NCBI GenBank assembly: GCA_964610335.1 | Contig: CAZSVP010000003.1 | Span: 13,531-77,530, forward strand | Length of the DNA stretch: 64,000 bases | Reading direction: 5' to 3' | Source: an uncultured Candidatus Saccharibacteria bacterium | GTDB taxonomy: Bacteria > Patescibacteriota > Saccharimonadia > CAILAD01 > BJGX01 | Part shown: positions 1 through 64,000 of the stretch, in pieces | How the letters are laid out: each line of letters opens with the position of its first letter | How positions within the stretch are numbered: the first letter of the stretch is position 1 | The notes under the pieces: model-generated | What the model saw: only the letters and a program-made list of their open reading frames with translations | The model's database searches: none | Told to the model about the DNA's origin: nothing | Made by a program: the position numbers and the translations under genes

Positions 1-14
1 TATTCAAACTACTA

Positions 15-449
15 GTGCTAGGATTCATAGTAATTATGCTGATTCTCGGTAGCTTCATATATGGCAACATTGTTCGCAACAAGCAGAACAAGCAAGCCTC
101 TCAGCCCAACCAGAATACTACCGGCTCTACAGATAGCAAAGCAAACACTACTAACCCCAACTTGCCAGCCAACGCCAACAAAGAGCCCAATCAGCCTGGC
201 CAGAATGCCAAAACCCCTACTCCTGCACCTGTGCAGCAGGGTACCAATCAAGCAGCGCCATCGACTTCAACTCCGCCACAATCTAGTACTTCTGCGCCAG
301 CCCCACAACCTAGCGGCACTATTCCAAATACAGGTTTAGAACTTCACTATGAGGCCATTCCTGCCACTATCATGGCAACACTAGGCTACATCTATATCAA
401 ACAACGTAAAAGCATGGCCAAGCAGCGCAAGCAACCTCTTTACATATAG
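15..449 (+). CDS. Low-complexity Pro/Gln/Thr-rich membrane or surface protein with a C-terminal sortase-type sorting signal (IPNTG, then a hydrophobic stretch, then a KQRK tail). Start uncertain: GTG at 15, and the frame stays open to the window edge.
   Basis: The ORF translation ends ...GTIPNTGLELHYEAIPATIMATLGYIYIKQRKSMAKQRKQ, which is an LPXTG-like motif followed by a TM segment and a basic tail. An N-terminal hydrophobic segment is also present. Confidence 0.4.
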   Translation: MLGFIVIMLILGSFIYGNIVRNKQNKQASQPNQNTTGSTDSKANTTNPNLPANANKEPNQPGQNAKTPTPAPVQQGTNQAAPSTSTPPQSSTSAPAPQPSGTIPNTGLELHYEAIPATIMATLGYIYIKQRKSMAKQRKQPLYI

Positions 450-548
450 CCAAATATCAGGTATGATAAGGTCAATACAAGTTCCATAAACCTTTGCTTT
501 AGGTTCTTGGACTGTAAATCCAATTGTTCGAAAGGAAAATTTAAGATA

Positions 549-1655
549 ATGAATGATAACACCAACGCTTCGGTGATGGAAGAGTTGTTAGCTGGCGCTC
601 AAACCAAAAGCTTGCAAGCCGAAGACAATATAGAAGCCACAGTAATAGAAGAGGATAAACGCCAGATCTGGGTAGACCTAGGAGTATTTGGAACTGGACT
701 TGTTACTAGTAAAGAAGTAGAACACCTAGGGCGTGAATATACTCCTGGTGAAAAAGTTTCTGTCTCGGTAGTAGTGCCCGACACAGCCGAAGGCTATGCT
801 GTAGTCAGCATCAAGAAAGTAGCCAAAGAAAAGGGCTGGGATGTACTGGAGAGCCGGTTCAACCAAAAAGAAACTTTTGGTATCGTGCCATTCGATGCCA
901 ACAAGGGCGGACTGCTTGTTGAGGTGGAAGGCGTGCGTGGTTTCTTACCTGTCAGCCAACTCTCAGCCGAAAACTATCCACGGGTTAGTGGAGCTGACAA
1001 AGATGAGATCCTACATCGACTCAACCACTTAGTAGGCCAAACTCTGATGGTTCGTATACTTGATCTAGATCGCAAAGAAAGCAAGTTAATCGTGTCTGAG
1101 AAAGAAGCTCAGCGTGAGTTTACCGAGGGTAAGCTAGCTGGTCTTAAGGTAGGCGATAAGGTTAGTGGTATTGCTACAGGTGTAGTGGACTTCGGTGTGT
1201 TTGTAAATGTTGATGGCATAGAAGGTCTGGTGCACATCTCTGAGATTGCATGGGATCGCGTAGACAATCCTAGCCGCTACGTCAAGGTAGGACAAGACAT
1301 CGACGCCGTCATAATTGCCATCGACGCTGACAAGCTATCACTCTCTATGAAACAACTGCAAGATGATCCTTGGGCCAAGGAAGTAGGCAAGCTCAAGGTT
1401 GGAGACAAAGTAGACGGTAAGGTTACTCGCATCACGCCATTTGGTGCTTTTGTACAGGTCAATTCTGCTGTAGAAGCACTGGTTCATATCTCTGAGCTAT
1501 CTGACAAGCACGTAGCTGATCCATCGGAGCTAGTGAAGGTTGGTGAAACCAAGACATTCCGTGTCGTGGACATCGATGAAAAGCAGCACAAGCTGTCGCT
1601 AAGCCTCAAATCACCCAAAACTACTACCAAAGCATCTACCGATGACGACAAGTAA
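549..1655 (+). CDS. rpsA: Protein with multiple S1 RNA-binding domains (ribosomal protein S1-like)
   Basis: Repeated S1-type motifs (GxV..I..FGVFV...G..GL.H.SE..). An AAAGGAAAA RBS lies 9 nt upstream of the ATG at 549. The track ORF begins earlier, with TTG at 507. Confidence 0.6.
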   Translation: MNDNTNASVMEELLAGAQTKSLQAEDNIEATVIEEDKRQIWVDLGVFGTGLVTSKEVEHLGREYTPGEKVSVSVVVPDTAEGYAVVSIKKVAKEKGWDVLESRFNQKETFGIVPFDANKGGLLVEVEGVRGFLPVSQLSAENYPRVSGADKDEILHRLNHLVGQTLMVRILDLDRKESKLIVSEKEAQREFTEGKLAGLKVGDKVSGIATGVVDFGVFVNVDGIEGLVHISEIAWDRVDNPSRYVKVGQDIDAVIIAIDADKLSLSMKQLQDDPWAKEVGKLKVGDKVDGKVTRITPFGAFVQVNSAVEALVHISELSDKHVADPSELVKVGETKTFRVVDIDEKQHKLSLSLKSPKTTTKASTDDDK

Positions 1656-1700
1656 CTAACAAAATAGCCACACTCGGTGGCAGCTACAAGGAAAACACTC

Positions 1701-3458
1701 ATGAGTGAAACAGACCCCAAACGAATTGAAATTACCGCCCCCATCCAAGTGAGTGAATTTGCCAAGCTGCTTGATTTAAGCGCTGCCGATGTAGTGGGCG
1801 CGCTTATGCGCAATGGTGTTATGGCCACTATCAATGAAAGTATCGACTACGACACAGCTGCAATTATTGGTGGTGAGCTGGGCTTTGAAATAGCCGAAGC
1901 CCAAGCCGGGCGTGGCGAAACTGTCGAGGCTGTTGACGAGTCGTTGCTCAAACCTCGTCCACCGGTGGTGGCCGTGATGGGCCATGTCGACCATGGCAAG
2001 ACTAGCCTGCTCGATGCTATCCGCAGTAGTAAGGTGGCAGCCGGTGAGGCTGGTGGCATCACTCAACACATTGGTGCTTACCAAGTTGAGCGCAAAGATC
2101 GAATTATTACTTTTCTCGACACTCCTGGTCACGAAGCCTTCTCGGCAATTCGTGCTCATGGCGCCAAGACTGCCGATATTGCAATTATTGTGGTAGCTGC
2201 CGACGACGGTGTGAAGCCCCAGACCAAGGAGGCTATTGAGCACGCCAAAGCCGCCAATGTAAGTATAGTAGTAGCTATTAACAAGATCGATGCCAGTGGT
2301 GCTGATGTCAACCGTGCCAAGCAAGAGCTTAGTGAGATTGGTGTGGTAGCCGATGATTGGGGCGGTGACATTCCAACTGTTGGAGTTTCTGCCAAGACCG
2401 GTGAAGGCATTGAGAACCTACTTGATGTAGTGTTACTGGTTAGTGACATAGCTGAGCCCAAGGCTCGCGTTGAGGGCATGGCACGTGGCGTAGTGATAGA
2501 GTCACATCTTAGTACTGGACAGGGCCCAGTTGCTTCGGCACTTATTCAGGAGGGTACACTCGATGTTGGTGATTGGATCGTACTCGAAGATGGTTACGGC
2601 AAGGTACGCAGTTTGCAAGATTTTCGTGGTAAGCGCATCAAGTCGGCTACACCAGCCACTCCGGTAGTGATATCTGGCCTCAAAGAATTGCCCAACTACG
2701 GTGATTGGATCGAAGAGGTTGAGAGTGAGCGAGCTGCTAAGGATTGGGCTACCAGCCAAGCTCGCAAACAAAGTGCCAAGTCGCTGGTGAATGTAAAGTC
2801 ACTTAGTAGCGCCGACCTAGCTCGAGCCGTTGCTGAGGGTGATCGTAAAGAGCTCAACATCATAGTCAAAGCCGATGCCCAGGGCTCACTCGAGTCGCTA
2901 CAGAGCGCACTAGAACAAATCGGCAACGACAAGGTTGGCGTTAAGATAGTCTCTATTGGGATTGGCGACATTACAGAGAGTGATATCAATGCTGCTACAG
3001 CTAGTGGTGCTATTATAGTTGGCTTCCATGTCAGTATTGCCGCCGCAGTCAATCAGCTGGCCAAACGCGCTGATGTAGAGTTCCGTTTGTACAAGATCAT
3101 CTACGAACTACTAGATGACATTCGCAGCTGGCTACTAAGCCTGTTGCCACCAGAAATAGTTGAGACCGAGATGGCTCGGCTTAAAGTACTTGGTGTATTT
3201 GGAGCGCGCAAGAAAGTCCAAACTGTTGGCGGCCAAGTTGTAAGTGGCAAAATTACTCCTGAGCTAAAGGTAGCCGTAATGCGCGGCAAAGAGCGGGCCG
3301 GTGAAGGCAAGCTACAGAGTCTACAACGCAACAAAGAGGTAGTTAAACAAGTCGCTGAAGGCGATGAGTGTGGAATGCAAATAGAATCCAGTACTACCAT
3401 CGCTATGGATGACGAGCTGATGTTTTACAAGACCGAAGAAAAACCACCGACACTATAG
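1701..3458 (+). CDS. infB: Translation initiation factor IF-2 (short form)
   Basis: GTP-binding motifs [21 protein letters not shown] and NKID, plus an IF-2 C-terminal domain. An AAGGAAA RBS precedes the ATG at 1701; a GTG alternative exists at 1677. Confidence 0.9.
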
Positions 3459-3466
3459 GATAGCTA

Positions 3467-3784
3467 ATGTCACGACTTACCAAACTCAATCTTCAGCTTA
3501 CGCGAGTATTGGCTGAGGCCTTCCAAAACTACCCCGAGCGCGATCCGAAGCTACTAGTCACTGTAGTAGCAGTGGAGGTATCGGCCGATATATCTAGTGC
3601 GCTAGTATGGCTTAGTATGCTTGGTGATCAATCCAAGGTAGATGGCTACCTCAAAAGTCTCGATGCCAACAAGCGCTACTTTGCTGAGTTCTTGCACGAT
3701 CGCTTTGAGGCCAAGCGTCAGCCCAAACTGATATTTCGACAGTCTCAATCACTCGAGAAGCTCCAAGATATAGCTGGTAGCTAG
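3467..3784 (+). CDS. rbfA: Ribosome-binding factor A
   Basis: Translation MSRLTKLNLQLTRVLAEAF...VTVVAVEVSADISSALVW is typical of RbfA. It lies immediately after infB, the conserved gene order. Confidence 0.85.
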   Translation: MSRLTKLNLQLTRVLAEAFQNYPERDPKLLVTVVAVEVSADISSALVWLSMLGDQSKVDGYLKSLDANKRYFAEFLHDRFEAKRQPKLIFRQSQSLEKLQDIAGS

Positions 3785-3820
3785 CAACCACTTGAGTTGG
3801 ATGCTGCGGCGTTGTATCAT

Positions 3821-4195
3821 ATGAGTATGAGTAAAACAGTCCTGCTTGTCGAAGACAATGATTTTATCCGCAATATGTATCAGCTCAAGCTGAGCAAATC
3901 GGGGCTTGAAGTAGTAGAAGCTGGCGATGGTGTACAGGCTCTCGAGAAGATCAAGGCCCAAAAGCCTGATGTAATACTGCTAGATCTTATGATGCCCAAC
4001 ATGGGTGGCCTCGATGTGCTCAAGCAGCTCAAGGCAGATGGTATGTTACCCGATCTCCCGGTAGTAGTACTCACCAATGTGATGGATCAGCAGTCTGTCG
4101 ACGATGCCAAGAAGCTAGGAGCCCGCGACTACATAGTCAAGACTGATCTCACACCTACACAGGTAGTAGAGAAGATCCAGCCACTGTTACAATAA
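3821..4195 (+). CDS. Stand-alone response-regulator receiver domain protein (CheY-like)
   Basis: LLVEDNDFIRNMY...ILLDLMMPNMGGLDVLKQLK matches the REC-domain acidic pocket, conserved Asp and K motif, and there is no output domain. The track ORF begins at the TTG at 3797. Confidence 0.75.
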   Translation: MSMSKTVLLVEDNDFIRNMYQLKLSKSGLEVVEAGDGVQALEKIKAQKPDVILLDLMMPNMGGLDVLKQLKADGMLPDLPVVVLTNVMDQQSVDDAKKLGARDYIVKTDLTPTQVVEKIQPLLQ

Positions 4196-4279
4196 TTGAT
4201 TATTTAATTCAGTAAGCTTGACCAGTTTACAATTATTCTAGTATGATTGTGATAATCAACAAATTCATAGGAGTAAACA

Positions 4280-4879
4280 ATGCCAGCCAAATCCAACGTC
4301 CGTAAGAGTACTAGTAAATCTGGAGGGTTTAAGTTTCGATGGTGGATGGGTTTGGGGTTAGTGCTAGTAATAGCACTTGTTGGATTATTGGTACTTAGGT
4401 TTAGTAAGGCAGGTACTGCTGCTCTAGTCACTTGTGGCAACTACCCTCCAAATATTTCAAATGTTAGCATGCAGTATGTCTACAACAAGGGCACGCCCAA
4501 TACTCAAAATGTTTGTATGATGAAGTCGCCTTATGCATTTTCGCCACTAGGCACTAAGATTACACCAGGCGCAGCTGCTACGTACTGTGTAAAAGGGAGA
4601 TACGTAGGGGATATTAGCTTTACAGCTATAGCTTATACGCCAAACAATACTACGTTCTCATCGCAACCCTCAAACCTAAGTGCGGCTAACTCATATGTAA
4701 GGGGGTTTGGTAACAATTGGATAGCAGACCCTGTGCCAGGTACAGGTGGAGGGGATGTTACGCTGGCCTGTACCAGAGTGCAAACTCCTGATGGAGCAAC
4801 ATCAAGAATTGATTTTGTTTCGCATGGCAATGGGCTAGTTTTTATGCACGCAATAGATGTAGTTGACATCCATAACTAG
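4280..4879 (+). CDS. MPAKSNVR-family membrane-anchored protein, paralog 1
   Basis: N-terminus MPAKSNVRKSTSKSGGFKFRWWMGLGLVLVIALVGLLVLRFS is a basic segment followed by a single TM, conserved with the ORFs at 4973, 5585 and 47430. The C-terminal domain is variable and Cys-containing. Confidence 0.6.
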   Translation: MPAKSNVRKSTSKSGGFKFRWWMGLGLVLVIALVGLLVLRFSKAGTAALVTCGNYPPNISNVSMQYVYNKGTPNTQNVCMMKSPYAFSPLGTKITPGAAATYCVKGRYVGDISFTAIAYTPNNTTFSSQPSNLSAANSYVRGFGNNWIADPVPGTGGGDVTLACTRVQTPDGATSRIDFVSHGNGLVFMHAIDVVDIHN

Positions 4880-4910
4880 TACTTACCTAAGGATAGAAGC
4901 TTTAGTAATC

Positions 4911-4940
4911 TTGACAGGTTTAGTAATGTTCTCGTACTAT
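4911..4940 (+). promoter_or_regulatory. Putative sigma70-like promoter of paralog 2 (TTGACA -35, TACTAT -10)
   Basis: cTTGACAggtttagtaatgttctcgTACTATtagcat, followed by an AAGGAAAA RBS and the ATG at 4973. It is nearly identical to the promoter at 5518. Confidence 0.4.
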
Positions 4941-4972
4941 TAGCATAATAAGTAAAACAAGGAAAACTAAAT

Positions 4973-5449
4973 ATGCCAGCTAAATCAAATGTTCGTAATG
5001 GTGCCAGTAAATCTGGAGGCTTTAAGTTTAAGTGGTGGATGGGTGTTGGGCTCGTAGCTATTATCGCTGTTATTGGAGTGGTGATTGTACGATTTAGCAA
5101 CGCTTCTACTCTAAATCAATATGACCAGAAAATTACTAAGAATAGCAGATACGGTTCACCATTTCCAGAGCCAGTGTATGCTTCAAGCCTTTGTTCTAAT
5201 ACAACCTTTCCAAAATATCTAGATACGTACTCAGCGGGTAGATTTGTATACTGTGGAAGATTTATAGATAATGGTCACATAAGGTGGGCTAGGAATAATG
5301 GTAATAACTCTACTACTTGTGCCGAAATCCAAAGAATTGGGGTTGGACCAAATAAAACAAGGGCATACTTTGTTATTGACGATGAAGACTCAAGTGATCT
5401 AGATACTGGGAAAACAGTTTTAATTGTAGAAAGGCCTTGTTCTGAGTAG
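4973..5449 (+). CDS. MPAKSNVR-family membrane-anchored protein, paralog 2
   Basis: About 70% identical by eye to the ORF at 5585 along its full length, sharing NGHIRW..NG.NS.TCAEIQRIG.GPNKTRAYFVID.E.SSDLDTGKTVL..ERPCSE. Confidence 0.6.
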   Translation: MPAKSNVRNGASKSGGFKFKWWMGVGLVAIIAVIGVVIVRFSNASTLNQYDQKITKNSRYGSPFPEPVYASSLCSNTTFPKYLDTYSAGRFVYCGRFIDNGHIRWARNNGNNSTTCAEIQRIGVGPNKTRAYFVIDDEDSSDLDTGKTVLIVERPCSE

Positions 5450-5469
5450 CGTTTACTGAAAATAACCAT

Positions 5470-5495
5470 TAATGAACGCGCTTGCGTTCATTTTT
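5470..5495 (+). terminator. Rho-independent terminator hairpin (aatgaacgcgcttgcgttcatt followed by a T-run)
   Basis: Perfect inverted repeat followed by TTTTT. It is duplicated, with a changed loop, at 6093. Confidence 0.6.
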
Positions 5496-5517
5496 GATTT
5501 ACTCAAGTTTCGGTAAG

Positions 5518-5549
5518 CTTGACAGGTTTGCTTTTTTTTTTGCTACTAT
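5518..5549 (+). promoter_or_regulatory. Putative promoter of paralog 3 (TTGACA -35, TACTAT -10)
   Basis: gcTTGACAggtttgcttttttttttgcTACTATttg, followed by an AAGGAAAA RBS and the ATG at 5585. Confidence 0.4.
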
Positions 5550-5584
5550 TTGATTAACTAAGTAACAAACAAGGAAAACTTAAT

Positions 5585-6070
5585 ATGCCAGCTAAATCAA
5601 ATGTTCGTAAGGGTGCCAGTAAGCCTGGAGGCTTTAAGTTTAAGTGGTGGATGGGTGTCGGGCTTGTAGCTATTATTGCTATCATTGGAGTGGTGATCGT
5701 ACGATTTAGCAACGCTTCTACAATAAGCCAATATGACCAACAAATTACTAACAATAGCAGAGGAATACCAAGTCCTCAGGATCCAACAGGTATTGGTGCT
5801 TTCCAATGTGGTGGTAGTGGCTTTAACAAATTTGTACAAGGAACGACAGCTGGAAAGTTTTGGTTCTGTGGATATTTTCATGACAACGGCCATATTCGAT
5901 GGGTAAGAGATAATGGAAGTAACTCATTTACATGTGCGGAGATTCAGCGAATCGGACAAGGTCCCAATAAAACTCGTGCCTATTTTGTTATTGATAATGA
6001 GAACTCTAGCGATCTAGATACCGGCAAAACAGTACTATTTATTGAGAGACCTTGCAGCGAAGGGCGATAG
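5585..6070 (+). CDS. MPAKSNVR-family membrane-anchored protein, paralog 3
   Basis: See paralog 2. It is a tandem duplicate that includes the 5' UTR and the terminator. Confidence 0.6.
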   Translation: MPAKSNVRKGASKPGGFKFKWWMGVGLVAIIAIIGVVIVRFSNASTISQYDQQITNNSRGIPSPQDPTGIGAFQCGGSGFNKFVQGTTAGKFWFCGYFHDNGHIRWVRDNGSNSFTCAEIQRIGQGPNKTRAYFVIDNENSSDLDTGKTVLFIERPCSEGR

Positions 6071-6074
6071 TTAA

Positions 6075-6986
6075 TTACTTCAGGTATCCATTAATGAACG
6101 CTTCGGCGTTCATTTTGGTTTTGCCGGCAGGTTGAAGTTCGAGTATCTCGAGGCTACTATCTTCGCAACCAAAATACAGTTTTTTGTCGGCAACAGTTAG
6201 TTTGCCAGCTGGGGTTTTTTGATCTGAAACTGAAGCTCTGTGAATTACAATTCGCAAGTCGTTCATGTCTAGGTAGCTCTTCGGCCAGCCAGCATAAGCG
6301 CATACCTCATACTCTAGCTGGGTTGCAGACTTACTTGGATCAAGATGTCCGTCAGTTTTGGCTATGCGTTTGGTGAAAGTTGGCTCACCAGATTGTGGCG
6401 AGGGCTGCAACTTGTCATTGATTATTGCTGGTAGGGTTTCTACCAATAGATCCGCGCCCATACTACCTAGTTTGTCCACCAATTCTTGTTTGGTTTCGGT
6501 ACCAGAAAGCTTAAGTTCGCGCTGAGCATAGACTGGGCCAGCATCCATCTCGGCTACTAGCTTCATGAGCGACACACCGGTCTTGGTATCGCCTTGCAGT
6601 ATGGTACTCTCGATTGGTGTGGAGCCACGTAGCTGTGGCAACAGTGATGGGTGGATATTGATTATACCCATTGGGAACATATCTAGCACTTGTTGAGGCA
6701 CAATTTGTCCAAAAGCCACCAGTATACCAAGTTCGCTGCGGTGTTTGGCTACCTTGTCTGCCAAGGAGATTTTGTGGCCAGGTAGGATAACTGGTATACC
6801 GTGCTGGTGTGCCAACGTACCTATCTCGAGCTCACGACTCTGGCGTGACACACTGTCGACGTGATTGGCTATCACGGCCTCTATCTCGTAGCCGGCTTTG
6901 ATGAGAGCATTCAATACAGGTACCTTTGTGGTAGTACCAGTAGCAAGCCGTTCATTACCAAAAAAAACTATTTTAGGCTTAGTCAT
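6075..6986 (-). CDS. fmt: Methionyl-tRNA formyltransferase
   Basis: MTKPKIVFFGNERLA... N-terminus and a formyltransferase core (HPSLLPQLRG). It is the last gene of the priA-def-fmt operon. The track ORF extends to 7010. Confidence 0.85.
   Translation of the reverse strand: MTKPKIVFFGNERLATGTTTKVPVLNALIKAGYEIEAVIANHVDSVSRQSRELEIGTLAHQHGIPVILPGHKISLADKVAKHRSELGILVAFGQIVPQQVLDMFPMGIINIHPSLLPQLRGSTPIESTILQGDTKTGVSLMKLVAEMDAGPVYAQRELKLSGTETKQELVDKLGSMGADLLVETLPAIINDKLQPSPQSGEPTFTKRIAKTDGHLDPSKSATQLEYEVCAYAGWPKSYLDMNDLRIVIHRASVSDQKTPAGKLTVADKKLYFGCEDSSLEILELQPAGKTKMNAEAFINGYLK
6093..6118. terminator. Rho-independent terminator (aatgaacgcttcggcgttcatttt), possibly bidirectional for convergent fmt
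   Basis: Inverted repeat with a T-run, sitting between convergent genes. Confidence 0.6.
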
Positions 6987-7536
6987 CTGGTTGGAGTCTC
7001 TTGGCTTCATCTGGTGCTAGTGGGCGTAGCTTACCATCGTCGTCTAAGTGGAAAAGATTACTAGCATCGTCGACGTGGTCAAGAAATATTACACCGGCCA
7101 TATGATCTATTTCGTGTTGAAGCACACGAGCTGGGAAGCCCTCGACACTGAGTCGTACTGGATCGCCGTTTTCGTCGAGCGCTTTTACTTTTATCTTGAG
7201 CGGGCGGGTAACACGGCCATAAATGCCAGGGACACTTAGGCAGCCCTCTATGTCGTCGACAGTAGCATCGCTGACCTTCACTATCTCTGGGTTGACCAGT
7301 GTAGTGAACTCGCTTTCTTCTGGGTTGTCGAAATTGTTGCGCACCACGGTGAGCTTAAGTGGTTCATTGATCTGGATAGCTGCTAGGGCAGCACCAAACT
7401 CGCTATCGTGATCCCAGTCAAGCGTGGTTTCGATCATGTCATTGGCGAGCTGGCGAATAGAATCGTCAACATAGCCAATTCGCTTGGACTTCATGCGCAG
7501 AATCTTATTGGGGATGGTTACGATTTTACGAATCAT
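6979..7536 (-). CDS. def: Peptide deformylase
   Basis: Motifs GCLSVPG, EGC and HEIDH. Confidence 0.9.
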   Translation of the reverse strand: MIRKIVTIPNKILRMKSKRIGYVDDSIRQLANDMIETTLDWDHDSEFGAALAAIQINEPLKLTVVRNNFDNPEESEFTTLVNPEIVKVSDATVDDIEGCLSVPGIYGRVTRPLKIKVKALDENGDPVRLSVEGFPARVLQHEIDHMAGVIFLDHVDDASNLFHLDDDGKLRPLAPDEAKRLQPDD

Positions 7537-7538
7537 AA

Positions 7539-9497
7539 TTATAGGAGATTAATAGGGTCGAGATTGTGGGTAATGGTGGTTGGCAGAGTTTCACAAAGCT
7601 TAGTAAGCTGACCGCGTCGGGCGGATTTGGCAACAAGCTGCCAATAGTATTTGCGGCCACGAGCAAATGGGTGAGTTGGCACTGGGCCAACCAGGCTCAA
7701 GCCAGATTGATTGCGCCACTTGGCCTTGAGCGCTTCGAGCTCACGTCGGCCACGCTCACGCTCGGCAAAACCACAAGTTAATTGTACCAGATATGTGAAT
7801 GGTGGGTACAGGTACTGTTGGCGTAAGCCAAGCTCATGGCGCGCAAATAGTTCATAATCATGCTCAGCAACAGCTTGTAGTACGGGTTGGTTCGGATTGT
7901 AGGTCTGAATTATTACCTGGCCTTGGGCCTTGCGCCGGCCAGCACGGCCGGCTGCTTGAACCATCATATCAAAGGCTCGTTCGCTGGCTGAAAAGTCGGG
8001 GATTGATAGTGCGCTTTCGGCCGAGATTACACCTACCAGGCTGACTCTATCAAAGTCCAAGCCGCGGCTAATCATCTGCGTACCTACCAATATGTCAGTA
8101 TGCCCAGCATTCATATCACTGAGAATATTGCTAATGTCGCTCAGCTTGTGTATGTCGGCATCGAGCCGAGCTACACTGGCCTTGGGAAACTGTTGGTTTA
8201 GCTCTGCCTCGACGGCCTTGGTGCCAAAGCCCACAAAGCGGATGTCATGACTACCGCAATTACTACAAATAGCTGGGGGCGGCAGTTGCTTACCACAGTA
8301 GTGGCATACTAGCTTACCATGGTCGGCATGATACACCATAGCTACCTCACAGTCAGGACAGGACGATGCTTGGCCACAGCTAGTGCAGACGGCGCTACGA
8401 GCGCTGCCACGACGATTGTGTAGCAGTAGTACTTGATTGTTTGCAGCTATCGTATCGGTAATAGCAGTTTGCAACTCGGGCGACAGTATCTCAACCTTGG
8501 GTGCTTCCACATAGGTGATATTGGGTAGAGCCGTGTCTTGATGGCGGCTTCTAAGTGTCAGCAGCTCTAGCTTGCCTGTCTTGGCCAGTTGGTACTGCAC
8601 TAGGCTGGGCGTAGCACTTCCTAGCACTAGGTTGGCTTGATGGAGGTTGCCTAGCTGGGCGGCAACATCGACAGTTTGGTAGCGTATACCAGAATCTTGC
8701 TTGTAGCTAGGCTCGTGTGCTTCGTCTATCACTATAAGACCAAGCTTGGCAATTGGGGCAAAAAGTGCTGAGCGAGTGCCCACCACAATTGTAGGTGTAG
8801 TGATGGAGCCTTCCAGGATGGCTTGCCAGCGAGCCAAGCGAGTGGCGACTGACAGCCCAGAGTGCAGTATCACGGCTTGGGGGAAGTAGCGCTGGATGGA
8901 CTTGACCATACTCTCGGCAAGCACAATTTCTGGCACTAATAGTAGTGCCGACTTACCAGACTTAACGGTTCGCTGTAAAAGATGAAGATATATGACAGTC
9001 TTGCCTGAGCCGGTTATACCGTGCAACAGGTATTTATGGGAATTTTTGTCGTTGTGGCTAATGCCGTCAAAAACTGCTTGCTGTTGACTGGTAAGTTTGG
9101 GTAGCTTAGTGGGTTTGACAGCCTCGAGTTTTTGAGCTATACGACGCTTGGTGACTATACCGGTTGGCAACATTGGTTTTAATACTTGCTCGAGCGGCGC
9201 TACATAGAATCGTTGTACCCATTGAGCAAGCTCAACTAGCTTGTGAGGATAAGGGGTATCTAGCACCAATCTAGTGACTGGTTTGATCTTATACTTGCTA
9301 GGTCCTTTCTTGAGCTGGCAAACGGATTGGACTAGGCCGAGGCAACTGCGTTTGCCAAATGGTGCAGTTACTATCGAACCAGGTTGAATTGCTGTTGTAA
9401 GATCGGCAGGCACGGCGTAGCTGTAGGTTTGCCAATCTGAGCCGTGATAGCCACTTACCAATACTTCGGCCTGTATCTGTTCGGAGTTTGTACTCAT
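7539..9497 (-). CDS. priA: Primosomal protein N' (PriA helicase)
   Basis: Walker A GITGSGKT, DEAH-like VIDEAHE, and Cys4 zinc-binding clusters (CTSCGQASSCPDC...CHYCG...CSNCG). Confidence 0.9.
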   Translation of the reverse strand: MSTNSEQIQAEVLVSGYHGSDWQTYSYAVPADLTTAIQPGSIVTAPFGKRSCLGLVQSVCQLKKGPSKYKIKPVTRLVLDTPYPHKLVELAQWVQRFYVAPLEQVLKPMLPTGIVTKRRIAQKLEAVKPTKLPKLTSQQQAVFDGISHNDKNSHKYLLHGITGSGKTVIYLHLLQRTVKSGKSALLLVPEIVLAESMVKSIQRYFPQAVILHSGLSVATRLARWQAILEGSITTPTIVVGTRSALFAPIAKLGLIVIDEAHEPSYKQDSGIRYQTVDVAAQLGNLHQANLVLGSATPSLVQYQLAKTGKLELLTLRSRHQDTALPNITYVEAPKVEILSPELQTAITDTIAANNQVLLLHNRRGSARSAVCTSCGQASSCPDCEVAMVYHADHGKLVCHYCGKQLPPPAICSNCGSHDIRFVGFGTKAVEAELNQQFPKASVARLDADIHKLSDISNILSDMNAGHTDILVGTQMISRGLDFDRVSLVGVISAESALSIPDFSASERAFDMMVQAAGRAGRRKAQGQVIIQTYNPNQPVLQAVAEHDYELFARHELGLRQQYLYPPFTYLVQLTCGFAERERGRRELEALKAKWRNQSGLSLVGPVPTHPFARGRKYYWQLVAKSARRGQLTKLCETLPTTITHNLDPINLL

Positions 9498-9594
9498 GGC
9501 TATATCATACCATCTTGTTTTCCATATCCCAGGCTATATTTGAACTGTGAGTCAAGGCTTGTTTTTATCTGATAAATCGGCTACTATCAGATAG

Positions 9595-10932
9595 ATGAAA
9601 AAACGAACTATCCAGTTGGTATTGATTGGTGTGGTGATAGTGGTCGCCGCAGCCATTGCTTTGCCACGCGAGGACAAGATACTAAGTGCATTGGGTGTCA
9701 AAAACACTACGCTCAAAGTCCGACAAGGGCTTGATTTGCAGGGTGGAGCCGCCTTGCTCTATCAAGCAGATCTAAGCAAAACGGCCGCTCAAGATCGCGC
9801 TAAGGCTCTTGAGGGTGTCTCCAATGTTATGACCAAGCGTGTTAACCCAACTGGAACGAGTGAAGTGGTAGTACAGACCAGTGGTGGCGATCGTGTCAGT
9901 GTACAATTGCCAGGCGTCAAAGATATCTCTCAGGCCATTGGATTTATAGGTAAGACCGCCGAGCTGCATTTTTATGGTGTCGATGCGAACAATGTGCCCA
10001 CAGAAACAGAAATATCTGGTAAGGACCTCGAAAGTGCCACGGCCGACATCGACACCCAAACTGGCCAGCCGATAATTAGCTTTACTATGAAGCAAGAGTC
10101 GGTACAAAAGTTTGCCGATCTTACCACGCAACTCAACAAAACTGGTGGTCGATTACTAATCTTGCTCGATGAAGAACCACTCTTCAATGGCACAGTAAGC
10201 TCGGCGATTACAGATGGACGTGGTCAGATGCAGGGCTTCAAGGATATCAAAGACGCCCAAGACACGGCAGTACTTCTCAACGCTGGCGCGTTGCCAGTGC
10301 CGGTTCAGCTAGTAGAACAACGGACGGTTGGCGCAACTCTCGGTAGTGAAGTAATCACTAAGAGTATTGTGGCTGGCTTCATTGGCATCATTGCTCTGAT
10401 CTTCTTTATGATCGCCTACTACCGACTGGCAGGCGTGGTGGCCGCTATAGCACTGGGTATATATACACTTATCAACCTAGCGATCTTCAAGGTTAGCGGA
10501 GTTACACCTTTTCCAATTGTACTGACACTGGCGGGTATAGCTGGGTTCATACTCAGTATCGGTATGGCGGTGGATGCCAATATTTTGATATTTGAACGAA
10601 TGAAAGAAGAAGTGCGTGAAGGTAGTGATATGCGCAGTGCACTTGATAGTGGATTTAAGCGTGCCTGGAGTAGTATTCGCGATTCCAACATAGCTACCCT
10701 TATCATCTGTTTTATCCTCTATAACTTCAGCTTTGGTGCCTCGATTGTCAAAGGCTTTGCCGTTACGCTAGCGATTGGTGTGTTGGTAAGTATGTTTACA
10801 GCCATTACGGTCTCGCGTAACCTACTTGAGATAATACTCAAAACCGAGTGGGGAACTGATGATCCTTGGTATGGATTCTTGTCCAAACCAAAAACCAAGA
10901 CCAAGTCGCTCAAGAAGGGTGCTAAGTCATGA
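9595..10932 (+). CDS. secD: Protein-export membrane protein SecD
   Basis: Large periplasmic domain followed by a C-terminal six-TM bundle with the SecD/F signature. It is adjacent to secF. Confidence 0.9.
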   Translation: MKKRTIQLVLIGVVIVVAAAIALPREDKILSALGVKNTTLKVRQGLDLQGGAALLYQADLSKTAAQDRAKALEGVSNVMTKRVNPTGTSEVVVQTSGGDRVSVQLPGVKDISQAIGFIGKTAELHFYGVDANNVPTETEISGKDLESATADIDTQTGQPIISFTMKQESVQKFADLTTQLNKTGGRLLILLDEEPLFNGTVSSAITDGRGQMQGFKDIKDAQDTAVLLNAGALPVPVQLVEQRTVGATLGSEVITKSIVAGFIGIIALIFFMIAYYRLAGVVAAIALGIYTLINLAIFKVSGVTPFPIVLTLAGIAGFILSIGMAVDANILIFERMKEEVREGSDMRSALDSGFKRAWSSIRDSNIATLIICFILYNFSFGASIVKGFAVTLAIGVLVSMFTAITVSRNLLEIILKTEWGTDDPWYGFLSKPKTKTKSLKKGAKS

Positions 10933-11894
10933 AAACATCTCTTAACATCGTTGGTCGACGCAAACTATGGTATCTGATATCGTTGGCAATCATAGTTCCT
11001 GGCACGATCGCCTTGATATTGTGGGGTCTAAAGCCAGGGATTGAGTTTACTGGTGGATCTGAGATTGAGGTTACTGGTGCTACCAACCAATCACAACTGC
11101 AGGCCACGCTCGAAACAGCCGGTGGTCGTGATATAACTATCACTACCAGCGGCGACAGTAACCTGTTGGCACGATATAGTGTTGAGTCAGGCGCAGATGC
11201 TGAGCAGGTACATCAACAGATCAAGGCGCAAATTACGGCGGCCGGCATGACAGAAACCAGTTATAACCAAGTGGGGCCGTCGGTGAGTCGCGATATTACG
11301 CGCAATGCTGGGCTGAGTGTGCTTTTGGCTTCATTGGCCATCATAGCTTACATAGCTTTTGCGTTTCGTAAGACCCCGCCACCTTTGAAATCCTGGAATT
11401 TTGGGGTTGCTGCCATAATCGCTGTTTTGCACGATGCCTTGCTGGTGATTGGTTTATTTGCGATTCTTGGACACTTCTTCGGTGTGCAGGTAGATAGCTT
11501 ATTTGTAACGGCCGTGCTGACCATCATAGGCTTCTCAGTACACGACACGATAGTAGTTTTTGATCGTATCCGTGAGAATCTGCGACGCTACAATGGTAGC
11601 TTTGAGGAGATTGTGGATCGTAGTATTACAGAGACTATGGCACGCTCCATCAATACCTCACTCACTGTGTTGATAGTGTTACTAGCTTTCTTCTTGTTTG
11701 GAGGAGGCAGTATTCACAATTTCATCCTGGCGCTGCTGATAGGTATACTTTCAGGCACATACTCATCGATCTTCAATGCAGCGCCACTACTAGTTAGCTA
11801 CAACAAACATAAGATTAAGAAGGCCGCCAAGGCCAAAGATAAGCCAGATAAGAAAAGTACAAAGAAAGATAAGAAGACAAAATCTAAGAAATAA
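10929..11894 (+). CDS. secF: Protein-export membrane protein SecF
   Basis: SecF TM core (…FDRIREN…) and a Lys-rich C-terminal tail. Its start overlaps the secD stop by 4 bp. Confidence 0.9.
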   Translation: MKTSLNIVGRRKLWYLISLAIIVPGTIALILWGLKPGIEFTGGSEIEVTGATNQSQLQATLETAGGRDITITTSGDSNLLARYSVESGADAEQVHQQIKAQITAAGMTETSYNQVGPSVSRDITRNAGLSVLLASLAIIAYIAFAFRKTPPPLKSWNFGVAAIIAVLHDALLVIGLFAILGHFFGVQVDSLFVTAVLTIIGFSVHDTIVVFDRIRENLRRYNGSFEEIVDRSITETMARSINTSLTVLIVLLAFFLFGGGSIHNFILALLIGILSGTYSSIFNAAPLLVSYNKHKIKKAAKAKDKPDKKSTKKDKKTKSKK

Positions 11895-11921
11895 TTTCTT
11901 ACCTCTAATCCCATAGTTTAA

Positions 11922-12198
11922 AGGATTTCGCCCTTACGTCCAGTCCAATTTTGCTCAGTCAAAAGCGGTGCAACCTGCCGGCAGGCAGGAACCGTTCTGC
12001 TCGGACTTCCTAGTTAGACGTTATCAAATCAGCAAGTGAAAGCTCCTAAACGCTTTTGTCTGAGCACTGGTTTATCCAGGGGCGGAAGACAGAAAGAGAA
12101 GGAGCTTGAAACGCTGCTTGATTTTATATAGTCGACAAAGACTTTTGGCTACTTTTGGTATATTCAAAAGTAGCTTGGTCCTTTAGGAGCGAAATCCT
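11922..12198. repeat. Copy 1 of an intergenic repeat family: a roughly 277-bp element with terminal inverted repeats AGGATTTCGC...GCGAAATCCT (MITE-like or structured ncRNA)
   Basis: The perfect 10-bp TIRs extend imperfectly to about 16 bp. Blocks are conserved with the element at 60820 (AGGATTTCGYCCCTTACG, CCGTYCKGCTCGGACTTC, GGAGCTTGAA, GGAGCGAA). Internal hairpins are present, and there is no ORF of 60 aa or more. Confidence 0.5.
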
Positions 12199-12203
12199 AG
12201 CTA

Positions 12204-12878
12204 TTAGACTACCCTAAACCAAAACACTGCCAAGTAGGCAGCTACTAGTAGCAGTATGGCTGCCACTATCATAATAAGAGAGCGTGATACTACAAATGAG
12301 CTCGGTGAGTCGTCGATATTTTCTTTCCAATCTTCATGTGACTCAGAGTTATCGGCTGCAGGGTGATCTGTGCTATGTACTTTGTTCGCAACAACAGCTG
12401 CTGTAGTGGCTGTTGCGGTTGCTGCTTCATCTGGTACAAAGGTTTCATCGTATTTGCGGCTGATGTCAGTTACCTGGTGTGGGGCAGCGGTTGCAGCGGT
12501 GGTAGATGCCAGGGCGGTATCTGCTATATGGTTGTCATGAGAGTAGTCTGACACGTGGGGTGGAGGTAGCTCAGGCACCATTAAGCGTTTCATATGTCGC
12601 TTTAGCGAATATTTGGTAGGTTTTGCGGCTTTAGCCTCGGTAGTGACTGGCTTAGTGTGAGTTGGCTTTTTGGGCTTCGATACTTTGACTGGTTTAGGGC
12701 TAGTTGGCTTCACCATATCATGTACGGTCAAAGTTGGCTGTGTTGGCGTGTGTACGGCCACAGCAGATCCTGTGCTGGACATTTTCTCAAATTGGTGCAG
12801 CGCACCACAACCTGGGCAAAGCATGCCTACGGCGGAGCTCACTAATTCGGTATTACAATCTGGACAGTTTTGCTGCAT
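12204..12878 (-). CDS. Zinc-ribbon domain membrane protein (hypothetical)
   Basis: N-terminal CPDCNTEL...CPGCG zinc ribbon, a Pro/Lys/Thr-rich linker and a C-terminal TM helix. Confidence 0.5.
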   Translation of the reverse strand: MQQNCPDCNTELVSSAVGMLCPGCGALHQFEKMSSTGSAVAVHTPTQPTLTVHDMVKPTSPKPVKVSKPKKPTHTKPVTTEAKAAKPTKYSLKRHMKRLMVPELPPPHVSDYSHDNHIADTALASTTAATAAPHQVTDISRKYDETFVPDEAATATATTAAVVANKVHSTDHPAADNSESHEDWKENIDDSPSSFVVSRSLIMIVAAILLLVAAYLAVFWFRVV

Positions 12879-13033
12879 ATTTGTTTTCTATACTAGTCTA
12901 AGTTATGTATATATTGTAATCTACTTATGTTATAACTGCAAACCCCTTGTGCTTGGGTAAAGTGTGCGATATACTACAAAGTAATCAGGTGTGATACAAT
13001 ACAAACAAGCAAGACAAAGTTGAGAAAAATACA

Positions 13034-13315
13034 ATGTTACAACATTTTATAACATCCAAAACGCGACGCAAGATAATTATATTATTCTCGAAGTATCCAG
13101 ATTATAAGGTACACATTCGTGGGCTCGCCAAAATTACCAAAGAAGATCCTGGCAATGTTAGCCGGGAGCTTGCTCGTTTAGAGAAGATTGGTTATGTGCG
13201 TTCGGCTCGTGACGCCAATACCAAGGTTTATTGGGCCAACAAAAACTTCTTACTTTTTAAGGAGCTACAGAGCATGGTGCTCAAGACATCTAGCAAGCGC
13301 GGCAAGACAGTCTAG
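13034..13315 (+). CDS. Small winged-helix DNA-binding protein (putative transcriptional regulator)
   Basis: The 93-aa translation has an HTH-like core (…GLAKITKEDPGNVSRELARLEKIGYV…). The family is not identified. Confidence 0.45.
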   Translation: MLQHFITSKTRRKIIILFSKYPDYKVHIRGLAKITKEDPGNVSRELARLEKIGYVRSARDANTKVYWANKNFLLFKELQSMVLKTSSKRGKTV

Positions 13316-13411
13316 TTTCTGGTAGATCTTACTATCCCGGCTTGCCGGGGTCGTGGGATTTGCCAAAAACCAAAAGAGAGTTGGCAAAACAAATACCAAA
13401 AAGGAGAGGGT

Positions 13412-13582
13412 ATGCAAATCAAAACAAAGCTACGCAATTATGTAGTACGTACGCGTCGTCAGATGATACGGGAGAAGTATCAGCACGAGAGTGGTATGCC
13501 GGTGTTGCCCAAGGTGGCTAGCCAGCAGTTTACCAGCAGGCTCGATGCCGACTATGGCTTAGTCCGCAAAAGCTTGTATTAA
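13412..13582 (+). CDS. Possible 56-aa basic small protein (not in the ORF track, being under 60 aa)
   Basis: A strong SD (AAGGAGAGGG) lies 1 nt upstream of the ATG at 13412. Translation is MQIKTKLRNYVVRTRRQMIREKYQHESGMPVLPKVASQQFTSRLDADYGLVRKSLY, and it is preceded by a hairpin (cccggcttgccgggg). Confidence 0.25.
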   Translation: MQIKTKLRNYVVRTRRQMIREKYQHESGMPVLPKVASQQFTSRLDADYGLVRKSLY

Positions 13583-13670
13583 TTAGGTCTATAACGAATT
13601 AAGCGACCCAGCATCTGCTGGATCACTTAAGGAGTACTGGTCATCGTTGCCAACACTCCGCCTCTTTGGC

Positions 13671-13946
13671 CTACACATAGAGACTCAGTGGCATGATGAT
13701 CGCCACCACTGAGTCGTCGGCCACTGATGTGCTGAGCCCCTGCAACAGCCTAATGTCGCGACCATCAACACGGATGTTGATGACCTGATGCAACACGCCG
13801 CAAGTTTCCAATCGCCCTCGAAGCTTGGGATGCATCACGTAGAGCAGCTGAATGATCTCCGTGATGGTGGCTGCTTTTGTCTCAAGCTTCTTGCAGCCGC
13901 TGGTGTAGCTTTGCAGTGGCCGAGGGATTTTGACCGTTACCGCCAT
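13671..13946 (-). CDS. MoaD/ThiS-like beta-grasp small protein lacking the C-terminal GG
   Basis: MAVTVKIP...VNIRVDGRDIRLLQGLSTSVADDSVVAIIMPLSLYV parallels the MoaD pattern V..VN......T.L.DGDEV.I.PPVSGG, but ends MPLSLYV. Confidence 0.4.
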   Translation of the reverse strand: MAVTVKIPRPLQSYTSGCKKLETKAATITEIIQLLYVMHPKLRGRLETCGVLHQVINIRVDGRDIRLLQGLSTSVADDSVVAIIMPLSLYV

Positions 13947-13951
13947 GTTAT

Positions 13952-14212
13952 TTACCTCCTAAGCTCGATATTGATGTCGGCGTACTGGTCCACCACTGTG
14001 AGTAGACCGTCGTGGGCTGTTACGTCTCGCTCGTTGACGAAGATGACCAGTGAGGGGTTGATGTGATCATCTGCATCGAACAACCACTGAGTGAGCTGTG
14101 GGAACTGGCTGCAGAGACTGTGAAGATTCTCGCCCAGGGTGTAGCCCGAGGTGGCGATGATACCAATACCTATCTCTTGTTTGATCTCATCAGGAACCTT
14201 GATGGTTGGCAT
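13952..14212 (-). CDS. Second MoaD/ThiS-like beta-grasp small protein (non-canonical C-terminus)
   Basis: MPTIKVP...LVIFVNERDVTAHDGLLTVVDQYADINIELRR. It is tandem with the previous gene, with a 5-bp gap. Confidence 0.3.
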   Translation of the reverse strand: MPTIKVPDEIKQEIGIGIIATSGYTLGENLHSLCSQFPQLTQWLFDADDHINPSLVIFVNERDVTAHDGLLTVVDQYADINIELRR

Positions 14213-14329
14213 GATCGCTCATTCTCTCTCGAGGGATTGGACGAAGAGAATATATCACCTAATGGTATAAAACTCAATAAGAAAGCCCCAGTGGTTGTAT
14301 CGGCTTGTATATCCAGCCATACTAGGAGT

Positions 14330-16012
14330 ATGAATCGATTTGAGTGGCTACTGCCTACCAACACAGCAAGTGGTGATATTGTTGAGACAATCTTGAGTGG
14401 TCGTGGTATTTCTGCTTCTGATCAAAAAATACTATTGAATCCAAACTATCCTGGTTTGCTTGACGATCCGTTTGTATATAAGAGTATGGATAATGCTGTC
14501 AAGCGAGTTGCAGAAGCTATTAAGAAAAAGCAAACAGTCGCCGTCTATGGTGACTACGATATCGACGGGCTGTGCGCTACCACACTACTGCACGAGGTGT
14601 TGAGCAAAACTGAAGCCGAGGTAATTGCCTACATCCCAGATAGGTTTGAGGAAGGATATGGCATCAATACTGGTGCGCTCGATAGCCTGAAAGGTGATGG
14701 TGTAGATCTGGTAATTTCTGTTGACTGTGGCGGGCGCTCACACGCCGAGGCTACTCATGCCAAGCAGATAGGATTGGACCTAATAGTGACTGATCATCAT
14801 GAGATGGATGCCGAGGCTCCACGGGATGCGATAGCGGTAGTCAACCCCAAGCGTGCTGACAACGAGGCATGCTTTACTGAGGTTGCTGGCGTAACTGTTG
14901 CTTTTCAGCTGGTGCGAGCATTGCTCGCTAAGAAGGTGATTGAGTTTAAATCAGGACAAGAAAAATGGCTGCTTGACCTGGTAGCCTTGGCAACGGTGTG
15001 TGATGTGGTGCCGCTGATTGGCACCAATCGAGAGCTGGTACACTATGGTCTGATGGTACTGCGCAAATCACCGCGTCCAGGCATACGGGCACTTTGTCAG
15101 GCTTCCAATGTGGTGCAAGCCGAGATTACCGAAGAAGATTTGGGCTTTCGGCTCGGACCGAGGCTCAATGCCGCCGGTCGCATGGAGCATGCCAAGCGAG
15201 CGCTAGATTTACTTATGTCCACTAGCGATGCCGAAGCAGCGACTCAGGCTAAGTATCTCAACGACCTAAACATTCAGCGCCAAGCTGACACTCGTGATAT
15301 CTATGATGCGGCCAACTCGCTGGCCAAGGTCGATGACAATCCTATCCTGGTGCTAAGTCACCCTGATTGGTCACATGGCGTAGTAGGGATAGTGGCTAGC
15401 CGCATTGTCGAGCGGCACCACAAACCAACCATATTGTTCCAAGAACTCGAGGATGGTAGTGCCAAGGGATCGGCTCGTAGTGTGGATGGCGTCAGCATCA
15501 TCGATGCTATTGCAAACTGTCAGCAATTATTGACAAAGTATGGTGGGCACCAGTTTGCGGCAGGCGTAACGGTGCCAATCGACAAGATCGCTGAGTTTCG
15601 AGCTCAGATCAATGATTATGCCAAGCAAAACATCTTAGTTAAGCCAAAACAACTCATTATAGATGCCCAGCTAGATCTAGCAATGCTCAATCTGGAATTG
15701 TTGGCAGCTATCCAGCGGCTACGACCATTTGGACGGGAGAATACCGAGCCAGTGCTGGTAAGTGGTGCAATACTCGCCGATGTACGCTGGGTGGGTGCCG
15801 AGAAGAAACACGCTCAAGTATTTCTGAGTAGCGAGGATGGTGTGAGTATGCGCGGTATTAGCTTTGGTGCCGCCAGCTGGCTAAAAGCTGATGATGCGAT
15901 AGGTCAGCCAGTACAAGTAGCTTACAAGCTACGCAACAACAACTTTCAGGGCGTCGATGAGTTGCAGCTAGAGGTGCTCGATATCCATCCAGCTCAAACT
16001 GACTCAATATAG
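14330..16012 (+). CDS. recJ: Single-stranded-DNA-specific exonuclease RecJ
   Basis: DHH-family motifs VAVYGDYDIDGLCAT and IVTDHHE, plus a DHHA1 region. An AGGAG RBS precedes the ATG at 14330. The track ORF extends upstream, across the divergent genes. Confidence 0.9.
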   Translation: MNRFEWLLPTNTASGDIVETILSGRGISASDQKILLNPNYPGLLDDPFVYKSMDNAVKRVAEAIKKKQTVAVYGDYDIDGLCATTLLHEVLSKTEAEVIAYIPDRFEEGYGINTGALDSLKGDGVDLVISVDCGGRSHAEATHAKQIGLDLIVTDHHEMDAEAPRDAIAVVNPKRADNEACFTEVAGVTVAFQLVRALLAKKVIEFKSGQEKWLLDLVALATVCDVVPLIGTNRELVHYGLMVLRKSPRPGIRALCQASNVVQAEITEEDLGFRLGPRLNAAGRMEHAKRALDLLMSTSDAEAATQAKYLNDLNIQRQADTRDIYDAANSLAKVDDNPILVLSHPDWSHGVVGIVASRIVERHHKPTILFQELEDGSAKGSARSVDGVSIIDAIANCQQLLTKYGGHQFAAGVTVPIDKIAEFRAQINDYAKQNILVKPKQLIIDAQLDLAMLNLELLAAIQRLRPFGRENTEPVLVSGAILADVRWVGAEKKHAQVFLSSEDGVSMRGISFGAASWLKADDAIGQPVQVAYKLRNNNFQGVDELQLEVLDIHPAQTDSI

Positions 16013-16507
16013 TTGATCGCTTTGCCTAGGTTGGCACCATGATCCTCAATAGTATCTATGGTCAACCGGGGTTCGGCCCAGGCCAAGTATTCGCGGCGCC
16101 TCTTCTCAACATCTTCCCAAGTAACTTCCGGAATACCTTGGATATTTCGCACTCGAGCTTCGATTCTCTGCTGATGCAGCTCAACATCTGAATTAACGCA
16201 TTCGATAATGATCAAGCGAGCGTTGTGATCAGCAGAAAGTTTTTGCCACATCTGCCTCGCTTCAACAACTGGGCTAACCGCATCAATAATTACCGAAATG
16301 CCTAGTTTGAGCTGCTCGTGGGCCAAAGCGGCTGCTACCTGTATGCAGCCAGGCCAGTTTCGAAGCTTTGCTTAAAACCACTACCTATGACAGCCGATTC
16401 TATAGGGTCGACTGAGAAAACGGGAATATTTAGTTTTTTGGCAACCGCTTCGGAGAGGGTACTTTTGCCACTGCCAGGTAGGCCTGCTATTACTATCAGT
16501 TTTGGCA
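15994..16507 (-). pseudogene. Frameshifted P-loop kinase/AAA_33-like gene. The N-terminal part (16507 to 16335) contains GLPGSGKST; the C-terminal part (16371 to 15994) is in a different frame.
   Basis: The reverse-strand translation MPKLIVIAGLPGSGKSTLSEAVAKKLNIPVFSVDPIESAVIGSGFKQSFETGLAAYR stops at 16335-16337. The open frame continuing to 15994 (…AHEQLKLGISVIIDAVSPVVEAR…WEDVEKRRREY…) is offset by one base, and the two frames overlap over 16336-16371. Confidence 0.6.
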
Positions 16508-16511
16508 TTTG

Positions 16512-17654
16512 TTACTTCTCCTGGTAGTTCTTACCACCATCGGTGATGTATAGATCATGGGGGTGAGATTCTGCCAGTGAGGCTTGAGTTACTTGGTAAA
16601 ACTGGGCATGCTTGTGAAGATCAGTAATAGTTTTGCATCCCACGTAGTACATACCAGATATAAGGCCGCCAATCAGCTGAGCTGAACGCTCGGCAACTGA
16701 GCCATTGACCGGCACCAGCCCCTCTACACCCTCTGCTATCAGTACATCATCGCGGTAGCTTTTGCCATGAAACTCGTCTTCGGAGCTTATTTTAAGCCCT
16801 TTGCGCATAGCACCGGTCGAGCCCATCCCTCGGTAAGTCTTGAACTTGTACGACTTAGATCCATCGATAATGTCATAGAACCGGCCAGGTACCTTTGACT
16901 CAGGTAGTTCCACTATCTCGCCAGGAGCTTCGCTACATGCTGCCAAGATCCGGCCTAGCATCACACTATGAGCGCCTGCAGCCAAGGCTTTGGTAATCTC
17001 GCCGCTGTAAGTGATGCCACCATCGGCGATTACTGGTATTTTCTTCTTACGTGCCACGCTTACTGTTTCCATAATGGCCGTAAGCTGCGGCACACCCATC
17101 CCAGATATTATTCGAGTCGAACAGATAGCGCCAGGACCCATACCGATTCGTATACCATCCACCCCAGCTTCGATCATGGCATGGGCACCCTCGGCGGTGG
17201 CCACATTGCCGCCAATTACATCAACCTTGGTGGCACTCTTGATAGTCTTGATGGCACTGATCACAGTGCGAGCATTACCATGGGCTGAGTCAACCAATAG
17301 CACATCCACACCAGCGCTTACTAGACTCGCTACACGCTTCTCATAGCCGGGGCTAGAGCCAACAGCCGCTCCCACCAGCAATTTCTGCTTTTTTACCTTG
17401 GCTACTTCGCGAGCTTGATCGGCAACAGTTAAATTGCGGTGGATAAACCCGATGCCGCCCAATTGTGCCAGGGCAGCTGCCATGACGTGTTCGCAGACAG
17501 TATCCATCGGTGATGCCACAATTGGTATGGCAAGATCAACATTGCGGCTCAGTTTGGTAGCTACTTCTACCTCAGAACGCAAAAAACCCGAGTAACCGGG
17601 TTTTAGAAGAACGTCGTCAAATGTTAGCGCGGTGGGCAGTGATTGCTTTTCCAT
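16512..17654 (-). CDS. guaB: IMP dehydrogenase/GMP reductase family enzyme lacking the CBS subdomain
   Basis: Catalytic loop [11 protein letters not shown] and IMPDH barrel motifs. At 380 aa it has no room for a CBS pair between HRNLTVADQ and [11 protein letters not shown]. Confidence 0.8.
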
Positions 17655-17733
17655 ACACTAGTATTACCGAACCTTGAGCAATTTGTCAAAACTACTGCTG
17701 GTACATCTATTGTCAAACCTGTACAATATAGAC

Positions 17734-18987
17734 ATGAGTAAACAATTTCAGCGTGTCCGTGGCATGCAAGATGTCTTGCCACCGACATCAGAGATCTGGC
17801 AGTACATAATAAGTGAGTTTATAACAGTTTGTGAGCAAGCTGGGTTTAGACGCGCCTATATGCCAAGCTTGGAATTTGCTAGTTTGTTTGAGCGTAGCAT
17901 CGGCGAAGCCACCGAGGTGGTTCACAAGGAGCTGTATCGATTTGAGGATCGTGGCGGCGACATGATTGCTCTCAAGCCTGAGAGTACAGCGGGCATAGTG
18001 CGTAGCTATATCGAGAATGGTCTCAGTAGCTGGCCTAGCCCAGTCAATTTGTTTTGTGTTGAGGCTCATTTTCGATACGATCGCCCGCAGGCAGGGCGCT
18101 ATCGTCAGCATCACCAACTCGATGTTGAGAGTTTTGGGGTTCGCGACCCATATGTTGATGCTTCAACCATTGCTCTAGTCGCGCGATTCTTCGACCGACT
18201 AGGGTTGAGTTATGGGCTTAAGCTCAATACTATCGCTTCTATAACGGAGCGCAAACAGTTTGAGCAAGCTTTGAGTGACTATATGACACCATTTGCCAAG
18301 GATTTGCCAGAACTTACACAGAAACAACTCGCAACCAATCCGCTGCGAGTACTTGATAGCAAGGATAAGAAGGTAAACGAACTGTTAGCAGATGCGCCGA
18401 GTATTCTCAATCACCTAGGCAAGGAATCAAAGGAGTTTTTTGAAACTGTGCTAGAAGCCCTGGAGGCACTAGGTATCAGCTACGAGCTCGATCAACGCTT
18501 GGTGCGGGGCTTGGACTACTACAATGACACGGTTTTTGAATTCAAGGGTAGCACCGAGGGTTCACAAGACTCTATTGGTGGCGGCGGCCGTTATGATGGC
18601 CTAGTGGAAATGCTTGGTGGCCAACCCACACCGGCATTTGGTTTTGGATTGGGCTTAGAAAGAGTAGCATTAGAGCTTCAGCACCAGCAGGCTCTACCAG
18701 ACCTCAGAAAGACACATACTATGTTGATTGTCCTGTCAGATAAGGTGAAGATGGAAGCTTTCAAGTTGCAGCAACACTTGCTCAAACAAGGAGTTGATCT
18801 GATGTCTGACTTTTCTACTCGGGGTTTGAGTACCCAGCTTGCCAAAGCCGACAAGCTTGGTCTAGCAAGGGTAGTAATACTAGGCGAAGATGAGCTCAAA
18901 AACCAAGCAGTTTTGATCCGTGATCTTAAATCTGGCGACCAAGCCAATGTTAAGATTAGCGAATTGGCTGATCACTTGAAGGTTTGA
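17734..18987 (+). CDS. hisS: Histidyl-tRNA synthetase
   Basis: GMQDVLP class II HisRS motif 1 region, …GGGRYDGL… motif 3 and an anticodon-binding C-terminus. The ATG at 17734 is preferred over the track start. Confidence 0.9.
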   Translation: MSKQFQRVRGMQDVLPPTSEIWQYIISEFITVCEQAGFRRAYMPSLEFASLFERSIGEATEVVHKELYRFEDRGGDMIALKPESTAGIVRSYIENGLSSWPSPVNLFCVEAHFRYDRPQAGRYRQHHQLDVESFGVRDPYVDASTIALVARFFDRLGLSYGLKLNTIASITERKQFEQALSDYMTPFAKDLPELTQKQLATNPLRVLDSKDKKVNELLADAPSILNHLGKESKEFFETVLEALEALGISYELDQRLVRGLDYYNDTVFEFKGSTEGSQDSIGGGGRYDGLVEMLGGQPTPAFGFGLGLERVALELQHQQALPDLRKTHTMLIVLSDKVKMEAFKLQQHLLKQGVDLMSDFSTRGLSTQLAKADKLGLARVVILGEDELKNQAVLIRDLKSGDQANVKISELADHLKV

Positions 18988-19058
18988 TCTTGTCAATTTT
19001 GACTATTTCTTCTATAATAGGGCGATACTAACAACACCTAAGGAGGTGACAGTACTAC

Positions 19059-19265
19059 ATGTTGACCGTAATTCGCAAAGACGATGAGTCTAGTGAGAGC
19101 TTGGTTCGCCGATTTAACAAAAAAGTTACCCAATCTGGCATATTGACCGAAGCTCGTCGTAAGAAATATTTCGAAAAGCCAATTAGCAAAACTGAACAGC
19201 GCCAAGTAGCCTTGCGCAAGAAAGTTCGCAAAGATCAAAAAATGCGAGAGATTTTGGGTTACTAA
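19059..19265 (+). CDS. rpsU: 30S ribosomal protein S21
   Basis: Translation MLTVIRKDDESSESLVRRFNKKV...RKKYFEKPISKTEQRQ. An AAGGAGG RBS is present. Confidence 0.9.
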   Translation: MLTVIRKDDESSESLVRRFNKKVTQSGILTEARRKKYFEKPISKTEQRQVALRKKVRKDQKMREILGY

Positions 19266-19714
19266 TGGATCAACTTTCGCTCGATCAGCTTGAAAGTGAC
19301 CTCAAAGACGCCATGCGCGAACGGGATAAGATCCGTTTGACAGTGTTACGTTTGCTCAAGAGCGCGCTTAAGAATTATGAGATTGAAGTTGGACATGAGC
19401 TAAGTTCCCAAGAGATTTTGGGTGTGTTACAAAAAGAAGCCAAAAAGCGTCAAGAAGCCGCCGAAGCTTACGAAAAAGCCGGTAGAGAAGAACAGGCCCA
19501 GGAGGAACGCGCCGAGCTCAAAGCTATTGATCACTATCTCCCAGATCAAATGAGCGAAGCAGATGTTAAGAAAGTAGTCGCAGAAGTAGTTGCCGCCGCG
19601 CCTGCTGATCAGCGACAGATGGGGCCACTTATTGGTCAAGTTCGCGCCAAGACTCAGGGGCAGGCCGACGGCGCACTGATTGCTCGCTTGGTTCAAGAAC
19701 AACTTAATTCTTAA
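19265..19714 (+). CDS. GatB/YqeY domain protein
   Basis: Translation LKDAMRERDKIRLTVLRLLKSALKN...EAKKRQEAAEAYEKAGREE. It follows rpsU, a common arrangement. Confidence 0.8.
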   Translation: MDQLSLDQLESDLKDAMRERDKIRLTVLRLLKSALKNYEIEVGHELSSQEILGVLQKEAKKRQEAAEAYEKAGREEQAQEERAELKAIDHYLPDQMSEADVKKVVAEVVAAAPADQRQMGPLIGQVRAKTQGQADGALIARLVQEQLNS

Positions 19715-19726
19715 ACGTACTACACA

Positions 19727-20176
19727 ATGGCTACCAATACTATTGAACTGAAGTTTGATGACCAAACTGGTCAATCAGTGGATATCGACCAGTTTCAGCA
19801 GCTAGCTAATCTTGCTAGTGTAGAGCTTGAATTGCCACCAAGTATTACGCTTCGGTTTGTTGGCAAATCCAGCATGCAGCGCATGAACAAATACAGCAGC
19901 GGTAATGACTATGTGACTGACGTATTAAGCATCAATTATGCCGAAGCTGCAGATTTACTCCCCAATGAAGTCCCCTCTGAGATTGTAATCTGCCCCGAGG
20001 CGGCTGCCAGTAATGCCAAAAAGGCACACCACGGCCTAGTAGAAGAGCTCAAGTTACTGTTTGTTCACGGGCTTGTCCACATTGCGGGCTATGATCATGC
20101 CGACACCGAGAGTAAAGTCGAGTTTGATAAGATTGTCAGTGGTATAATAGAAAAAGCCGAGAAGTACAATGATTAG
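19727..20176 (+). CDS. ybeY: rRNA maturation RNase YbeY
   Basis: HGLVHIAGYDH metal-binding motif. Confidence 0.85.
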   Translation: MATNTIELKFDDQTGQSVDIDQFQQLANLASVELELPPSITLRFVGKSSMQRMNKYSSGNDYVTDVLSINYAEAADLLPNEVPSEIVICPEAAASNAKKAHHGLVEELKLLFVHGLVHIAGYDHADTESKVEFDKIVSGIIEKAEKYND

Positions 20177-20540
20177 ACGCTCACTTGCAACATTTCGATA
20201 TGCTATCAATGGTATAGGTGCACTGTTTCGCACTGAGAAGAATTCTCGAATTCATGCCGTATTTGCTATTTTGGCAGTAGTGCTAGGGTTCGCTCTTCAC
20301 ATTGCGATTTCAGCATTTTTGCTTGTATTTTTTGCAATTGTACTTGTGATATTTGCGGAGGCTGTTAATACAGCCATCGAACGCACGATTGACTTAGTCG
20401 AAACTGACTCCAGCCAAATGGTAAAACTCATCAAAGACATTTCGGCCGGCGCCGTTTTGATAACTGCCATAGCCGCAATATTTTTGGGCGTGGTAGTATT
20501 TGGCGGACGGTTGCTGCAAATTATCGGCTGGGTTTCGTAA
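20169..20540 (+). CDS. dgkA: Diacylglycerol/undecaprenol kinase (DgkA family)
   Basis: Three-TM small protein with the RYAINGIGALFRTEKNSRIH DgkA signature. Confidence 0.75.
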   Translation: MIRRSLATFRYAINGIGALFRTEKNSRIHAVFAILAVVLGFALHIAISAFLLVFFAIVLVIFAEAVNTAIERTIDLVETDSSQMVKLIKDISAGAVLITAIAAIFLGVVVFGGRLLQIIGWVS

Positions 20541-21100
20541 TGTTTGAATTTAAGCGACTAAGCATTGTTTTGGGCAGTCCAGGCGCTGGCAAAGACACAC
20601 AATTGGAGTTACTCGAAGCTCGTGCTAGCGCACAGATTTTATACGTAGGAAGAACGATTCGTGAGGCTGCCAAAACGAACAAAGATATTATGCAACACAT
20701 GAATGCAGGTGGGCTTGTACCCAATGAAATCGTCAATGAAGTGTTCCAACTCAAACTCCAGCAATATAATTCTACAGATTGGATAGTGAGTGATGGTTTC
20801 CCTCGAAGTGTTGAACAAGCAGACTGGCTAGATCAACTGCTCAACCAAGAATTTCGCCACATCGATGAGGTGATATTGCTCGAGATAACCGAGGATGAAG
20901 CCCGCACTAGACTATCAAAACGAACACGTACTGATGACTTGAACACAATAGTTGATCAACGTATGGAAGTATATAATACCCAGACTAAGACCGTTGTTGA
21001 TCACTATGAAAAAGCTGGTTTGCTCAAGCGAGTTGATGGTATGGGTACGGTCGAGCAAGTCTATGGCCGACTGTGTGCGGCGTTTGGGGTGAGCGTATGA
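20540..21100 (+). CDS. adk: Adenylate kinase (short, no zinc LID)
   Basis: P-loop GSPGAGKDTQ and adenylate-kinase motifs GGLVPNEIV and DGFPRSVEQA. Confidence 0.8.
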   Translation: MFEFKRLSIVLGSPGAGKDTQLELLEARASAQILYVGRTIREAAKTNKDIMQHMNAGGLVPNEIVNEVFQLKLQQYNSTDWIVSDGFPRSVEQADWLDQLLNQEFRHIDEVILLEITEDEARTRLSKRTRTDDLNTIVDQRMEVYNTQTKTVVDHYEKAGLLKRVDGMGTVEQVYGRLCAAFGVSV

Positions 21101-21846
21101 TGACACAAGTTAAGACCGCCCAAGAGCAAGCCGACATGCGCCGAAGTGGGCAGATATTGGCGACAATATTGGCTGAATTACAGGCTGCTCTTAAACCGGG
21201 TATTACCACTAAATCGATTGATGATCATGCTCGAAAACTGCTTGAAAAACATCAATCCAAGGCAGCGTTTTTGGGCTATCAAAACTTTCCAGCTGCCATA
21301 TGTATATCGGTAAATGACGAGATTGTGCATGGTATTCCTGGAGCACGGGTAATAGATGAAGGCGACCTAGTTTGTCTTGATTTTGGTGTAAACTACCACG
21401 GTATGATTACTGATGCTGCCGTTACTGTCGGAGTGGGTAAGATTAGTGGTGATGCCGAGCGGTTGCTAAAAGGCGTCAAGGCATCGCTAGATACGGTAAT
21501 CAACTCCTTGCACGATGGTATTCGTGTCGGCGACATAGGCGCCACTATTGAGGCTACTCTGCGTAAATATAATCTGTCTGTAGTAGAGGAGTTGGGCGGT
21601 CATGGCGTGGGCCATGTGGTACACGAAGAACCAATGATCCCCAACTTTGGAGTTGCTGGTACAGGCCAAGCTCTCAAAGCTGGTATGACAATCGCGCTAG
21701 AGCCAATTGCTTCACTTGGTAGTGGTGAGTGCTATATTGCAGCCGACGATTGGACTTTTGTAACATCTGATCACAGCTTATCGGCACAGTTTGAGCATAC
21801 TTTGCTTATAACCGAGCAAGGTGCCGATATATTGACTGCATTATAA
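21097..21846 (+). CDS. map: Methionine aminopeptidase type I
   Basis: Pita-bread motifs …ICISVNDEIVHGIP…, DFGV…GDAERL and GHGVG.. The ATG overlaps the adk stop. Confidence 0.9.
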   Translation: MMTQVKTAQEQADMRRSGQILATILAELQAALKPGITTKSIDDHARKLLEKHQSKAAFLGYQNFPAAICISVNDEIVHGIPGARVIDEGDLVCLDFGVNYHGMITDAAVTVGVGKISGDAERLLKGVKASLDTVINSLHDGIRVGDIGATIEATLRKYNLSVVEELGGHGVGHVVHEEPMIPNFGVAGTGQALKAGMTIALEPIASLGSGECYIAADDWTFVTSDHSLSAQFEHTLLITEQGADILTAL

Positions 21847-21894
21847 GCTTGAGCGTACAGGCAAGCACACAATTGTGTATAATGTAGCTGGATT

Positions 21895-23139
21895 ATGGCA
21901 AGAGCGCGTGAACATCATTTTATAGGCTTAGATATTGGCACCAGTAAGGTGGTGTGTACTGTTGGTGTTAAAAATGTTGAGGCGCCACTACCAAGTATTA
22001 TTGGTTTAGGCGAAAGCCCTACTATCGGTTTGCGTCGTGGAGCGATAGTCGATGTCGAAGAAACAGTCAGCGCCATAACAGCAGCTGTTGAGGAAGCTGA
22101 GCGCATGAGTGGGGTGGCTATCGATCGTGCAACTGTAAGTATTGATGGCACTCATATCAAGATGATCTCATCAGAGGGATCGGTAACGGTTTCTAAGGCC
22201 GATCACGAGATCAGCGCTGAAGATGTAGCTCGGGCCGGCGAGGCAGCTACTAGTCTCACTCTTGAAGCAAATCAACAGATTCTAGACGTTATCCCAGCTG
22301 GCTACACAGTTGACGAGCAGTCCGACATATCTGATCCGATTGGTATGCATGGCAATAAGATCACCGTCCATGCCGAAGTGTTGGTAAGCTCTACACCTGC
22401 CATCAAGAATATAGAAAGTGCCGTATTCCGATCTGGTATACGCATGAACAATCGTGGTCTGGTTGGCTTGGCGGCAGCCCGCGCGGTGCTCAGTAAGCGT
22501 CAGCAAGAACTTGGTGTTGGGTTTATCCATATTGGTGCTGAGACCACGGCAGTGATTGTCTATGAACAGGCCAAACTTTGTCACTGTAAGGTATTACCAA
22601 TCGGTGCTAACCATATTACCAAGGACTTGGTTTATGGTTTGCGTACTAACATGGATATAGCAGAAAAGGTTAAATTGCGCTTTGGTCGTGCTGTGACAGT
22701 GAAGAAAGGCAATCAAGTGATCGATCTGGAATCTGTTGGTGGCAATGGTACTGTAGAACAGTCTGATCTGGATATGATGATTGGTGCCAGGCTCGATGAG
22801 ATGCTGAGTTTGATTGCGGCTGAGTTAGAACATGCCTCCAAGCGGTTTACCAACGATGGTGGGCTTGGTGCCGGCCTGGTATTGTCTGGTGGTGGGTCCA
22901 AGCTCAAGGATATCGCGCCATATTTCCAGAAGAAACTACGTGTGCCTACCAAAGTTGGTCGCGCCGAGCATTTTGGCAGCTTGAGCAATCAGGTAAGTGA
23001 CCCGATGTATGCCACCGCGATCGGTTTGATGCTACTTGATATGGAGTCTCCTCAACAGATGAGCCATCAAAGCATCGGCTCCATTCCGCGACGCGTGATA
23101 GAAGCCGTCAAAACAGTTATCAAGAGTTTGTTGCCGTAA
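21895..23139 (+). CDS. ftsA: Cell division protein FtsA
   Basis: Actin-like ATPase fold (IGLDIGTSKVVCTVG…) directly upstream of ftsZ. Confidence 0.9.
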   Translation: MARAREHHFIGLDIGTSKVVCTVGVKNVEAPLPSIIGLGESPTIGLRRGAIVDVEETVSAITAAVEEAERMSGVAIDRATVSIDGTHIKMISSEGSVTVSKADHEISAEDVARAGEAATSLTLEANQQILDVIPAGYTVDEQSDISDPIGMHGNKITVHAEVLVSSTPAIKNIESAVFRSGIRMNNRGLVGLAAARAVLSKRQQELGVGFIHIGAETTAVIVYEQAKLCHCKVLPIGANHITKDLVYGLRTNMDIAEKVKLRFGRAVTVKKGNQVIDLESVGGNGTVEQSDLDMMIGARLDEMLSLIAAELEHASKRFTNDGGLGAGLVLSGGGSKLKDIAPYFQKKLRVPTKVGRAEHFGSLSNQVSDPMYATAIGLMLLDMESPQQMSHQSIGSIPRRVIEAVKTVIKSLLP

Positions 23140-23423
23140 TCCGGCGCTACTAAAAAGCGATATTTTAGTACTTGATGTCATTATTGAACACAATAAATAT
23201 ATTGCACACATTATTGTGAATACCAAAATAAGATAAGAATTATCAAAAAAAGTTTGAGTAACTAATTGCATCAAAAGATGTGCTCGTCTATACTACGGAG
23301 TAGCTGTTACTAACCTAGTTTAGTAAGGCTGTGGCAAGGCTGCATCTGTAAAACCAGATGAGTGGGCAAGTCCGTGCACGCATGTGACTTGCCAGTAATT
23401 ATGAGTAAAAAAGTGGTACCAAT

Positions 23424-24920
23424 ATGGCAGAGATTCTTCCGGAGATAGAAACATTTGCACGCATCAAAGTCGTGGGCGTGGGCGGAGGTGGCATAAATGC
23501 GCTCAACCGCATGGTTCAGTCCAAACTCCGCGGCATTGATTTTGTGGCCGTCAATACTGACGCCCAAGCTTTGCATTACAGCCAGGCCAACAAGAAAGTC
23601 CACATCGGCAAGGACACCACTCGAGGACTGGGCGCTGGTGCTAATCCTGATATTGGCCGACAAGCAGCAGAAGAATCTCAAGACGAAATATATGAGGCCC
23701 TCAAGAACTCTGAGATGGTTTTTATCACCTGTGGGCTAGGAGGCGGTACTGGAACAGGCGCGGCTCCTGTAATTGCTAAGATTGCCCGTGATATCGGGGC
23801 TTTGACAGTGGCTATCGTCACCAAGCCATTCAACTTTGAGGGTGAGCGCAGGCGACAGGCAGCTGAGAGTGGTATTGCTGAGCTCAAAGACAAGGTTGAC
23901 ACCTTAATAGTTATCCCCAATGATCGAATTTTACAGATTATTGATCGCAAGACTTCGCTACTTGATGCGTTTGGGGTAGTTGATGACGTGTTGCGTCAAG
24001 GTGTCCAAGGTATTGCTGACCTTATAACTGTCAATGGATTGGTCAACTTAGACTTTGCCGATGTTAAATCAATTATGAGCAATGCTGGCTCGGCTCTGAT
24101 GGGTATTGGTCAAGGCAATGGCGACATGCGTGCTATTGACGCTGTTAAGCAAGCCATCGACTCGCCACTTCTGGAAATCTCAGTCGAAGGCGCCAAGGGT
24201 GTATTGATCAACTTTACCGGTGGGCGCGATATGGGTATGCATGAGATCGAAGAGGCTGCCAAGCTTATTCATGATTCGGTCGACCCCGAGGCCAACATTA
24301 TATGGGGTATGGTACTCGATGAGAATCTGACCGGTGAGATACGGGTAACCTTGGTTGCTACTGGATTTGATGACGGCACACCTAACTCGGAAAAACCAAG
24401 TGACGAGCTAAGTCGCAAAGATTTGCGTTCGGTGACAGTCGGCGATATGGTAGATGCTTCCGAAAAGCAACCATCTCCAGAACCGGAGCCTAGCGTAGAA
24501 GTAGCTGAAAAAGCTGAATCTGAGCATAAATCATTCATACCATTCTTATCACGTTCGCAAGATCGTCCTGTCTACGAGACAGATCAGTCAGAACCATTGA
24601 TATCATCTGAACCACCTGTCGCTGAGCCGGTGGAGCCAGAGCTGGAAGTGGCTACAGAAACAATCGAGACCGAAACTGAAACTCCAGAGCGTGAAGAGGT
24701 AGAGTTTTCTTTGGATGAGTCAGTTTTTGACAATGAAAGTCAGCCAGCGCCTAGACCAGTTGAGCCCATGGTAGAACGGGCTACAGAGGCACCAGCTCCA
24801 GAACAGTCCAAAGACGATTACGACAAACCAGCCTTCTTGCGCCGTGGCCTCAAGCTTGGTCGTGGCAAGAAAACGAACGACGACGATGACATTCCTGCGT
24901 TTATTCGCAAGAAGTTATAG
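23424..24920 (+). CDS. ftsZ: Cell division protein FtsZ with a long acidic C-terminal extension
   Basis: Tubulin signature [13 protein letters not shown] and [13 protein letters not shown]. The C-terminal tail is about 170 residues of Glu/Pro-rich sequence ending in a conserved basic peptide. Confidence 0.95.
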
Positions 24921-24929
24921 GAGGAGTTA

Positions 24930-25397
24930 GTGCGCTGTCCCGACTGTCATAAATCCGACAGTAAGGTAGTAGAGTCTCGCGACAGCAACACCGAGTTATC
25001 AGGTATTCGGCGTCGACGACAGTGTTTGGCTTGTGGACATCGATTTACTACTTATGAACGAATTGAGCCGGCTCACCTTATGGTGGTCAAAAAAGACGGT
25101 CGTCGTGAGAACTTTGATCGCAATAAGGTAGCTGGTGGGGTATTCCGAGCCTTCGAGAAAAGGCCTTTGCCAGCTGAAAAGATTCATACTCTCATAGATG
25201 GCATTGTGACACAGTTGCGTAATAGTGGTGAAGTGGAAGTACAAAGCACGATGATTGGGGAGTTGGTAATGCAGCATTTAATCAAAGCCGATGATGTTGC
25301 TTACGTTAGATTTGCCAGTGTTTACCGCAGCTTTAGCGACTTGGGCAGTTTTGAGGCCGAGCTGACTCGACTGCGCAATTTGCAAGACAAACAGTAA
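24930..25397 (+). CDS. nrdR: Transcriptional repressor NrdR
   Basis: MRCPDCH…CLACGHRF zinc ribbon plus an ATP-cone. Confidence 0.9.
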   Translation: MRCPDCHKSDSKVVESRDSNTELSGIRRRRQCLACGHRFTTYERIEPAHLMVVKKDGRRENFDRNKVAGGVFRAFEKRPLPAEKIHTLIDGIVTQLRNSGEVEVQSTMIGELVMQHLIKADDVAYVRFASVYRSFSDLGSFEAELTRLRNLQDKQ

Positions 25398-25415
25398 TGC
25401 ATTAGCATAAGTGGT

Positions 25416-25676
25416 ATGAAGATACTACTATTTGCCGATCGTAAGACCGAGGTTGACTCGGCTTGGCAACGTCTCAAGGTAGAGCTTGAACAACGCCACC
25501 TAGCGATTACTCGACTCGACCTCAATACCGCTGATGCTCAAGCCAAGGCCCGGTTGTACGACGTAACCAATCCTGGGACAGTAGTAGTGACACGTGATGA
25601 TGGTGCACCGGTGGCCAGTTGGCGCACTCATTTGCCGAGTGCTGCTGAGATTAGTCATAGCTTGGGTTATATCTAG
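25416..25676 (+). CDS. Hypothetical 86-aa protein
   Basis: ORF with plausible codon usage and no recognisable motif. Confidence 0.35.
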   Translation: MKILLFADRKTEVDSAWQRLKVELEQRHLAITRLDLNTADAQAKARLYDVTNPGTVVVTRDDGAPVASWRTHLPSAAEISHSLGYI

Positions 25677-25699
25677 CTTTACAACTTAGTTACTTTAGG

Positions 25700-25925
25700 A
25701 TATAGTATTGATCAGTAAAGACGTGCAATCAGCGCGAGTGGCTATCACCCACAAGTTCGCCTAAAGGTGAAGCGTCGCAGAAAGAAATCCAACTTGGAGA
25801 TTAGAATCTGCCGGACAAAGCCCCGTTATGGCTAGTTGATTAAGTTTCCCCACAGGGGAAGTCAGATGGTACCGTTCGCCTCCATGGCGAGCTCTGACGC
25901 CGCAAATGTTGCGGTGTTTTTTGTT
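25700..25925 (+). promoter_or_regulatory. Probable T-box riboswitch leader (Ile specifier AUC) controlling ileS
   Basis: T-box-like AGAUGGUACCGUUCG (consensus GGGUGGNACCGCG) immediately before a terminator hairpin ccgcaaatgttgcgg followed by tgtttttt. A candidate specifier loop, gcgagtggctATCAccca, lies upstream. It sits directly 5' of ileS. Confidence 0.5.
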
Positions 25926-25941
25926 AAATAAGGAAACATAT

Positions 25942-28842
25942 ATGAGCAAAGAAGCTCCCAAATCAACAAAAGCCCTCGATGAAGAAGCCATGATCAAGCT
26001 CTGGGCCCAAGAAGGCCTGTTTGAAAAGAGCATTGAAAATCGCAAGGGTGGTCCGCGTTTTCGTTTTTATGATGGTCCACCTTTTACTTCTGGCACACCA
26101 CACTATGGTCATGTGGAACAAAGCACCATCAAGGACTCAGTGGCTCGCTACAAAACTATGCAAGGTTATTATGTACCGCGCCGTACGGGTTGTGATACGC
26201 ATGGGCTGCCAATTGAGAATCTGGTTGAAAAAGAGCACGCGTTTAGCGACAAGCAGGACATTATCAAATTCGGTATCGATAATTTTAACAAAGCCTGTCG
26301 AGAGATTGTATTTCGTCACAAGAAAGATTTTGATAATCTCTACGAACGCCTGGGCCGATGGAATGATCCAGATAATGTCTATGCCACACTCGATGATGAT
26401 TATATGGAAAGTGTCTGGTGGGTGTTTAAGACCATTTACGATAAAGGACTTGTTTATAAGGGCTTCAAAAGCATGCCCTACTGTCCACGTTGTGCCACGC
26501 CACTGAGCAACTTTGAGGTCAATGATGGCTACAAGGATGATGTAGAAGATCCTAGCGTTTATGTTAAGTTCAAACTAAAAGATCACAATGAATACATGCT
26601 AGCTTGGACAACTACACCATGGAGCTTACCTGGCAATGCTGCATTGGCTGTCAATCCTAGCGCCAACTATGTCAAAGTTAGTGTCAAAAATGATGAAGAA
26701 AAGACTGAGGTTTTGGTTTTGGCCGAGGATCGACTAGAAGTTTTAGATGCGGATACTTATGAAGTTTTGGAGCGTGTAAAACCATCCGAGCTGGTTGGCC
26801 TAGCATACGAGCCAGTATTCAAACTACAAGGGGATCACACCAATCAAAATGTCTATAAGGTGTGGGAGGCGGATATTGTAAGCATTGATGATGGAACGGG
26901 TGTATTACATATAGCGCCAGCTTTTGGTGAGGATGATCTAAATTTGGGTCAAAAACATGATATTCCGGTAATTAACACTGTTGATACAAATGGTAAGATC
27001 ATGACCGGTTTTGGACTAAGTTTTGAAGGAAAGTTTTTTAAGTCCGCTGATAAATTGATTGTGGAAGAGCTAACCAAGCAGGGTAGTATCTATGCTGCCG
27101 AGACCTTTACTCATACCTATCCATTTTGTTGGCGCTGTGAAACTCCTTTACTGTACTACGCTATGCCTAGCTGGTTTGTTGAAGTTAGCAAATTTCGCGA
27201 TCGGCTAGTACAAACCGGAGAACAAACCAATTGGATTCCCGCTCACGTTAAATCCGGTCGATTCATTAAATGGTTAGAGGGTGCACGTGATTGGGCGGTT
27301 AGCCGCAATCGTTTTTGGGGCACTCCGATACCGGTTTGGGTCAACACAGAAGATGAGACCGATATGATAGTGGTTGGCAGCCTTGAAGAACTTCGCAAAC
27401 TTAGTGGCCACAAAGCTAGTGTCGATTTGCATCGTCCTGGCATAGACAAGATTGAAATCCATCAAAATGGCAAAACCTATAAGCGTATTGAGGAAGTATT
27501 TGATTGTTGGTTTGAATCCGGCTCGATGCCATATGGTCAAGATCACTACCCATTTGAGAACAAACAGGAATTTGACGATTCATTTCCAGCTGAGTTTGTG
27601 GTGGAAGCTATCGAACAAGTTCATTTGTGGTTTTATACCCTACATGTGCTTGCTACAGCTTTGTTTGATCGCCCAGCCTACAAAAACGTTATGGGCTCGG
27701 GACTTATGCTTGGTGAAGACGGGCGTAAATTATCCAAACGCTTGCGCAACTATGCTCCTCCAGAGGAGATATTTGACAGCTTGGGAGCCGATACGCTGCG
27801 CATGTTTATCCTTTCAAGTCCTCTCATGAATGCAGGCGATGTGCGCCTAAGCCAAGATGCACTTAAGGATGTTCATCGCAATCTGTTTGCTAGTTTGCAA
27901 AACTGCTACGGTTTTTACTCGATGTATGCCAAGGTAGATGGCTTCAAACCAGGCAAAAAGCTTGCCAGACCTACGCAGGTATCAGAGCTAGATAAGTGGA
28001 TGCTGGCACGGCTGGATCAGACAATTGCTGAGATGACCAATGCAGCAGATAGGTATCAGCTGCAAAAAGCTACAACACCACTTTTCAAACTACTCGATGA
28101 TTTGTCCAACTGGTACATCCGCCGATCGCGCCGCCGTTTTTGGAAATCTGATAATGATACAGATAAGAAAGCTGCTTACCAGACGCTGCATTTTTGTTTG
28201 CTCACCATCACTCAGCTACTTGCGCCATGGGCACCTTTCTTGTCTGATGAGCTGTATCGCAAATTGACAGTCGGTATGGTGTTGCCCGAGTCTGTACATC
28301 TGTCTGACTGGCCAAAAGCTGTCAAAGTAGATGAAAAGGTCCTCGAAACTATGGCCCTAGTACGCCAAGTCGTCAACGAGGGCTTGGCACAGCGGGCCAA
28401 GGCTGGAATAAAAGTGCGTCAACCACTAGAGAGTGTGGACGTAGCACTACCAAACCAGCTCGATCCGCAGCTACAAGATATTATTGCGGAAGAGCTCAAT
28501 GTCAAAGCTGTTTCGGTGACTAAGTCCGATACTATGACGGTTACACTCAATACCAAGCTGACAGATGAGCTGAAAGCTGAAGGTTTGGCTCGTGAGTTGA
28601 TCCGACATATTCAGCAGGGACGTAAGGAAGCCGGTCTGGAAGTGGAGAATCACATCTTACTTACTGTAGCAGCACCAGATGCTCAAGCTAAGCAGCTACA
28701 AGCGCATGCCAAGTTGATTGCGATGGAGACGCTGGCTGACCAGCTAGACTGGAACAAACCTATCGAGACAGCCCACCACAAGACTGCTACAATAGATGGC
28801 GATGAGTACATCATTGGCATCCAAATCTCAAAGGCTAGCTAA
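25942..28842 (+). CDS. ileS: Isoleucyl-tRNA synthetase
   Basis: HYGH motif (GTPHYGHVEQ), KMSKS motif (KLSKRL), CP1 editing domain and a Zn-less C-terminus. The ATG at 25942 (MSKEAPK) is preferred. Confidence 0.95.
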   Translation: MSKEAPKSTKALDEEAMIKLWAQEGLFEKSIENRKGGPRFRFYDGPPFTSGTPHYGHVEQSTIKDSVARYKTMQGYYVPRRTGCDTHGLPIENLVEKEHAFSDKQDIIKFGIDNFNKACREIVFRHKKDFDNLYERLGRWNDPDNVYATLDDDYMESVWWVFKTIYDKGLVYKGFKSMPYCPRCATPLSNFEVNDGYKDDVEDPSVYVKFKLKDHNEYMLAWTTTPWSLPGNAALAVNPSANYVKVSVKNDEEKTEVLVLAEDRLEVLDADTYEVLERVKPSELVGLAYEPVFKLQGDHTNQNVYKVWEADIVSIDDGTGVLHIAPAFGEDDLNLGQKHDIPVINTVDTNGKIMTGFGLSFEGKFFKSADKLIVEELTKQGSIYAAETFTHTYPFCWRCETPLLYYAMPSWFVEVSKFRDRLVQTGEQTNWIPAHVKSGRFIKWLEGARDWAVSRNRFWGTPIPVWVNTEDETDMIVVGSLEELRKLSGHKASVDLHRPGIDKIEIHQNGKTYKRIEEVFDCWFESGSMPYGQDHYPFENKQEFDDSFPAEFVVEAIEQVHLWFYTLHVLATALFDRPAYKNVMGSGLMLGEDGRKLSKRLRNYAPPEEIFDSLGADTLRMFILSSPLMNAGDVRLSQDALKDVHRNLFASLQNCYGFYSMYAKVDGFKPGKKLARPTQVSELDKWMLARLDQTIAEMTNAADRYQLQKATTPLFKLLDDLSNWYIRRSRRRFWKSDNDTDKKAAYQTLHFCLLTITQLLAPWAPFLSDELYRKLTVGMVLPESVHLSDWPKAVKVDEKVLETMALVRQVVNEGLAQRAKAGIKVRQPLESVDVALPNQLDPQLQDIIAEELNVKAVSVTKSDTMTVTLNTKLTDELKAEGLARELIRHIQQGRKEAGLEVENHILLTVAAPDAQAKQLQAHAKLIAMETLADQLDWNKPIETAHHKTATIDGDEYIIGIQISKAS

Positions 28843-29977
28843 GTCAGCTAGTACTGCAGCCACCAAATCAAGCCACTTGCCGCGTGGTCTTATTGTGGCT
28901 GTGGCTTTTGTGACTATTGTTGGCCTGCTTATTCACTACTCACTGGGGTTACGGGGTGGCACATTTATACTGAGCGATTTCTACCGGCAGTCTATTGCGG
29001 CGGCGATCGGGGCGGTGGTGCTAATACTACTTACCAAACTTGATTACAGGATATTCAAGGACTATGCCAACTTGCTGTACATCATAGCAGTGGCGAGTCT
29101 ACTGCTGGTCGATGTGATCGGTGCGACGCGACTTGGTGCGACACGTTGGATTAGTATTGGATTGCTGCAGATACAACCATCGGAGTTTGCCAAGCTGTTT
29201 AGTATAATTTTCTTTGCGCAGTACATTAGCCAGCATCAGTTTGAGAGTCGATCTTGGAAAGTTCTACTCAAGAGTATTGGGCTGCTGGCAGTACCGGCGT
29301 TGTTGGTTCTGGCACAGCCTGATCTAGGAACTGCCTCGGTGTTTGTGGCTTGCTGGTTGGCAATAGTGTTGGCATCGAAACTACCCAAACTACCATTGGT
29401 TATTGTCTTACTAGTGGGCTTACTGATGCTACCGCTTGGCTACCGCTTCTTGGCGCCTTACCAAAAACAGCGTGTAGATAGTTTTCTATCGGCCCACAAT
29501 GACAAACAAGGCAGCGGCTACAATGTCAAACAGGCTCAGATAGCAATTGGTTCGGGCGGCATGTGGGGTCGGGGGTTGATGGCAGGCTCGCAGAGCGAAG
29601 GTAATTTCTTACCCAGTCATAGCACCGACTTTGTGTTTGCAGTGGTATCAGAAAAACTAGGTTTTCTAGGCTCTAGTTTGTTGGTGCTGGCACTCTACTA
29701 CATTGTGGCGCAGATATTACTGATTGGCTTCCGCGCCGCTGATTGGTTTGGCACTTTGCTGTGTGTTGGTATTGCTACCATGCTGTTTATACACGTCACA
29801 GTCAATGTTGGCATGAATCTTGGCTTGCTGCCAGTAACTGGCATCCCGCTGGCATTTGTATCGTTAGGCGGTAGTAGCCTAATAGTTATGTTGGCAAGTG
29901 TTGGGTTGAGTTTGAGTGTGGCGGCGCGCAGTCACCGCTTGCCGCGTTATCAAGAAGATGATCGGGTGGTGTACTAA
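28796..29977 (+). CDS. ftsW: SEDS family peptidoglycan polymerase (FtsW/RodA)
   Basis: Ten-TM profile with motifs ...GSGYNVKQAQIAIGSGGMWGRG... and ...SHSTDFVFAVVSEKLG.... The true start may be a downstream TTG or GTG, because the track ORF overlaps the ileS end by 47 bp. Confidence 0.8.
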   Translation: MAMSTSLASKSQRLAKSASTAATKSSHLPRGLIVAVAFVTIVGLLIHYSLGLRGGTFILSDFYRQSIAAAIGAVVLILLTKLDYRIFKDYANLLYIIAVASLLLVDVIGATRLGATRWISIGLLQIQPSEFAKLFSIIFFAQYISQHQFESRSWKVLLKSIGLLAVPALLVLAQPDLGTASVFVACWLAIVLASKLPKLPLVIVLLVGLLMLPLGYRFLAPYQKQRVDSFLSAHNDKQGSGYNVKQAQIAIGSGGMWGRGLMAGSQSEGNFLPSHSTDFVFAVVSEKLGFLGSSLLVLALYYIVAQILLIGFRAADWFGTLLCVGIATMLFIHVTVNVGMNLGLLPVTGIPLAFVSLGGSSLIVMLASVGLSLSVAARSHRLPRYQEDDRVVY

Positions 29978-30516
29978 TGCGACACAAGCGTAAGCTACTG
30001 TCACTATTGCCAGTGCTGCTGGTAGTAGGTACCCTGTTGATTTACCGGGGTATTGAACTAAGCAAAGCCCCACCAACTGCTAGCGCTGGTGGTGATGTAC
30101 AACTACAAAAAGCAATCGATGGTGACACTATTGAGGTGGTTGATCATGGTACCAAACATACAGTACGGTTGATAGGTATCAACACGCCTGAGACTGTCGA
30201 TCCTCGCAAGCCAGTGCAGTGCTTTGGCCACGAGGCTAGCCAAAAAACCAAGGAGCTCACAGCTGGCGGTATAGCCCGGCTCGAAGTGGATCCTCTGGTT
30301 GGCGATACCGACAAATATGGCCGCTGGCTGCGTTATGTCTACTTGCCCGATGGCAGTATGCTCAATGCCCGACTTGTGGCCGAAGGCTATGCCTATGAGT
30401 ATACTTACCAAAGTCAGCCCTACACTCACCAAGCCGAGTTCAAAGCCGCTGCCAAAGCTGCGCGTGAACAAGGCCTAGGATTGTGGAGCGATATCACTTG
30501 TGCCGGCAAACTTTAG
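29977..30516 (+). CDS. Secreted thermonuclease (staphylococcal nuclease/SNase-like) with an N-terminal signal or TM
   Basis: DGDTIEV…VRLIGINTPE…GRWLRYVY..DG..LNARLVAEGYA is the SNase fold signature. Confidence 0.8.
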   Translation: MRHKRKLLSLLPVLLVVGTLLIYRGIELSKAPPTASAGGDVQLQKAIDGDTIEVVDHGTKHTVRLIGINTPETVDPRKPVQCFGHEASQKTKELTAGGIARLEVDPLVGDTDKYGRWLRYVYLPDGSMLNARLVAEGYAYEYTYQSQPYTHQAEFKAAAKAAREQGLGLWSDITCAGKL

Positions 30517-30564
30517 TTGATTGCCAAGTAGTATAACCAAACATTAGTATGTATAATTGATCTT

Positions 30565-30924
30565 ATGAAACACACCATCAAACTCAATGATCAAGATGTT
30601 ATCGAGATGCACTACGTCGGACCGATTAGTGAAGAAGAAAACATGGACCTTATAAAACAATCATATGAGCTAATAACAAAGCAGATTGATCGTGGTAAGA
30701 AGCCATTAATATTGGTTGATCTATCGCAGAGCACACACTTTGTGCCACCAGCAATCAATGTCAATGCCATGCGTGATAGTGAAGCTTTTAAGATGGCTGG
30801 TTTTGGTATTACCAACGCGAAGGATCGCGAGGTAGCCCTCGGAGTTATTGCCAAGGCTGGCGCTCAAGATCACGTCCGATTGTTTGATGATCGCAACCAA
30901 GCCGAGGCATGGCTCAATAGTTAA
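30565..30924 (+). CDS. Hypothetical protein, possibly STAS/anti-sigma-antagonist-like
   Basis: 119 aa with a weak resemblance to SpoIIAA-like proteins, including a C-terminal …FDDRNQAEAWL. Low certainty. Confidence 0.3.
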   Translation: MKHTIKLNDQDVIEMHYVGPISEEENMDLIKQSYELITKQIDRGKKPLILVDLSQSTHFVPPAINVNAMRDSEAFKMAGFGITNAKDREVALGVIAKAGAQDHVRLFDDRNQAEAWLNS

Positions 30925-30973
30925 CACTTGTGCTTCAGCCGTAGCGTAGCCGCTACATGATATAATACTAGAT

Positions 30974-31702
30974 ATGATAGAAATCCGTGATGTAACTAAG
31001 ACATACGGTAAGGGTGACAATTTGTTTACGGCTCTCTACAATGTGTCGTTTACTATCCCTACCGGTAGCTCCGTGGCCATTATTGGCAAAAGTGGTTCGG
31101 GCAAATCCACGCTCATGCATGTTATGAGTGGGCTTGACCATACCACCAATGGCGAGATTGTGATCCACGGTGATAGCTTGCAATCAATGAAGCCACGCCA
31201 GATTGATAAATTTCGATCACGGGAGATGAGCTTTATCTTCCAGGCTTTTTTTGTCGAGGCCAATCAGACTTGTTATCAAAATGTGATGTTACCTCTCGAG
31301 ATTGCCAAGGTTGCACGGCGCAGCCGTCGCAAGATGGTGCTGGACGCACTCAAGGCAGTTGGGCTTGAAGAGAAGGTCAACGCTCAGGCCAATAGCTTGT
31401 CGGGTGGACAGAAGCAACGCCTGGCCATAGCTCGAGCCATTGTAAATAAACCCAAACTAATATTTGCTGATGAGCCGACTGGTAATCTCGATAGCAGCAC
31501 TGGCGAGATGATCATTAAGTTACTTTTCAAACTCAATCGCACGCTTGGCTGTACACTCGTCATTGTGACTCACGACCCAGAGTTGGCTCAGCGCTGTAAA
31601 CATCAGATTCATCTCAAAGACGGACAACTGGTACAAGCAACTTCGCCAGTCAATGCTATCAAGCGGTCAAACAAGCGAGTGATTAAACGGATGGGGCTCT
31701 GA
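30974..31702 (+). CDS. ABC transporter ATP-binding protein (MacB/LolD/FtsE-like)
   Basis: Walker A GKSGSGKST, signature LSGGQKQR and Walker B LIFADEPT. Confidence 0.9.
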   Translation: MIEIRDVTKTYGKGDNLFTALYNVSFTIPTGSSVAIIGKSGSGKSTLMHVMSGLDHTTNGEIVIHGDSLQSMKPRQIDKFRSREMSFIFQAFFVEANQTCYQNVMLPLEIAKVARRSRRKMVLDALKAVGLEEKVNAQANSLSGGQKQRLAIARAIVNKPKLIFADEPTGNLDSSTGEMIIKLLFKLNRTLGCTLVIVTHDPELAQRCKHQIHLKDGQLVQATSPVNAIKRSNKRVIKRMGL

Positions 31703-33045
31703 TGTACTGGACAGATCTATTTCGACGCTCGGGACGCAATCTGCGCAGTGCCAAGGCGCGTACTATATTGACCGCTGCTGCCATAGCAGTTGGGGCTTTT
31801 GCACTGACTTTGACATTGGCTGCCAGCAATGGCGCTCAAGCCTATGTCGGTAAGATTATTGCTGAGAATTTTGATCCAGCCGAGCTGATTGTTACCAATG
31901 ACACGGCAGTTTTTGGGCAGGGTGACAGCACCAAACCGCGCGAATACGATCCTAGCTTTGGTGCTGGCGCGAGTAACTCGGGTGCCGTCACTCAGGTCAA
32001 GAAGATCACCCAGGCCGATGTCGACAAGCTCAAAGCACTCAATGGTGTGGAGTCGGTACGGGAGTATATAAGTGTCAATCTTCAGTATCTAACGCGTGAC
32101 GACCAGAAAAAGTATGTTGCTACAGTGTCGGTATTCAACCCGTCACAAAAACCACAGCTACTGGCTGGTAGTATTCCAAACCCGCTCAATAACAAGCAAG
32201 CGTTGCTGCCGGAGGGCTATGTATCGGCACTTGGCTTTAGCAGCCCACAAGATGCGATCGGCAAAAAGGTAAAGTTGGTAGTAGCTGAGCCGGCAGCAGT
32301 TGCAACTCGCGGACCATTTGGTACCGTGGTGGCGACTTCACCCAAGACTATCGAGCAAGAGTATACTGTAGCGGCAGTACTCAAGAAACCAGTCACGGCT
32401 CAGCCAGGCACCGAGCTATACCTATACATTGGCCTCGATGACGCTCGGGCGCTCAACGATCTTACGACTGCCAATACGGCCGAGTATCGCAAGTACGACG
32501 CTGTCTATGTGAAGGTTTTGGATGGCCAGAACCAGGCTAGTCTGGAGAAGGTACAGGCTGAGATCAAGAAGCTGGGCTATGAGGCTCAGAGTGTCAAAGA
32601 CACCCAAGAGTTTCTCAACCAAATTATTGCGGTGTTGCAAGGCATAGTAGCGGCCTTTGCGTTTATTGCTATCATCGCCTCGGTGTTCGGTATTATCAAC
32701 ACTATGTATATCAGTGTGGTGCAGCGTACCCGTGAGATAGGGCTGATGAAAGCACTGGGTATGCGCAAGCGCGACATTGGCCGGCTTTTCCGCCTCGAAG
32801 CGGCCTGGATTGGCTTACTTGGTGGTTTGATCGGCTCACTACTAGCAATCGGGTTGGGCTTTGCGCTTAACCCTTGGATTACTAAGCAGCTTGATCTGGG
32901 CGACGGCAACTACTTGCTAATATTCAAGCCGATTGAGGTAGTGATCTTGATAATTATACTGATACTAGTATCGATTGTTGCTGGTTGGCTACCATCACGC
33001 AAGGCAGCTCGGCTCGACCCCATCGAGGCACTTAGAACAGAATAA
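31702..33045 (+). CDS. ABC transporter permease, FtsX/MacB family, with a large extracytoplasmic domain
   Basis: TM1, a periplasmic domain of about 250 aa, then an FtsX C-terminal three-TM bundle (…GLMKALGMRKRDI…). Translationally coupled to the ATPase. Confidence 0.85.
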   Translation: MYWTDLFRRSGRNLRSAKARTILTAAAIAVGAFALTLTLAASNGAQAYVGKIIAENFDPAELIVTNDTAVFGQGDSTKPREYDPSFGAGASNSGAVTQVKKITQADVDKLKALNGVESVREYISVNLQYLTRDDQKKYVATVSVFNPSQKPQLLAGSIPNPLNNKQALLPEGYVSALGFSSPQDAIGKKVKLVVAEPAAVATRGPFGTVVATSPKTIEQEYTVAAVLKKPVTAQPGTELYLYIGLDDARALNDLTTANTAEYRKYDAVYVKVLDGQNQASLEKVQAEIKKLGYEAQSVKDTQEFLNQIIAVLQGIVAAFAFIAIIASVFGIINTMYISVVQRTREIGLMKALGMRKRDIGRLFRLEAAWIGLLGGLIGSLLAIGLGFALNPWITKQLDLGDGNYLLIFKPIEVVILIIILILVSIVAGWLPSRKAARLDPIEALRTE

Positions 33046-33117
33046 AAATATCCATGAATGGAAAACGACCCGCAGAAGCGAGATCGTTTCCGTGGGTCGT
33101 ATAGTGCTGATTGATGC

Positions 33118-33486
33118 TCAGCGAGTAGGACTGGCGCGTTGGGCGATGATGCCATCCAGGGCGTCGCACTTGAGATGGGGGAACAGCAGTGGCTCGAGTC
33201 GCTCCAGCTCGCGCAGAAAGCCACTGAGCCGGTATTCGGTCAAGAACTTGGCCGAAGCCACGGGCATGCTCAGCAACAATGTGCTGTAGAGCGGCCGGCG
33301 CACTCGGCCACGGCTGCGAATCATCACCACACTGGCCGCGAAGTGCAACATGTAGGTGCCGGCCATGGCCAGGTCGACTTGCTTGTTGCGGCGGATCCAC
33401 ACGTGAGCCTGTCGCTCCAGTTGGTTCATCTGCTCTCGGTAGTTGGCGCGTCGACGCGCTTCGTCTGACAGGGGAATGGTCACCAC
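33118..33486 (-). CDS. Hypothetical protein in the GC-rich block
   Basis: The 122-aa ORF has protein-like composition (…LSDEARRRANYREQMNQLERQ…). The overlapping ORFs on the other frames look like GC-rich artefacts. Confidence 0.3.
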   Translation of the reverse strand: MVTIPLSDEARRRANYREQMNQLERQAHVWIRRNKQVDLAMAGTYMLHFAASVVMIRSRGRVRRPLYSTLLLSMPVASAKFLTEYRLSGFLRELERLEPLLFPHLKCDALDGIIAQRASPTR

Positions 33487-33554
33487 AGCTCCTGGGTTTT
33501 TGGGGATACAGTAAAGCTGGCATATTATACAATATTGCTACCATACGATCAATA

Positions 33555-34721
33555 CTAAGAGCCAACGATGTAGAGTTCTTGCTCGGCTCGGGTGACTGCC
33601 GTATATAGCCAGCGGCGCCAATCTTGCTCACTCATTTTGGAAAACCGCTCTTCAAACACTAGTACCTTTTGGGCTTGCGAGCCTTGAGCTTTGTGCACTG
33701 TAAGTCCATAGCCGAAGTCAAATAGTCCGACCAAGTCTGCCTTGTCGCGTTTGGGCGCGCGTGACATGGTAGTGGTTTCGCCAAACTGAGCCCGTGGCAC
33801 GTAGCCGTCGAAGCGCAGGCCATCGAAGTTGGCCTGCATATGCCACCATAGCTGATCAATGTCATCGTCGGCCGTAGTGATTGACTCGATCACACCGAGC
33901 TGGCCATTGGCCAAGCCACTTTCGTGATTGTTGCGCAAACACACGATGGTATCACCAGCTTTGGGCTCAGCGCCTTCAAAACCTTTGAGCTGGCGGACAT
34001 GTGCATTGAGTCGCTGGCGCGTGTGATTGTAGCCACACAGCACCATAGTGTCACTAGTGTGGGAGTGCAGTATTGCCTCTACCACATCGCCGGTTTCGCC
34101 ATTACTGCGATCGAGCTTGCGCACACTTGCGGAGTAGTCACCGATTGGGATAATGCCAGATGTGCGAGCCATAGTCGCGAGCTGGATGATAGGGCTATCG
34201 GCCGCTTGACGCCAGATCTTTTCGAGCCGCAGTTCGGGCTCATCCATGAGATTAAATGTAGAGTTGATCGGTGGTAGCTGACCATGGTCACCAACTGCCA
34301 ATATTGGCTTGTCAAAACTCAGAGCGTCGTCCCAGATCTCTTCGTTGACCATACTCGCCTCGTCGATAATTATTAGATCACACTTTAGCTCCTCGCGTTT
34401 TTTGAAGAAGAAGCCACCATCAGCCCGCTCTTGGCGACGGTACATCAGGCTATGTAGGGTACTGACAGTGTCGCTACTTTGCAGTATTTTGGCTTCGCGC
34501 AGCCGATTCTTGAGTACTAGGGCAGCTTTGCCGGTGTAGGCTGCAAAGCCCACTTTCATAGAGGGCTTGTTCTTGTGTAGCACCTGGCGCAGGGCTGCTA
34601 GCAAGGTGGTCTTGCCCGTGCCGGCATAACCACCGAGAGTGATGTACTGTTTGTCGGGATCTTTGAGCCACTGACCTATGGAAGTCAGCGCAGCGGCTTG
34701 ATCGGCGGAATACTTTTGCAT
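33555..34721 (-). CDS. Superfamily-1 DNA helicase of the RecD/Dda/TraA-like type (AAA_30 plus UvrD_C_2)
   Basis: Walker A GYAGTGKTTL, Walker B LIIDEASM, and C-terminal motifs VHKAQGSQ and TAVTRA. At 388 aa it is a small phage- or plasmid-type helicase. Confidence 0.8.
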   Translation of the reverse strand: MQKYSADQAAALTSIGQWLKDPDKQYITLGGYAGTGKTTLLAALRQVLHKNKPSMKVGFAAYTGKAALVLKNRLREAKILQSSDTVSTLHSLMYRRQERADGGFFFKKREELKCDLIIIDEASMVNEEIWDDALSFDKPILAVGDHGQLPPINSTFNLMDEPELRLEKIWRQAADSPIIQLATMARTSGIIPIGDYSASVRKLDRSNGETGDVVEAILHSHTSDTMVLCGYNHTRQRLNAHVRQLKGFEGAEPKAGDTIVCLRNNHESGLANGQLGVIESITTADDDIDQLWWHMQANFDGLRFDGYVPRAQFGETTTMSRAPKRDKADLVGLFDFGYGLTVHKAQGSQAQKVLVFEERFSKMSEQDWRRWLYTAVTRAEQELYIVGS

Positions 34722-34826
34722 AAGACAATTATTGTAGCACGCCAGCTACCAAGCATTGATCTCATGGTTGTGTCGACTTGGCTGGTTTGCTAAAGTGTTC
34801 CGTAATACGCCAGATCGGCGTGAATC

Positions 34827-35546
34827 TTGAGAAAAGGGGGGAGACCCATGAGGCAGCCTGACGATCTCGATGAGCTCGAGATCACCATGCTCGAGGAGCT
34901 GGCAGAGCGTGGCGCCGTTGCGGATAGCGACAATGCTGCCGCTGAGCTGGCATACCGCATTGGCGAGCGGGTCGGCACTGTGGTCAATGGCCGCATTCGT
35001 CGGCTCACCAGACTCCAGCTCGTGGCAGTGACCAATGGTGGTGGTGAGCTGTACAGCGGCATTGCCATCACCAAGGCTGGTTGTCGAGCGGCCCAGATCG
35101 ACTCCCGCTTGGCACGGCGACCACCGGCCCCAACACCGGAGGGATTCAACGCCCATACACCCGTGGTTCGTACCAGGCTTGGCCAGCCACACAGCCTGAC
35201 ACCTGCTAGCAAGCCTGCCGTCCGTGTAACATCGGCGCCAGTGTCGCAGCCAGCGTCAGCACAACCGCGCCAAGCTGCTCAGCCGCGGTCGCGATCCCGC
35301 ATGCATGAGCTCGATCAAGCAGTGTTGCAAGCGCTCGTGAATGGGCCGATCAAGGATCACAACAGTGCCGCCGGCGTGTTGGCGCGCCGACTGGGAGTGG
35401 CGCGCACCAATGGCTTCTCCATGCGACTCAAGGTACTGGCTGATCGTGGCTACATCGATCGCGTGGTAGCCCAAAAGCGCACCTTCAGCATCGCCATCAC
35501 CGAGTCCGGGCGGGCAGCCTTGACCGCTGCTCTGGCGGCGTCGTAG
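34827..35546 (+). CDS. Hypothetical protein with two winged-helix-like repeats and a Pro/Ala/Gln-rich linker
   Basis: Internally repeated segments (…LAYRIGERVGTVVNGRIRRLTRLQLV… and …LARRLGVARTNGFSMRLKVLADRGYI…). High GC. Confidence 0.4.
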   Translation: MRKGGRPMRQPDDLDELEITMLEELAERGAVADSDNAAAELAYRIGERVGTVVNGRIRRLTRLQLVAVTNGGGELYSGIAITKAGCRAAQIDSRLARRPPAPTPEGFNAHTPVVRTRLGQPHSLTPASKPAVRVTSAPVSQPASAQPRQAAQPRSRSRMHELDQAVLQALVNGPIKDHNSAAGVLARRLGVARTNGFSMRLKVLADRGYIDRVVAQKRTFSIAITESGRAALTAALAAS

Positions 35547-35679
35547 CCCAACTGCTCAACTATACCGACCCCTAGCCGAAGACCCTTGGCTGGGGGTCTT
35601 CGTGCTTTTAGGACCAAGTAGTATTGTTGTTTTTGTGCTGCCTCTATCCGAGCACTGCAAAACAACGTAGTATAAGTAT

Positions 35680-36417
35680 ATGAGTGATCCAGAAAATCCA
35701 ATCCAGCCTAAACCCGAGGGTACTCAGTTCTCGCCAGATCTTACGCCGCCAGATGATATTGAAATACTTCGGCAGCGCAATGCTGAGTTGGAAGCCGAAA
35801 ATCAGCTTTTGCGCCAAAAGCTCAAAGCGGCCAACGTCGGATTATTTCATGATCGGCGTCATATCCATGAGCTCGAAGATAAGCTAGAGCACGACGAGCA
35901 GACAGGCCTGGCCAACGAAGCAACTCTTAATACTTGGTTAGAAGCATGTATAGAACAGGGTACTGACAATCTTTGGTTGATAGGAATAGATGTAGACAGG
36001 TTTAAAGATGTTAACGATACTATGGGGCATCCGGCGGCGGATAGGGTGTTGATTGAGGTTGTAGGCAAAGAGCTGCAGTTATTAATTCGGCGCGGAGACA
36101 TTGCCGCTCACTTGCATGGTGACGAGTTTGCAATTGCACTGGCAGGGCCAACGCGCGAGCGAGTAGAAGAGATTGCCAAGGGTTTGCTCGCTACTTCCAA
36201 TAGCCTTGGACTAAGCAAGAATGGCTTTGTAGATATGGATGATCCAGCTCAAGCCGCTCAAGCCATTCGGGTGCAAATGAGCATTGGTGCTGCAGAATGG
36301 CGCCCCGGTATGTCGCTTCAACAGCTACGAGAACAGACCGACCGGGCACTGTATGATGCCAAAGAAGCTGGTCGCAACACTTTTGCTATCCGTTCTGATC
36401 GTCCTACTTCGACATAG
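35680..36417 (+). CDS. GGDEF-domain protein (diguanylate cyclase-like) with an N-terminal coiled coil. The A-site reads HGDEF, and an RxxD I-site is present.
   Basis: GLANEATLNTWLE…LIGIDVDRFKDVND..GH.AADRVL…RRGDIAAHLHGDEFAIAL. RRGD lies five residues before HGDEF, as in PleD (RESD…GGEEF). Confidence 0.8.
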   Translation: MSDPENPIQPKPEGTQFSPDLTPPDDIEILRQRNAELEAENQLLRQKLKAANVGLFHDRRHIHELEDKLEHDEQTGLANEATLNTWLEACIEQGTDNLWLIGIDVDRFKDVNDTMGHPAADRVLIEVVGKELQLLIRRGDIAAHLHGDEFAIALAGPTRERVEEIAKGLLATSNSLGLSKNGFVDMDDPAQAAQAIRVQMSIGAAEWRPGMSLQQLREQTDRALYDAKEAGRNTFAIRSDRPTST

Positions 36418-36446
36418 GTAGACAGTGGATCACAGATCTGGCGCTG

Positions 36447-37637
36447 ATGCGTTATAGTAGTAGTATGAATCTACTCGATCTAGTGCTGATAGTAGTAATA
36501 ATCGCCGTGGTGGTGCGCTGGGTACGCATAGGCCTAGTCCAGGGCTTGTTTTCGCTCGGTGGAGTACTACTTGGTCTGCTCATCGGCGTACTAGTAGCGC
36601 CATTTGCCATGAAGCTATTTGACGATGCTACCATGCGCTTTTTGGTGGCGCTGGCTGTGATAGTACTCATAGCCGGGGTAATTGATAGTTACTGTGAGGT
36701 GATGGGTCACAAGCTCAGTACTAAGATCGAGAAACCAGCTGCAATCAAGCTCAACTCCATACTAGGTGGCGCCTTTGCGGTATTTGCTGTACTGGTATCG
36801 ATATGGTTGGCAGCAGCCATGCTGGCTGGTAGCCCTTCGAAGGCACTCAACAACCAGATTCAAAACTCGGCCATTGTCCAGGCACTCAATCGCAATCTAC
36901 CAGCCGCACCACCAGTAGTAGCGCGTCTAAATGGGCTTATTCAGCCGCTCGACTTTCCACAGGTATTTGTTGGTCCGCCGCCCAAACTATCTGAGCCAGT
37001 TGCTCCGGCTGGCTCGGCGACTGTCCAAGCGGCCGTACGTGCTGCCGGCCGCTCGACGGTTCGGATCGAAGCGCTGGGTTGCGGTGGCGTACAAGCAGGC
37101 TCTGGTTGGGTAGCACGCGAGGGTATGGTTCTGACCAACGCTCACGTCGTGTCCGGTACTCGTAGCACACAAATAGTCGACACCGCCGGCCGGCACGACG
37201 CCACTGTAGTGTACTTCGATCCTGACTTAGATGTAGCCGTACTACGCACCGATGGTGACTTAGCCGGGCAACCCCTGTCAGTAGCTGGTCAACTAGTAAG
37301 CCGGGGCAGTGAGGCAGTGATACTTGGATTTCCTGGTGGTGGTGAGTTTCATGCCGAGGCCGCTGCCATAGCTCGCCAGATCGATGCCAAGGGACTCAAT
37401 ATCTACGGCACGCGTACCATTACGCGCAGTATCTATGAGCTTCAAGGCCGCGTGGTGCAGGGCGACAGTGGTGGCCCGGTAGTGCAAGCCGATGGCATGG
37501 TAGTGGGCATGACCTTTGCCGCCGCCGAGGATAGCCCGGACATTGGCTACGCCCTCACTTCGCCACAGCTTATCCATATTATCAACGCCACTGCTGGCTA
37601 CACGCGAGCGGTCAGTACGCAAGCCTGTAGTAGATAG
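36447..37637 (+). CDS. CvpA-family membrane domain fused to a trypsin-like serine protease (MarP/Rv3671c-like)
   Basis: N-terminal four-TM CvpA-like region, then a C-terminal chymotrypsin fold with the His (LTNAHVV), Asp and Ser (GDSGGPVV) triad. Confidence 0.8.
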   Translation: MRYSSSMNLLDLVLIVVIIAVVVRWVRIGLVQGLFSLGGVLLGLLIGVLVAPFAMKLFDDATMRFLVALAVIVLIAGVIDSYCEVMGHKLSTKIEKPAAIKLNSILGGAFAVFAVLVSIWLAAAMLAGSPSKALNNQIQNSAIVQALNRNLPAAPPVVARLNGLIQPLDFPQVFVGPPPKLSEPVAPAGSATVQAAVRAAGRSTVRIEALGCGGVQAGSGWVAREGMVLTNAHVVSGTRSTQIVDTAGRHDATVVYFDPDLDVAVLRTDGDLAGQPLSVAGQLVSRGSEAVILGFPGGGEFHAEAAAIARQIDAKGLNIYGTRTITRSIYELQGRVVQGDSGGPVVQADGMVVGMTFAAAEDSPDIGYALTSPQLIHIINATAGYTRAVSTQACSR

Positions 37638-37761
37638 GTATTAAAACGAATTCGAGACCCTAGAATATCTAGAGTCTCATGGGCTGACGAGTCCTATTGC
37701 AGCTCGTCACACCCGCCTCTCAGCTGTTGCTCAACGGTGTGAGCATGGATTTGACCTCCTT

Positions 37762-38076
37762 TTAGCCGGTCAGCGTACTGTCACTAGCTGCCAGCAAGCA
37801 CATGATGGCGTCGGCCAGGCAGGAGAAGCCGAGTTCGAGCGTGGCGCTGAGCTCTGCTCCTGCATGATCGTAGGCCTCGTAGTGCACTTGGTAGCAGACG
37901 TGGCAGTAACTGGCGTGGATGTGGCCGACGTGGGTGCAGCCGTGCTCACTGAGCACTACTACGTCGCGTTGGCCGCCGACAACATTGCTGTGGTGGGCGT
38001 AGATGTCGACTTCGGATGTGATAGTGATAGTCTCGTATAGACTACCTCCTTGTGTGGTGGGTACATTGACAAACAT
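37762..38076 (-). CDS. Hypothetical His/Cys-rich protein
   Basis: ORF only. Confidence 0.25.
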   Translation of the reverse strand: MFVNVPTTQGGSLYETITITSEVDIYAHHSNVVGGQRDVVVLSEHGCTHVGHIHASYCHVCYQVHYEAYDHAGAELSATLELGFSCLADAIMCLLAASDSTLTG

Positions 38077-38114
38077 CAGTATACTCCCGAGCGCTCCAAA
38101 AATCGAGTCCAGGG

Positions 38115-38447
38115 CTAATACCGCTCAGCGGCGGCCTGCAAGTAACGCACCAGAGCTTGGTTGTCTACGAAGTTTTGGCCCACCGCATGGCCGACACTCA
38201 GATCGGGTAGCAAACAAACCTGCAGCAGCTCAGTGGGGTAGGCGTAGGCTCGACCGACCTCGTCGCCTCCGTGATAGACGGCGAAGAGGTAGCTGTGGCC
38301 GAGCTTGTTGCGAATGCCCACAAACCACTCATTGGGTTTGTCGAACACCCCGAGGTTGAAGGTGTGGCAGCGCAGCCGATACAAGCCACCATGCACACAA
38401 TCCGACAAGGCAATATATTCAGGTACTTGGTGCGGCACCGCACTCAC
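38115..38447 (-). CDS. Hypothetical protein
   Basis: ORF only, with no recognisable motif. Confidence 0.3.
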   Translation of the reverse strand: MSAVPHQVPEYIALSDCVHGGLYRLRCHTFNLGVFDKPNEWFVGIRNKLGHSYLFAVYHGGDEVGRAYAYPTELLQVCLLPDLSVGHAVGQNFVDNQALVRYLQAAAERY

Positions 38448-38568
38448 CTCCCTTGGGGTCCGAGTGATGCAGGGTATTATACTCTCAGCTTAGCTGTACT
38501 ACCACTAGGTTTGATACCAGCCCATCATTACCTTACAATTAGTAAGTAATAATTTAGGAGATATACCC

Positions 38569-38966
38569 ATGCGACCAGTTCACTTTGAAATCCACGCCGC
38601 CGACCAGCAGCGTTGTGCCAAGTTCTATGAAGCAGTATTTGGCTGGAAGGTTACCAAGATGCAAATGCCCGACTTCGAATACTGGCTAGTTACTACCGGC
38701 CCAGAGGGACACCTGGCATCGATGGTGGCATAGTTAAGCGCATGGGCGACAATCCTGACCCGAAAGATCCCACTCCGGTGACCGGCTATGTCTGCACTAC
38801 CGAGGTAGAAGATATCGATGCAGTTATCCAGAAGATCGATGCAGCAGGCGGCACGGAGGCGTTGCCGAAGGGCAAGGTAGATGGTGTCGGCATACTGGCC
38901 TATTACAAAGATACTGAGAGCAATATATTTGGCATCCTCCAGCCTGAGACTCCGGCAAAGAAGTAG
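38569..38966 (+). pseudogene. Frameshifted glyoxalase/bleomycin-resistance (VOC) family gene
   Basis: The frame from 38569 gives MRPVHFEIHAADQQRCAKFYEAVFGWKVTKMQMPDFEYWLVTTGPEG and then a stop at 38731. The offset frame continues …GIDGGIVKRMGDNPD…TTEVEDIDAVIQKIDAAGGTEALPKGKVDGVGILAYYKDTESNIFGILQ, which is the VOC C-terminal half. A one-base indel lies near 38695-38712. Confidence 0.6.
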
Positions 38967-39004
38967 TTCTAGCCACAACCTGACAAAGAGGGTAGAATTA
39001 AGGA

Positions 39005-41521
39005 ATGCTAACATCCGAAACCAAGAAACATATCGATGCTGCCCGCCAGGTTTTGGTTGGGAAAGTGCCGGACCCAAAACAACAGATAGATCAGATTACG
39101 AATGCGCTGATTTATAAGTTCATGGATGACATGGATATTAAAGCTAAAGATGCCGGCGGTAAAGCGTCGTTCTTTACGGGTGATTTAGAGCAATATGCAT
39201 GGACAAAGCTAATGGATCCACGCAAGGGTGCTCAGGAACGGCTCAATATGTACACTGAGGCGTTAGAAAAGTTTAGCACTGCCAATCAACTGCCGCAATT
39301 ATTCCGCGATATCTTTCGCCAGGCCTTTTTGCCATATCGCGACCCAGAAACCCTCAACTTGTTTCTAAAAGAAATTGAATATTTTGACTACAACCATTCT
39401 GAAGAGCTTGGTAATGGGTTTGAATACTTGCTAAGTATTATGGGCTCGCAGGGCGATGCCGGACAGTTCCGCACTCCACGACACATTATTGATTTTATTG
39501 TAGATATTATCGACCCAGACAAAGACGATACCATTCTGGACCCAGCTTGCGGTACGGCTGGATTCCTTATTAGTGCCTACAAACACGTAGTAGGAAAGCA
39601 CGATGGGGTGGACGAAGATGGCAAAAAGAACGAAGAAGTACCGTTAACACACCAAGAAAAACAAAAGCTCATGGGCAACCTAGAGGGTTACGACATCAGT
39701 AGTGATATGGTGAAGCTTGCCAGGGTAAATATGTACTTACATGGCTACAATCAACCCAAGATTTTTGAGTACGATAGCCTAACTAGTGAAGAGCGCTGGA
39801 GCGATAGTTTTGACGTAATCTTAGCCAACCCGCCATTTATGAGTCCAAGGGGTGGTATTCGCCCACATAATAAATTTGGCGTGGAATCTTCTCGTGCCGA
39901 AGTGTTGTTTGTTGACTACATTATGAGCCACCTCAAGCAGAATGGTCGCGCTGGTATTATTGTGCCAGAGGGCATCATTTTCCAAAGCGGCAAAGCGTAC
40001 AAACAACTCCGCAAAGCTTTGGTTGAAGATGGGCTATTGGCAGTTATTTCTTTGCCGGCTGGAGTATTTAACCCATATTCTGGTGTGAAAACCAGTGTCT
40101 TGGTCTTTGACAACAATAGCGCCAGGAAATCGAGCAGTATTCTATTTGCCAAAGTTGAGAACGACGGATTCGATTTGGGAGCACAGCGTAGGCCAATTGC
40201 CAAGAATGATTTGCCAGCACTTGCCATGCTGCTTAGAAAGTATAGAGAAAAACCCAATGCAGATATTAACTCGTTAAAGGATGAGCTTGTTAAATCCAAA
40301 GATTTTTTTACTATTGGTAAAAGCACAATAGGTGGGCAAGATGCAATCGGCTCTCCAGAAGATTTTAGGCACTTAGAAGTCGCAACAGTTAGTAGGACCG
40401 AACTCGCAAAAACAGGTGAATATAACCTGAGCGCTTCGCGCTATGTTGTTGCGGAAGTAAGTCAAAACCAAAAATGGCCGATGATTGCTATAGACGAAGT
40501 AGCTGAAGTTAAGCGTGGAACGTCAATTACAAGTCGAGATTTGCTGGAGGGTAATGTACCGGTCGTAGCAGGCGGCCAAAAACCGGCGTATTACCATAGT
40601 CAGGCAAATAGAGAGGCGCCGGTTATTACTGTTAGCGGTTCTGGTGCTTACGCAGGCTTTATTAACTACTTTACAGAGCCAATATTTGTTTCGGATTCTT
40701 CCTCTGTCAAGTCAAGTAATGAAAATACGGTATTAACACGCTACCTCTATTGGGTACTTAAAGGTAACCAGGAAAAAATTTACGCTTTGCGAAGCGGAAT
40801 GGCGCAACCACATGTCTATGCTAAAGATTTGGCTAAATTCCAAATTCCATTGCCGCCGATTGAGGTGCAGAAAGAAATTATTGCTGAATTAGATGGCTAC
40901 CAAAAAATCATCGATGGAGCCCGCCAAATCATTGAAATCTACAAGCCCACGATAAAAACTGATCCTGCTTGGGATGTTGTAAAACTTGGTGATATTGGTC
41001 CAGTTAGGATGTGTAAAAGAATATTGAAACACCAGACTACCAATAATAATACCGATATACCGTTCTTTAAGATTGGTACATTTGGCAAAAAGCCTGATGC
41101 ATATATTCCACAGAATGTTTACCAAGAATATAAATCAAAATACCCATTTCCCAATAAGGGCGACGTTTTGATAAGTGCATCTGGTACTATCGGAAAGACT
41201 GTTGTTTATGACGGTAAACCAGCTTATTTTCAGGATAGCAATATCGTCTGGATTGAAAACAACGAAAAACGAGTTACCAATTCCTACTTAAATGTAGTAC
41301 TGCAAAGCATAAAATGGAATGCTCAAATAGGAGGGACTATAGCACGACTATATAACGATATTATTATGAATACTGAGGTAGTCTTGCCACCCATTGGAGT
41401 ACAGCAACAGCTTACTAAGGAGTACGATGAAGAAGCTAGAATAATTGACGCGAATAAAAGACTGCTTAAGATTTATGAGCAAAAAATACAGGACAAAATC
41501 GCCGAGGTTTGGGGAAATTAA
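39005..41521 (+). CDS. hsdM: Type I restriction-modification methyltransferase fused to the specificity subunit (HsdM-HsdS fusion, two TRDs)
   Basis: HsdM N-domain, AdoMet motif I (DPACGTAGFL), NPPF motif IV (LANPPFMSP), and then about 350 aa containing two HsdS-type target-recognition domains and conserved spacer helices. Confidence 0.85.
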   Translation: MLTSETKKHIDAARQVLVGKVPDPKQQIDQITNALIYKFMDDMDIKAKDAGGKASFFTGDLEQYAWTKLMDPRKGAQERLNMYTEALEKFSTANQLPQLFRDIFRQAFLPYRDPETLNLFLKEIEYFDYNHSEELGNGFEYLLSIMGSQGDAGQFRTPRHIIDFIVDIIDPDKDDTILDPACGTAGFLISAYKHVVGKHDGVDEDGKKNEEVPLTHQEKQKLMGNLEGYDISSDMVKLARVNMYLHGYNQPKIFEYDSLTSEERWSDSFDVILANPPFMSPRGGIRPHNKFGVESSRAEVLFVDYIMSHLKQNGRAGIIVPEGIIFQSGKAYKQLRKALVEDGLLAVISLPAGVFNPYSGVKTSVLVFDNNSARKSSSILFAKVENDGFDLGAQRRPIAKNDLPALAMLLRKYREKPNADINSLKDELVKSKDFFTIGKSTIGGQDAIGSPEDFRHLEVATVSRTELAKTGEYNLSASRYVVAEVSQNQKWPMIAIDEVAEVKRGTSITSRDLLEGNVPVVAGGQKPAYYHSQANREAPVITVSGSGAYAGFINYFTEPIFVSDSSSVKSSNENTVLTRYLYWVLKGNQEKIYALRSGMAQPHVYAKDLAKFQIPLPPIEVQKEIIAELDGYQKIIDGARQIIEIYKPTIKTDPAWDVVKLGDIGPVRMCKRILKHQTTNNNTDIPFFKIGTFGKKPDAYIPQNVYQEYKSKYPFPNKGDVLISASGTIGKTVVYDGKPAYFQDSNIVWIENNEKRVTNSYLNVVLQSIKWNAQIGGTIARLYNDIIMNTEVVLPPIGVQQQLTKEYDEEARIIDANKRLLKIYEQKIQDKIAEVWGN

Positions 41522-41555
41522 GCGTTTACACAATTAACGATTGGGGTTTAACGTA

Positions 41556-42980
41556 CTATTTATCCCCTTGAGGTGCTTTTCTGGAGTTCTCAACAATCGA
41601 GCCAGTCATATTTATTAGTTCTTTTGGAGACATAAAATCAAACATTATCCTCTGCCAGGTACCACCAAATATTGCACAACTCATAACTTTACCATCAATT
41701 TTTGCTGTGATAACAGGAACCTTATTATTACCGAATAACTCACGTAAGAGCGGGTCGGCATATTTTTGCTCGTAAGAGCTCATATTTCTAGTTTCAAAAT
41801 CAAAGCCGTTTATTTTCATCAAGTGCTTGAGGGCAGGTATGTGTAAATATACTAGCAAAAACTCCTCTCCTGCCATTAACTTGCTTTGTCTTTGCATGCC
41901 TAAAGTTTCAGAAAACAACAAACTTCTAGGTTTGATTGTTTGGATGCCCATCATATGTTGTAGCGCAAAGACGGGTAGCTTTTGTGCTTGTTCCGCTATC
42001 AAACCTAAATCATAACGCTCGTTAATTCTAAACCTAAAGAACCGCTCGTCTATACTTGTTAATGGCTTACTGCCGTATGCAAAGAAAATACAATAGTCTA
42101 CCAACCCAGTAGCGTATTTAGCACCGTTAGTTTCCATATCTTTTATTACACTTCTGACGGCTACAGACCAGCTCTTTTCATCACGCTTCTCTTCTAGTAT
42201 TGTTATATTTTCGTCCGTTTTGATATTGGTACGTACTTTACTACCCCAGCCACGATACTTGAGCGCGGTACTAGCTCTTTGATGTTGACGTAAAGTTCTG
42301 GTTACTTGTTTGGAGGTTTCAATAGGATTTTTAGACCTGGTTAGCAAGGCCTCGGCCTTTGTTTTGAACTCCTCTATATCTTTACTCGAAAAGGTTTCAA
42401 GTATTTTGAAGTTTACTTCGCCGGTCTTTACCTCTATTAGTTGATTTACCCCAGTTTTGGTATTTAAGCAATAAAAGTCGCATATTTGAAAGAAACTCGT
42501 TAAATCTGTCGCAAATGCGAATTGATTAGGGTCTTTATTAAAGTGGTCGAGTGATTTTTGTATACTCCGCCAGTTTTGCACCTCTAAAGGGCTATGCTTT
42601 TTAGGCTCTAGAAATACGTTCCTAATCGCACTAATATCGTGTTTTAGCATTATCCAAGCAATGCAGTCAGCATAATCTCTCAGAAGGGCAAAAATGTAGT
42701 GTTCATTATATGGCTTTTCAAACTCTAAGTTTTTGGATTTTAGGGCTTTCTCTAGTTTTAAGCGTTCCTTAATAATAATCTTCTGGGCTTCTTTGTATGA
42801 CCAATTTACGAAAGTACTAAACTCTATCCGCTTTTCTTTGGTGGCAAAAATAGAGTGAGTGATTTTAGGGCTTAACTCCTTAATACCATTTACTTGTGCA
42901 TACTTTTCGAAACCGGCACTAAAGCAGTATTTGTTAAGATCGCGAATGATTTTATGGACGTACTTTTTGGATACCAGCAT
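41556..42980 (-). CDS. Unknown 474-aa protein co-oriented with hsdR and 10 bp downstream of it. It has a possible PD-(D/E)xK-like motif, and an R-x4-H (HEPN-like) dipeptide pattern is present.
   Basis: AT-rich ORF with no P-loop. Candidate motif …ATDL…CDFYCLNTKTGVNQLIEVKTGE (D…(14)…E-V-K after a hydrophobic strand). RTLRQH is present. Its position is inside the RM locus. Confidence 0.55.
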   Translation of the reverse strand: MLVSKKYVHKIIRDLNKYCFSAGFEKYAQVNGIKELSPKITHSIFATKEKRIEFSTFVNWSYKEAQKIIIKERLKLEKALKSKNLEFEKPYNEHYIFALLRDYADCIAWIMLKHDISAIRNVFLEPKKHSPLEVQNWRSIQKSLDHFNKDPNQFAFATDLTSFFQICDFYCLNTKTGVNQLIEVKTGEVNFKILETFSSKDIEEFKTKAEALLTRSKNPIETSKQVTRTLRQHQRASTALKYRGWGSKVRTNIKTDENITILEEKRDEKSWSVAVRSVIKDMETNGAKYATGLVDYCIFFAYGSKPLTSIDERFFRFRINERYDLGLIAEQAQKLPVFALQHMMGIQTIKPRSLLFSETLGMQRQSKLMAGEEFLLVYLHIPALKHLMKINGFDFETRNMSSYEQKYADPLLRELFGNNKVPVITAKIDGKVMSCAIFGGTWQRIMFDFMSPKELINMTGSIVENSRKAPQGDK

Positions 42981-42990
42981 TCAAGGCTCG

Positions 42991-45468
42991 TTAATCCACA
43001 ACTTTTTCTAGCACATAGTCGCGGGCGTATTCAGGTATGCGTTTGCGGAGGGATTCGGGCAAATTAGTCCATTCGTCCATTTTGAGCCCTGTAAAGTTTA
43101 ACTCGGCAAAGCGTCCACTATCGATTAGTTCACGTACGTGTGGATCGGTTGCATACGCCGTAAATACATCGCGAGCAGAGCTGTACTGTCCAGGCTCTAC
43201 ACCTTCGTTCTGTACAAACTCTTCAAATTCATCGAGCACAACTTCGTCTTTGCTTTGGAAATTGTCTCTATCGCCAAAAGCAAATTCTAATATTTCTTTA
43301 ATATTTGGGCGCCGATCTAACTTAAAGGCTTTTTTGAACTGGTTGCGGCTAATAAATAGGTTCGGCTTATCAAAGTGTTTTTCAACTACAGCTTTTTCGG
43401 CGCCATATACGTCTCCAGATCTGTAAAGCTCGGCGACTTCTGTATCTGCAGCAATTGCTTGCTTGGCTTTTTCGCCCCAAACTTCTCGGTCTACCCGCAT
43501 ACCTTCAACACTAATTTGCTCTTCTTTGATCGTTTTGAGGTAATCTGCCCGGGCGGCATCGAGTTCCTCTGTAATATAGCGCTTCGTGCCCTCTGGGTCT
43601 TCGGTATTTTTGGTGCCAACTGTTGGGGGTAGCTTGAGTTGTTCGTCATAATTAAACTTTTCTTCAAAGTATTCACATACAGCAAAGAAATCAAAAAGCT
43701 TATAAGCAGTTTTGTCGATAGTAATAACTTCGTTTTGCTGGTCTTCGTAATTAAATTTGGCACGCCTAGTACCGCGGCCTTTCATCTGGATAAAATCAGC
43801 TGGGCTAAAAACTGGGCGCATGAAGGCTACATTTAGTAGGTCCGGGCAATCGTAACCAGTGGTCATCATACCAACCGTTACACAAACACGGGTACGGCTA
43901 GATTTGTAGGCATCTAAAAATCGAGTAGTGCCATTGAGGTTATTATTGGTAAAATTTGTGGTCATGTTTTGGCTGGCTTCGACATTGCTAGTAACTTGTA
44001 CGGCAAAGTCAGAGCTATATTTGCCGGGCCACTTCTTATCTGCGATTTGGTTTAATAGTTGAGTGATTTTGCTAGCGTGAGTTTGGCTTACGCAAAATAC
44101 CAAGCTTTTGCCTACTTCTTCGCTAATAGGGTCGCGCAGGGTGTTGTCTATAAAAGCTTCGCAGAAAGCCACGTTGGTATTTTCATTAAAGAATTTACGC
44201 TCAAAATGTCGGCTAAAGTATACCTGCATTTCTTCGTTACCTTCTTCGTCTTTGCGGTTAACTTCGTAGCCCTCTTCGCTTAAAAGCTGGGTAGTGATTT
44301 CTGTGCGGGCATCCACAACCGTTGGTTGGATAAGGTAACCTTCTTTGGCGCCACGTTTAAGATCGTAGCGGTAGGTGGGCTCGCCACTGTCGCAACCAAA
44401 CGTTTTGTAAGTGTCGAGTAGCTGGCGCCGCTCTTGGTCTTTTTGAGTTTCTTTATTATCTTCGGTGTTTTTAAGATAGTCTTTGGGCGTTGCAGTTAGC
44501 CCAAGTTTGTAACCTATAAAGTATTCAAATACACTACGCGAGTTACCGCCAATAGAGCGATGGGCTTCATCCGATATTACTAAGTCGAAATCTGTTGGAT
44601 CAAACTCCCTTTTGTAGCGATCACCAGCCATAAGGGTTTGAACTGTAGAAACAACAATGCTGGCTTTGCGCCAATCGTCTTTGTTTTCTTTGTAAATACA
44701 AGAAATAAAATCGTTTTTAATATCCTTAAAGCCTTTAAGTGCTTGGTTTTCTAATTCAATTCTGTCTACCAAGAACAGTACGCGGCTGGCATTGCCAGTG
44801 TGGAGAAAAAGTTTGGCAATAGCTACGGTTGTTAGAGTTTTGCCAGTACCAGTAGCCATCTCGAGCAGATATCGCTCTTTGCCGTTTTTTGCAGCCTCTT
44901 GAATTGCATGGATAGCCTCAAGTTGATAATTACGTAAAAACTTTAGTCCATGACGGTCGTTGAACGCCAGACGTTGATTGCCGTCTGCTAACCAATCTGG
45001 GTCTTCAGCGTAATTTGGCATTTGCGTTAGGGCAATATAGTCTTCACTAACTTTTTCAGCTGCCAGTACTTTGTGATCAGGTTTATAATTTTCTAAATCG
45101 AGCAGTGATTTTTGCGAAGGGTAGTCAGTAATGAGTTTCTCAGTGCCGTGCTCAGTGTCCCAAAAGTAGTGGATATTGCCGTTGCTTAAAATAATAAAAC
45201 GAGCTTTGTTATTGCGTGCATATTCACGTGCCTGTTCTTTGCCGTCAAGTGGGTTCTTACCTTCTCGCTTGGCTTCAAGTACAACTAGCGGAAAGCCTTT
45301 GTCATCCAGGAGAAGATAATCAATAAATCCATTTTTGGTATGCTCAAAATCCTCGCCGAGGTCATCGAGCTTAACACCAGCTTCAACTTTGATGCTTTTC
45401 TCAAACTCCCAGCCTGCTTCTTCTAGGAGTTTGTTAATTTTTATTCGAGCCGAGGCTTCTTTACTCAT
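42991..45468 (-). CDS. hsdR: Type I (or Type III-like) restriction enzyme R subunit: an N-terminal PD-(D/E)xK nuclease plus an SF2 helicase
   Basis: N-terminal Mrr/HsdR-type nuclease (…VLEAKREGKN…), Walker A MATGTGKTLT, DEAH box VISDEAHRS, and helicase motifs VI QMKGRGTR. Confidence 0.85.
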   Translation of the reverse strand: MSKEASARIKINKLLEEAGWEFEKSIKVEAGVKLDDLGEDFEHTKNGFIDYLLLDDKGFPLVVLEAKREGKNPLDGKEQAREYARNNKARFIILSNGNIHYFWDTEHGTEKLITDYPSQKSLLDLENYKPDHKVLAAEKVSEDYIALTQMPNYAEDPDWLADGNQRLAFNDRHGLKFLRNYQLEAIHAIQEAAKNGKERYLLEMATGTGKTLTTVAIAKLFLHTGNASRVLFLVDRIELENQALKGFKDIKNDFISCIYKENKDDWRKASIVVSTVQTLMAGDRYKREFDPTDFDLVISDEAHRSIGGNSRSVFEYFIGYKLGLTATPKDYLKNTEDNKETQKDQERRQLLDTYKTFGCDSGEPTYRYDLKRGAKEGYLIQPTVVDARTEITTQLLSEEGYEVNRKDEEGNEEMQVYFSRHFERKFFNENTNVAFCEAFIDNTLRDPISEEVGKSLVFCVSQTHASKITQLLNQIADKKWPGKYSSDFAVQVTSNVEASQNMTTNFTNNNLNGTTRFLDAYKSSRTRVCVTVGMMTTGYDCPDLLNVAFMRPVFSPADFIQMKGRGTRRAKFNYEDQQNEVITIDKTAYKLFDFFAVCEYFEEKFNYDEQLKLPPTVGTKNTEDPEGTKRYITEELDAARADYLKTIKEEQISVEGMRVDREVWGEKAKQAIAADTEVAELYRSGDVYGAEKAVVEKHFDKPNLFISRNQFKKAFKLDRRPNIKEILEFAFGDRDNFQSKDEVVLDEFEEFVQNEGVEPGQYSSARDVFTAYATDPHVRELIDSGRFAELNFTGLKMDEWTNLPESLRKRIPEYARDYVLEKVVD

Positions 45469-45519
45469 GTGTTATATAATACAGTAATGTTGAAAGAAGT
45501 TGAAAGTTACTGGTGACCA

Positions 45520-46050
45520 GTGCTAAAAAGTAAGTACAAACCACAATTAGATAGAGGTGAGGATGGAAAACCACTGCCCACCCTTCGAAACAGAGAAATA
45601 TTTGAAGAGTTAGAGAAAGAACTAGGTAGCAAAGAGGTACTCAAGCGATACGAGCGTGACTATTCGGATTATGCGCAGAAAGTTACGTTTGATCCGCGTA
45701 AGCCCAATGTATTCTTTCGCACCGAAGAGCAAGCCCAAGCAGCCAACAAATATATACATATGCTCAACGAAATGGATTTAGACTATATTGATAGTCGCAA
45801 GACTGCGAAAGATCCGTACTACAAAGCCAATAAGGAACGGCTTGCAAAAATGTCCGATAAGGAGTTTGTAGCTGAGTTCAACAAAGGTGTGAACAACAAG
45901 GAGTGGTCTAGCTCGCATGCAATTTACCTATCACTCATATACGATGAGCTAAACAAACGAAAGTATGACTACTCTGCTATCAGCGTCGATGGTGGTTTCA
46001 AATTTGATAAGAAGATCAAACTAGATGGCAAGAAAATCACAGTATTGTAA
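45520..46050 (+). CDS. Hypothetical protein (AT-rich, divergent from hsdR)
   Basis: 176-aa ORF starting at GTG, Lys/Glu-rich, with no known motif. Confidence 0.4.
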   Translation: MLKSKYKPQLDRGEDGKPLPTLRNREIFEELEKELGSKEVLKRYERDYSDYAQKVTFDPRKPNVFFRTEEQAQAANKYIHMLNEMDLDYIDSRKTAKDPYYKANKERLAKMSDKEFVAEFNKGVNNKEWSSSHAIYLSLIYDELNKRKYDYSAISVDGGFKFDKKIKLDGKKITVL

Positions 46051-46150
46051 AAAAACTTATGTTTGCCAATCTGTTGAATAGATTGTAGAATCTCTTCCAA
46101 GCGCAAAACGCGCTATTTGTTTTTGCCCATCGACAGTAAGGGAGGTAGCG

Positions 46151-46849
46151 ATGACCGAAATCGCTACAAACAAGGATGGCTTCGTTCACAATCGGGTGGT
46201 TCCTGCCATCTGGATCGTGGCTGTGAGCCTGGTGATCATTGCGTTGCCCTGGCAACTCAGCCTGGCTGGTCTGGTGCTGGTGGCTGTGGTGGCTGGCGTG
46301 GAGCTGTGGCGCCTGGTAATCCGACTACGCAACCCATCGAAGTGGGTGGTACGGGTGCCGGTAGCAGTGCAGTGGGCATTGCTTGCTCAGTTTCCGCTCA
46401 CACTAGGTGCTGTGCGCTACCACGCCGGTGCTGGCATGATGGCACTGGTGGTGTTCACCATCTTCCTGTGCGACGTGTCGGCCTTCATCGGTGGCAACAA
46501 GCTGCGTCTCGGCGAGCACAAGATCGCCCCAAAGATCAGCCCCGGCAAGAGCTACGAGGGTGTGGTGCTGGCCTGCGTGTTTGGGCTCATCACTGCCTTC
46601 TTGGTGTGCTGGGTGTGTGGAGTGGACATCAGCACTTCCAAACTGGTGCCATTCGCGCTCAGCCTGGTGCTGGTCGGCGTAGTCGGCGACTTCAACGAGA
46701 GTTGGGTCAAGCGCCAGTCGGGTGAGGATGGCGAGACCAAGGATTCCAGCCACTTGCTGCGCGGCCACGGTGGCATGCTCGATCGGATCGACTCACTGCT
46801 GCCCGCCAGCCTGCTGGCCGCAATCTTGGTGTGGCAAGGCTTGGTCTAG
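46151..46849 (+). CDS. cdsA: Phosphatidate cytidylyltransferase (CDP-diglyceride synthase); conspicuously GC-rich
   Basis: CdsA signature …PGKSYEG… and SxxKRxxGxKDxxxxxPGHGGxxDRxDS (…VKRQSGEDGETKDSSHLLRGHGGMLDRIDS). An AAGGGAGG RBS is present. Confidence 0.85.
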   Translation: MTEIATNKDGFVHNRVVPAIWIVAVSLVIIALPWQLSLAGLVLVAVVAGVELWRLVIRLRNPSKWVVRVPVAVQWALLAQFPLTLGAVRYHAGAGMMALVVFTIFLCDVSAFIGGNKLRLGEHKIAPKISPGKSYEGVVLACVFGLITAFLVCWVCGVDISTSKLVPFALSLVLVGVVGDFNESWVKRQSGEDGETKDSSHLLRGHGGMLDRIDSLLPASLLAAILVWQGLV

Positions 46850-46975
46850 CAAGAAGCCTCAGAAGTAAAAAGCGTTTTGTGCGCAGCCCGAAGCTATTCA
46901 TAGCTTTGGGCTGTTGCATTTTAGTGCAATTGATTGGTGTATGATGGAGTGAGTATTAATACAAGGGAATTAATT

Positions 46976-47356
46976 ATGAACTTATCGACCGCAGATATCA
47001 GCGCTACTGTAGCAACTAGTGATTTGAGCCGAGCCAAACAATTCTATGGCGATACGCTGGGGCTTAAGCAAGCCGAGGAGAATCAGGCCGGGGTGGGCTA
47101 TCGCGGTGCTACAGGGCTAGTATTTGTATACCAATCCGACACCGCCGGCAGTGGCAAGGCTACAGCTGCCAACTTCAATGTTACTGACATAGCTGCTGTG
47201 GCAGCTGAGCTTAAGAGTAAGGGTGTGGAGTTTGAACACTACGACATCCCAGATCTTAAGTGGGAGGGTGATGTAGCTGTAATGGGGCCTATGAAAATGG
47301 CTTGGCTAAAAGACCCAGATGGTAACATCCTCGGCATCACGCAGATGTCTCAATAG
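46976..47356 (+). CDS. Glyoxalase/VOC family protein
   Basis: Typical VOC beta-alpha-beta-beta-beta modules (…FYGDTLGL…, …MAWLKDPDGNILGI…). The ATG at 46976 has an RBS; the track ORF starts at 46934. Confidence 0.7.
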   Translation: MNLSTADISATVATSDLSRAKQFYGDTLGLKQAEENQAGVGYRGATGLVFVYQSDTAGSGKATAANFNVTDIAAVAAELKSKGVEFEHYDIPDLKWEGDVAVMGPMKMAWLKDPDGNILGITQMSQ

Positions 47357-47429
47357 TGCAATAGCCACTCCATGGCAGGTTTGTAAATACTATGCAAACT
47401 ACTTATACTTGAGTTAACCAAGAAGCAAT

Positions 47430-49136
47430 ATGGCTGCATCAAGCAAACCAAGATCCAATACCTCAAAAAAACCCACTAAGGGTGCTGGTTTTCAGTTTCG
47501 ATGGTGGATGGTGGCGGTACTAGTAGCCGCAGTAGCAGTTATTGGCATAGTGGTTATACGGTTTAGTCGAGCTGGTATAGACTCGGTGATTCTTAGAAAT
47601 CCCTATGAGGCTCACAACTATGGGGCAGCTGCGTTGCAAGAAGGCAACACACATCACTTCTTCTGGTGTGGTTGGAACACTTACCTCGATGCTGAGGGCA
47701 AGCCACAACAAGAAGAAGTGGTCTATTATCAAAGCCAAAATGGATTTAAAGGGCAGACTACCCAGGCTTATCCTACTATTAGCTCACGCAAAAAAAGTGG
47801 TGGCTGGGAAAACGGCTCTCACATGTGCGACCCCACAATTGTAATAGGTAGGTTTAACTATAAACAGAACACCTATAAGTATGCCTTGTACTACGATAGC
47901 GACCCCGATAACTCATCGAGACGTACCAAGATCGGGGTGGCGTTTACCAACGCTCTTTCTCCGGACCCTAATCATCCTACGCAATGGACGTTTGTAGATC
48001 ATCCAATAGTTTGCGAGTATGGCCCCAACAAGGACTTTTATGGAGTTGGCACTAGTAGCGCTATTGTTGACCCTAAAGATCCAAGTAAGGTGCAATTATT
48101 CTTTGTCGATACCTCTCATACATCTCCCAGCCTGCCCAACGATAAGCGATCTCAGGGCTTTGTGGTGACTGGCACAAATGGCTATGATTTTGGGTGGTCG
48201 GGCAATTGCCAGCTGTCTCCTAGCGCACCAAAGCCTAAAGCCATAAATACCAACAACCTAAATACCACTGCCTATGGCGACTTTAGCTATGACAAACAGA
48301 ACAATTGGTACTATGGTGTAATAGCCGATGGTGGTGCCATCCGCCAACCAATTCGTGGTGAGGGCGACCCACCTCTAGACCAAGGATTCTACTCTGAGTC
48401 TTATCAACAAATAATAGCTCGCATTCGCCCCGAGGCCTTGGTGGACTCTACCAAGGGTGGCTGGCAGATATTGGGTCATTATAACTCCGATTCCACCAAG
48501 AGTGCGCTCAACTTCAACCCGGGAATTTTACGCAATCCAAGTGGGTACTTGGACAACGAGGTAGCACCACTAATCGATGGTGTGCGAGAACTGTATATAT
48601 GGAATACCCAAATAGTACCAACTAACTTGGCCAGTGGCAGCGAAGATGCCAGCAATGATAGTGGTTTGCAAACCAGTGAGATCAGGCATACCAAGATCAA
48701 GCTGTATGTCTGGACTCCGGGGCGAGTACCGTTGGTAAGATACCTCGATACTACGACCGGTGAGCACGCTACTACCGAGAATGTTAAGCCAAAAGCCACC
48801 TACAAGTATGACAATCAGATCTTCTATGTATTGCCAGATCCCAATGGCATGACTGGCTGGCAGCCAATCTACTCGTGTGTTACAAGTGGTCCGTATGATT
48901 ACTTTCTCTCTACTCATGCCAACTGCGATGGGCATTTGCAACTAGGGCTTGTAGGCTATAGCTTTACTGGAGCTAATCCGCCCAACCTACCGGGGCGTTG
49001 GGTAAGACTCTACCGTTGCTGGTCAATAAACGGTAGTGGTGTAGGCGAAAACTTCATGACAAGCAGCCCACAGTGTGAGGGTAATACAAACCCAGTAGAT
49101 GCATCGTACGGCTGGGTATCTCTGGACCAAAAGTAA
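47430..49136 (+). CDS. MPAKSNVR-family paralog 4: the same basic-plus-TM N-terminus fused to a large extracellular domain of about 520 aa
   Basis: N-terminus MAASSKPRSNTSKKPTKGAGFQFRWWMVAVLVAAVAVIGIVVIRFS matches the family N-terminus. The long C-terminal domain has no recognisable catalytic motif. Confidence 0.6.
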   Translation: MAASSKPRSNTSKKPTKGAGFQFRWWMVAVLVAAVAVIGIVVIRFSRAGIDSVILRNPYEAHNYGAAALQEGNTHHFFWCGWNTYLDAEGKPQQEEVVYYQSQNGFKGQTTQAYPTISSRKKSGGWENGSHMCDPTIVIGRFNYKQNTYKYALYYDSDPDNSSRRTKIGVAFTNALSPDPNHPTQWTFVDHPIVCEYGPNKDFYGVGTSSAIVDPKDPSKVQLFFVDTSHTSPSLPNDKRSQGFVVTGTNGYDFGWSGNCQLSPSAPKPKAINTNNLNTTAYGDFSYDKQNNWYYGVIADGGAIRQPIRGEGDPPLDQGFYSESYQQIIARIRPEALVDSTKGGWQILGHYNSDSTKSALNFNPGILRNPSGYLDNEVAPLIDGVRELYIWNTQIVPTNLASGSEDASNDSGLQTSEIRHTKIKLYVWTPGRVPLVRYLDTTTGEHATTENVKPKATYKYDNQIFYVLPDPNGMTGWQPIYSCVTSGPYDYFLSTHANCDGHLQLGLVGYSFTGANPPNLPGRWVRLYRCWSINGSGVGENFMTSSPQCEGNTNPVDASYGWVSLDQK

Positions 49137-49438
49137 TGGCTAACGTTATGAAAAGATATCATGGATTTGTTATGACTAGCTTGAAGTCGTTTGGTAAGTA
49201 CCCATACAGGGCATTTGGTTGGTTTGAGCTCGACGACGATAAGTTGCGCTACTGGCAGTTTATGGGCGAAAAGGGTGAGGTGGTTTACAAAGATATCACT
49301 GGTTTTACGCTACATTGGCAAACGGTGTATCTCAAACAAGCAGGTAAGCAAGAACTATTGGGGTTCGGTAGTACTATCAACAAGAATAAGGTTATAGCAG
49401 ATCTTATTGACCATGGTGTCAAACAGCTGCAGGAGTGA
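49136..49438 (+). CDS. Hypothetical 100-aa protein translationally coupled to paralog 4 (taATGg overlap)
   Basis: The ATG overlaps the stop codon of the previous gene. No motif was found. Confidence 0.45.
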   Translation: MANVMKRYHGFVMTSLKSFGKYPYRAFGWFELDDDKLRYWQFMGEKGEVVYKDITGFTLHWQTVYLKQAGKQELLGFGSTINKNKVIADLIDHGVKQLQE

Positions 49439-49542
49439 GTCAGATCAAGCCAGGTATCCAAATATATGTTGAATAGCTAGCTTGAGCTGCGGCTCCGGGG
49501 TGTAGTGCCCGGAGCCGCTGGCTCTTCGAAGCGGATGCCTCA

Positions 49543-50361
49543 CTAGACGCGACGGCCATCGTCCTCGTCTTCGTCGGGGTCGAAGTCGTCGTGGTCGGCC
49601 AGACGGGGCGTGAGCGGTGGCACGGTGTCCGACAGTGGCGGCATGACGTACTCGTGAGCTCCGAGAGTGCCATCGACTGGCCCGGCCAGATCGTCGGCGT
49701 TGGTCCCCGGAAGCTCATCGATGTCGAGCAGCACCAGCTGGTCGCCTTCATCGGCCAGCTCGTCGAGCGAGATGACCTCGCTGATGTCTGGCACGGTCAT
49801 GGCGCTCAGCAGGTCCTCGCGCGGCGTGTTCTGGTTGCAGCGCCACTTGTGGTCGGGGTGCTGCTCCTTCCACAACTTGAGCGCGGCGCAGACCTCGGCG
49901 TTGAAGTCGGCCGCGAAGCAGGCCGCCAGCCGGCGGTCGTCGATCTCGCTCTGGGCGCTGGCACCGACGATGGTGCCATCGAGCTCGGCGCTGTGGCCGT
50001 AGAGAAAGCAGCCGTCGGACTGGCGGTGCATCTGCACGTAGGCGCTGATGCCGCAGTCCTGGCCCAGGTTGTGGTGATCGACTGCCTTGGCGAGAGCGTT
50101 GAGGATGTAGCTGTGCCCCTCGGGGCCGATGGCCACGTAGGCCAGCACGGCCTCCACACCCGGCAGCCAGGGCACCGTCGGATCCATCAGCACCAGCCCG
50201 AGGCTGGGGCGCTTGAACGCGGGCAGATCGCTCTGCAGCCGGTGCTCCAGCTTGGCGGAGATGGTCACGAGCAGGGCCCGCAGCACGGGGGTCGGGATGG
50301 TGTGGCTGTAGGGATCGCGAACGATCTTCACGTCCACCTGTGGAGCTTGGGGCTCGGTCAT
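49543..50361 (-). CDS. Hypothetical very GC-rich protein with an acidic C-terminus
   Basis: The ATG at 50361 is preceded by AAGGAAG, and the track ORF extends further to 50487. Composition is strongly GC3-biased, unlike its neighbours. Confidence 0.5.
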   Translation of the reverse strand: MTEPQAPQVDVKIVRDPYSHTIPTPVLRALLVTISAKLEHRLQSDLPAFKRPSLGLVLMDPTVPWLPGVEAVLAYVAIGPEGHSYILNALAKAVDHHNLGQDCGISAYVQMHRQSDGCFLYGHSAELDGTIVGASAQSEIDDRRLAACFAADFNAEVCAALKLWKEQHPDHKWRCNQNTPREDLLSAMTVPDISEVISLDELADEGDQLVLLDIDELPGTNADDLAGPVDGTLGAHEYVMPPLSDTVPPLTPRLADHDDFDPDEDEDDGRRV

Positions 50362-50545
50362 GGGGCTTCCTTTTTTCGAAGAGCTGTACGGAGTCCTGCC
50401 GTACCAGGTCGCGATACTATGCGATCGCTGTATAATACAATAAATCAACGATATAGTCAATGATATTGTCGCCATCGCTTTGACCATTACTGCCGGTTGG
50501 ACTATAGTAAGGTCATAAAAGTATCGTAATAGAAAGTGAGGCTAT

Positions 50546-50746
50546 ATGTTTTTTGATGGTAGTATTATGTCATTATTCTTCTGGTTAATCTGGTTGGTTA
50601 TCTGGGTGGCAATTGCCTTCTGGCCAGCTCGCGTAGCGGCACGCAAGGGGCACAGCTTTGTGCTGTTCTTCATCTTTAGCTTGTTCTTCTTCCCATTGGC
50701 ACTATTGGTCGCCTACTTGGTCAAGCCCAAGACAATGGCATCTTAG
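50546..50746 (+). CDS. Small two-TM membrane protein resembling the superinfection-immunity (Imm) family
   Basis: WPARVAARKGHSFVLFFIFSLFFFPLALLVAY resembles the Imm consensus (…ARGH.N…IFLLNLLLGWT..GW…). 66 aa. Confidence 0.45.
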   Translation: MFFDGSIMSLFFWLIWLVIWVAIAFWPARVAARKGHSFVLFFIFSLFFFPLALLVAYLVKPKTMAS

Positions 50747-50857
50747 TTTTTTGCTAACTGGCTACAAAACTGTTACACTGTCTGCATTATGAATATGCAG
50801 GCTACATCAACTCTTTGTGGGAGCGTGATCGCGACTGAGCGGCCTGTATTTACTATC

Positions 50858-50888
50858 TCCAAAAAGACCCGTTAAGGGTCTTTTTAGT
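50858..50888. terminator. Bidirectional rho-independent terminator (aaaaagacccgttaagggtctttttag)
   Basis: Stem gaccc/gggtc flanked by an A-run and a T-run. Confidence 0.5.
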
Positions 50889-50939
50889 TACATTTATCTA
50901 TAGATTTAAAAGAGCATTAGTTAACTTATAGGAGATATT

Positions 50940-51596
50940 ATGTTACAAGAAATATTGCCAGGTATGCTGGCGAACACTGAGATGTTTATACTCGATCAGG
51001 CTGATATAACTGAGCAAGATGCTCACAAAAACTACTTTGCCTACGCCAATCATAACGACCCTGAGTTACGCGACAAATTTCATAGGGAGGCATTACGTCA
51101 TAGTGGGCAGCGCTACTTGTTTGGCCGCTATCTGGAAGATCGTAGCTTCTTCTTGGCTGGATCACACATAGCGCGCCAGGGCCGCACATTGCATCTGGGA
51201 ATTGATCTATTCAGTATCGATCAAGAGGTGGTGTCGGCACCATGTGATGGTGAGATAGTAGTAAGTGCCAAAGAAGCCGGTGCACATGGCTATGGTAACT
51301 ATCTGATACTGCGACCAGACGACGCCGCGCTGCCATACATCTTCATGGGCCACTTGGCCGACGACAAAATTGGATTGGGCAGGGTAACGGCTGGGCAGAC
51401 AATAGCTCGACTTGGTCACTGGGACAACTATGAAAATGGTGGTTGGAGCATCCATTTACATCTACAGTTACTGCGAGAGTTGCCATCGTCAGGCGAGGCG
51501 CCGATTGGCTATACGTCGCGGCGCGAGTTGGCAGCCAATCGCATCAACTTTCCAGACCCGGTTAGTCTATATCCAGGCTGGGAGGTTAAGCGCTAG
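50940..51596 (+). CDS. M23 (LytM/lysostaphin-type) peptidase-like protein with no signal peptide
   Basis: HxxxD (HLGIDL) … GYGNYLIL … HLHLQL (HxH). Confidence 0.5.
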   Translation: MLQEILPGMLANTEMFILDQADITEQDAHKNYFAYANHNDPELRDKFHREALRHSGQRYLFGRYLEDRSFFLAGSHIARQGRTLHLGIDLFSIDQEVVSAPCDGEIVVSAKEAGAHGYGNYLILRPDDAALPYIFMGHLADDKIGLGRVTAGQTIARLGHWDNYENGGWSIHLHLQLLRELPSSGEAPIGYTSRRELAANRINFPDPVSLYPGWEVKR

Positions 51597-52387
51597 ATAG
51601 TGGTAGATTCTAAACCAGCAAATGGCTGTTTGGCGGCCATGTCATCAATGGTAGCTTCGAGCAACTGACGGGCTACATCGACAGCTGGGCCACTAGTAGG
51701 AGCATGAAACCATTTGAGTCCTGGTGAGTTGTTGACCTCGAGAACCCAGGCTCTGTCAGTGGCGTCGATCATAAAGTCGACAGCGGCAAGACCAAGCCCG
51801 AAGATGTGGGCGATCTGGATAGCCATAGCTTGTAGGGCTGGGTCCCAGCTTTCGGGGGCAAATGAGTGACGCTCAAGCTGACGGTCGTAGGCCACAGAGT
51901 CGCCGTAGACGCTTTCTTGTACCGCAATCACTTTGCCGCGCAACACCAAGTAACGCATCTCACGACCAGGTGTGTACTTTTCGAATATGTATTTGGGGTA
52001 TTTGAGCTCACAAAGTTCGTGTCGATCTGTGATGTGGTGGATGTCGTGACTACCCATACCGCGTTTGGGTTTGGCTATGATGTCGCGGTGAATGGCAAAA
52101 AACACTTCGGCTTCAGCAAGATTGAGCGGTAGGGCAAAGTCGATGTTGGGTAAGCTGTTGCGCTCTAGAATCAGCCTAGTAAAGTATTTGTCGCGTGATT
52201 GGATGATGGCTAGGTGGGAATTGAGGTGACTCTGAGCATGGTCGAAAAACAATTCACCGTGTGGAGTCTGTGCCACAAAGATCTTCTGGTAGTCGAGCCA
52301 CTCTGGCTGCAAGCCCATGTCTTGGGCGGCCATATACAATAATTCAGGAGCGTAAAGTTTGGGTTTGTTAGGTTTCGGAGCAATCAT
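51593..52387 (-). CDS. ATP-grasp family ligase (RimK/glutathione-synthetase-like)
   Basis: ATP-grasp C-terminal motif WVLEVNNSPGL and a central Lys-containing strand. 264 aa. Confidence 0.7.
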   Translation of the reverse strand: MIAPKPNKPKLYAPELLYMAAQDMGLQPEWLDYQKIFVAQTPHGELFFDHAQSHLNSHLAIIQSRDKYFTRLILERNSLPNIDFALPLNLAEAEVFFAIHRDIIAKPKRGMGSHDIHHITDRHELCELKYPKYIFEKYTPGREMRYLVLRGKVIAVQESVYGDSVAYDRQLERHSFAPESWDPALQAMAIQIAHIFGLGLAAVDFMIDATDRAWVLEVNNSPGLKWFHAPTSGPAVDVARQLLEATIDDMAAKQPFAGLESTTI

Positions 52388-52521
52388 AATAAGCTACCAT
52401 TTCTGTTGTCGGCAGCATTGTGAGAGCTTCGACGTCGGTTAGTTTAAGTCTATTATACACCAGATCGCAACAGATAGCGAACCAATATCGACTTGGTGGC
52501 TTATTTGCTACAATAGCAGCC

Positions 52522-54042
52522 ATGGCTATGCAACTCAGCAAATCCGACTACATGATGTATCTCAAACAGCCGGCTTGGTTGTGGCTCAAGAAGCACGACA
52601 AGACTAAGTTGCCCGAGCCCGATGCCAACTTGCAGGGCATGTTCGACGAGGGCAACTTGTTTGAGTCTATCGTGGAACAGCGCTTTGTAGGCTTGCGCCG
52701 ACTTGGGTTTGAGAGCTATCAAGAATATTTGAGTTTGCCCAAGCGGACAGCCGAGGCAATTGCTCAGGGTGAGCGGCTGATATCGCAGGGCCGGTTTGAA
52801 CATGAGCAGCTCACCTGTATCTGTGATGTCGTAGCAGTGGTGGGCGAGCACCAGTTGGAACTAATTGAGATCAAGGGCAGCACCAAGGTCAAGCCTGAGC
52901 ATCTCGACGACCTGGCCTTTCAGGCTGTGGTGCTAGAAGGAGCTGGCTTTGAAGTGCTAAAGTGCAGTGTGGTGTACTGCAACAACCAATATGTTCGCCA
53001 CGGCGAGATCGAAGCCGACAAGATAGCGATTGAGAAGGATGTGACTGAGCATGTACTCAACAAGCGCGAGGCGACGCGGCGCGAGATCGACAAGGCCCTC
53101 AAGGTCATGGCAAGCAGTACTATGCCCGATCCATCACCAGCCCGAGCCCGCGGCGGCGGCTTTCGTGAATGGCTGGAGATATATCTGAGTCTCAATCAGC
53201 CTGAGGGTGATCATCATATCTATCAGATCTGCCGACCCAATGCCCAGTTGCTGGCCGAGCTGGAAAGTCGTGGTATCAACGCAATTGCTGATATCCCCGA
53301 CGACCTCGAGCTCCATCCGGCTCAGGCGCGCCAAGTACAAGTCACCAAACTGGGTCAGCCAGTGGTACATCAGGCCAAGATTGAGAAGTTTCTCAATGGC
53401 TTTGAGTATCCGCTATACTTTCTCGACTACGAAACCCTGGCTTCGGTGATACCGCCATTTGATGGTTTGCGACCTTATCAGCAGTTACCGTTTCAATACT
53501 CTCTACACATACTCGAAGCTCCAGGCGCTGATCTACAACATCGTGAGTATCTGCACGAAGAGTCTGACAACCCAGCCCCGGCACTGCTTGCGCAGCTCAG
53601 CGGCGACATCGGCCCACGTGGGAGTGTGGTGGTATGGTCGGCTAGTTTTGAAAAGGGCTGCAATGAGCTGATGGCACAACTATGGCCCGAACATGCTGAG
53701 TTTTTGGAACAACTAAACGCCCGGGTGGTGGACCTTATGGATCCGTTTATGCGTGGCTGGTATGCAGACTGTAACTTCTATGGCAGCGCTAGTATTAAGA
53801 AGGTGTTGCCCGTGTTGGCACCAGAATTGAGCTACAAGGAGCTCGGCATTCAAGAGGGCGCTAGCGCCCAGCGCCGCTGGATGCAAACAGTACTCGGAGG
53901 CGCCAGCGACGGCAAGTCACAGCTCATGTCTGAGCTGCGTGAATACTGTGCCCTCGACACTCTAGCGATGGTAAAGATCTATCAGTACTTGCAATCACTT
54001 GGCAAGGGTACTGGTACCAAAGAGCAACTAAGCTTGTTTTAG
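52522..54042 (+). CDS. DUF2779-type protein: an N-terminal PD-(D/E)xK (Cas4/RecB-like) nuclease plus a C-terminal RNase-H-like exonuclease domain
   Basis: …QLELIEIKGSTK… nuclease motif and C-terminal …YFLDYETLASVIPPFDGLRPYQQLPFQYSLHI…. The ATG at 52522 lies 8 nt after TACAAT, so the transcript may be leaderless. The track ORF starts at 52420. Confidence 0.65.
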   Translation: MAMQLSKSDYMMYLKQPAWLWLKKHDKTKLPEPDANLQGMFDEGNLFESIVEQRFVGLRRLGFESYQEYLSLPKRTAEAIAQGERLISQGRFEHEQLTCICDVVAVVGEHQLELIEIKGSTKVKPEHLDDLAFQAVVLEGAGFEVLKCSVVYCNNQYVRHGEIEADKIAIEKDVTEHVLNKREATRREIDKALKVMASSTMPDPSPARARGGGFREWLEIYLSLNQPEGDHHIYQICRPNAQLLAELESRGINAIADIPDDLELHPAQARQVQVTKLGQPVVHQAKIEKFLNGFEYPLYFLDYETLASVIPPFDGLRPYQQLPFQYSLHILEAPGADLQHREYLHEESDNPAPALLAQLSGDIGPRGSVVVWSASFEKGCNELMAQLWPEHAEFLEQLNARVVDLMDPFMRGWYADCNFYGSASIKKVLPVLAPELSYKELGIQEGASAQRRWMQTVLGGASDGKSQLMSELREYCALDTLAMVKIYQYLQSLGKGTGTKEQLSLF

Positions 54043-54064
54043 AAAGGACTACTATTCTAAAGCC

Positions 54065-54568
54065 ATGAGCCGATTCATCCATGTTCACGACAAATTTCAA
54101 GATTACACTTTTGAATTGACTGCCCCAGAGGGTAAGGATTTTGCCACCAACTTTAAACCTCAGCTTACTCCCAAACAAATGCTTGAGCTGGGAGTGTTTG
54201 GGGGTGGATACTTTGCTGATAGACCAAGCGACTTGCCAAACAGCTGGTACACAAAAGCAAAGTTAAGTAGTGTTTACTCAGAGCAGCTGAATTATTTCGG
54301 GGTTCGAGCCAGTCAGCCGCGGAGCGTGTGGTTGAAAAACGGCTGGATTCGTGAAGAGTATGATCCGCGCGGTTGGTTTCAGTGGTACTGCCGTTACTAT
54401 CTGGGCCGTCGGATTGAAGATTACGATGCTTGGCAGATCAAACGGTGGCGCGGGATTGCGCGCCATGTTGCCCAGCTGCAGCGCGCCTGTCCGATTGGTG
54501 AGCTCAATTGCCGTCCGGTACAACGACAGGCCTTACTACATTGGGCCTATGACAGTCGCAAGCTTTAG
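54065..54568 (+). CDS. Hypothetical protein
   Basis: 167-aa ORF, Trp/Tyr-rich, with no known motif. Confidence 0.4.
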   Translation: MSRFIHVHDKFQDYTFELTAPEGKDFATNFKPQLTPKQMLELGVFGGGYFADRPSDLPNSWYTKAKLSSVYSEQLNYFGVRASQPRSVWLKNGWIREEYDPRGWFQWYCRYYLGRRIEDYDAWQIKRWRGIARHVAQLQRACPIGELNCRPVQRQALLHWAYDSRKL

Positions 54569-54609
54569 CCGCGATTGAAATCACTGCTCATAATGGTTAT
54601 GATTGACTG

Positions 54610-55329
54610 ATGAAGGCCATACTGCGTGTTCGTTTGTCGGCAATATTTGTGTTATTGACAGTAGTGTTCTTCGGTTTACTTAGCATAATACCAAAAACGC
54701 CGCTGGCCGCCGGTGCGCTTACTCTATTTACTGTTAACTCTTTTTTGCTAGGCTTTTATATCGCCCCTATCTTGGCGGCTCAAAAACTTCGTATTGACGA
54801 CATCAACCGCATCACCCATGCTGAAGCCTTGGCACTATATAAAATTGTGCTTGGCGCTCGAGAGTTGTCCAAGGCACAATACCATCATTTCAAGCAGCAG
54901 ATGACTACATATATCAAGGCCCGTATCAATGATCGAAACCCTCTATCGGGCGAGGATCAATACGAGGATATGGTGAGTTACTGCCTGGACTATGAAGGCC
55001 GTGATGTTAAAGTAATAGAAACAATCCAGACTGGCTTAATAGATAACCAAGTCAATCGTAGTGCCCTCAACGCCGCCTTTCGCAACCATGTCTACCAGCA
55101 TGAGTGGGTGGTAATACTTATTCTCTATAGTGTAACGATGTTCTTTGTGCTGCAGATCGACTTTGGCAAAGCCTTGAGCCTACGACTGATCGCATCGCTG
55201 CTAGCCGCTGGTGTGACGCTAATACTGTTTATATTGGCGAAGCTCAGTACGCTTACCCACAAGAAAGCCAAATACATCTACGAGAGTTATCAAAAGCTAA
55301 TTGCTACCGACTACCGCCGCGTCGACTAG
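54610..55329 (+). CDS. Hypothetical membrane protein (N-terminal two TM, plus a later TM)
   Basis: Hydrophobic segments; ORF only. Confidence 0.45.
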   Translation: MKAILRVRLSAIFVLLTVVFFGLLSIIPKTPLAAGALTLFTVNSFLLGFYIAPILAAQKLRIDDINRITHAEALALYKIVLGARELSKAQYHHFKQQMTTYIKARINDRNPLSGEDQYEDMVSYCLDYEGRDVKVIETIQTGLIDNQVNRSALNAAFRNHVYQHEWVVILILYSVTMFFVLQIDFGKALSLRLIASLLAAGVTLILFILAKLSTLTHKKAKYIYESYQKLIATDYRRVD

Positions 55330-55332
55330 TCT

Positions 55333-55520
55333 TAACTCCGGCCCAAAGCCTTTCTGTCCCAACCACTTGAGAAGTCAAGAAAGTGAATTGAGCAGTGGCG
55401 CTACTATCCGAGGACTGTTCGAACCCGAAGCAAAGCTTCGAGTGAGTTCCGCAGGATTGTAAGCTATTGAACAATGAATGTTTCTTGATTTGGAGCGTGG
55501 TCAAGGACTTTGCTTCTTTG
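55333..55520. repeat. Partial, inverted, divergent third member of the intergenic repeat family
   Basis: The reverse complement shares ctgcggaact and cttcg(g)gttcgaacagtcctcg blocks with the element at 60820 (…ttctgcggaacttg…gagcttcgaacagtcctcg…). It lacks the 5' TIR block. Confidence 0.3.
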
Positions 55521-55561
55521 GTCCGTCAAAGAAGGGGAAAACTTTGCTATAATACAAGATT

Positions 55562-56488
55562 ATGAAGCAAAAAGTTTACGACGTAATTATTATTGGTGCC
55601 GGACCGGCCGGCTACACTGCGGCTGTTTATACAGCTCGTGCCAACTTGAGTACGCTAATGTTGGCTGGCGACACCCCGGGCGGACAGTTGCTGCTAACCT
55701 CCGAAGTAGAGAACTATCCTGGATTCAAAGACGGCATCATGGGTCCGGCGCTGATGGATGAGATGAAAGCTCAGGCGGTGCGGTTTGGTACTGAGCTACG
55801 AGCTGACTTTGTCACCAAGGTGGACCTAAGCGGTGAGACCAAGCGTGTTTGGGTAGGCGACGATGAGTATACTGCTAAGGCGGTAATTATCTCGACTGGT
55901 GCCAGTGCCAACTGGCTCAATCTTGAAAACGAGCAACGTCTGATGGGCAAGGGCATTAGCGCCTGTGCTACCTGCGATGGGTTTTTCTTTAGTGGCAAAC
56001 ACGTGGTAGTGGTTGGTGGTGGTGATAGTGCTATGGAAGAGGCACTAACACTGGCCAAGTTTGCTTCAAAAGTGACTATTGTGCATCGTCGCGATGAGTT
56101 TCGTGCCAGCAAGATCATGCAGCAACGGGTCAAAGACCACGACAAGATCGATATTGTTTGGAATGGCACTGTTGTCGATGTACTTGGTAAGGACTTTGTT
56201 GATGGTGTGGTAATCGAAGATACCAAATCAGGTGAAAAGCGAAATTTTGCCTGCGAAGGGTTGTTTGTAGCCATTGGGCACACACCTGCTACCAAGCTGT
56301 TTGCTGATGTGCTGGATCTGGACGATAAGGGTTATATCAAGACCCAGCCTAGTACGGCTACCGAGATAGCTGGCGTGTTTGCGGCCGGCGATGTGGCAGA
56401 TAGTCGCTACAGGCAAGCCATCACTGCCGCAGGTGAGGGTTGTAAAGCAGCGCTTGAGGCCGAGCACTATCTAGAATCCCTGATATAA
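55562..56488 (+). CDS. trxB: Thioredoxin reductase
   Basis: FAD motif IIIGAGPAGYTAA, redox-active CATC, and NADPH motif GGGDSAMEEA. Confidence 0.95.
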   Translation: MKQKVYDVIIIGAGPAGYTAAVYTARANLSTLMLAGDTPGGQLLLTSEVENYPGFKDGIMGPALMDEMKAQAVRFGTELRADFVTKVDLSGETKRVWVGDDEYTAKAVIISTGASANWLNLENEQRLMGKGISACATCDGFFFSGKHVVVVGGGDSAMEEALTLAKFASKVTIVHRRDEFRASKIMQQRVKDHDKIDIVWNGTVVDVLGKDFVDGVVIEDTKSGEKRNFACEGLFVAIGHTPATKLFADVLDLDDKGYIKTQPSTATEIAGVFAAGDVADSRYRQAITAAGEGCKAALEAEHYLESLI

Positions 56489-56590
56489 TCAATCGATCAG
56501 TAGTCTATGCGAATATTTGCTCCACACTAAGACCTGAGATTTACCCAGAAAACTTTGCCATTATTAGCTGCAAAACTTATACTACTAATC

Positions 56591-57064
56591 ATGAGTACTT
56601 CGATCCAGCCTATACAGCTGCGTTCACTGGTTAACTTACGCAAATTATTTGTTGATGCGCTGTCAACTGACTTTGGTTACTTTCCAGCAAACTATCATCG
56701 TGAGGTGCTAGCCCAAAATCGGTTGCACCACTTCGCACTGGCATTGGCTCGGCCAGATAGAATACTGTTGGGCGCCTATCGGGCTCGCAATCTGGTTGGA
56801 TACAGTATCAGTGACTGTAGTGGTCACACAGCGTTTTTATTTTGGATATATATGATACCAGAGCTGCGTGGACAGGGCCTGGGTAAGCAACTACTACGAG
56901 CTACAGAGCAAGCATGCCGCAACAAAGGCAAAGACAATATGCAGCTTGTCACACACGATCATCGCGACTATTACCAAAAGAATGGTTTTGGCTGGGTAGA
57001 CACTGTGACAGAATCTGACAATAACATAACCATGCATCTTATGGAGAAACAGCTTCATGCCTAA
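56591..57064 (+). CDS. GNAT family N-acetyltransferase
   Basis: …ELRGQGLGKQLL… acetyl-CoA-binding motif A. The track ORF starts at the TTG at 56555. Confidence 0.65.
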   Translation: MSTSIQPIQLRSLVNLRKLFVDALSTDFGYFPANYHREVLAQNRLHHFALALARPDRILLGAYRARNLVGYSISDCSGHTAFLFWIYMIPELRGQGLGKQLLRATEQACRNKGKDNMQLVTHDHRDYYQKNGFGWVDTVTESDNNITMHLMEKQLHA

Positions 57065-58520
57065 GAAACAAGTTCGTAAGTCAAAGCTCAAAGCTACTTC
57101 TCGGCAGGTAGCGCCACCTGAGATGCCTGCTGTAGAGCTTAACGATCGTGAGAAAAAGGTGCGGACTTGGTCGATTGTAGCGCTGGTGCTCGAAGCCCTG
57201 GTGATAGTTGGCTTAATAGCTTACGGACTATGGTTGGGTCGTAGTAAGCCAGTAGAAACCAAACAGCCCGAGCCAAGCAAACAAAACAATGATTACAAAC
57301 CATACGTTGCTCAAACCGGCAAAATACTCAGTGACGAGGTGGTTACAAACTACTCAGCCGAGCAAACCTTGAGCACTATCAAACAAACCAATCAACATTT
57401 TGATGGTTCGGTTACAGGTTCGGTTCAGAAACGACTAATCCGCTATACCAGCTCTGATGGCCAGCGCGATGATGTACCAATATACGCCAGAGTATACTTG
57501 CCTCAAGATCAAACCAAGCCGATGCCGCTGGTGGTGTTTGCCCCAGGCACCACAGGAGTCGGTGATGATTGTGCCGCAAGTTTGGAGAATCCAGCCAAAC
57601 GAAATTGGGCGAACTATGACAGCCTGCTACTAGCTTACGCCTCGCAAGGATATGCTGTGGTTACCACTGATTATGAGGGTATGCGCGATCCTAATCGCAT
57701 ACATCACTATATGGTTGGGGAGCTTGAAGGGCGAGCTATGCTCGATGCTATTCGTGCTGTCAAAAGCCTGGATGCCACCAAATCAAAGGTCAATACAGAA
57801 AATAGTTTTGTGACTGGCTATAGCCAAGGTGGGCACGCGGCATTCTGGGCTGACCAAATCCAACCTAGCTATGCACCTGACCTAACACTCAAGGGCTCAG
57901 TCGGGTTTGGTCCTGTTACTGATGTTGAGCAGACGCTGGCCGACATCAATCGTGGTGCTAACATCAATTGGTTTGGGCCATATGTACTGGTAAGCTACAC
58001 CGATTGGTACAAACACATTTACCCACTCGAGCGGATATTGCAAAATCGCTGGATCCCCAATCTGCGAGCTGATGTGCTTAGAGAATGTATTGACTCTGTC
58101 AACCGCTACTGGCCCAACAATATTGGTGCCAATCGGGCGAGTGCCGTTTATACCTCTGAGTTCTTGCAGGCGCTTAAGAGTGGTTTGCGCATCACCAACC
58201 CCTATAAGCAGCTCGGTGAGGATATGTATACCAACATAGTTGGCCTTGTTAAGACTTCTACTCCAAAGCGTATCAATCAAGGCAAACACGACAATGTGAT
58301 ATTGCCAGCTCAATCCGAAGCTGCACTAAAGCGACTTTGTCAGCATGGCAATACGGTGCAATATGTCAGTTATGACACCAATCGCTATGCTGTCACCAAC
58401 TATGATAGCAAGGGCAACGTCGATCACTACAGAACTATGAATGCTAGTTTGTTTGATACAATTGCTTGGATGAATGATCGCTTGGCCGACAAGCCGGCGC
58501 CTAACTCATGTAGCAACTAA
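57057..58520 (+). CDS. Membrane-anchored alpha/beta hydrolase of the secretory lipase (LIP) type
   Basis: N-terminal TM, nucleophile elbow GYSQGGHAA, and a size and architecture typical of LIP family lipases. Confidence 0.65.
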   Translation: MPKKQVRKSKLKATSRQVAPPEMPAVELNDREKKVRTWSIVALVLEALVIVGLIAYGLWLGRSKPVETKQPEPSKQNNDYKPYVAQTGKILSDEVVTNYSAEQTLSTIKQTNQHFDGSVTGSVQKRLIRYTSSDGQRDDVPIYARVYLPQDQTKPMPLVVFAPGTTGVGDDCAASLENPAKRNWANYDSLLLAYASQGYAVVTTDYEGMRDPNRIHHYMVGELEGRAMLDAIRAVKSLDATKSKVNTENSFVTGYSQGGHAAFWADQIQPSYAPDLTLKGSVGFGPVTDVEQTLADINRGANINWFGPYVLVSYTDWYKHIYPLERILQNRWIPNLRADVLRECIDSVNRYWPNNIGANRASAVYTSEFLQALKSGLRITNPYKQLGEDMYTNIVGLVKTSTPKRINQGKHDNVILPAQSEAALKRLCQHGNTVQYVSYDTNRYAVTNYDSKGNVDHYRTMNASLFDTIAWMNDRLADKPAPNSCSN

Positions 58521-58550
58521 AAAACAGTCCGCCGTGGCGGACTGTTTTTA
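58521..58550. terminator. Bidirectional terminator (aaaaacagtccgccgtggcggactgttttt)
   Basis: Perfect 10-bp stem with an A-run and a T-run, between the convergent lipase and rplU genes. Confidence 0.65.
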
Positions 58551-58561
58551 ATTCAAGAGAG

Positions 58562-58870
58562 TTATTTGACTGAGATCTTCTTGATGGTCAATACACTTTG
58601 GTGCTGACGGTGACCAGTAAGGGTCTTCTGGCGCTTCTTAGCTTTGTACTTGAGCACCTTGACCTTGTCGGCCTTTTGGTCGGCTTCAGTTACTTCGGCG
58701 GTAACTTTGGCGCCGGTTACAGTCGGTTTACCAACTTGGACTTTATCACCATCGATCACTAGTAGTGGAGTAAACTCCATGGTCTTATCGTCACCAACTA
58801 GTTCGGTTTCGATAGTCTGTCCTTCTTCCACTAAGTACTGTTTGGCACCTGCTTCGATTACTGCTATCAT
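58562..58870 (-). CDS. rplU: 50S ribosomal protein L21
   Basis: Translation MIAVIEAGAKQYLVEEGQTIETE… matches the L21 family. No rpmA follows. Confidence 0.9.
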   Translation of the reverse strand: MIAVIEAGAKQYLVEEGQTIETELVGDDKTMEFTPLLVIDGDKVQVGKPTVTGAKVTAEVTEADQKADKVKVLKYKAKKRQKTLTGHRQHQSVLTIKKISVK

Positions 58871-59045
58871 GTTTTTCCTTCAGGTTAGAACTTTCTCTTT
58901 TGAACCACAACATATCTGCTGCTTACCGGGCTCCATCGGCTCTGACGGTATCCGTCCGAGCCATGTCTCTGATCCACGTGAGAAAGTCCTAGTTAGTTAT
59001 AATTGAGACAATATGGAATTGTACCAAACTAACAGGACAAAAGTC
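58871..59045 (-). promoter_or_regulatory. Putative promoter (-35 TTGACT, 18-nt spacer, -10 TACAAT) and a structured 5' leader of about 140 nt for rplU (L21-leader-like)
   Basis: On the minus strand: ggtaTTGACTtttgtcctgttagtttggTACAATtcc. The leader has an 8-bp closing stem ACUUUCUC…GAGAAAGU enclosing the GC-rich hairpins GGCUCGGACGG…CCGUCAGAGCC. Confidence 0.35.
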
Positions 59046-59125
59046 AATACCCTGTTTAGCTTGTGACCCCTGGTAAGTTTATTGTCCGCAATGCTACAAT
59101 AGAGTCTACTAATCTTGGAGGGTGA

Positions 59126-59890
59126 GTGAAGCGCATAATTGCGGTAGCTAATCAAAAGGGTGGTGTCGGCAAGACTACGACTGTTATCAATGTCGCAGCC
59201 TACTTAGCCAAATCAGGCAAGCGGGTACTGATAGTTGACCTCGATCCGCAGGGCAATAGTAGCTCAGGGCTAGCGATAGGCAAAAACGAGCTCAAAAACA
59301 CACTGTACGACGTACTGGTGGGTGACGTGCCAGCCGCTGAGGTAGTCTGCCAAACTGCTTTTGAGCGCATTGATGTGCTGCCAAGCAACTCAGTCTTAGC
59401 CGCAGCCGAGGTAGAACTAACTCGAGTTCGTTCAGGGCGCGAGAATCGGCTGCGACGTGCTCTCAAAGATCTTGATTACGATGTCATACTGGTTGATTGC
59501 CCGCCATCGCTCGGACTACTGACTGTCAATGGGCTTACTGCTGCAGACTTTGTGATGATTCCAGTGCAATCTGAGTACTACGCCCTTGAGGGGTTGGGGC
59601 AATTACTAGCTACTATCAAGCGAGTGCGCCAGGTTCTCAATCCCAAGCTCGGCTTACTGGGAATAGTGATTACCATGCACAACAATCGTACTAGTTTAGC
59701 GACTCAAGTGGAGAAGGAGCTCCAAAAGCACTTTGGGCGCAATCTGTTTGACAGTATTATTCCGCGCAATGTACGATTAGCTGAAGCACCAAGCCATGGC
59801 AAACCTATCCTCTACTACGATCGGTTTTGTCGTGGCGCCAGCGCCTATAAGAAACTGTCGCGCGAGATAGCGACACGCGCCAAATTATAA
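59126..59890 (+). CDS. parA: Chromosome partitioning ATPase ParA/Soj
   Basis: Deviant Walker A KGGVGKTTT. GTG start with a GGAGGG RBS. Confidence 0.9.
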   Translation: MKRIIAVANQKGGVGKTTTVINVAAYLAKSGKRVLIVDLDPQGNSSSGLAIGKNELKNTLYDVLVGDVPAAEVVCQTAFERIDVLPSNSVLAAAEVELTRVRSGRENRLRRALKDLDYDVILVDCPPSLGLLTVNGLTAADFVMIPVQSEYYALEGLGQLLATIKRVRQVLNPKLGLLGIVITMHNNRTSLATQVEKELQKHFGRNLFDSIIPRNVRLAEAPSHGKPILYYDRFCRGASAYKKLSREIATRAKL

Positions 59891-59905
59891 GGGGGAGGAA
59901 AAAAT

Positions 59906-60790
59906 ATGAGCACAACAGACAGACTGGGGAAAGGTTTAGATTCACTTATACCGACTGACATTGATGATTTTGTGGCCAGCGATGCACCAGATGAGGTGCG
60001 GCTCGATCGGGCCGAGCTAGCTCAGTTGCCAGTGGACAAGATCGATCCCAACCCACATCAGCCTCGCAAGGAGTTTCGTGAGTCAGAGCTCGAGGAGTTG
60101 ACCAGCTCGATTCGTACCCATGGCATAGTCCAACCTCTGGTAGTAAGCCGAGCTGCTGGTAATCGATTTGAGCTGATTGCAGGTGAGCGGCGCCTGCGCG
60201 CAGCCAAACGGGTTGGGCTAGATAAAGTGCCGGCTATTGTTCGTAGCTTCGACGAGCAAGAACAACTCGAAGTGGCTATGATCGAGAACATCCAGCGCGC
60301 CGACCTCAACCCTATGGAGCTGGCTGCTGCCTACTCCAAGCTTAGTACTCAGTTCAATCTATCAAACGATCAGATCGCCAAACAAGTTGGTAAGGCAGTG
60401 CCAACAGTGATCAATACCATGCGTTTGCTCAATCTCGATCATCCAGCCAAAGTAGCACTCAACGAAGGACGGATTAGTGAAGGTCATGCTCGGGCTCTAC
60501 TAATGTGCAAGGATGTAGCCCACCAGCGCAAGTTACTGGCCATAATGTTGCGTCAACCAATTACGGTACGTCAGGCTGAGGACTATGCTCGTGACTTCAA
60601 TGCCACAGCCGACCCTAAGTCATTACCACTTCAGAAGCGCAAGCAGATCCAAAATGATCTAACTGCTAGGTTAGAGAAGCTGCTCAGTACAAGAGTGCGG
60701 CTACAAACTACCACCCGTGGTGGGCGAGTGGTGATTGATTATCATAGTGACGAAGATCTCCAGCGGATTATTGAGCAATTGACTCAATAG
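59906..60790 (+). CDS. parB: Chromosome partitioning protein ParB/Spo0J
   Basis: ParB box GERRLRAAK and an HTH. Confidence 0.9.
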   Translation: MSTTDRLGKGLDSLIPTDIDDFVASDAPDEVRLDRAELAQLPVDKIDPNPHQPRKEFRESELEELTSSIRTHGIVQPLVVSRAAGNRFELIAGERRLRAAKRVGLDKVPAIVRSFDEQEQLEVAMIENIQRADLNPMELAAAYSKLSTQFNLSNDQIAKQVGKAVPTVINTMRLLNLDHPAKVALNEGRISEGHARALLMCKDVAHQRKLLAIMLRQPITVRQAEDYARDFNATADPKSLPLQKRKQIQNDLTARLEKLLSTRVRLQTTTRGGRVVIDYHSDEDLQRIIEQLTQ

Positions 60791-60819
60791 TTAAACTGTA
60801 TTTTTTGTTAGGATTTCGT

Positions 60820-61057
60820 CCCTTACGGGCCGCCTAGCTTTTGTCTTGGCAAAAGCTTAGCAAAACCGTCCGGCTCGGACTTCATATCTAGAAGCGATCA
60901 AACTGTTCTCACTTTCTGTTCTGCGGAACTTGCTCTGGTATGTACCAGAGCTTCGAACAGTCCTCGAAACAGAAGTATTCAAATAGCTTGGTCTTTCTGA
61001 TCCTCGAGAGCCGGAGCTTGAAGCTGGTTCCAGGAGCGAAGCTTGGAGCGAAAAACT
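60820..61057. repeat. Copy 2 of the intergenic repeat family (5' AGGATTTCGTCCCTTACGG … 3' GGAGCGAAAAAC)
   Basis: Shares its ordered blocks with the element at 11922. Internal hairpins include gcttttgtcttggcaaaagc and ctctggtatgtaccagag. It sits between convergent parB and lepB. Confidence 0.5.
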
Positions 61058-61089
61058 AATGAATTTGGTTTGGCCTGATCCGAAAGCTA

Positions 61090-61953
61090 CTAGTTGATAG
61101 GATAGTCAGGCAATGTAATAGGCCCGAAGGTACCAATTGGTAGAAGCCTTAACTCTGCTATACCGGTAATAAATTTCTGATCAAGCTGACCCCACTCGCG
61201 GCTATCAAAGCTGCCGCCTGGGCTACGGTTGTCACCACTGACGAAGAAATGTTGCGGCTCGATAGTCATATCAACATCACCTAGGGTCTTGTAATCAGGA
61301 TCGGGATAGCTCTCTTTCAAGACAAACCCATCCGGATGCTCTTTGTTGTAGATAGTATATACGCCATCCTTCAAAGTTATACGTTCTCCAGGCAAAGCTA
61401 GTACACGCTTGATAAAGAAGGTTTCTGGAGCATTGGGGTAACGAAATACTATTACGTTACCTCGCTGTAGTGGCAGACTGGCCTTGGCGCCAAGGGCATT
61501 TTGGATATTGGTGAGTGTCAGTGGCCACTTAGCAATAATTAAGTAGTCATTGTTGTGGTAGTTGGGCTCCATACTACTACCACTAACGTAATAGGCTTGA
61601 AAAATAAAATTGTTTATAACAAAAACTATACCAACGGTAATAATGGCGGTGATCAAAAGCTCCTTAAACAGCTTACCGATCTTCTTGCCGGCGCCCTCGG
61701 CCTCTTCAGCTTCGACGGCATCACTTTCCAGCTTAGCGCCGGTCGCGCGTGTTTTCTCGTTGGGAACTGCAGCAGCAGGCGCGGCCTTGGTGGGTTGGCC
61801 GGCGGCAGCTCGTAGCTTGTCTAACTCCTGCTCATGAGCGGCAGCAGCTGACGGAGTTTTTGCGCCTGGCTTGATAGCACTACCTGGTTTGGGTAAGTCT
61901 TCTTCGGCAATTCTGGCATCTGGCTGATAGTCGGGTTCATTTGGCATATCCAT
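61090..61953 (-). CDS. lepB: Signal peptidase I with an Ala/Pro-rich N-terminal extension
   Basis: TM anchor, catalytic Ser region (SGSSMEP) and GDNR..S.DSR box. Confidence 0.85.
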   Translation of the reverse strand: MDMPNEPDYQPDARIAEEDLPKPGSAIKPGAKTPSAAAAHEQELDKLRAAAGQPTKAAPAAAVPNEKTRATGAKLESDAVEAEEAEGAGKKIGKLFKELLITAIITVGIVFVINNFIFQAYYVSGSSMEPNYHNNDYLIIAKWPLTLTNIQNALGAKASLPLQRGNVIVFRYPNAPETFFIKRVLALPGERITLKDGVYTIYNKEHPDGFVLKESYPDPDYKTLGDVDMTIEPQHFFVSGDNRSPGGSFDSREWGQLDQKFITGIAELRLLPIGTFGPITLPDYPIN

Positions 61954-61984
61954 ACATTATACCGCCTGGCTTGAGTCTGGCACA

Positions 61985-62851
61985 ATGTTTATCTTGGCTG
62001 TATCTATCGTAACCTCAAGAAAATGCTATAATATCTCCATGAAAATCCGTGATCGTGTGAAGCGGCTGACTCAATATTTCTCTAAGACTCAGCGCTATGT
62101 GGGCTCAATCGCTTTGGCTCAATTTGCCGCAGCTAGCTTTATATTATATTTGACTCCGTACGGAGCTTTGCTGGTGCCACTCATACCAGCACTCAATCTG
62201 CTATTGTTCTCGCGCCTGATAGTCAAGCGTAATTTCAGCTATTTGTTGGTTAAGTCTTTGCGCTCAACATTTTGGTGGCTGATGTGGTGTATGTATGTGT
62301 TTAGTATGCATGTGATCCAAACCATTCCACTATGGATGTATCTGCTGCTCATGGTGATTGGCATTGCGGTCTATATATTATTGGTAGTAGAGGATTTGCG
62401 AGCTGAGCCACGCAAGTTACTCGATACTATATTGAGTCTGTTGTTTGTACTAACTAGTTTCAATGTAGCCGCACTGCTTGTGGCGCAGTGGCACTGGCCT
62501 GTGGTACTGGTGATGGTGCTGTTGTGGCTTGTAAGCTATGTGGTGAGTCTGTTTTGGATACTCGAATACAGTAAGTCACCTCAAGTATTGGCAGGCTTGT
62601 GGGCGTTTCTGGTAGTAGAACTGTTTTGGGTGGTATCGCGCTGGCTAATCCTCTACACAGTGCCGCATACGCCTATTCTAATCAGCCAGATTGGACTTAT
62701 AGTGACCGCCTTGGCCTATTGTTGGGGTGGCATATACATACATCACAAAAACAAGACTCTCAAACGGTCACTGGTGTTTGAGTACATCGTTGTAGCTAGT
62801 GTCGTGTTTCTGATACTCGTCGCACTGAGTAAGTGGAGTGTATCGATATAA
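61985..62851 (+). CDS. Hypothetical polytopic membrane protein
   Basis: Multiple hydrophobic helices. An alternative start is at 62039. Confidence 0.45.
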   Translation: MFILAVSIVTSRKCYNISMKIRDRVKRLTQYFSKTQRYVGSIALAQFAAASFILYLTPYGALLVPLIPALNLLLFSRLIVKRNFSYLLVKSLRSTFWWLMWCMYVFSMHVIQTIPLWMYLLLMVIGIAVYILLVVEDLRAEPRKLLDTILSLLFVLTSFNVAALLVAQWHWPVVLVMVLLWLVSYVVSLFWILEYSKSPQVLAGLWAFLVVELFWVVSRWLILYTVPHTPILISQIGLIVTALAYCWGGIYIHHKNKTLKRSLVFEYIVVASVVFLILVALSKWSVSI

Positions 62852-62933
62852 GTAATAAGGCTAATGGCCGAAGTATCATGCCTCAGCCTTCAGTCTAAAA
62901 ACTTAAGACATAATTATTCGGAGGAGAATTATA

Positions 62934-64000
62934 ATGCCCGATCCTAAACCTGTAGCTCAAAAACATCAACCAAAAGCATTAAGCCCTACCAAACTTGTAA
63001 TTATTTGTATTGTGCTATCACTTGCGGCTGGTCTAGCCGGGGCTTGGGGATTTCTACAAATTCTCACTCACAATGGTAAACCACTTAGTACTGAGCTGAG
63101 TCGCAAAGAAATAGTTAGCCAAGACAGAGCCATCATTGATGTAGCGAGCCGAGTTGGGCCTTCGGTGGTCAGTATAGTTAGTACTCAGAACGGGCGCGAT
63201 ATATTTGGCCGCAGCGTACAACAGCAAGGCGCAGGTACTGGCATAATTGTCAAAGCCGATGGGCTAGTCATGACTAATAAACACGTGGTGACTGGTGGCA
63301 CTAGCTTCACTATAGTTACTTCCGATGGCAAGCAGTTCCAGGGCGGCAAGGTGGTAGCGACCGATCCTACCAATGATATCGCTTTTCTCAAGTTTGACCC
63401 TGGCAACACCAAGCTTCAGCCGGCAGAGCTAGGCGACAGCAGTACCGTTGAAGTTGGCCAGACTGTAATTGCCATTGGCAATGCTCTCGGACAATTCCAA
63501 AACACTGTTACCACTGGTGTAATTTCTGGCAAATCGCGACCTATTACGGCAAGTGGTGGTAGTGAGGGCGCCGAGAGTTTGCAAAACCTATTCCAGACCG
63601 ATGCTGCTATCAATCCTGGTAACTCGGGTGGGCCACTGGTGAGTATCGATGGCAAGGTGATTGGTATCAATACCGCTGTGGCTGGCGAAGGTGCGCAGAA
63701 CATTGGCTTTGCTATCCCCATCAACGAAGCCAAAGCTGATCTTACGAGCGTGATTGAAAAGGGCAAGATTGTGAAAGCCTACTTAGGTGTACGCTACATA
63801 GCAGTTACTCCAGACTTTGCTCAAGCCAATGGTTTGCCAGTAGAACACGGGGCTTTTGTGCAGGGTGCTAGCTCGGTACAAAGCGACAGTCCAGCCGCCA
63901 AGGCCGGTCTTCAGCAAGGCGATATCATCACTAAGATAAATGGCAAAGATATCAATGCCGATACCACACTCAGCTCAATTGTTGGCCAGTTCAAGCCAGG
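62934..64000 (+). CDS. htrA: HtrA/DegP family serine protease (trypsin domain; 3' end beyond the window)
   Basis: GGAGGAG RBS before the ATG at 62934. N-terminal TM, catalytic triad motifs VMTNKHVV, DIAFLKF and GNSGGPLV, and the frame is open to the window end. It is not in the ORF track because there is no stop in the window. Confidence 0.85.
   Translation, partial: MPDPKPVAQKHQPKALSPTKLVIICIVLSLAAGLAGAWGFLQILTHNGKPLSTELSRKEIVSQDRAIIDVASRVGPSVVSIVSTQNGRDIFGRSVQQQGAGTGIIVKADGLVMTNKHVVTGGTSFTIVTSDGKQFQGGKVVATDPTNDIAFLKFDPGNTKLQPAELGDSSTVEVGQTVIAIGNALGQFQNTVTTGVISGKSRPITASGGSEGAESLQNLFQTDAAINPGNSGGPLVSIDGKVIGINTAVAGEGAQNIGFAIPINEAKADLTSVIEKGKIVKAYLGVRYIAVTPDFAQANGLPVEHGAFVQGASSVQSDSPAAKAGLQQGDIITKINGKDINADTTLSSIVGQFKP

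Follow-up and report, generated by a model that had tools for sequence, protein, structure and literature searches.

A conserved N-terminal module on many unrelated Saccharibacteria proteins, a candidate specialised signal peptide

Four proteins (W1 to W4) encoded in the window, the whole 64-kb stretch of DNA analysed here, begin with the same module of about 45-50 residues (44 aa in W1-W3, 48 aa in W4). We consider it fairly probable that this module is a specialised, motif-bearing signal peptide of the Sec type, carried by many unrelated passenger proteins. The sequence suggests Sec dependence, in that passengers would be exported N-in/C-out via SecYEG (SecDF is encoded in the window) and the n-region would stay cytoplasmic. 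Signal peptidase I would most probably cut after S-x-A, and the passenger would fold outside the cell with disulfide bonds. Tag-bearing genes multiply as same-strand tandem arrays, with the tag-coding 5' ends recombining by gene conversion. The features concerned are:

4218..4247, + strand: promoter-like site of W1 (TTGACC, 18 nt, TATGAT)
4280..4879, + strand: W1, 199 aa; module aa 1-44 (4280-4411), ending ...LRFSKA, next residue G
4911..4940, + strand: promoter-like site of W2 (TTGACA, 18 nt, TACTAT)
4959-4966, + strand: predicted ribosome-binding site of W2 (AAGGAAAA)
4973..5449, + strand: W2, 158 aa; module aa 1-44 (4973-5104), ending ...VRFSNA, next residue S
5471..5492, + strand: terminator candidate of W2, hairpin and T-run (9-bp stem, 4-nt loop)
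5519..5549, + strand: promoter-like site of W3 (TTGACA, 19 nt, TACTAT)
5571-5578, + strand: predicted ribosome-binding site of W3 (AAGGAAAA)
5585..6070, + strand: W3, 161 aa; module aa 1-44 (5585-5716); paralog of W2
6075-7010, - strand: fmt (Pfam Formyl_trans_N/C), coding end ...KMNAEAFINGYLK, then stop
6093..6114, + strand: terminator candidate of W3, hairpin and T-run, within the last codons of the convergent fmt
29977-30516: SNase, hydrophobic N-terminal segment, no module
47430..49136, + strand: W4, 568 aa; module aa 1-48 (47430-47573), ending ...IRFSRA, next residue G
49136..49438, + strand: ORF of 100 aa, its start overlapping the stop of W4 (ATGA)
57057-58520: secretory lipase, hydrophobic N-terminal segment, no module
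62934 onwards: HtrA-like protein, hydrophobic N-terminal segment, no module

Anatomy and distribution of the module

The four ORFs, all on the + strand, lie exactly where an earlier note on this DNA had placed them, and the note had described a common N-terminal motif. This motif is present in all four, as M(P/A)A..SN...K..GF(K/Q)F(R/K)WWM with its basic tail, followed by a 19-residue hydrophobic stretch and RFS(K/N/R)A(G/S). The sequence is conserved column by column in over 180 distinct N-termini. The n-region is long, strongly basic and rich in Lys, Ser and Thr, and its net charge is about +6 to +9; logo positions 4-19 are mainly K, R, S and T, with K or R the most frequent residue at eight of these. 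F-x-F-[RK]-W-W-M forms the boundary with the h-region, which comprises 19 residues (W24-L42) of invariant length, is very hydrophobic (Kyte-Doolittle mean 3.3), and retains the small residues G38 (99%) and A35 (85%) as well as V31 and V34. This is much more conservation than is found in the h-region of ordinary cleaved Sec signals.

The c-region reads R-[FY]-S-x-A, followed by S, G or A. None of 184 unique N-termini has an indel from W24 to A47, and the putative cleavage site has S at -3 in 98%, A at -1 in 99% and S, G or A at +1 in 94%. The small, uncharged residues at -3 and -1 satisfy the signal peptidase I rule. Information content falls away two residues past S-x-A in the same N-termini, and conservation ends at the site. 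An Arg at -5 (R43) is conserved in 87%, an unusual position for a basic residue, on the outer side. A conserved Big_7 membrane protein has the h/c part only (a transmembrane segment plus LRFSRAS), behind a tail of ~65 residues.

A profile built from the four window copies was used in an exhaustive HMMER search of 1.84 billion cluster representatives. At E<=1e-3 it matched 228 protein clusters, of which 87 also passed E<=1e-10, every match lying at the N-terminus of the target (residues ~1-83). Such a search had been set beforehand as decisive between a family-specific export or anchoring signal, as the earlier note proposed, and generic composition, and its high significance favours the former. 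A word-indexed search of a 5.8-billion-protein database with a 50-residue profile had returned nothing at E<=0.01. So short a profile, the size of the database and the word filter explain that negative, which the exhaustive search overturned. Across the window and 20 loci, a local HMM scored ~45 strong members at 57-85 bits and seven weaker, partial matches at 25-32 bits, with all other ORFs at 10 bits or less. With a 24-sequence HMM, the four window members scored 71-77 bits and the next-best ORF 2 bits, and none of the other ORFs of the window carries the module by HMM. Since the profile is highly significant and members stand far above unrelated ORFs in bits, the module is, as judged from these scores, more than generic signal-anchor composition.

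The 20 confirmed genome loci come from ~8 MAGs (2-5 loci each), most of them named Candidatus Saccharibacteria and two labelled only 'bacterium'. The organism itself is a Saccharibacterium, all relatives named to phylum being Candidatus Saccharibacteria MAGs. The family is large, apparently limited to Saccharibacteria and defined solely by its first 45-50 residues; lineage was judged from the 20 loci, and the 228 clusters come from a library that carries no taxon names. No Pfam or NCBIfam model describes the module, and searching both collections with the four window proteins yielded nothing beyond noise below threshold. We found no description of it in the literature on Saccharibacteria signal peptides, on their secretome or on the motif itself, nor in the paper on Southlakia genetics. 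Viral contigs were scanned for the module as well, and no copy was found.

Tandem arrays and gene conversion

Same-strand tandem arrays are the rule for tag-bearing genes, two to five members lying side by side in eight of the loci (L002, L004, L005, L010, L011, L016, L019 and L020). In the window, the promoter-like site of W1 is inside a box, AAGCTTGACnnGTTT, that is common to W1, W2 and W3. The promoter-like sites reported in the earlier note are present, and its AAGGAAAA ribosome-binding sites and hairpins are real, but its two terminators need reinterpretation. The one after gene 3 (-14.8 kcal/mol, z = -4.5) lies in the coding end of fmt, and the one after gene 2 (-14.1 kcal/mol, z = -5.6) is a relic derived from a duplicated fmt 3'-end fragment, its reverse strand reading KMNASAFING. 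The proposal that each copy is its own transcription unit is plausible for W2 and W3, because they have separate promoters and a selected hairpin, but W1 has no terminator-like site ahead of gene 2. The 100-aa ORF overlapping W4 is probably co-transcribed with it; it has neither a signal nor a Pfam match, and the same layout recurs at another locus (L001). Rfam and tRNA scans of the window returned nothing.

W2 and W3, which had been taken for near-identical duplicates, proved much more diverged. Overall identity is 71% for both protein and DNA. It reaches 93% over the first 45 codons and drops to 62% in the mature part, whose synonymous sites have reached saturation (pS 0.79). The W2 ortholog is a protein at another locus (P0001 in L022), and this is the nearest relative of the mature part of W2 (dS 0.76), whereas the signal part of W2 is nearest to W3 (dS 0.22, versus 1.15 to P0001). 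The 5' end of P0001 is itself a mosaic. W2 and W3 are thus old paralogs in which only the signal-coding 5' part has been homogenised by gene conversion. The dN/dS comparison did not bear out the diversifying selection that had been suggested, as no pairwise value exceeds 1 where dS is measurable; W2 and P0001 differ by dN 0.31 and dS 1.19 in that half of the mature domain which evolves fast.

The contigs carrying W1 and P0001 stop just after the gene, and an exact look-up in a contig index gave no contig for W2 or W3. Because the repeated tag breaks assemblies inside arrays, this class of genes is probably under-represented in MAGs.

Passengers and competing readings

The passengers of 194 members form 68 BLAST clusters (at least 68 unrelated groups). 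Their median length is 124 aa, and some have only 38-55 residues. Recognisable domains are PG_binding_1, CHAP, Peptidase_M23, VanY, GDSL, Peptidase_S8 (subtilase), DUF4185 and NCBIfam peptidoglycan hydrolases, most of them cell-wall enzymes. Of the 189 passengers with 30 residues or more, 96% have an even number of Cys residues, in most cases 2 or 4. The even Cys counts and the cell-wall enzymes together support an extracytoplasmic location for the passengers. Other predicted exported enzymes in the window (the SNase, secretory lipase and HtrA-like protein) have N-terminal hydrophobic segments of their own, without the module. The tag thus marks a subset of surface and secreted proteins, plausibly those acting on cell walls, whether the bacterium's own or those of a host.

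In the window, the mature parts comprise 155 aa for W1, 114 aa for W2, 117 aa for W3 and 520 aa for W4. That of W1 was modelled as a beta-sandwich (AF2, pLDDT 85), for which the best Foldseek matches in the PDB were CBM4, CBM29 and CBM6 (E 5e-4 to 1e-2, TM 0.4-0.5), a weak resemblance to carbohydrate-binding modules. The N-terminal ~300 residues of W4 were modelled at pLDDT 56 as a five-bladed beta-propeller, followed by a Cys-containing C-terminal region. Foldseek matched it best to arabinofuranosidases and arabinanases of family GH43 (E 9e-5; TM 0.5 to the target); with TM-scores of 0.3-0.5 for W1 and W4, these fold assignments are weak. W4 contains a motif, HMCDPTIV, which resembles the DP(S/T)I motif of GH43. 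W4 has no sequence-level match in Pfam, nor in the PDB by profile search, and none of the nine homologs found has a Pfam domain. W4 is not detectably a DUF4185 protein, since hhalign against a DUF4185-bearing member (P0066) aligned the signal module only. For W2/W3, a profile search against PDB sequences found nothing.

Whether the hydrophobic core is removed or retained is the main point on which readings of the module differ. The earlier note had described Cys-containing extracellular domains behind a single transmembrane anchor; the Cys residues are there (4, 4, 4 and 8 in W1 to W4), but the anchor gives way to a probable cleaved signal peptide, because the invariant S-x-A falls exactly where conservation ends. 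The very hydrophobic 19-residue core could nonetheless serve as a permanent anchor. An uncleaved signal-anchor (type II) would hold the ectodomains on the surface, with a transmembrane face (W24 W25, A35xxG38, R43) packing on a partner or on other family members. We regard this as possible, if rather unlikely. The fixed core length and the conservation of G38, A35, V31 and V34 are not what cleaved Sec signals usually show, the core is highly hydrophobic, surface retention would be apt for the adhesins of an epibiont, and the Big_7 protein shares only the transmembrane segment and LRFSRAS, behind a long cytoplasmic tail. Against an anchor stand the coincidence of S at -3 and A at -1 with the end of conservation, the absence of a linker (in the W1 model the first beta-strand begins at mature residue 2, two residues past the site) and the 38-55-residue passengers, which would suit released peptides better than tethered domains. 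The FxFRWWM motif may also have a special sorting role. In its most far-reaching form, the module would be the address label of a dedicated Saccharibacteria sorting route, read by a specific partner (for instance a paralog of YidC or Sec, a signal peptidase specialised for it, or a secretion zone at the pole or at the site of host contact) and delivering a fast-evolving arsenal of cell-wall hydrolases, glycan binders and small disulfide-rich proteins to the epibiont-host interface; we hold this to be doubtful.

Two further readings have much less in their favour. Tandem same-strand arrays, a common hydrophobic N-terminus, Cys-paired C-terminal domains and the predicted beta-sandwich of W1 would all be compatible with filament or pilus subunits, in which the shared segment serves assembly and variable C-terminal domains decorate the fibre, and the Pam pili that Saccharibacteria make are encoded by operons whose components all carry an N-terminal signal (bioRxiv 10.64898/2026.03.03.709456). 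This is very improbable given that the module has no class III (G/FxxxE) signal and no N_methyl match in Pfam or NCBIfam, that its passengers form at least 68 unrelated groups including CHAP, M23, VanY, S8 and GDSL enzymes, that the arrays contain no chaperone-like or usher-like neighbour, and that the W1 model has no pilin-like match in the PDB. The least credible reading is that the 5' segment is kept by DNA-level processes alone, as a recombination cassette that shuffles promoters and variable genes in the manner of variable-surface-protein loci of mycoplasmas, with only generic export at the protein level. It draws on the gene conversion in the W2/W3 5' module, the mosaic 5' end of P0001, the breaking of assemblies within arrays, and a T10 tract in the W3 promoter spacer (5532-5541) that is T9 in a relative. 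The key residues are, however, 98-99% conserved across genomes, and identity in the h/c-region is nearly the same between genomes (59%) as within them (63%). Between the orthologous lineages, W2/W3 versus P0001, synonymous change in the signal region is saturated (dS 1.15-1.32) while amino-acid change is low (pN 0.14-0.15), so the signal peptide is under purifying selection at the protein level, beyond DNA homogenisation. This pattern of synonymous and non-synonymous change largely refutes the cassette. The mature parts also have no internal tandem repeats. No homopolymer tracts occur in the promoters of other members, and phase variation via the T10 tract thus does not extend to them.

Like other Patescibacteria, Saccharibacteria live attached to the bacteria that host them. 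To our knowledge, it is largely unknown which of the hypothetical proteins of Patescibacteria act at the surface or on the host. The tag is easy to search and would mark as exported hundreds of proteins that otherwise lack annotation, and it offers a shortlist of candidate host-interaction or cell-wall factors. The passengers found with the tag include peptidoglycan hydrolases, an enzyme of the D-arabinan-degrading type, domains with glycan-binding-like folds and numerous small proteins with disulfide bonds. An action of these passengers on the host is suggested by the lifestyle and by types of enzyme that could equally remodel the bacterium's own wall. If the dedicated sorting route exists, the tag would list effectors of the epibiotic lifestyle from sequence alone, and in any case it offers a way to study whether sorting is specialised in an ultra-small monoderm bacterium.

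Comparison with known signals and surface systems

Generic Sec/signal peptidase I signals have the same n-h-c layout and -3/-1 residues, and other exported proteins of the window use ordinary, non-conserved versions of them. The module differs in its length of 45-50 residues, its highly charged n-region, its positionwise conservation and its Arg at -5. Several other classes were considered and rejected. A Tat signal is contradicted by the absence of a twin arginine in [KQ]-F-[RK]-W-W-M, the strongly hydrophobic h-region and the lack of a TAT_signal match, and a lipoprotein signal (signal peptidase II) by the S, G or A at +1, where no Cys was seen. A type IV pilin or class III signal is contradicted by the core, which lacks Glu, by the residue before F20, which is G in only 40% of members, and by the absence of an N_methyl match. 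Phe at P4 and Ala at P1 would fit a rhomboid substrate, but known bacterial rhomboids would not be expected to accept the N-in orientation.

At the level of gene organisation, the Vsp, Vlp and Vsa families of mycoplasmas are tandem arrays of surface lipoproteins with a conserved promoter, 5' and signal region, divergent mature parts and recombination between copies. The module genes share the arrays, the conserved 5' part, the divergent mature parts, the recombination and, in one case, a homopolymer tract in the promoter spacer. They differ in having no lipobox Cys, no internal repeats and no adjoining site-specific recombinase, and in conservation that holds at the protein level across genomes. 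The Pam pili of Saccharimonadia consist of Ig-like pilins joined by donor-strand exchange, with membrane-anchored chaperones (bioRxiv 10.64898/2026.03.03.709456). Pam operons resemble the module arrays in belonging to the same phylum and in consisting of adjacent genes for beta-rich, Sec-signal-bearing extracellular proteins at the host interface, whereas the arrays have no chaperone-like neighbour and no two-domain pilin architecture was found in them. The Pam paper and its supplement contain no description of the module motif.

The closest parallels are motif-bearing signal peptides of Gram-positive bacteria. Like the module, the KxYKxGKxW signal (TIGR03715) of glycoprotein adhesins exported by accessory Sec is an extended basic signal specific to a class of surface proteins, with a Lys/Gly/aromatic motif, including Trp, just ahead of the hydrophobic core. 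The passengers of the module are small Cys-paired domains or enzymes rather than serine-rich repeat glycoproteins, genes for an accessory SecA2/SecY2 were not seen beside the arrays, and the absence of an NCBIfam TIGR03715 match excluded this class. The staphylococcal and streptococcal YSIRK-G/S signal (PF04650, TIGR01168), whose motif directs secretion to the division septum, is likewise a long Sec-type signal with a conserved motif at the n/h junction, found on many unrelated surface proteins of one lineage that make up a subset of its secretome. Among the four window proteins and 150 family representatives, none matched PF04650 or TIGR01168, and YSIRK-G/S was therefore rejected as the identity of the module. 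The module has FxF[RK]WWM in place of YSIRKxxxGxxS, conserves the whole h- and c-region at fixed length, occurs in Saccharibacteria, and its passengers have no LPXTG sorting signal that we could see. We read it as a putative new addition among motif-bearing signal peptides.

A lineage-specific N-terminal module

Four genes in the window encode proteins that share an N-terminal module of 45-50 residues:

W1, 4280-4879, plus strand, ORF of 199 aa
W2, 4973-5449, plus strand, ORF of 158 aa
W3, 5585-6070, plus strand, ORF of 161 aa
W4, 47430-49136, plus strand, ORF of 568 aa

All four N-termini read M(P/A)A..SN...K..GF(K/Q)F(R/K)WWM, followed by 19 hydrophobic residues and RFS(K/N/R)A(G/S), and neither a six-frame motif search nor an HMM search turned up another copy within the 64 kb. 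An exhaustive search of 1.84 billion cluster representatives with a profile built from the four copies retrieved 228 clusters at E<=1e-3 (87 at E<=1e-10), and in each of them the match fell N-terminally in the target. The similarity therefore exceeds generic signal-anchor composition, to which the earlier note had allowed that it might be confined. Scanning species-representative genomes for F[KQ]F[RK]WWM confirmed 20 loci, spread over about 8 MAGs, of which most are named Candidatus Saccharibacteria and two are labelled only 'bacterium'. When an HMM of 24 N-termini was run against all 1,205 ORFs of the window and these loci, ~45 strong members scored 57-85 bits and 7 weaker, partial matches 25-32 bits; the remaining ORFs scored 10 bits or less. 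The module is lineage-specific and highly significant. Three other exported proteins of the window that have N-terminal hydrophobic segments, a staphylococcal-nuclease homolog, a secretory lipase homolog and an HtrA-like protease, gave no module match, so the module marks only a subset of exported proteins.

Residue frequencies were taken from 184 distinct N-termini. The module starts with a Lys/Ser/Thr-rich tail of ~19 residues, which leads into F20 (90%), any residue, F22 (93%), R/K, W24 (98%), W25 (98%) and M26 (93%). Conserved positions continue through the hydrophobic core (V31, V34, A35 at 85%, G38 at 99%) into a c-region of R43 (87%), F/Y44, S45 (98%), any residue and A47 (99%), after which the next residue is S, G or A in 94%. 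The stretch from W24 to A47 is free of indels; two residues past it, the information content collapses.

We favour the reading that the module is a signal peptide that would be cleaved after A47. The S-x-A pair closes the conserved stretch exactly and conforms to the -3/-1 rule for signal peptidase I, the confident AlphaFold model (pLDDT 85) of the W1 passenger, the part beyond the module, has its first strand from mature residue 2 and no stalk, and some passengers comprise only 38-55 residues. A serious rival is an uncleaved anchor held by a specific membrane partner, to which the unusual position-by-position conservation of the core, its fixed length and the arginine on its outer side would be well suited; it is the coincidence of S-x-A with the end of conservation, the stalkless model and the very short passengers that tip the balance towards cleavage.

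In the proposed route, the positive-inside rule acting on the basic tail would orient the protein N-in/C-out, and the passenger would be exported via the Sec translocon, of which the window encodes SecD and SecF (9595-11894). Signal peptidase I would then cut behind S-x-A, and the passenger would fold with disulfides outside the cell. By analogy with the YSIRK or KxYKxGKxW signals of Gram-positive bacteria, the n/h-junction motif FxF[RK]WWM may, together with the conserved core, be recognized by something beyond the generic machinery, possibly a dedicated peptidase, an insertase or a localized secretion zone.

Passengers and tandem arrays

Among the 194 members collected, the passengers are 124 aa long at the median, and BLAST groups them into 68 clusters, of which 32 are singletons. 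Of the 189 passengers with 30 residues or more, 96% have an even number of cysteines, mostly 2 or 4, a signature of extracytoplasmic domains with disulfide bonds. A Pfam domain is missing from most passengers. Those that could be recognized are overwhelmingly cell-envelope enzymes:

Peptidoglycan-related: PG_binding_1, CHAP, Peptidase_M23, VanY, LdcB-like and NCBIfam 'peptidoglycan hydrolase' models
GDSL/SGNH hydrolases
Subtilases, of 850 residues
DUF4185, in one protein (P0066)

The DUF4185 family includes D-arabinan-degrading enzymes that act on mycobacterial arabinogalactan (PMC10115798), and its presence in P0066 hints at mycolata-type hosts for some module carriers. The W1 passenger is a predicted beta-sandwich with weak likeness to the carbohydrate-binding modules CBM4, CBM6 and CBM29. 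W4 has only 9 homologs, all with the module, and lacks a Pfam domain. Its low-confidence model (pLDDT 56) places a five-bladed propeller across the N-terminal ~300 residues, with best matches to arabinofuranosidases and arabinanases of the GH43 family (TM 0.5, E about 1e-4), so that a GH43-like passenger can be taken as a lead only. Compared with DUF4185 by hhalign, W4 aligned nowhere beyond the signal. The family of W2 and W3 is tiny and otherwise comprises P0001 and a distant member, P0161. Public names for these window proteins, where there are any, are 'hypothetical protein'.

Directly downstream of W4, a 100-aa ORF (49136-49438) overlaps its stop codon with its start (ATGA), a pairing that is kept in the related locus L001; this ORF has neither a signal peptide nor a Pfam match and is followed by a GC-rich hairpin with a 16-bp stem (~49484-49523).

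In relatives (L002, L004, L005, L010, L011, L016, L019 and L020), 2-5 members as a rule form a same-strand tandem array, and the arrays are inserted among different housekeeping genes. The sub-family whose mature part starts with IPPEE adjoins an Lnt-like gene (LNT_N plus CN_hydrolase) and a Big_7 membrane protein. The Lnt-like gene lies directly upstream of the sub-family in five loci:

L005, 672-2915
L009, 7-1080
L010, 122-2341
L014, 669-2921
L016, 1291-2913

In three of the five (L005, L010 and L014) it is itself preceded by the gene for the Big_7 protein (~213 aa), which has only the transmembrane core and the LRFSRAS part of the module. The passengers are extracytoplasmic, largely wall-directed and encoded in tandem arrays; they may act on the host's wall or on the bacterium's own.

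The third array copy in L020 (3238-3702) has an internal deletion that takes out most of the hydrophobic core (...FKFKWWMALLIVFRQSFA...). This copy is likely decaying, which implies gene turnover in the arrays. Two short-read contigs from related samples end right after a module gene, L022 at 4997 and L023 163 bp past W1. The repeated 5' module probably breaks assemblies, and arrays are therefore likely under-represented in MAGs. The right end of the window (61090-63998) is syntenic with L002 1-2419, ending in an HtrA-like gene that in L002 is directly followed by two module genes, and further members may lie just past the window edge. Elsewhere in the window are a GC-rich block (33000-38000, 0.54-0.59 compared with a mean of 0.48) of genes without obvious function, and an AT-rich block (41000-46000, GC 0.37-0.43) that holds an HsdR-like type I restriction enzyme gene (42991-45468, minus strand). 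No tRNA, tmRNA or Rfam family was found at threshold across the 64 kb.

History of the W1-W3 array

The W1-W3 array is flanked by a response-regulator gene and fmt, and is AT-richer (GC 0.39-0.42) than its surroundings (0.48). The promoters, ribosome-binding sites and hairpins that the earlier note had described are all present:

Promoter-like sites, 4218-4247, 4911-4940 and 5519-5549
Ribosome-binding sites AAGGAAAA, upstream of W2 and W3
Hairpins with a 9-bp stem and a T-run, 5471-5492 and 6093-6114
fmt (Formyl_trans_N/C), 6075-7010, minus strand, convergent to W3

The hairpins fold at -14.1 and -14.8 kcal/mol, respectively, and no shuffled sequence folds equally well. A hairpin was indeed copied with the gene, as had been proposed, but its sequence comes from fmt: that 3' of W3 sits within the final fmt codons (...KMNAEAFINGYLK*), and that 3' of W2 is a relic of the fmt tail, still reading KMNASAFING on the reverse strand. 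The duplicated unit therefore spanned from the promoter through into the 3' end of fmt. Both stems are identical and intact, differing only in the loop, while the sequence flanking the W2 relic has diverged, which argues for selection on the hairpin itself and suggests that it acts, most simply, as a terminator. The W3 promoter spacer, of 19 nt, contains a T10 homopolymer (5532-5541), and the corresponding T9 in L022 (about 4425-4433) gives 18 nt; the tract could be a slipped-strand expression switch. The other ~45 members examined have no comparable tract upstream.

W2 and W3 are far from the near-identical duplicates for which they had been taken. Their overall identity is 71%; it reaches 93% over the initial 45 codons but only 62% in the mature part, whose synonymous sites are saturated. 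In its mature part W2 is nearest to its ortholog P0001 (aa 77%, dS 0.76), which occupies the same locus of a related organism (L022), whereas in its signal-coding part W2 is nearest to W3 (dS 0.22 vs 1.15 to P0001). Such incongruence is a classic signature of intragenomic gene conversion, here of the 5' module, and the P0001 5' end combines W1-like with W3-like segments as a mosaic. Conservation is even so enforced on the peptide. The core and c-region are 63% identical within genomes and 59% between them, and between lineages synonymous change in the signal region is saturated with few amino-acid changes. The module is thus under both purifying selection and gene conversion. Diversifying selection, which had been suggested for the ectodomains, found no support, as dN/dS exceeded 1 in none of the comparisons made. 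In the W2/W3 mature domain, the N-terminal half evolves fast (35% identity between paralogs) and the C-terminal half is conserved (83%).

Relation to known systems

Functionally, the module resembles the motif-bearing signal peptides that monoderm bacteria use, yet belongs to none of them: tested as a YSIRK, KxYKxGKxW, Tat, lipoprotein or class III pilin signal, it matched none. The motif is also absent from Pfam models, NCBIfam models and the searchable literature. We consider that the module would be an undescribed form of the known specialized signal peptides; it involves no new principle but gives a tag, concrete and searchable, for proteins exported in an important and poorly understood lineage. 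Natural competence has been reported for a member of the Saccharibacteria (PMC10633639). The Pam pilus operons, recently described from Saccharimonadia, are likewise clusters of signal-bearing proteins; the Pam pilus paper mentions no such motif, and the module passengers are too diverse and too enzymatic for filament subunits. The mycoplasma variable lipoprotein loci resemble the module genes in forming arrays with a conserved 5' end, but the module proteins have neither a lipobox nor internal repeats, and selection on them acts at the protein level.

Follow-up and report, generated by a model that had tools for sequence, protein, structure and literature searches.

The 64-kb stretch of Saccharibacteria DNA analysed here, hereafter the window, carries three copies of an interspersed palindromic repeat, which is a real feature and no artefact, and whose unusual, potentially important property is a long core conserved across phyla. 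Units of this family recur at separate intergenic sites, fold into a hairpin architecture that is kept by compensatory changes, vary in presence and in allele between related genomes, and have no coding capacity. In behaviour, the closest known systems are REP/REPIN elements and MITEs. Our best explanation, which we hold at roughly even odds, is that these are REPIN/MITE-like, non-autonomous interspersed palindromic repeats, the conserved hairpin core of which is recognised in trans. The copies and their parts are listed below by position in the window, with scores from model R1, a covariance model of the apex that was built without any window sequence.

11922..12198, no strand assigned: copy 1, a 277-nt imperfect palindrome with family-type arms and no apex core.
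11922..11936, plus strand: left terminal repeat of copy 1, AGGATTTCGCCCTTA, which pairs with 12184-12198 (pair I2, 15 nt, 87% complementary, 10 nt perfect).
12184..12198, plus strand: right terminal repeat of copy 1, TAGGAGCGAAATCCT (pair I2), the minus strand of which resembles AGGATTTCGYCCYTTACG with 3 mismatches.
~55335..55545, minus strand: copy 3, a unit with arm type "B".
55409..55454, minus strand: apex core of copy 3 (model R1 53.9 bits, E 1.3e-13; exact pattern match).
60810..61057, plus strand: copy 2, a complete unit that runs from the 5' end AGGATTTCGTCCC through a small hairpin, a long-range stem, P1 and the apex core to a 3' arm with GGAGCGAAAAACT at its end.
60835..60859, plus strand: 5' hairpin of copy 2, TAGCTTTTG / CAAAAGCTTA (10 pairs predicted by RNAalifold from five units, 5 of the 10 kept through two-sided changes).
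60870..60876, plus strand: 5' strand of the long-range stem of copy 2, CCGGCTC, which pairs with GAGCCGG at 61009-61015 (compensatory changes in 5 of 7 pairs).
60921..60966, plus strand: apex core of copy 2, consisting of CTGCGGAACT, hairpin P2 (60932-60951) and TCGAACAGTCCTCG (model R1 47.8 bits, E 7.8e-12; exact pattern match).

A sequence-only reading of this DNA had described three related elements on the basis of shared blocks, and both shuffle controls and the covariance model confirm that the copies are real and that the blocks are shared above chance. Copies 1 and 2 have AGGATTTCG(Y)CC(C)TTACG in common, as well as a 39-nt block with 79% identity (repeat family D10). The string AACCGTYCKGCTCGGACTTC, also common to both, gives two matches where 0.02 are expected, a count that was reached in 0 of 100 shuffles, and this control, together with model R1, rejects chance as the source of the similarity. 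On its minus strand, copy 3 matches copy 2 exactly in CTGCGGAACT and TTCGAACAGTCCTCG, and the hairpin enclosed by these two blocks is of equal length and different sequence in the two copies. The boundaries originally proposed are right for copy 1, whereas copy 2 starts at 60810 rather than 60820 and copy 3 extends over approximately 55335-55545.

As originally described, all three copies are intergenic and two of them lie between convergent genes. Copy 1 is flanked by secF and a convergent gene encoding 224 aa, and copy 2 by parB and a convergent gene for a Peptidase_S26-family signal peptidase. Copy 3 is found between two plus-strand genes, upstream of and antisense to a pyridine-nucleotide disulfide oxidoreductase gene, which we read as a probable trxB from its Pfam Pyr_redox domains and N-terminal sequence. 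No ORF of at least 40 aa is present inside copy 1, and coding capacity is absent from every unit of the family. The 8.9 kb beyond the end of the window contain no additional copy, which leaves three copies in ~73 kb of this genome.

Alignment of the window copies with units from related contigs reveals that the Saccharibacteria element is an imperfect palindrome of ~200-280 nt, the aligned oriented unit measuring ~220 nt; units of the family measure 90-280 nt. The unit consists of a 5' end (AGGATTTCG... or the variant TTTTCGCTCC), followed by a small hairpin (CTTTTG...CAAAAG), a long-range stem (CCGGCTC/GAGCCGG), P1, the apex and a 3' arm that pairs back onto the 5' arm. The copy 1 counterpart of the small hairpin of copy 2 is at ~11948-11968. 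Arms come in two types, A and B, which are approximately reverse complements of each other. This aligned anatomy identifies the previously reported terminal inverted repeat as the closing stem of a long imperfect palindrome. The perfect 10-bp inverted repeat is present in copy 1 as reported (first bases AGGATTTCGC at 11922, last bases GCGAAATCCT at 12198) and can be extended to 15 nt at 87%, but it is the base of the palindrome rather than a sharp terminus. In copy 1 and in a close relative (L124), the inverted symmetry runs on into the flanking DNA, so that the termini are not sharply defined, and the ends of copy 2 show only imperfect or partial pairing.

Copies 1 and 2 fold far more stably than shuffled sequence. 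Copy 1 has z-scores of -5.5 and -5.9 on its two strands, and the values for copies 1 and 2 on both strands range from -2.8 to -5.9. From five Saccharibacteria units, RNAalifold predicts 35 pairs, 16 of which are still paired after two-sided changes. The covarying hairpin reported from the first inspection is thus borne out, since compensatory changes keep helices paired both in the RNAalifold analysis of the five units and in a covariation test on stem P1a (below). The same compensatory-change signal is, however, produced by DNA palindromes and by structured RNA, and because correction of one arm by the other could generate such changes without selection, they are no proof of function.

The best-conserved part of the unit is the hairpin apex, not the termini. 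In copies 2 and 3 this apex is asymmetric, with CTGCGGAACT followed by the variable hairpin P2 and then (T)TCGAACAGTCCTCG. The predicted fold of the core consists of a short conserved helix formed by CUGCGGAACU with AGUCCUCG, which contains fixed bulges, the variable hairpin P2, and a single-stranded stretch of six bases, UCGAAC. In the consensus fold the pairs are C1-G14, G3-C13, G5-C11, G6-C10, A7-U9, C9-G8 and U10-A7, while U2 and A8 are bulged, C4/U12 form a mismatch, and UCGAAC is unpaired beside P2. When the entire 64 kb were scored with model R1, everything outside the cores of copies 3 and 2 scored at most 9.5 bits. No match was detected in copy 1 up to E<=10. The homology between the copies originally proposed is therefore valid, with the correction that copy 1 has no apex motif detectable by this model; from its sequence, copy 1 appears to be a degenerate or apex-less variant of the family. 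At the three pairs adjoining the core, 68, 54 and 58 of the 72 sequences have a Watson-Crick combination, with all four pair types used, and covariation in this helix (P1a) exceeds that in 500 of 500 shuffles and in all slid controls.

Conservation of the core far outside the Saccharibacteria lineage, which the earlier inspection of a single stretch could not have seen, became apparent when the apex pattern, with 24 specified bases, was searched for in metagenome contigs. There are 84 exact matches on 83 contigs, against ~0.3 expected by chance according to our own estimate from an assumed collection size. The contigs bearing the core range from 33% to 71% in G+C. Cores identical in every base are spread over at least four phyla of bacteria, with carriers among the Saccharibacteria, Gracilibacteria, Elusimicrobia, Spirochaetota and Halieaceae (Gammaproteobacteria). 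These assignments come from neighbouring proteins, i.e. an exact match to DnaK for Candidatus Gracilibacteria, an exact protein match for Elusimicrobia, a UbiD 94% identical to that of a MAG so named for Spirochaetota, and a NuoC/D protein in a 90%-identity cluster with a Parahaliea protein for Halieaceae. In each lineage the stems flanking the core have their own sequence and retain their pairing. With model R1, 71 copies were detected in 381 kb of non-redundant metagenome loci versus none in 745 kb of unrelated control loci, which were taken from chance matches of an earlier pattern scan of a genome collection. No match to the core was found in viral contigs or plasmids. A shorter 18-nt pattern (16 specified bases) retrieved 119 loci from genome contigs, all of which proved to be chance matches, including one on a Saccharibacteria contig with unrelated sequence. 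Half-sites of the form CTGCG-N-CTCG flanking the core were considered as a general feature and dismissed, as they occur in only ~16 of 63 sequences, all of one subfamily.

Because the stems around the core share nothing but pairing, its conservation would imply a specific, portable molecular partner or activity. One tentative proposal, to which we give clearly less than even odds, is that this split core of 24 nt, fixed bulges and variable hairpin included, constitutes a functional module of nucleic acid that has not been described before and moves from phylum to phylum. It would be either a new class of small RNA that cleaves itself or recruits a protein, or the hairpin through which a new class of mobile element, acting as single-stranded DNA, is recognised by an enzyme of its own. 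If so, the Saccharibacteria repeats would be one lineage-specific carrier of the core.

Copies elsewhere are also dispersed, and their orientation relative to flanking genes in the metagenome loci is mixed. Ten loci have a second copy. Seven of the pairs are convergent doublets spaced 150-320 nt apart (L124, L139, L135, L159, L164, L175 and L202), as against one weak divergent pair. In Spirochaetota, ~270 nt are common to copies at six or more different sites, which sit between, and antisense to, housekeeping genes of the menaquinone pathway. Every one of these Spirochaetota copies starts sharply at a sigma-70-like sequence, TTGTCC-17 nt-TAATAT. One variant has a terminator-like hairpin and T-run just past the core region, and another continues into 46-nt tandem repeats. 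Presence is variable here as well, with two copies in the 8.9 kb of one contig (L145) versus none in the 17 kb of a 94% relative (L228), and the gap between ubiA and the next gene measures 600 nt in the former versus 165 nt in the latter.

Comparable turnover is seen among close relatives of the Saccharibacteria genome. At the secF site of relatives in which SecF is 70-79% identical, the gene overlaps its convergent neighbour or is separated from it by ~21 nt, and no family copy was found anywhere in the 16-21 kb of these secF loci. In a 93% relative (L124), the same gap is 451 nt versus 309 nt in the window and contains a convergent doublet of opposite arrangement. The doublet is self-complementary (62% over 431 nt), and its inverted unit is closest not to copy 1 but to copy 2 of the window, with 86.9% identity over 206 nt. 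In strains at 99-100% identity, copy 1 is nearly unchanged (99.7%, contigs L211/L212). The parB site varies even among contigs with 100% identical ParB, which show three alleles: the A-type unit of the window, a B-type unit with an apex, and a B-type unit with an unrelated centre. The B-type element of L217 is 77.5% identical over 200 nt to copy 3 of the window, whereas the L222 allele has kept its arms and has no core. Seven of the 10 contigs matched by ParB end 50-146 nt past parB, as expected of an assembly at a repeat. One strain, represented by a single contig (L211/L217), has copy 1 at 99.7% and yet differs from the window in its parB-site element, so that either a single site turns over fast relative to the genomic background or old alleles have been shuffled by recombination. 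With empty orthologous sites and differing alleles in near-identical strains, the family behaves as mobile or fast-turnover DNA.

These sites also bear on whether the copies might simply be intergenic hairpins that are inherited vertically, for example as bidirectional terminators or as 3' structures that stabilise mRNA, and that look like a family owing to selection of similar hairpins at gene ends. Copies 1 and 2 do lie between convergent genes, their structures are very stable, and REP-like elements are known in terminator and mRNA-stabilising roles (PMC3733652). However, the T-rich tract precedes rather than follows the hairpin of copy 2, copy 3 is antisense and upstream of the putative trxB, sites are empty in related genomes, and an identical 24-nt core in other phyla cannot come from convergence. 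We therefore disfavour this explanation, which we consider improbable. A terminator model of the element itself was likewise set aside, with T and A tracts on the wrong sides of the hairpin.

The interpretation as non-autonomous repeats recognised in trans draws on the same observations. Copies are multiple and dispersed, with two at several loci; insertion is polymorphic at the secF site and at the Spirochaetota ubiA site; alleles turn over at the parB site; doublets are REPIN-like in their convergent bias; the distribution is patchy across phyla with lineage-specific stems; and the symmetry is that expected of DNA, with Watson-Crick stems, equal G-U counts, mixed orientation and no promoter-like site ahead of the window copies. 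Several observations run against it. No direct repeats indicative of a target-site duplication are evident at the ends of copies 1-3 or of the L124 units, filled and empty sites are too diverged for alignment at the base level, and no duplication can be defined at the secF, parB and Spirochaetota ubiA sites, the flanks of which have diverged or been replaced. In Saccharibacteria, alleles differ over the whole intergenic region, with no sharp common terminus. Rather than reflecting new insertions, the alleles at parB could go back to old polymorphisms that homologous recombination has shuffled. The conservation peak is internal, unlike in MITEs, and a 24-nt core shared across phyla far exceeds the 4-nt tags of REPs and is more typical of catalytic or protein-binding RNAs.

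Nor is a mobilisation gene apparent. Among 20 window proteins analysed with Pfam, none is a transposase, HUH protein, recombinase or reverse transcriptase. When the 1228 ORFs of 61 non-redundant loci were compared all against all by BLASTP, only same-genome duplicates emerged; no neighbour family recurs, which is in keeping with mobilisation in trans. No related autonomous IS with matching ends is present in the window or recurs near these 61 loci, and there is no RAYT-like gene within ~73 kb of this genome.

Our inference as to the recognised form, the enzyme and transposition itself is as follows. The folded core would be the recognition site for a factor acting in trans, most likely as single-stranded DNA during replication or repair and possibly as RNA. 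By analogy with RAYT/Y1-HUH proteins acting on REP hairpins, this factor may be a hairpin-specific nuclease or recombinase. It would copy or move units into intergenic DNA, often beside an existing unit and facing the other way. By recombination, either of one copy with another or of the two arms of a single copy, apices could then be swapped, inverted or erased, which would give rise to the A and B arm types, the doublets, the apex-less copy 1 and the alternative alleles at one site.

Units share features with each of the known systems but differ from all of them in defining ones. A REP is a palindrome of 20-40 nt with an unpaired 4-nt GTAG or CGTC tag at one end; REPs are intergenic, mostly between convergent or co-directional genes, occur in many copies and in pairs of opposite orientation, share the asymmetric tag across taxa on differing stems, and have no adjacent transposase (PMC3733652). 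The present family resembles REPs and REPINs as a set of multi-copy, non-coding intergenic palindromes that form inverted pairs, combine an asymmetric conserved part with differing stems, and lack an adjacent transposase. Inverted doublets that would form a larger hairpin are frequent, as in REPINs. On the other hand, units are much longer (90-280 nt), conservation centres on a split core of 24 nt at the tip of the hairpin, there is no GTAG or CGTC tag and hence not the palindrome-tag combination of a REP, and the ~73 kb of this genome lack a RAYT gene.

Similarly, units resemble MITEs such as Correia/NEMIS, RUP and ERIC/IRU, in that they are short, non-coding and foldable, may have inverted repeats at their ends (clear in copy 1, partial in copy 2), occur as dispersed intergenic copies with filled and empty orthologous sites, and include internal variants and mosaic forms. 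Their size of 210-280 nt is well within the range of these elements (<~500 bp). Unlike in MITEs, neither a target-site duplication nor a parent IS sharing the ends was found, conservation is highest in the middle of the element rather than at its ends, and the same core is found in several phyla on unrelated arms. To our knowledge, the known MITE families are lineage-specific. The original alternative of a MITE or a structured non-coding RNA is upheld in part, with neither option wholly right or wrong. It is upheld in describing a multi-copy, non-coding family with compensatory helices and mobile behaviour; it is not upheld as regards a target-site duplication, none of which could be defined, a transposase or autonomous partner, which was not seen, best-conserved termini, G-U bias or, for the window copies, an upstream promoter.

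The core as proposed here, a hairpin with imperfect pairing, extrahelical bases at fixed positions and a variable hairpin at its end, also recalls integron attC sites and the subterminal hairpins of IS200/IS605 elements (PATEs). In those systems, strand-specific recognition by IntI or TnpA works through the extrahelical bases of imperfect hairpins, and the combination of symmetric stems with an asymmetric core in this family fits the same logic. However, attC sites are found in cassette arrays and are conserved only in the AAC/GTT boxes at their base, and in IS200/IS605 elements tnpA or tnpB is enclosed by ends that sit on one and the same strand. This family shows neither arrangement. No integrase or TnpA/TnpB gene was found near family loci or in the window.

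The main alternative is that the functional entity is RNA, in which case a new structured module, be it a small ribozyme that cleaves itself or a motif that binds protein, would be carried on multi-copy repeats and read from the CUGCGGAACU...UCGAACAGUCCUCG strand. The repeats would then owe their spread to a selfish or useful RNA or carrier. We regard this as possible, though less probable than recognition in trans of a non-autonomous repeat. The arrangement of invariant nucleotides in an asymmetric internal loop between helices that diverge among lineages and yet remain paired, with covariation reached by 0 of 500 shuffles, is a signature typical of ribozymes and riboswitch-like motifs. The core is identical from 33% to 71% G+C in at least four phyla, and its strand asymmetry is unneeded for a role purely in double-stranded DNA. 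Furthermore, the Spirochaetota subfamily resembles a transcription unit, with its sigma-70-like start and, in one variant, a terminator-like end. As in the small ribozymes known on repeats (hammerhead, twister, hatchet and pistol), a compact invariant core is combined with covarying helices, a patchy distribution among phyla and multiple copies.

Other properties argue against an RNA. Although the conserved structure is compensated, as in structured RNAs, its stems are ~95% Watson-Crick and the G-U pairs show no strand bias (71 on the forward versus 71 on the reverse strand in P1, and 17 versus 22 in P2), and the reverse strand folds slightly better than the forward strand. A search ahead of the window copies brought up no sigma-70-like promoter, and no terminator-like site coincides with the window elements in the expected sense. 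With neither a G-U strand bias nor an upstream promoter, a dedicated non-coding RNA gene is at most putative. Orientation relative to neighbouring genes is mixed, and copy 1 and the L222 allele keep their arms and not the core. Unlike the small ribozymes, the family matches no Rfam ribozyme model, even at permissive E-values, and by inspection the core fits neither the hammerhead motif (CUGANGA...GAAA) nor the loop motifs of the hairpin ribozyme. The core may nevertheless act as RNA, for instance as a ribozyme.

The Rfam searches originally proposed as a check, which cover the window and 32 related loci, show that the family matches no Rfam family. With Rfam 15, the whole window has no match at gathering scores and no tRNA gene; copy 1 and 12 related loci give only chance-level matches at E<=10; and 20 further loci contain only tRNA genes at gathering scores. 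These results bear directly on the possibility of a diverged known housekeeping RNA (RNase P, 6S, SRP, tmRNA, OLE, raiA or HEARO/omega RNA) or of chance similarity. The minus strand of GCTCGGACTTC reads GAAGUCCGAGC, which we take to be loosely reminiscent of the conserved RNase P region GGAAAGUCCGGGC, and the closing stem is like that of 6S RNA or RNase P RNA. Against this, three copies per 64 kb at variable and sometimes empty sites add to the Rfam results, and chance similarity is rejected by the shuffle controls. For the families in Rfam 15, a diverged known RNA is refuted, and we consider this whole group of explanations very improbable. RNase P, 6S, SRP, tmRNA, HEARO and the ribozyme families were rejected individually, with no match in either gathering or E-value mode.

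Several other identifications were considered and dropped. A tRNA-like core was suggested by a T-arm (GGAC-UCGAACA-GUCC) that is found only in the gammaproteobacterial subfamily, and ARAGORN finds nothing. Hammerhead and hairpin-ribozyme motifs, a LexA box (GAAC-N4-GTTC), an ECF-type promoter, dif and attC, all compared by eye, misfit in spacing or symmetry.

A limited literature search by sequence string and topic retrieved no description of this element, and no MITE or REP family reported for Saccharibacteria. Like other Patescibacteria, Saccharibacteria have tiny, tightly packed genomes in which repeats are, as far as we know, scarce. Given this scarcity and the lack of reported families, an active repeat family bears on how these genomes change. 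Model R1 offers a direct handle for a census of the family. Identification of the partner of the core may uncover a recombinase or nuclease system specific for hairpins, or else a small ribozyme or RNA-protein module, new in either case, and would also explain one class of breaks in metagenome assemblies.

Across the entire 64-kb window, which carries three intergenic copies of the palindromic family, there are no tRNA genes and no Rfam families at the gathering threshold. Apart from the family, the window contains a tandem array of paralogues, a G+C-rich stretch and a restriction-modification system, whose features are listed below.

Annotated features of the window (window positions; strand where assigned)
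4280-4879, 4973-5449 and 5585-6070: three paralogous genes in tandem
33555-34721, minus strand: RecD-like SF1 helicase
39005-41521, plus strand: fused N6 methylase and specificity subunit
within 39005-45468: unknown 474-aa gene of the type I restriction-modification stretch
42991-45468, minus strand: HsdR-like helicase

The three tandem paralogues (4280-6070) have in common a block of 138-195 nt with 69-91% identity, a fourth and weaker copy of which (47430-47580) is located where the 568-aa gene at 47430 begins. A similar hairpin lies 3' of each tandem paralogue (coordinates include 5453-5500 and 6075-6122). G+C is elevated (0.55-0.59) between 33000 and 38500, where both strands display numerous overlapping ORFs and where, in addition to the helicase, a GGDEF protein and a CvpA-trypsin fusion are encoded. 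The type I restriction-modification system occupies 39005-45468. Because G+C is low around it (0.37-0.43, versus ∼0.47 elsewhere), this stretch is suggested to be an acquired island.

At the parB site, the intergenic site of window copy 2, a contig encoding an identical ParB carries a different allele (L222:1436-1530). It retains the family arms but has an unrelated centre, CTGGCTTAGCCACTGCGCCAAGGATTGGACTCGTGGTCTGCAACCAG, in place of the canonical apex. Words like those of the tRNA D-arm and T-arm occur, in permuted order, in the reverse complement of this centre; ARAGORN identified no tRNA at L222:1436-1530.

Subfamilies of other lineages, which have the same apex core on stems of their own, display further sequence features. 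In gammaproteobacterial loci (L131, L139, L150, L153, L158, L159 and others), there is a second conserved island close to the base of the long hairpin (5' arm ACGGSCRTAAG, 3' arm CTTAAAGCGYGSCCT), which bears a loose likeness to CCCTTACGGGCC of the Saccharibacteria A-type arm. One variant of the Spirochaetota element (L137, L143, L162, L172, L173, L178 and L182) is extended 3' of the apex region by a tandem array of a 46-nt unit, CTCAGTGACCNCCTGTCGAAGCACGGTTGGTGAGCACTTCGGCAGG, present in one to three copies. The period is not divisible by three, and contigs differ in how many copies they carry. A second short palindrome, TGCAGGCGCTYAAGCRCCTGCR, unrelated to these elements, recurs in their vicinity (L145, ∼5930-5990 and ∼3100-3140; L182, ∼50-90) and may represent a separate REP-like family.

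In one subfamily (L133, the L137 group, L151, L164, L166 and L206), direct copies of CTGCG-N(2-3)-CTCG are found on both sides of the apex hairpin, at fixed distances of -25 and +19/20. Since these flanking copies share the frame of the core's own two outer ends (CTGCG...CCTCG), the apex core looks like a CTGCG/CTCG-type site split by GAACT-hairpin-TCGAACAGT.
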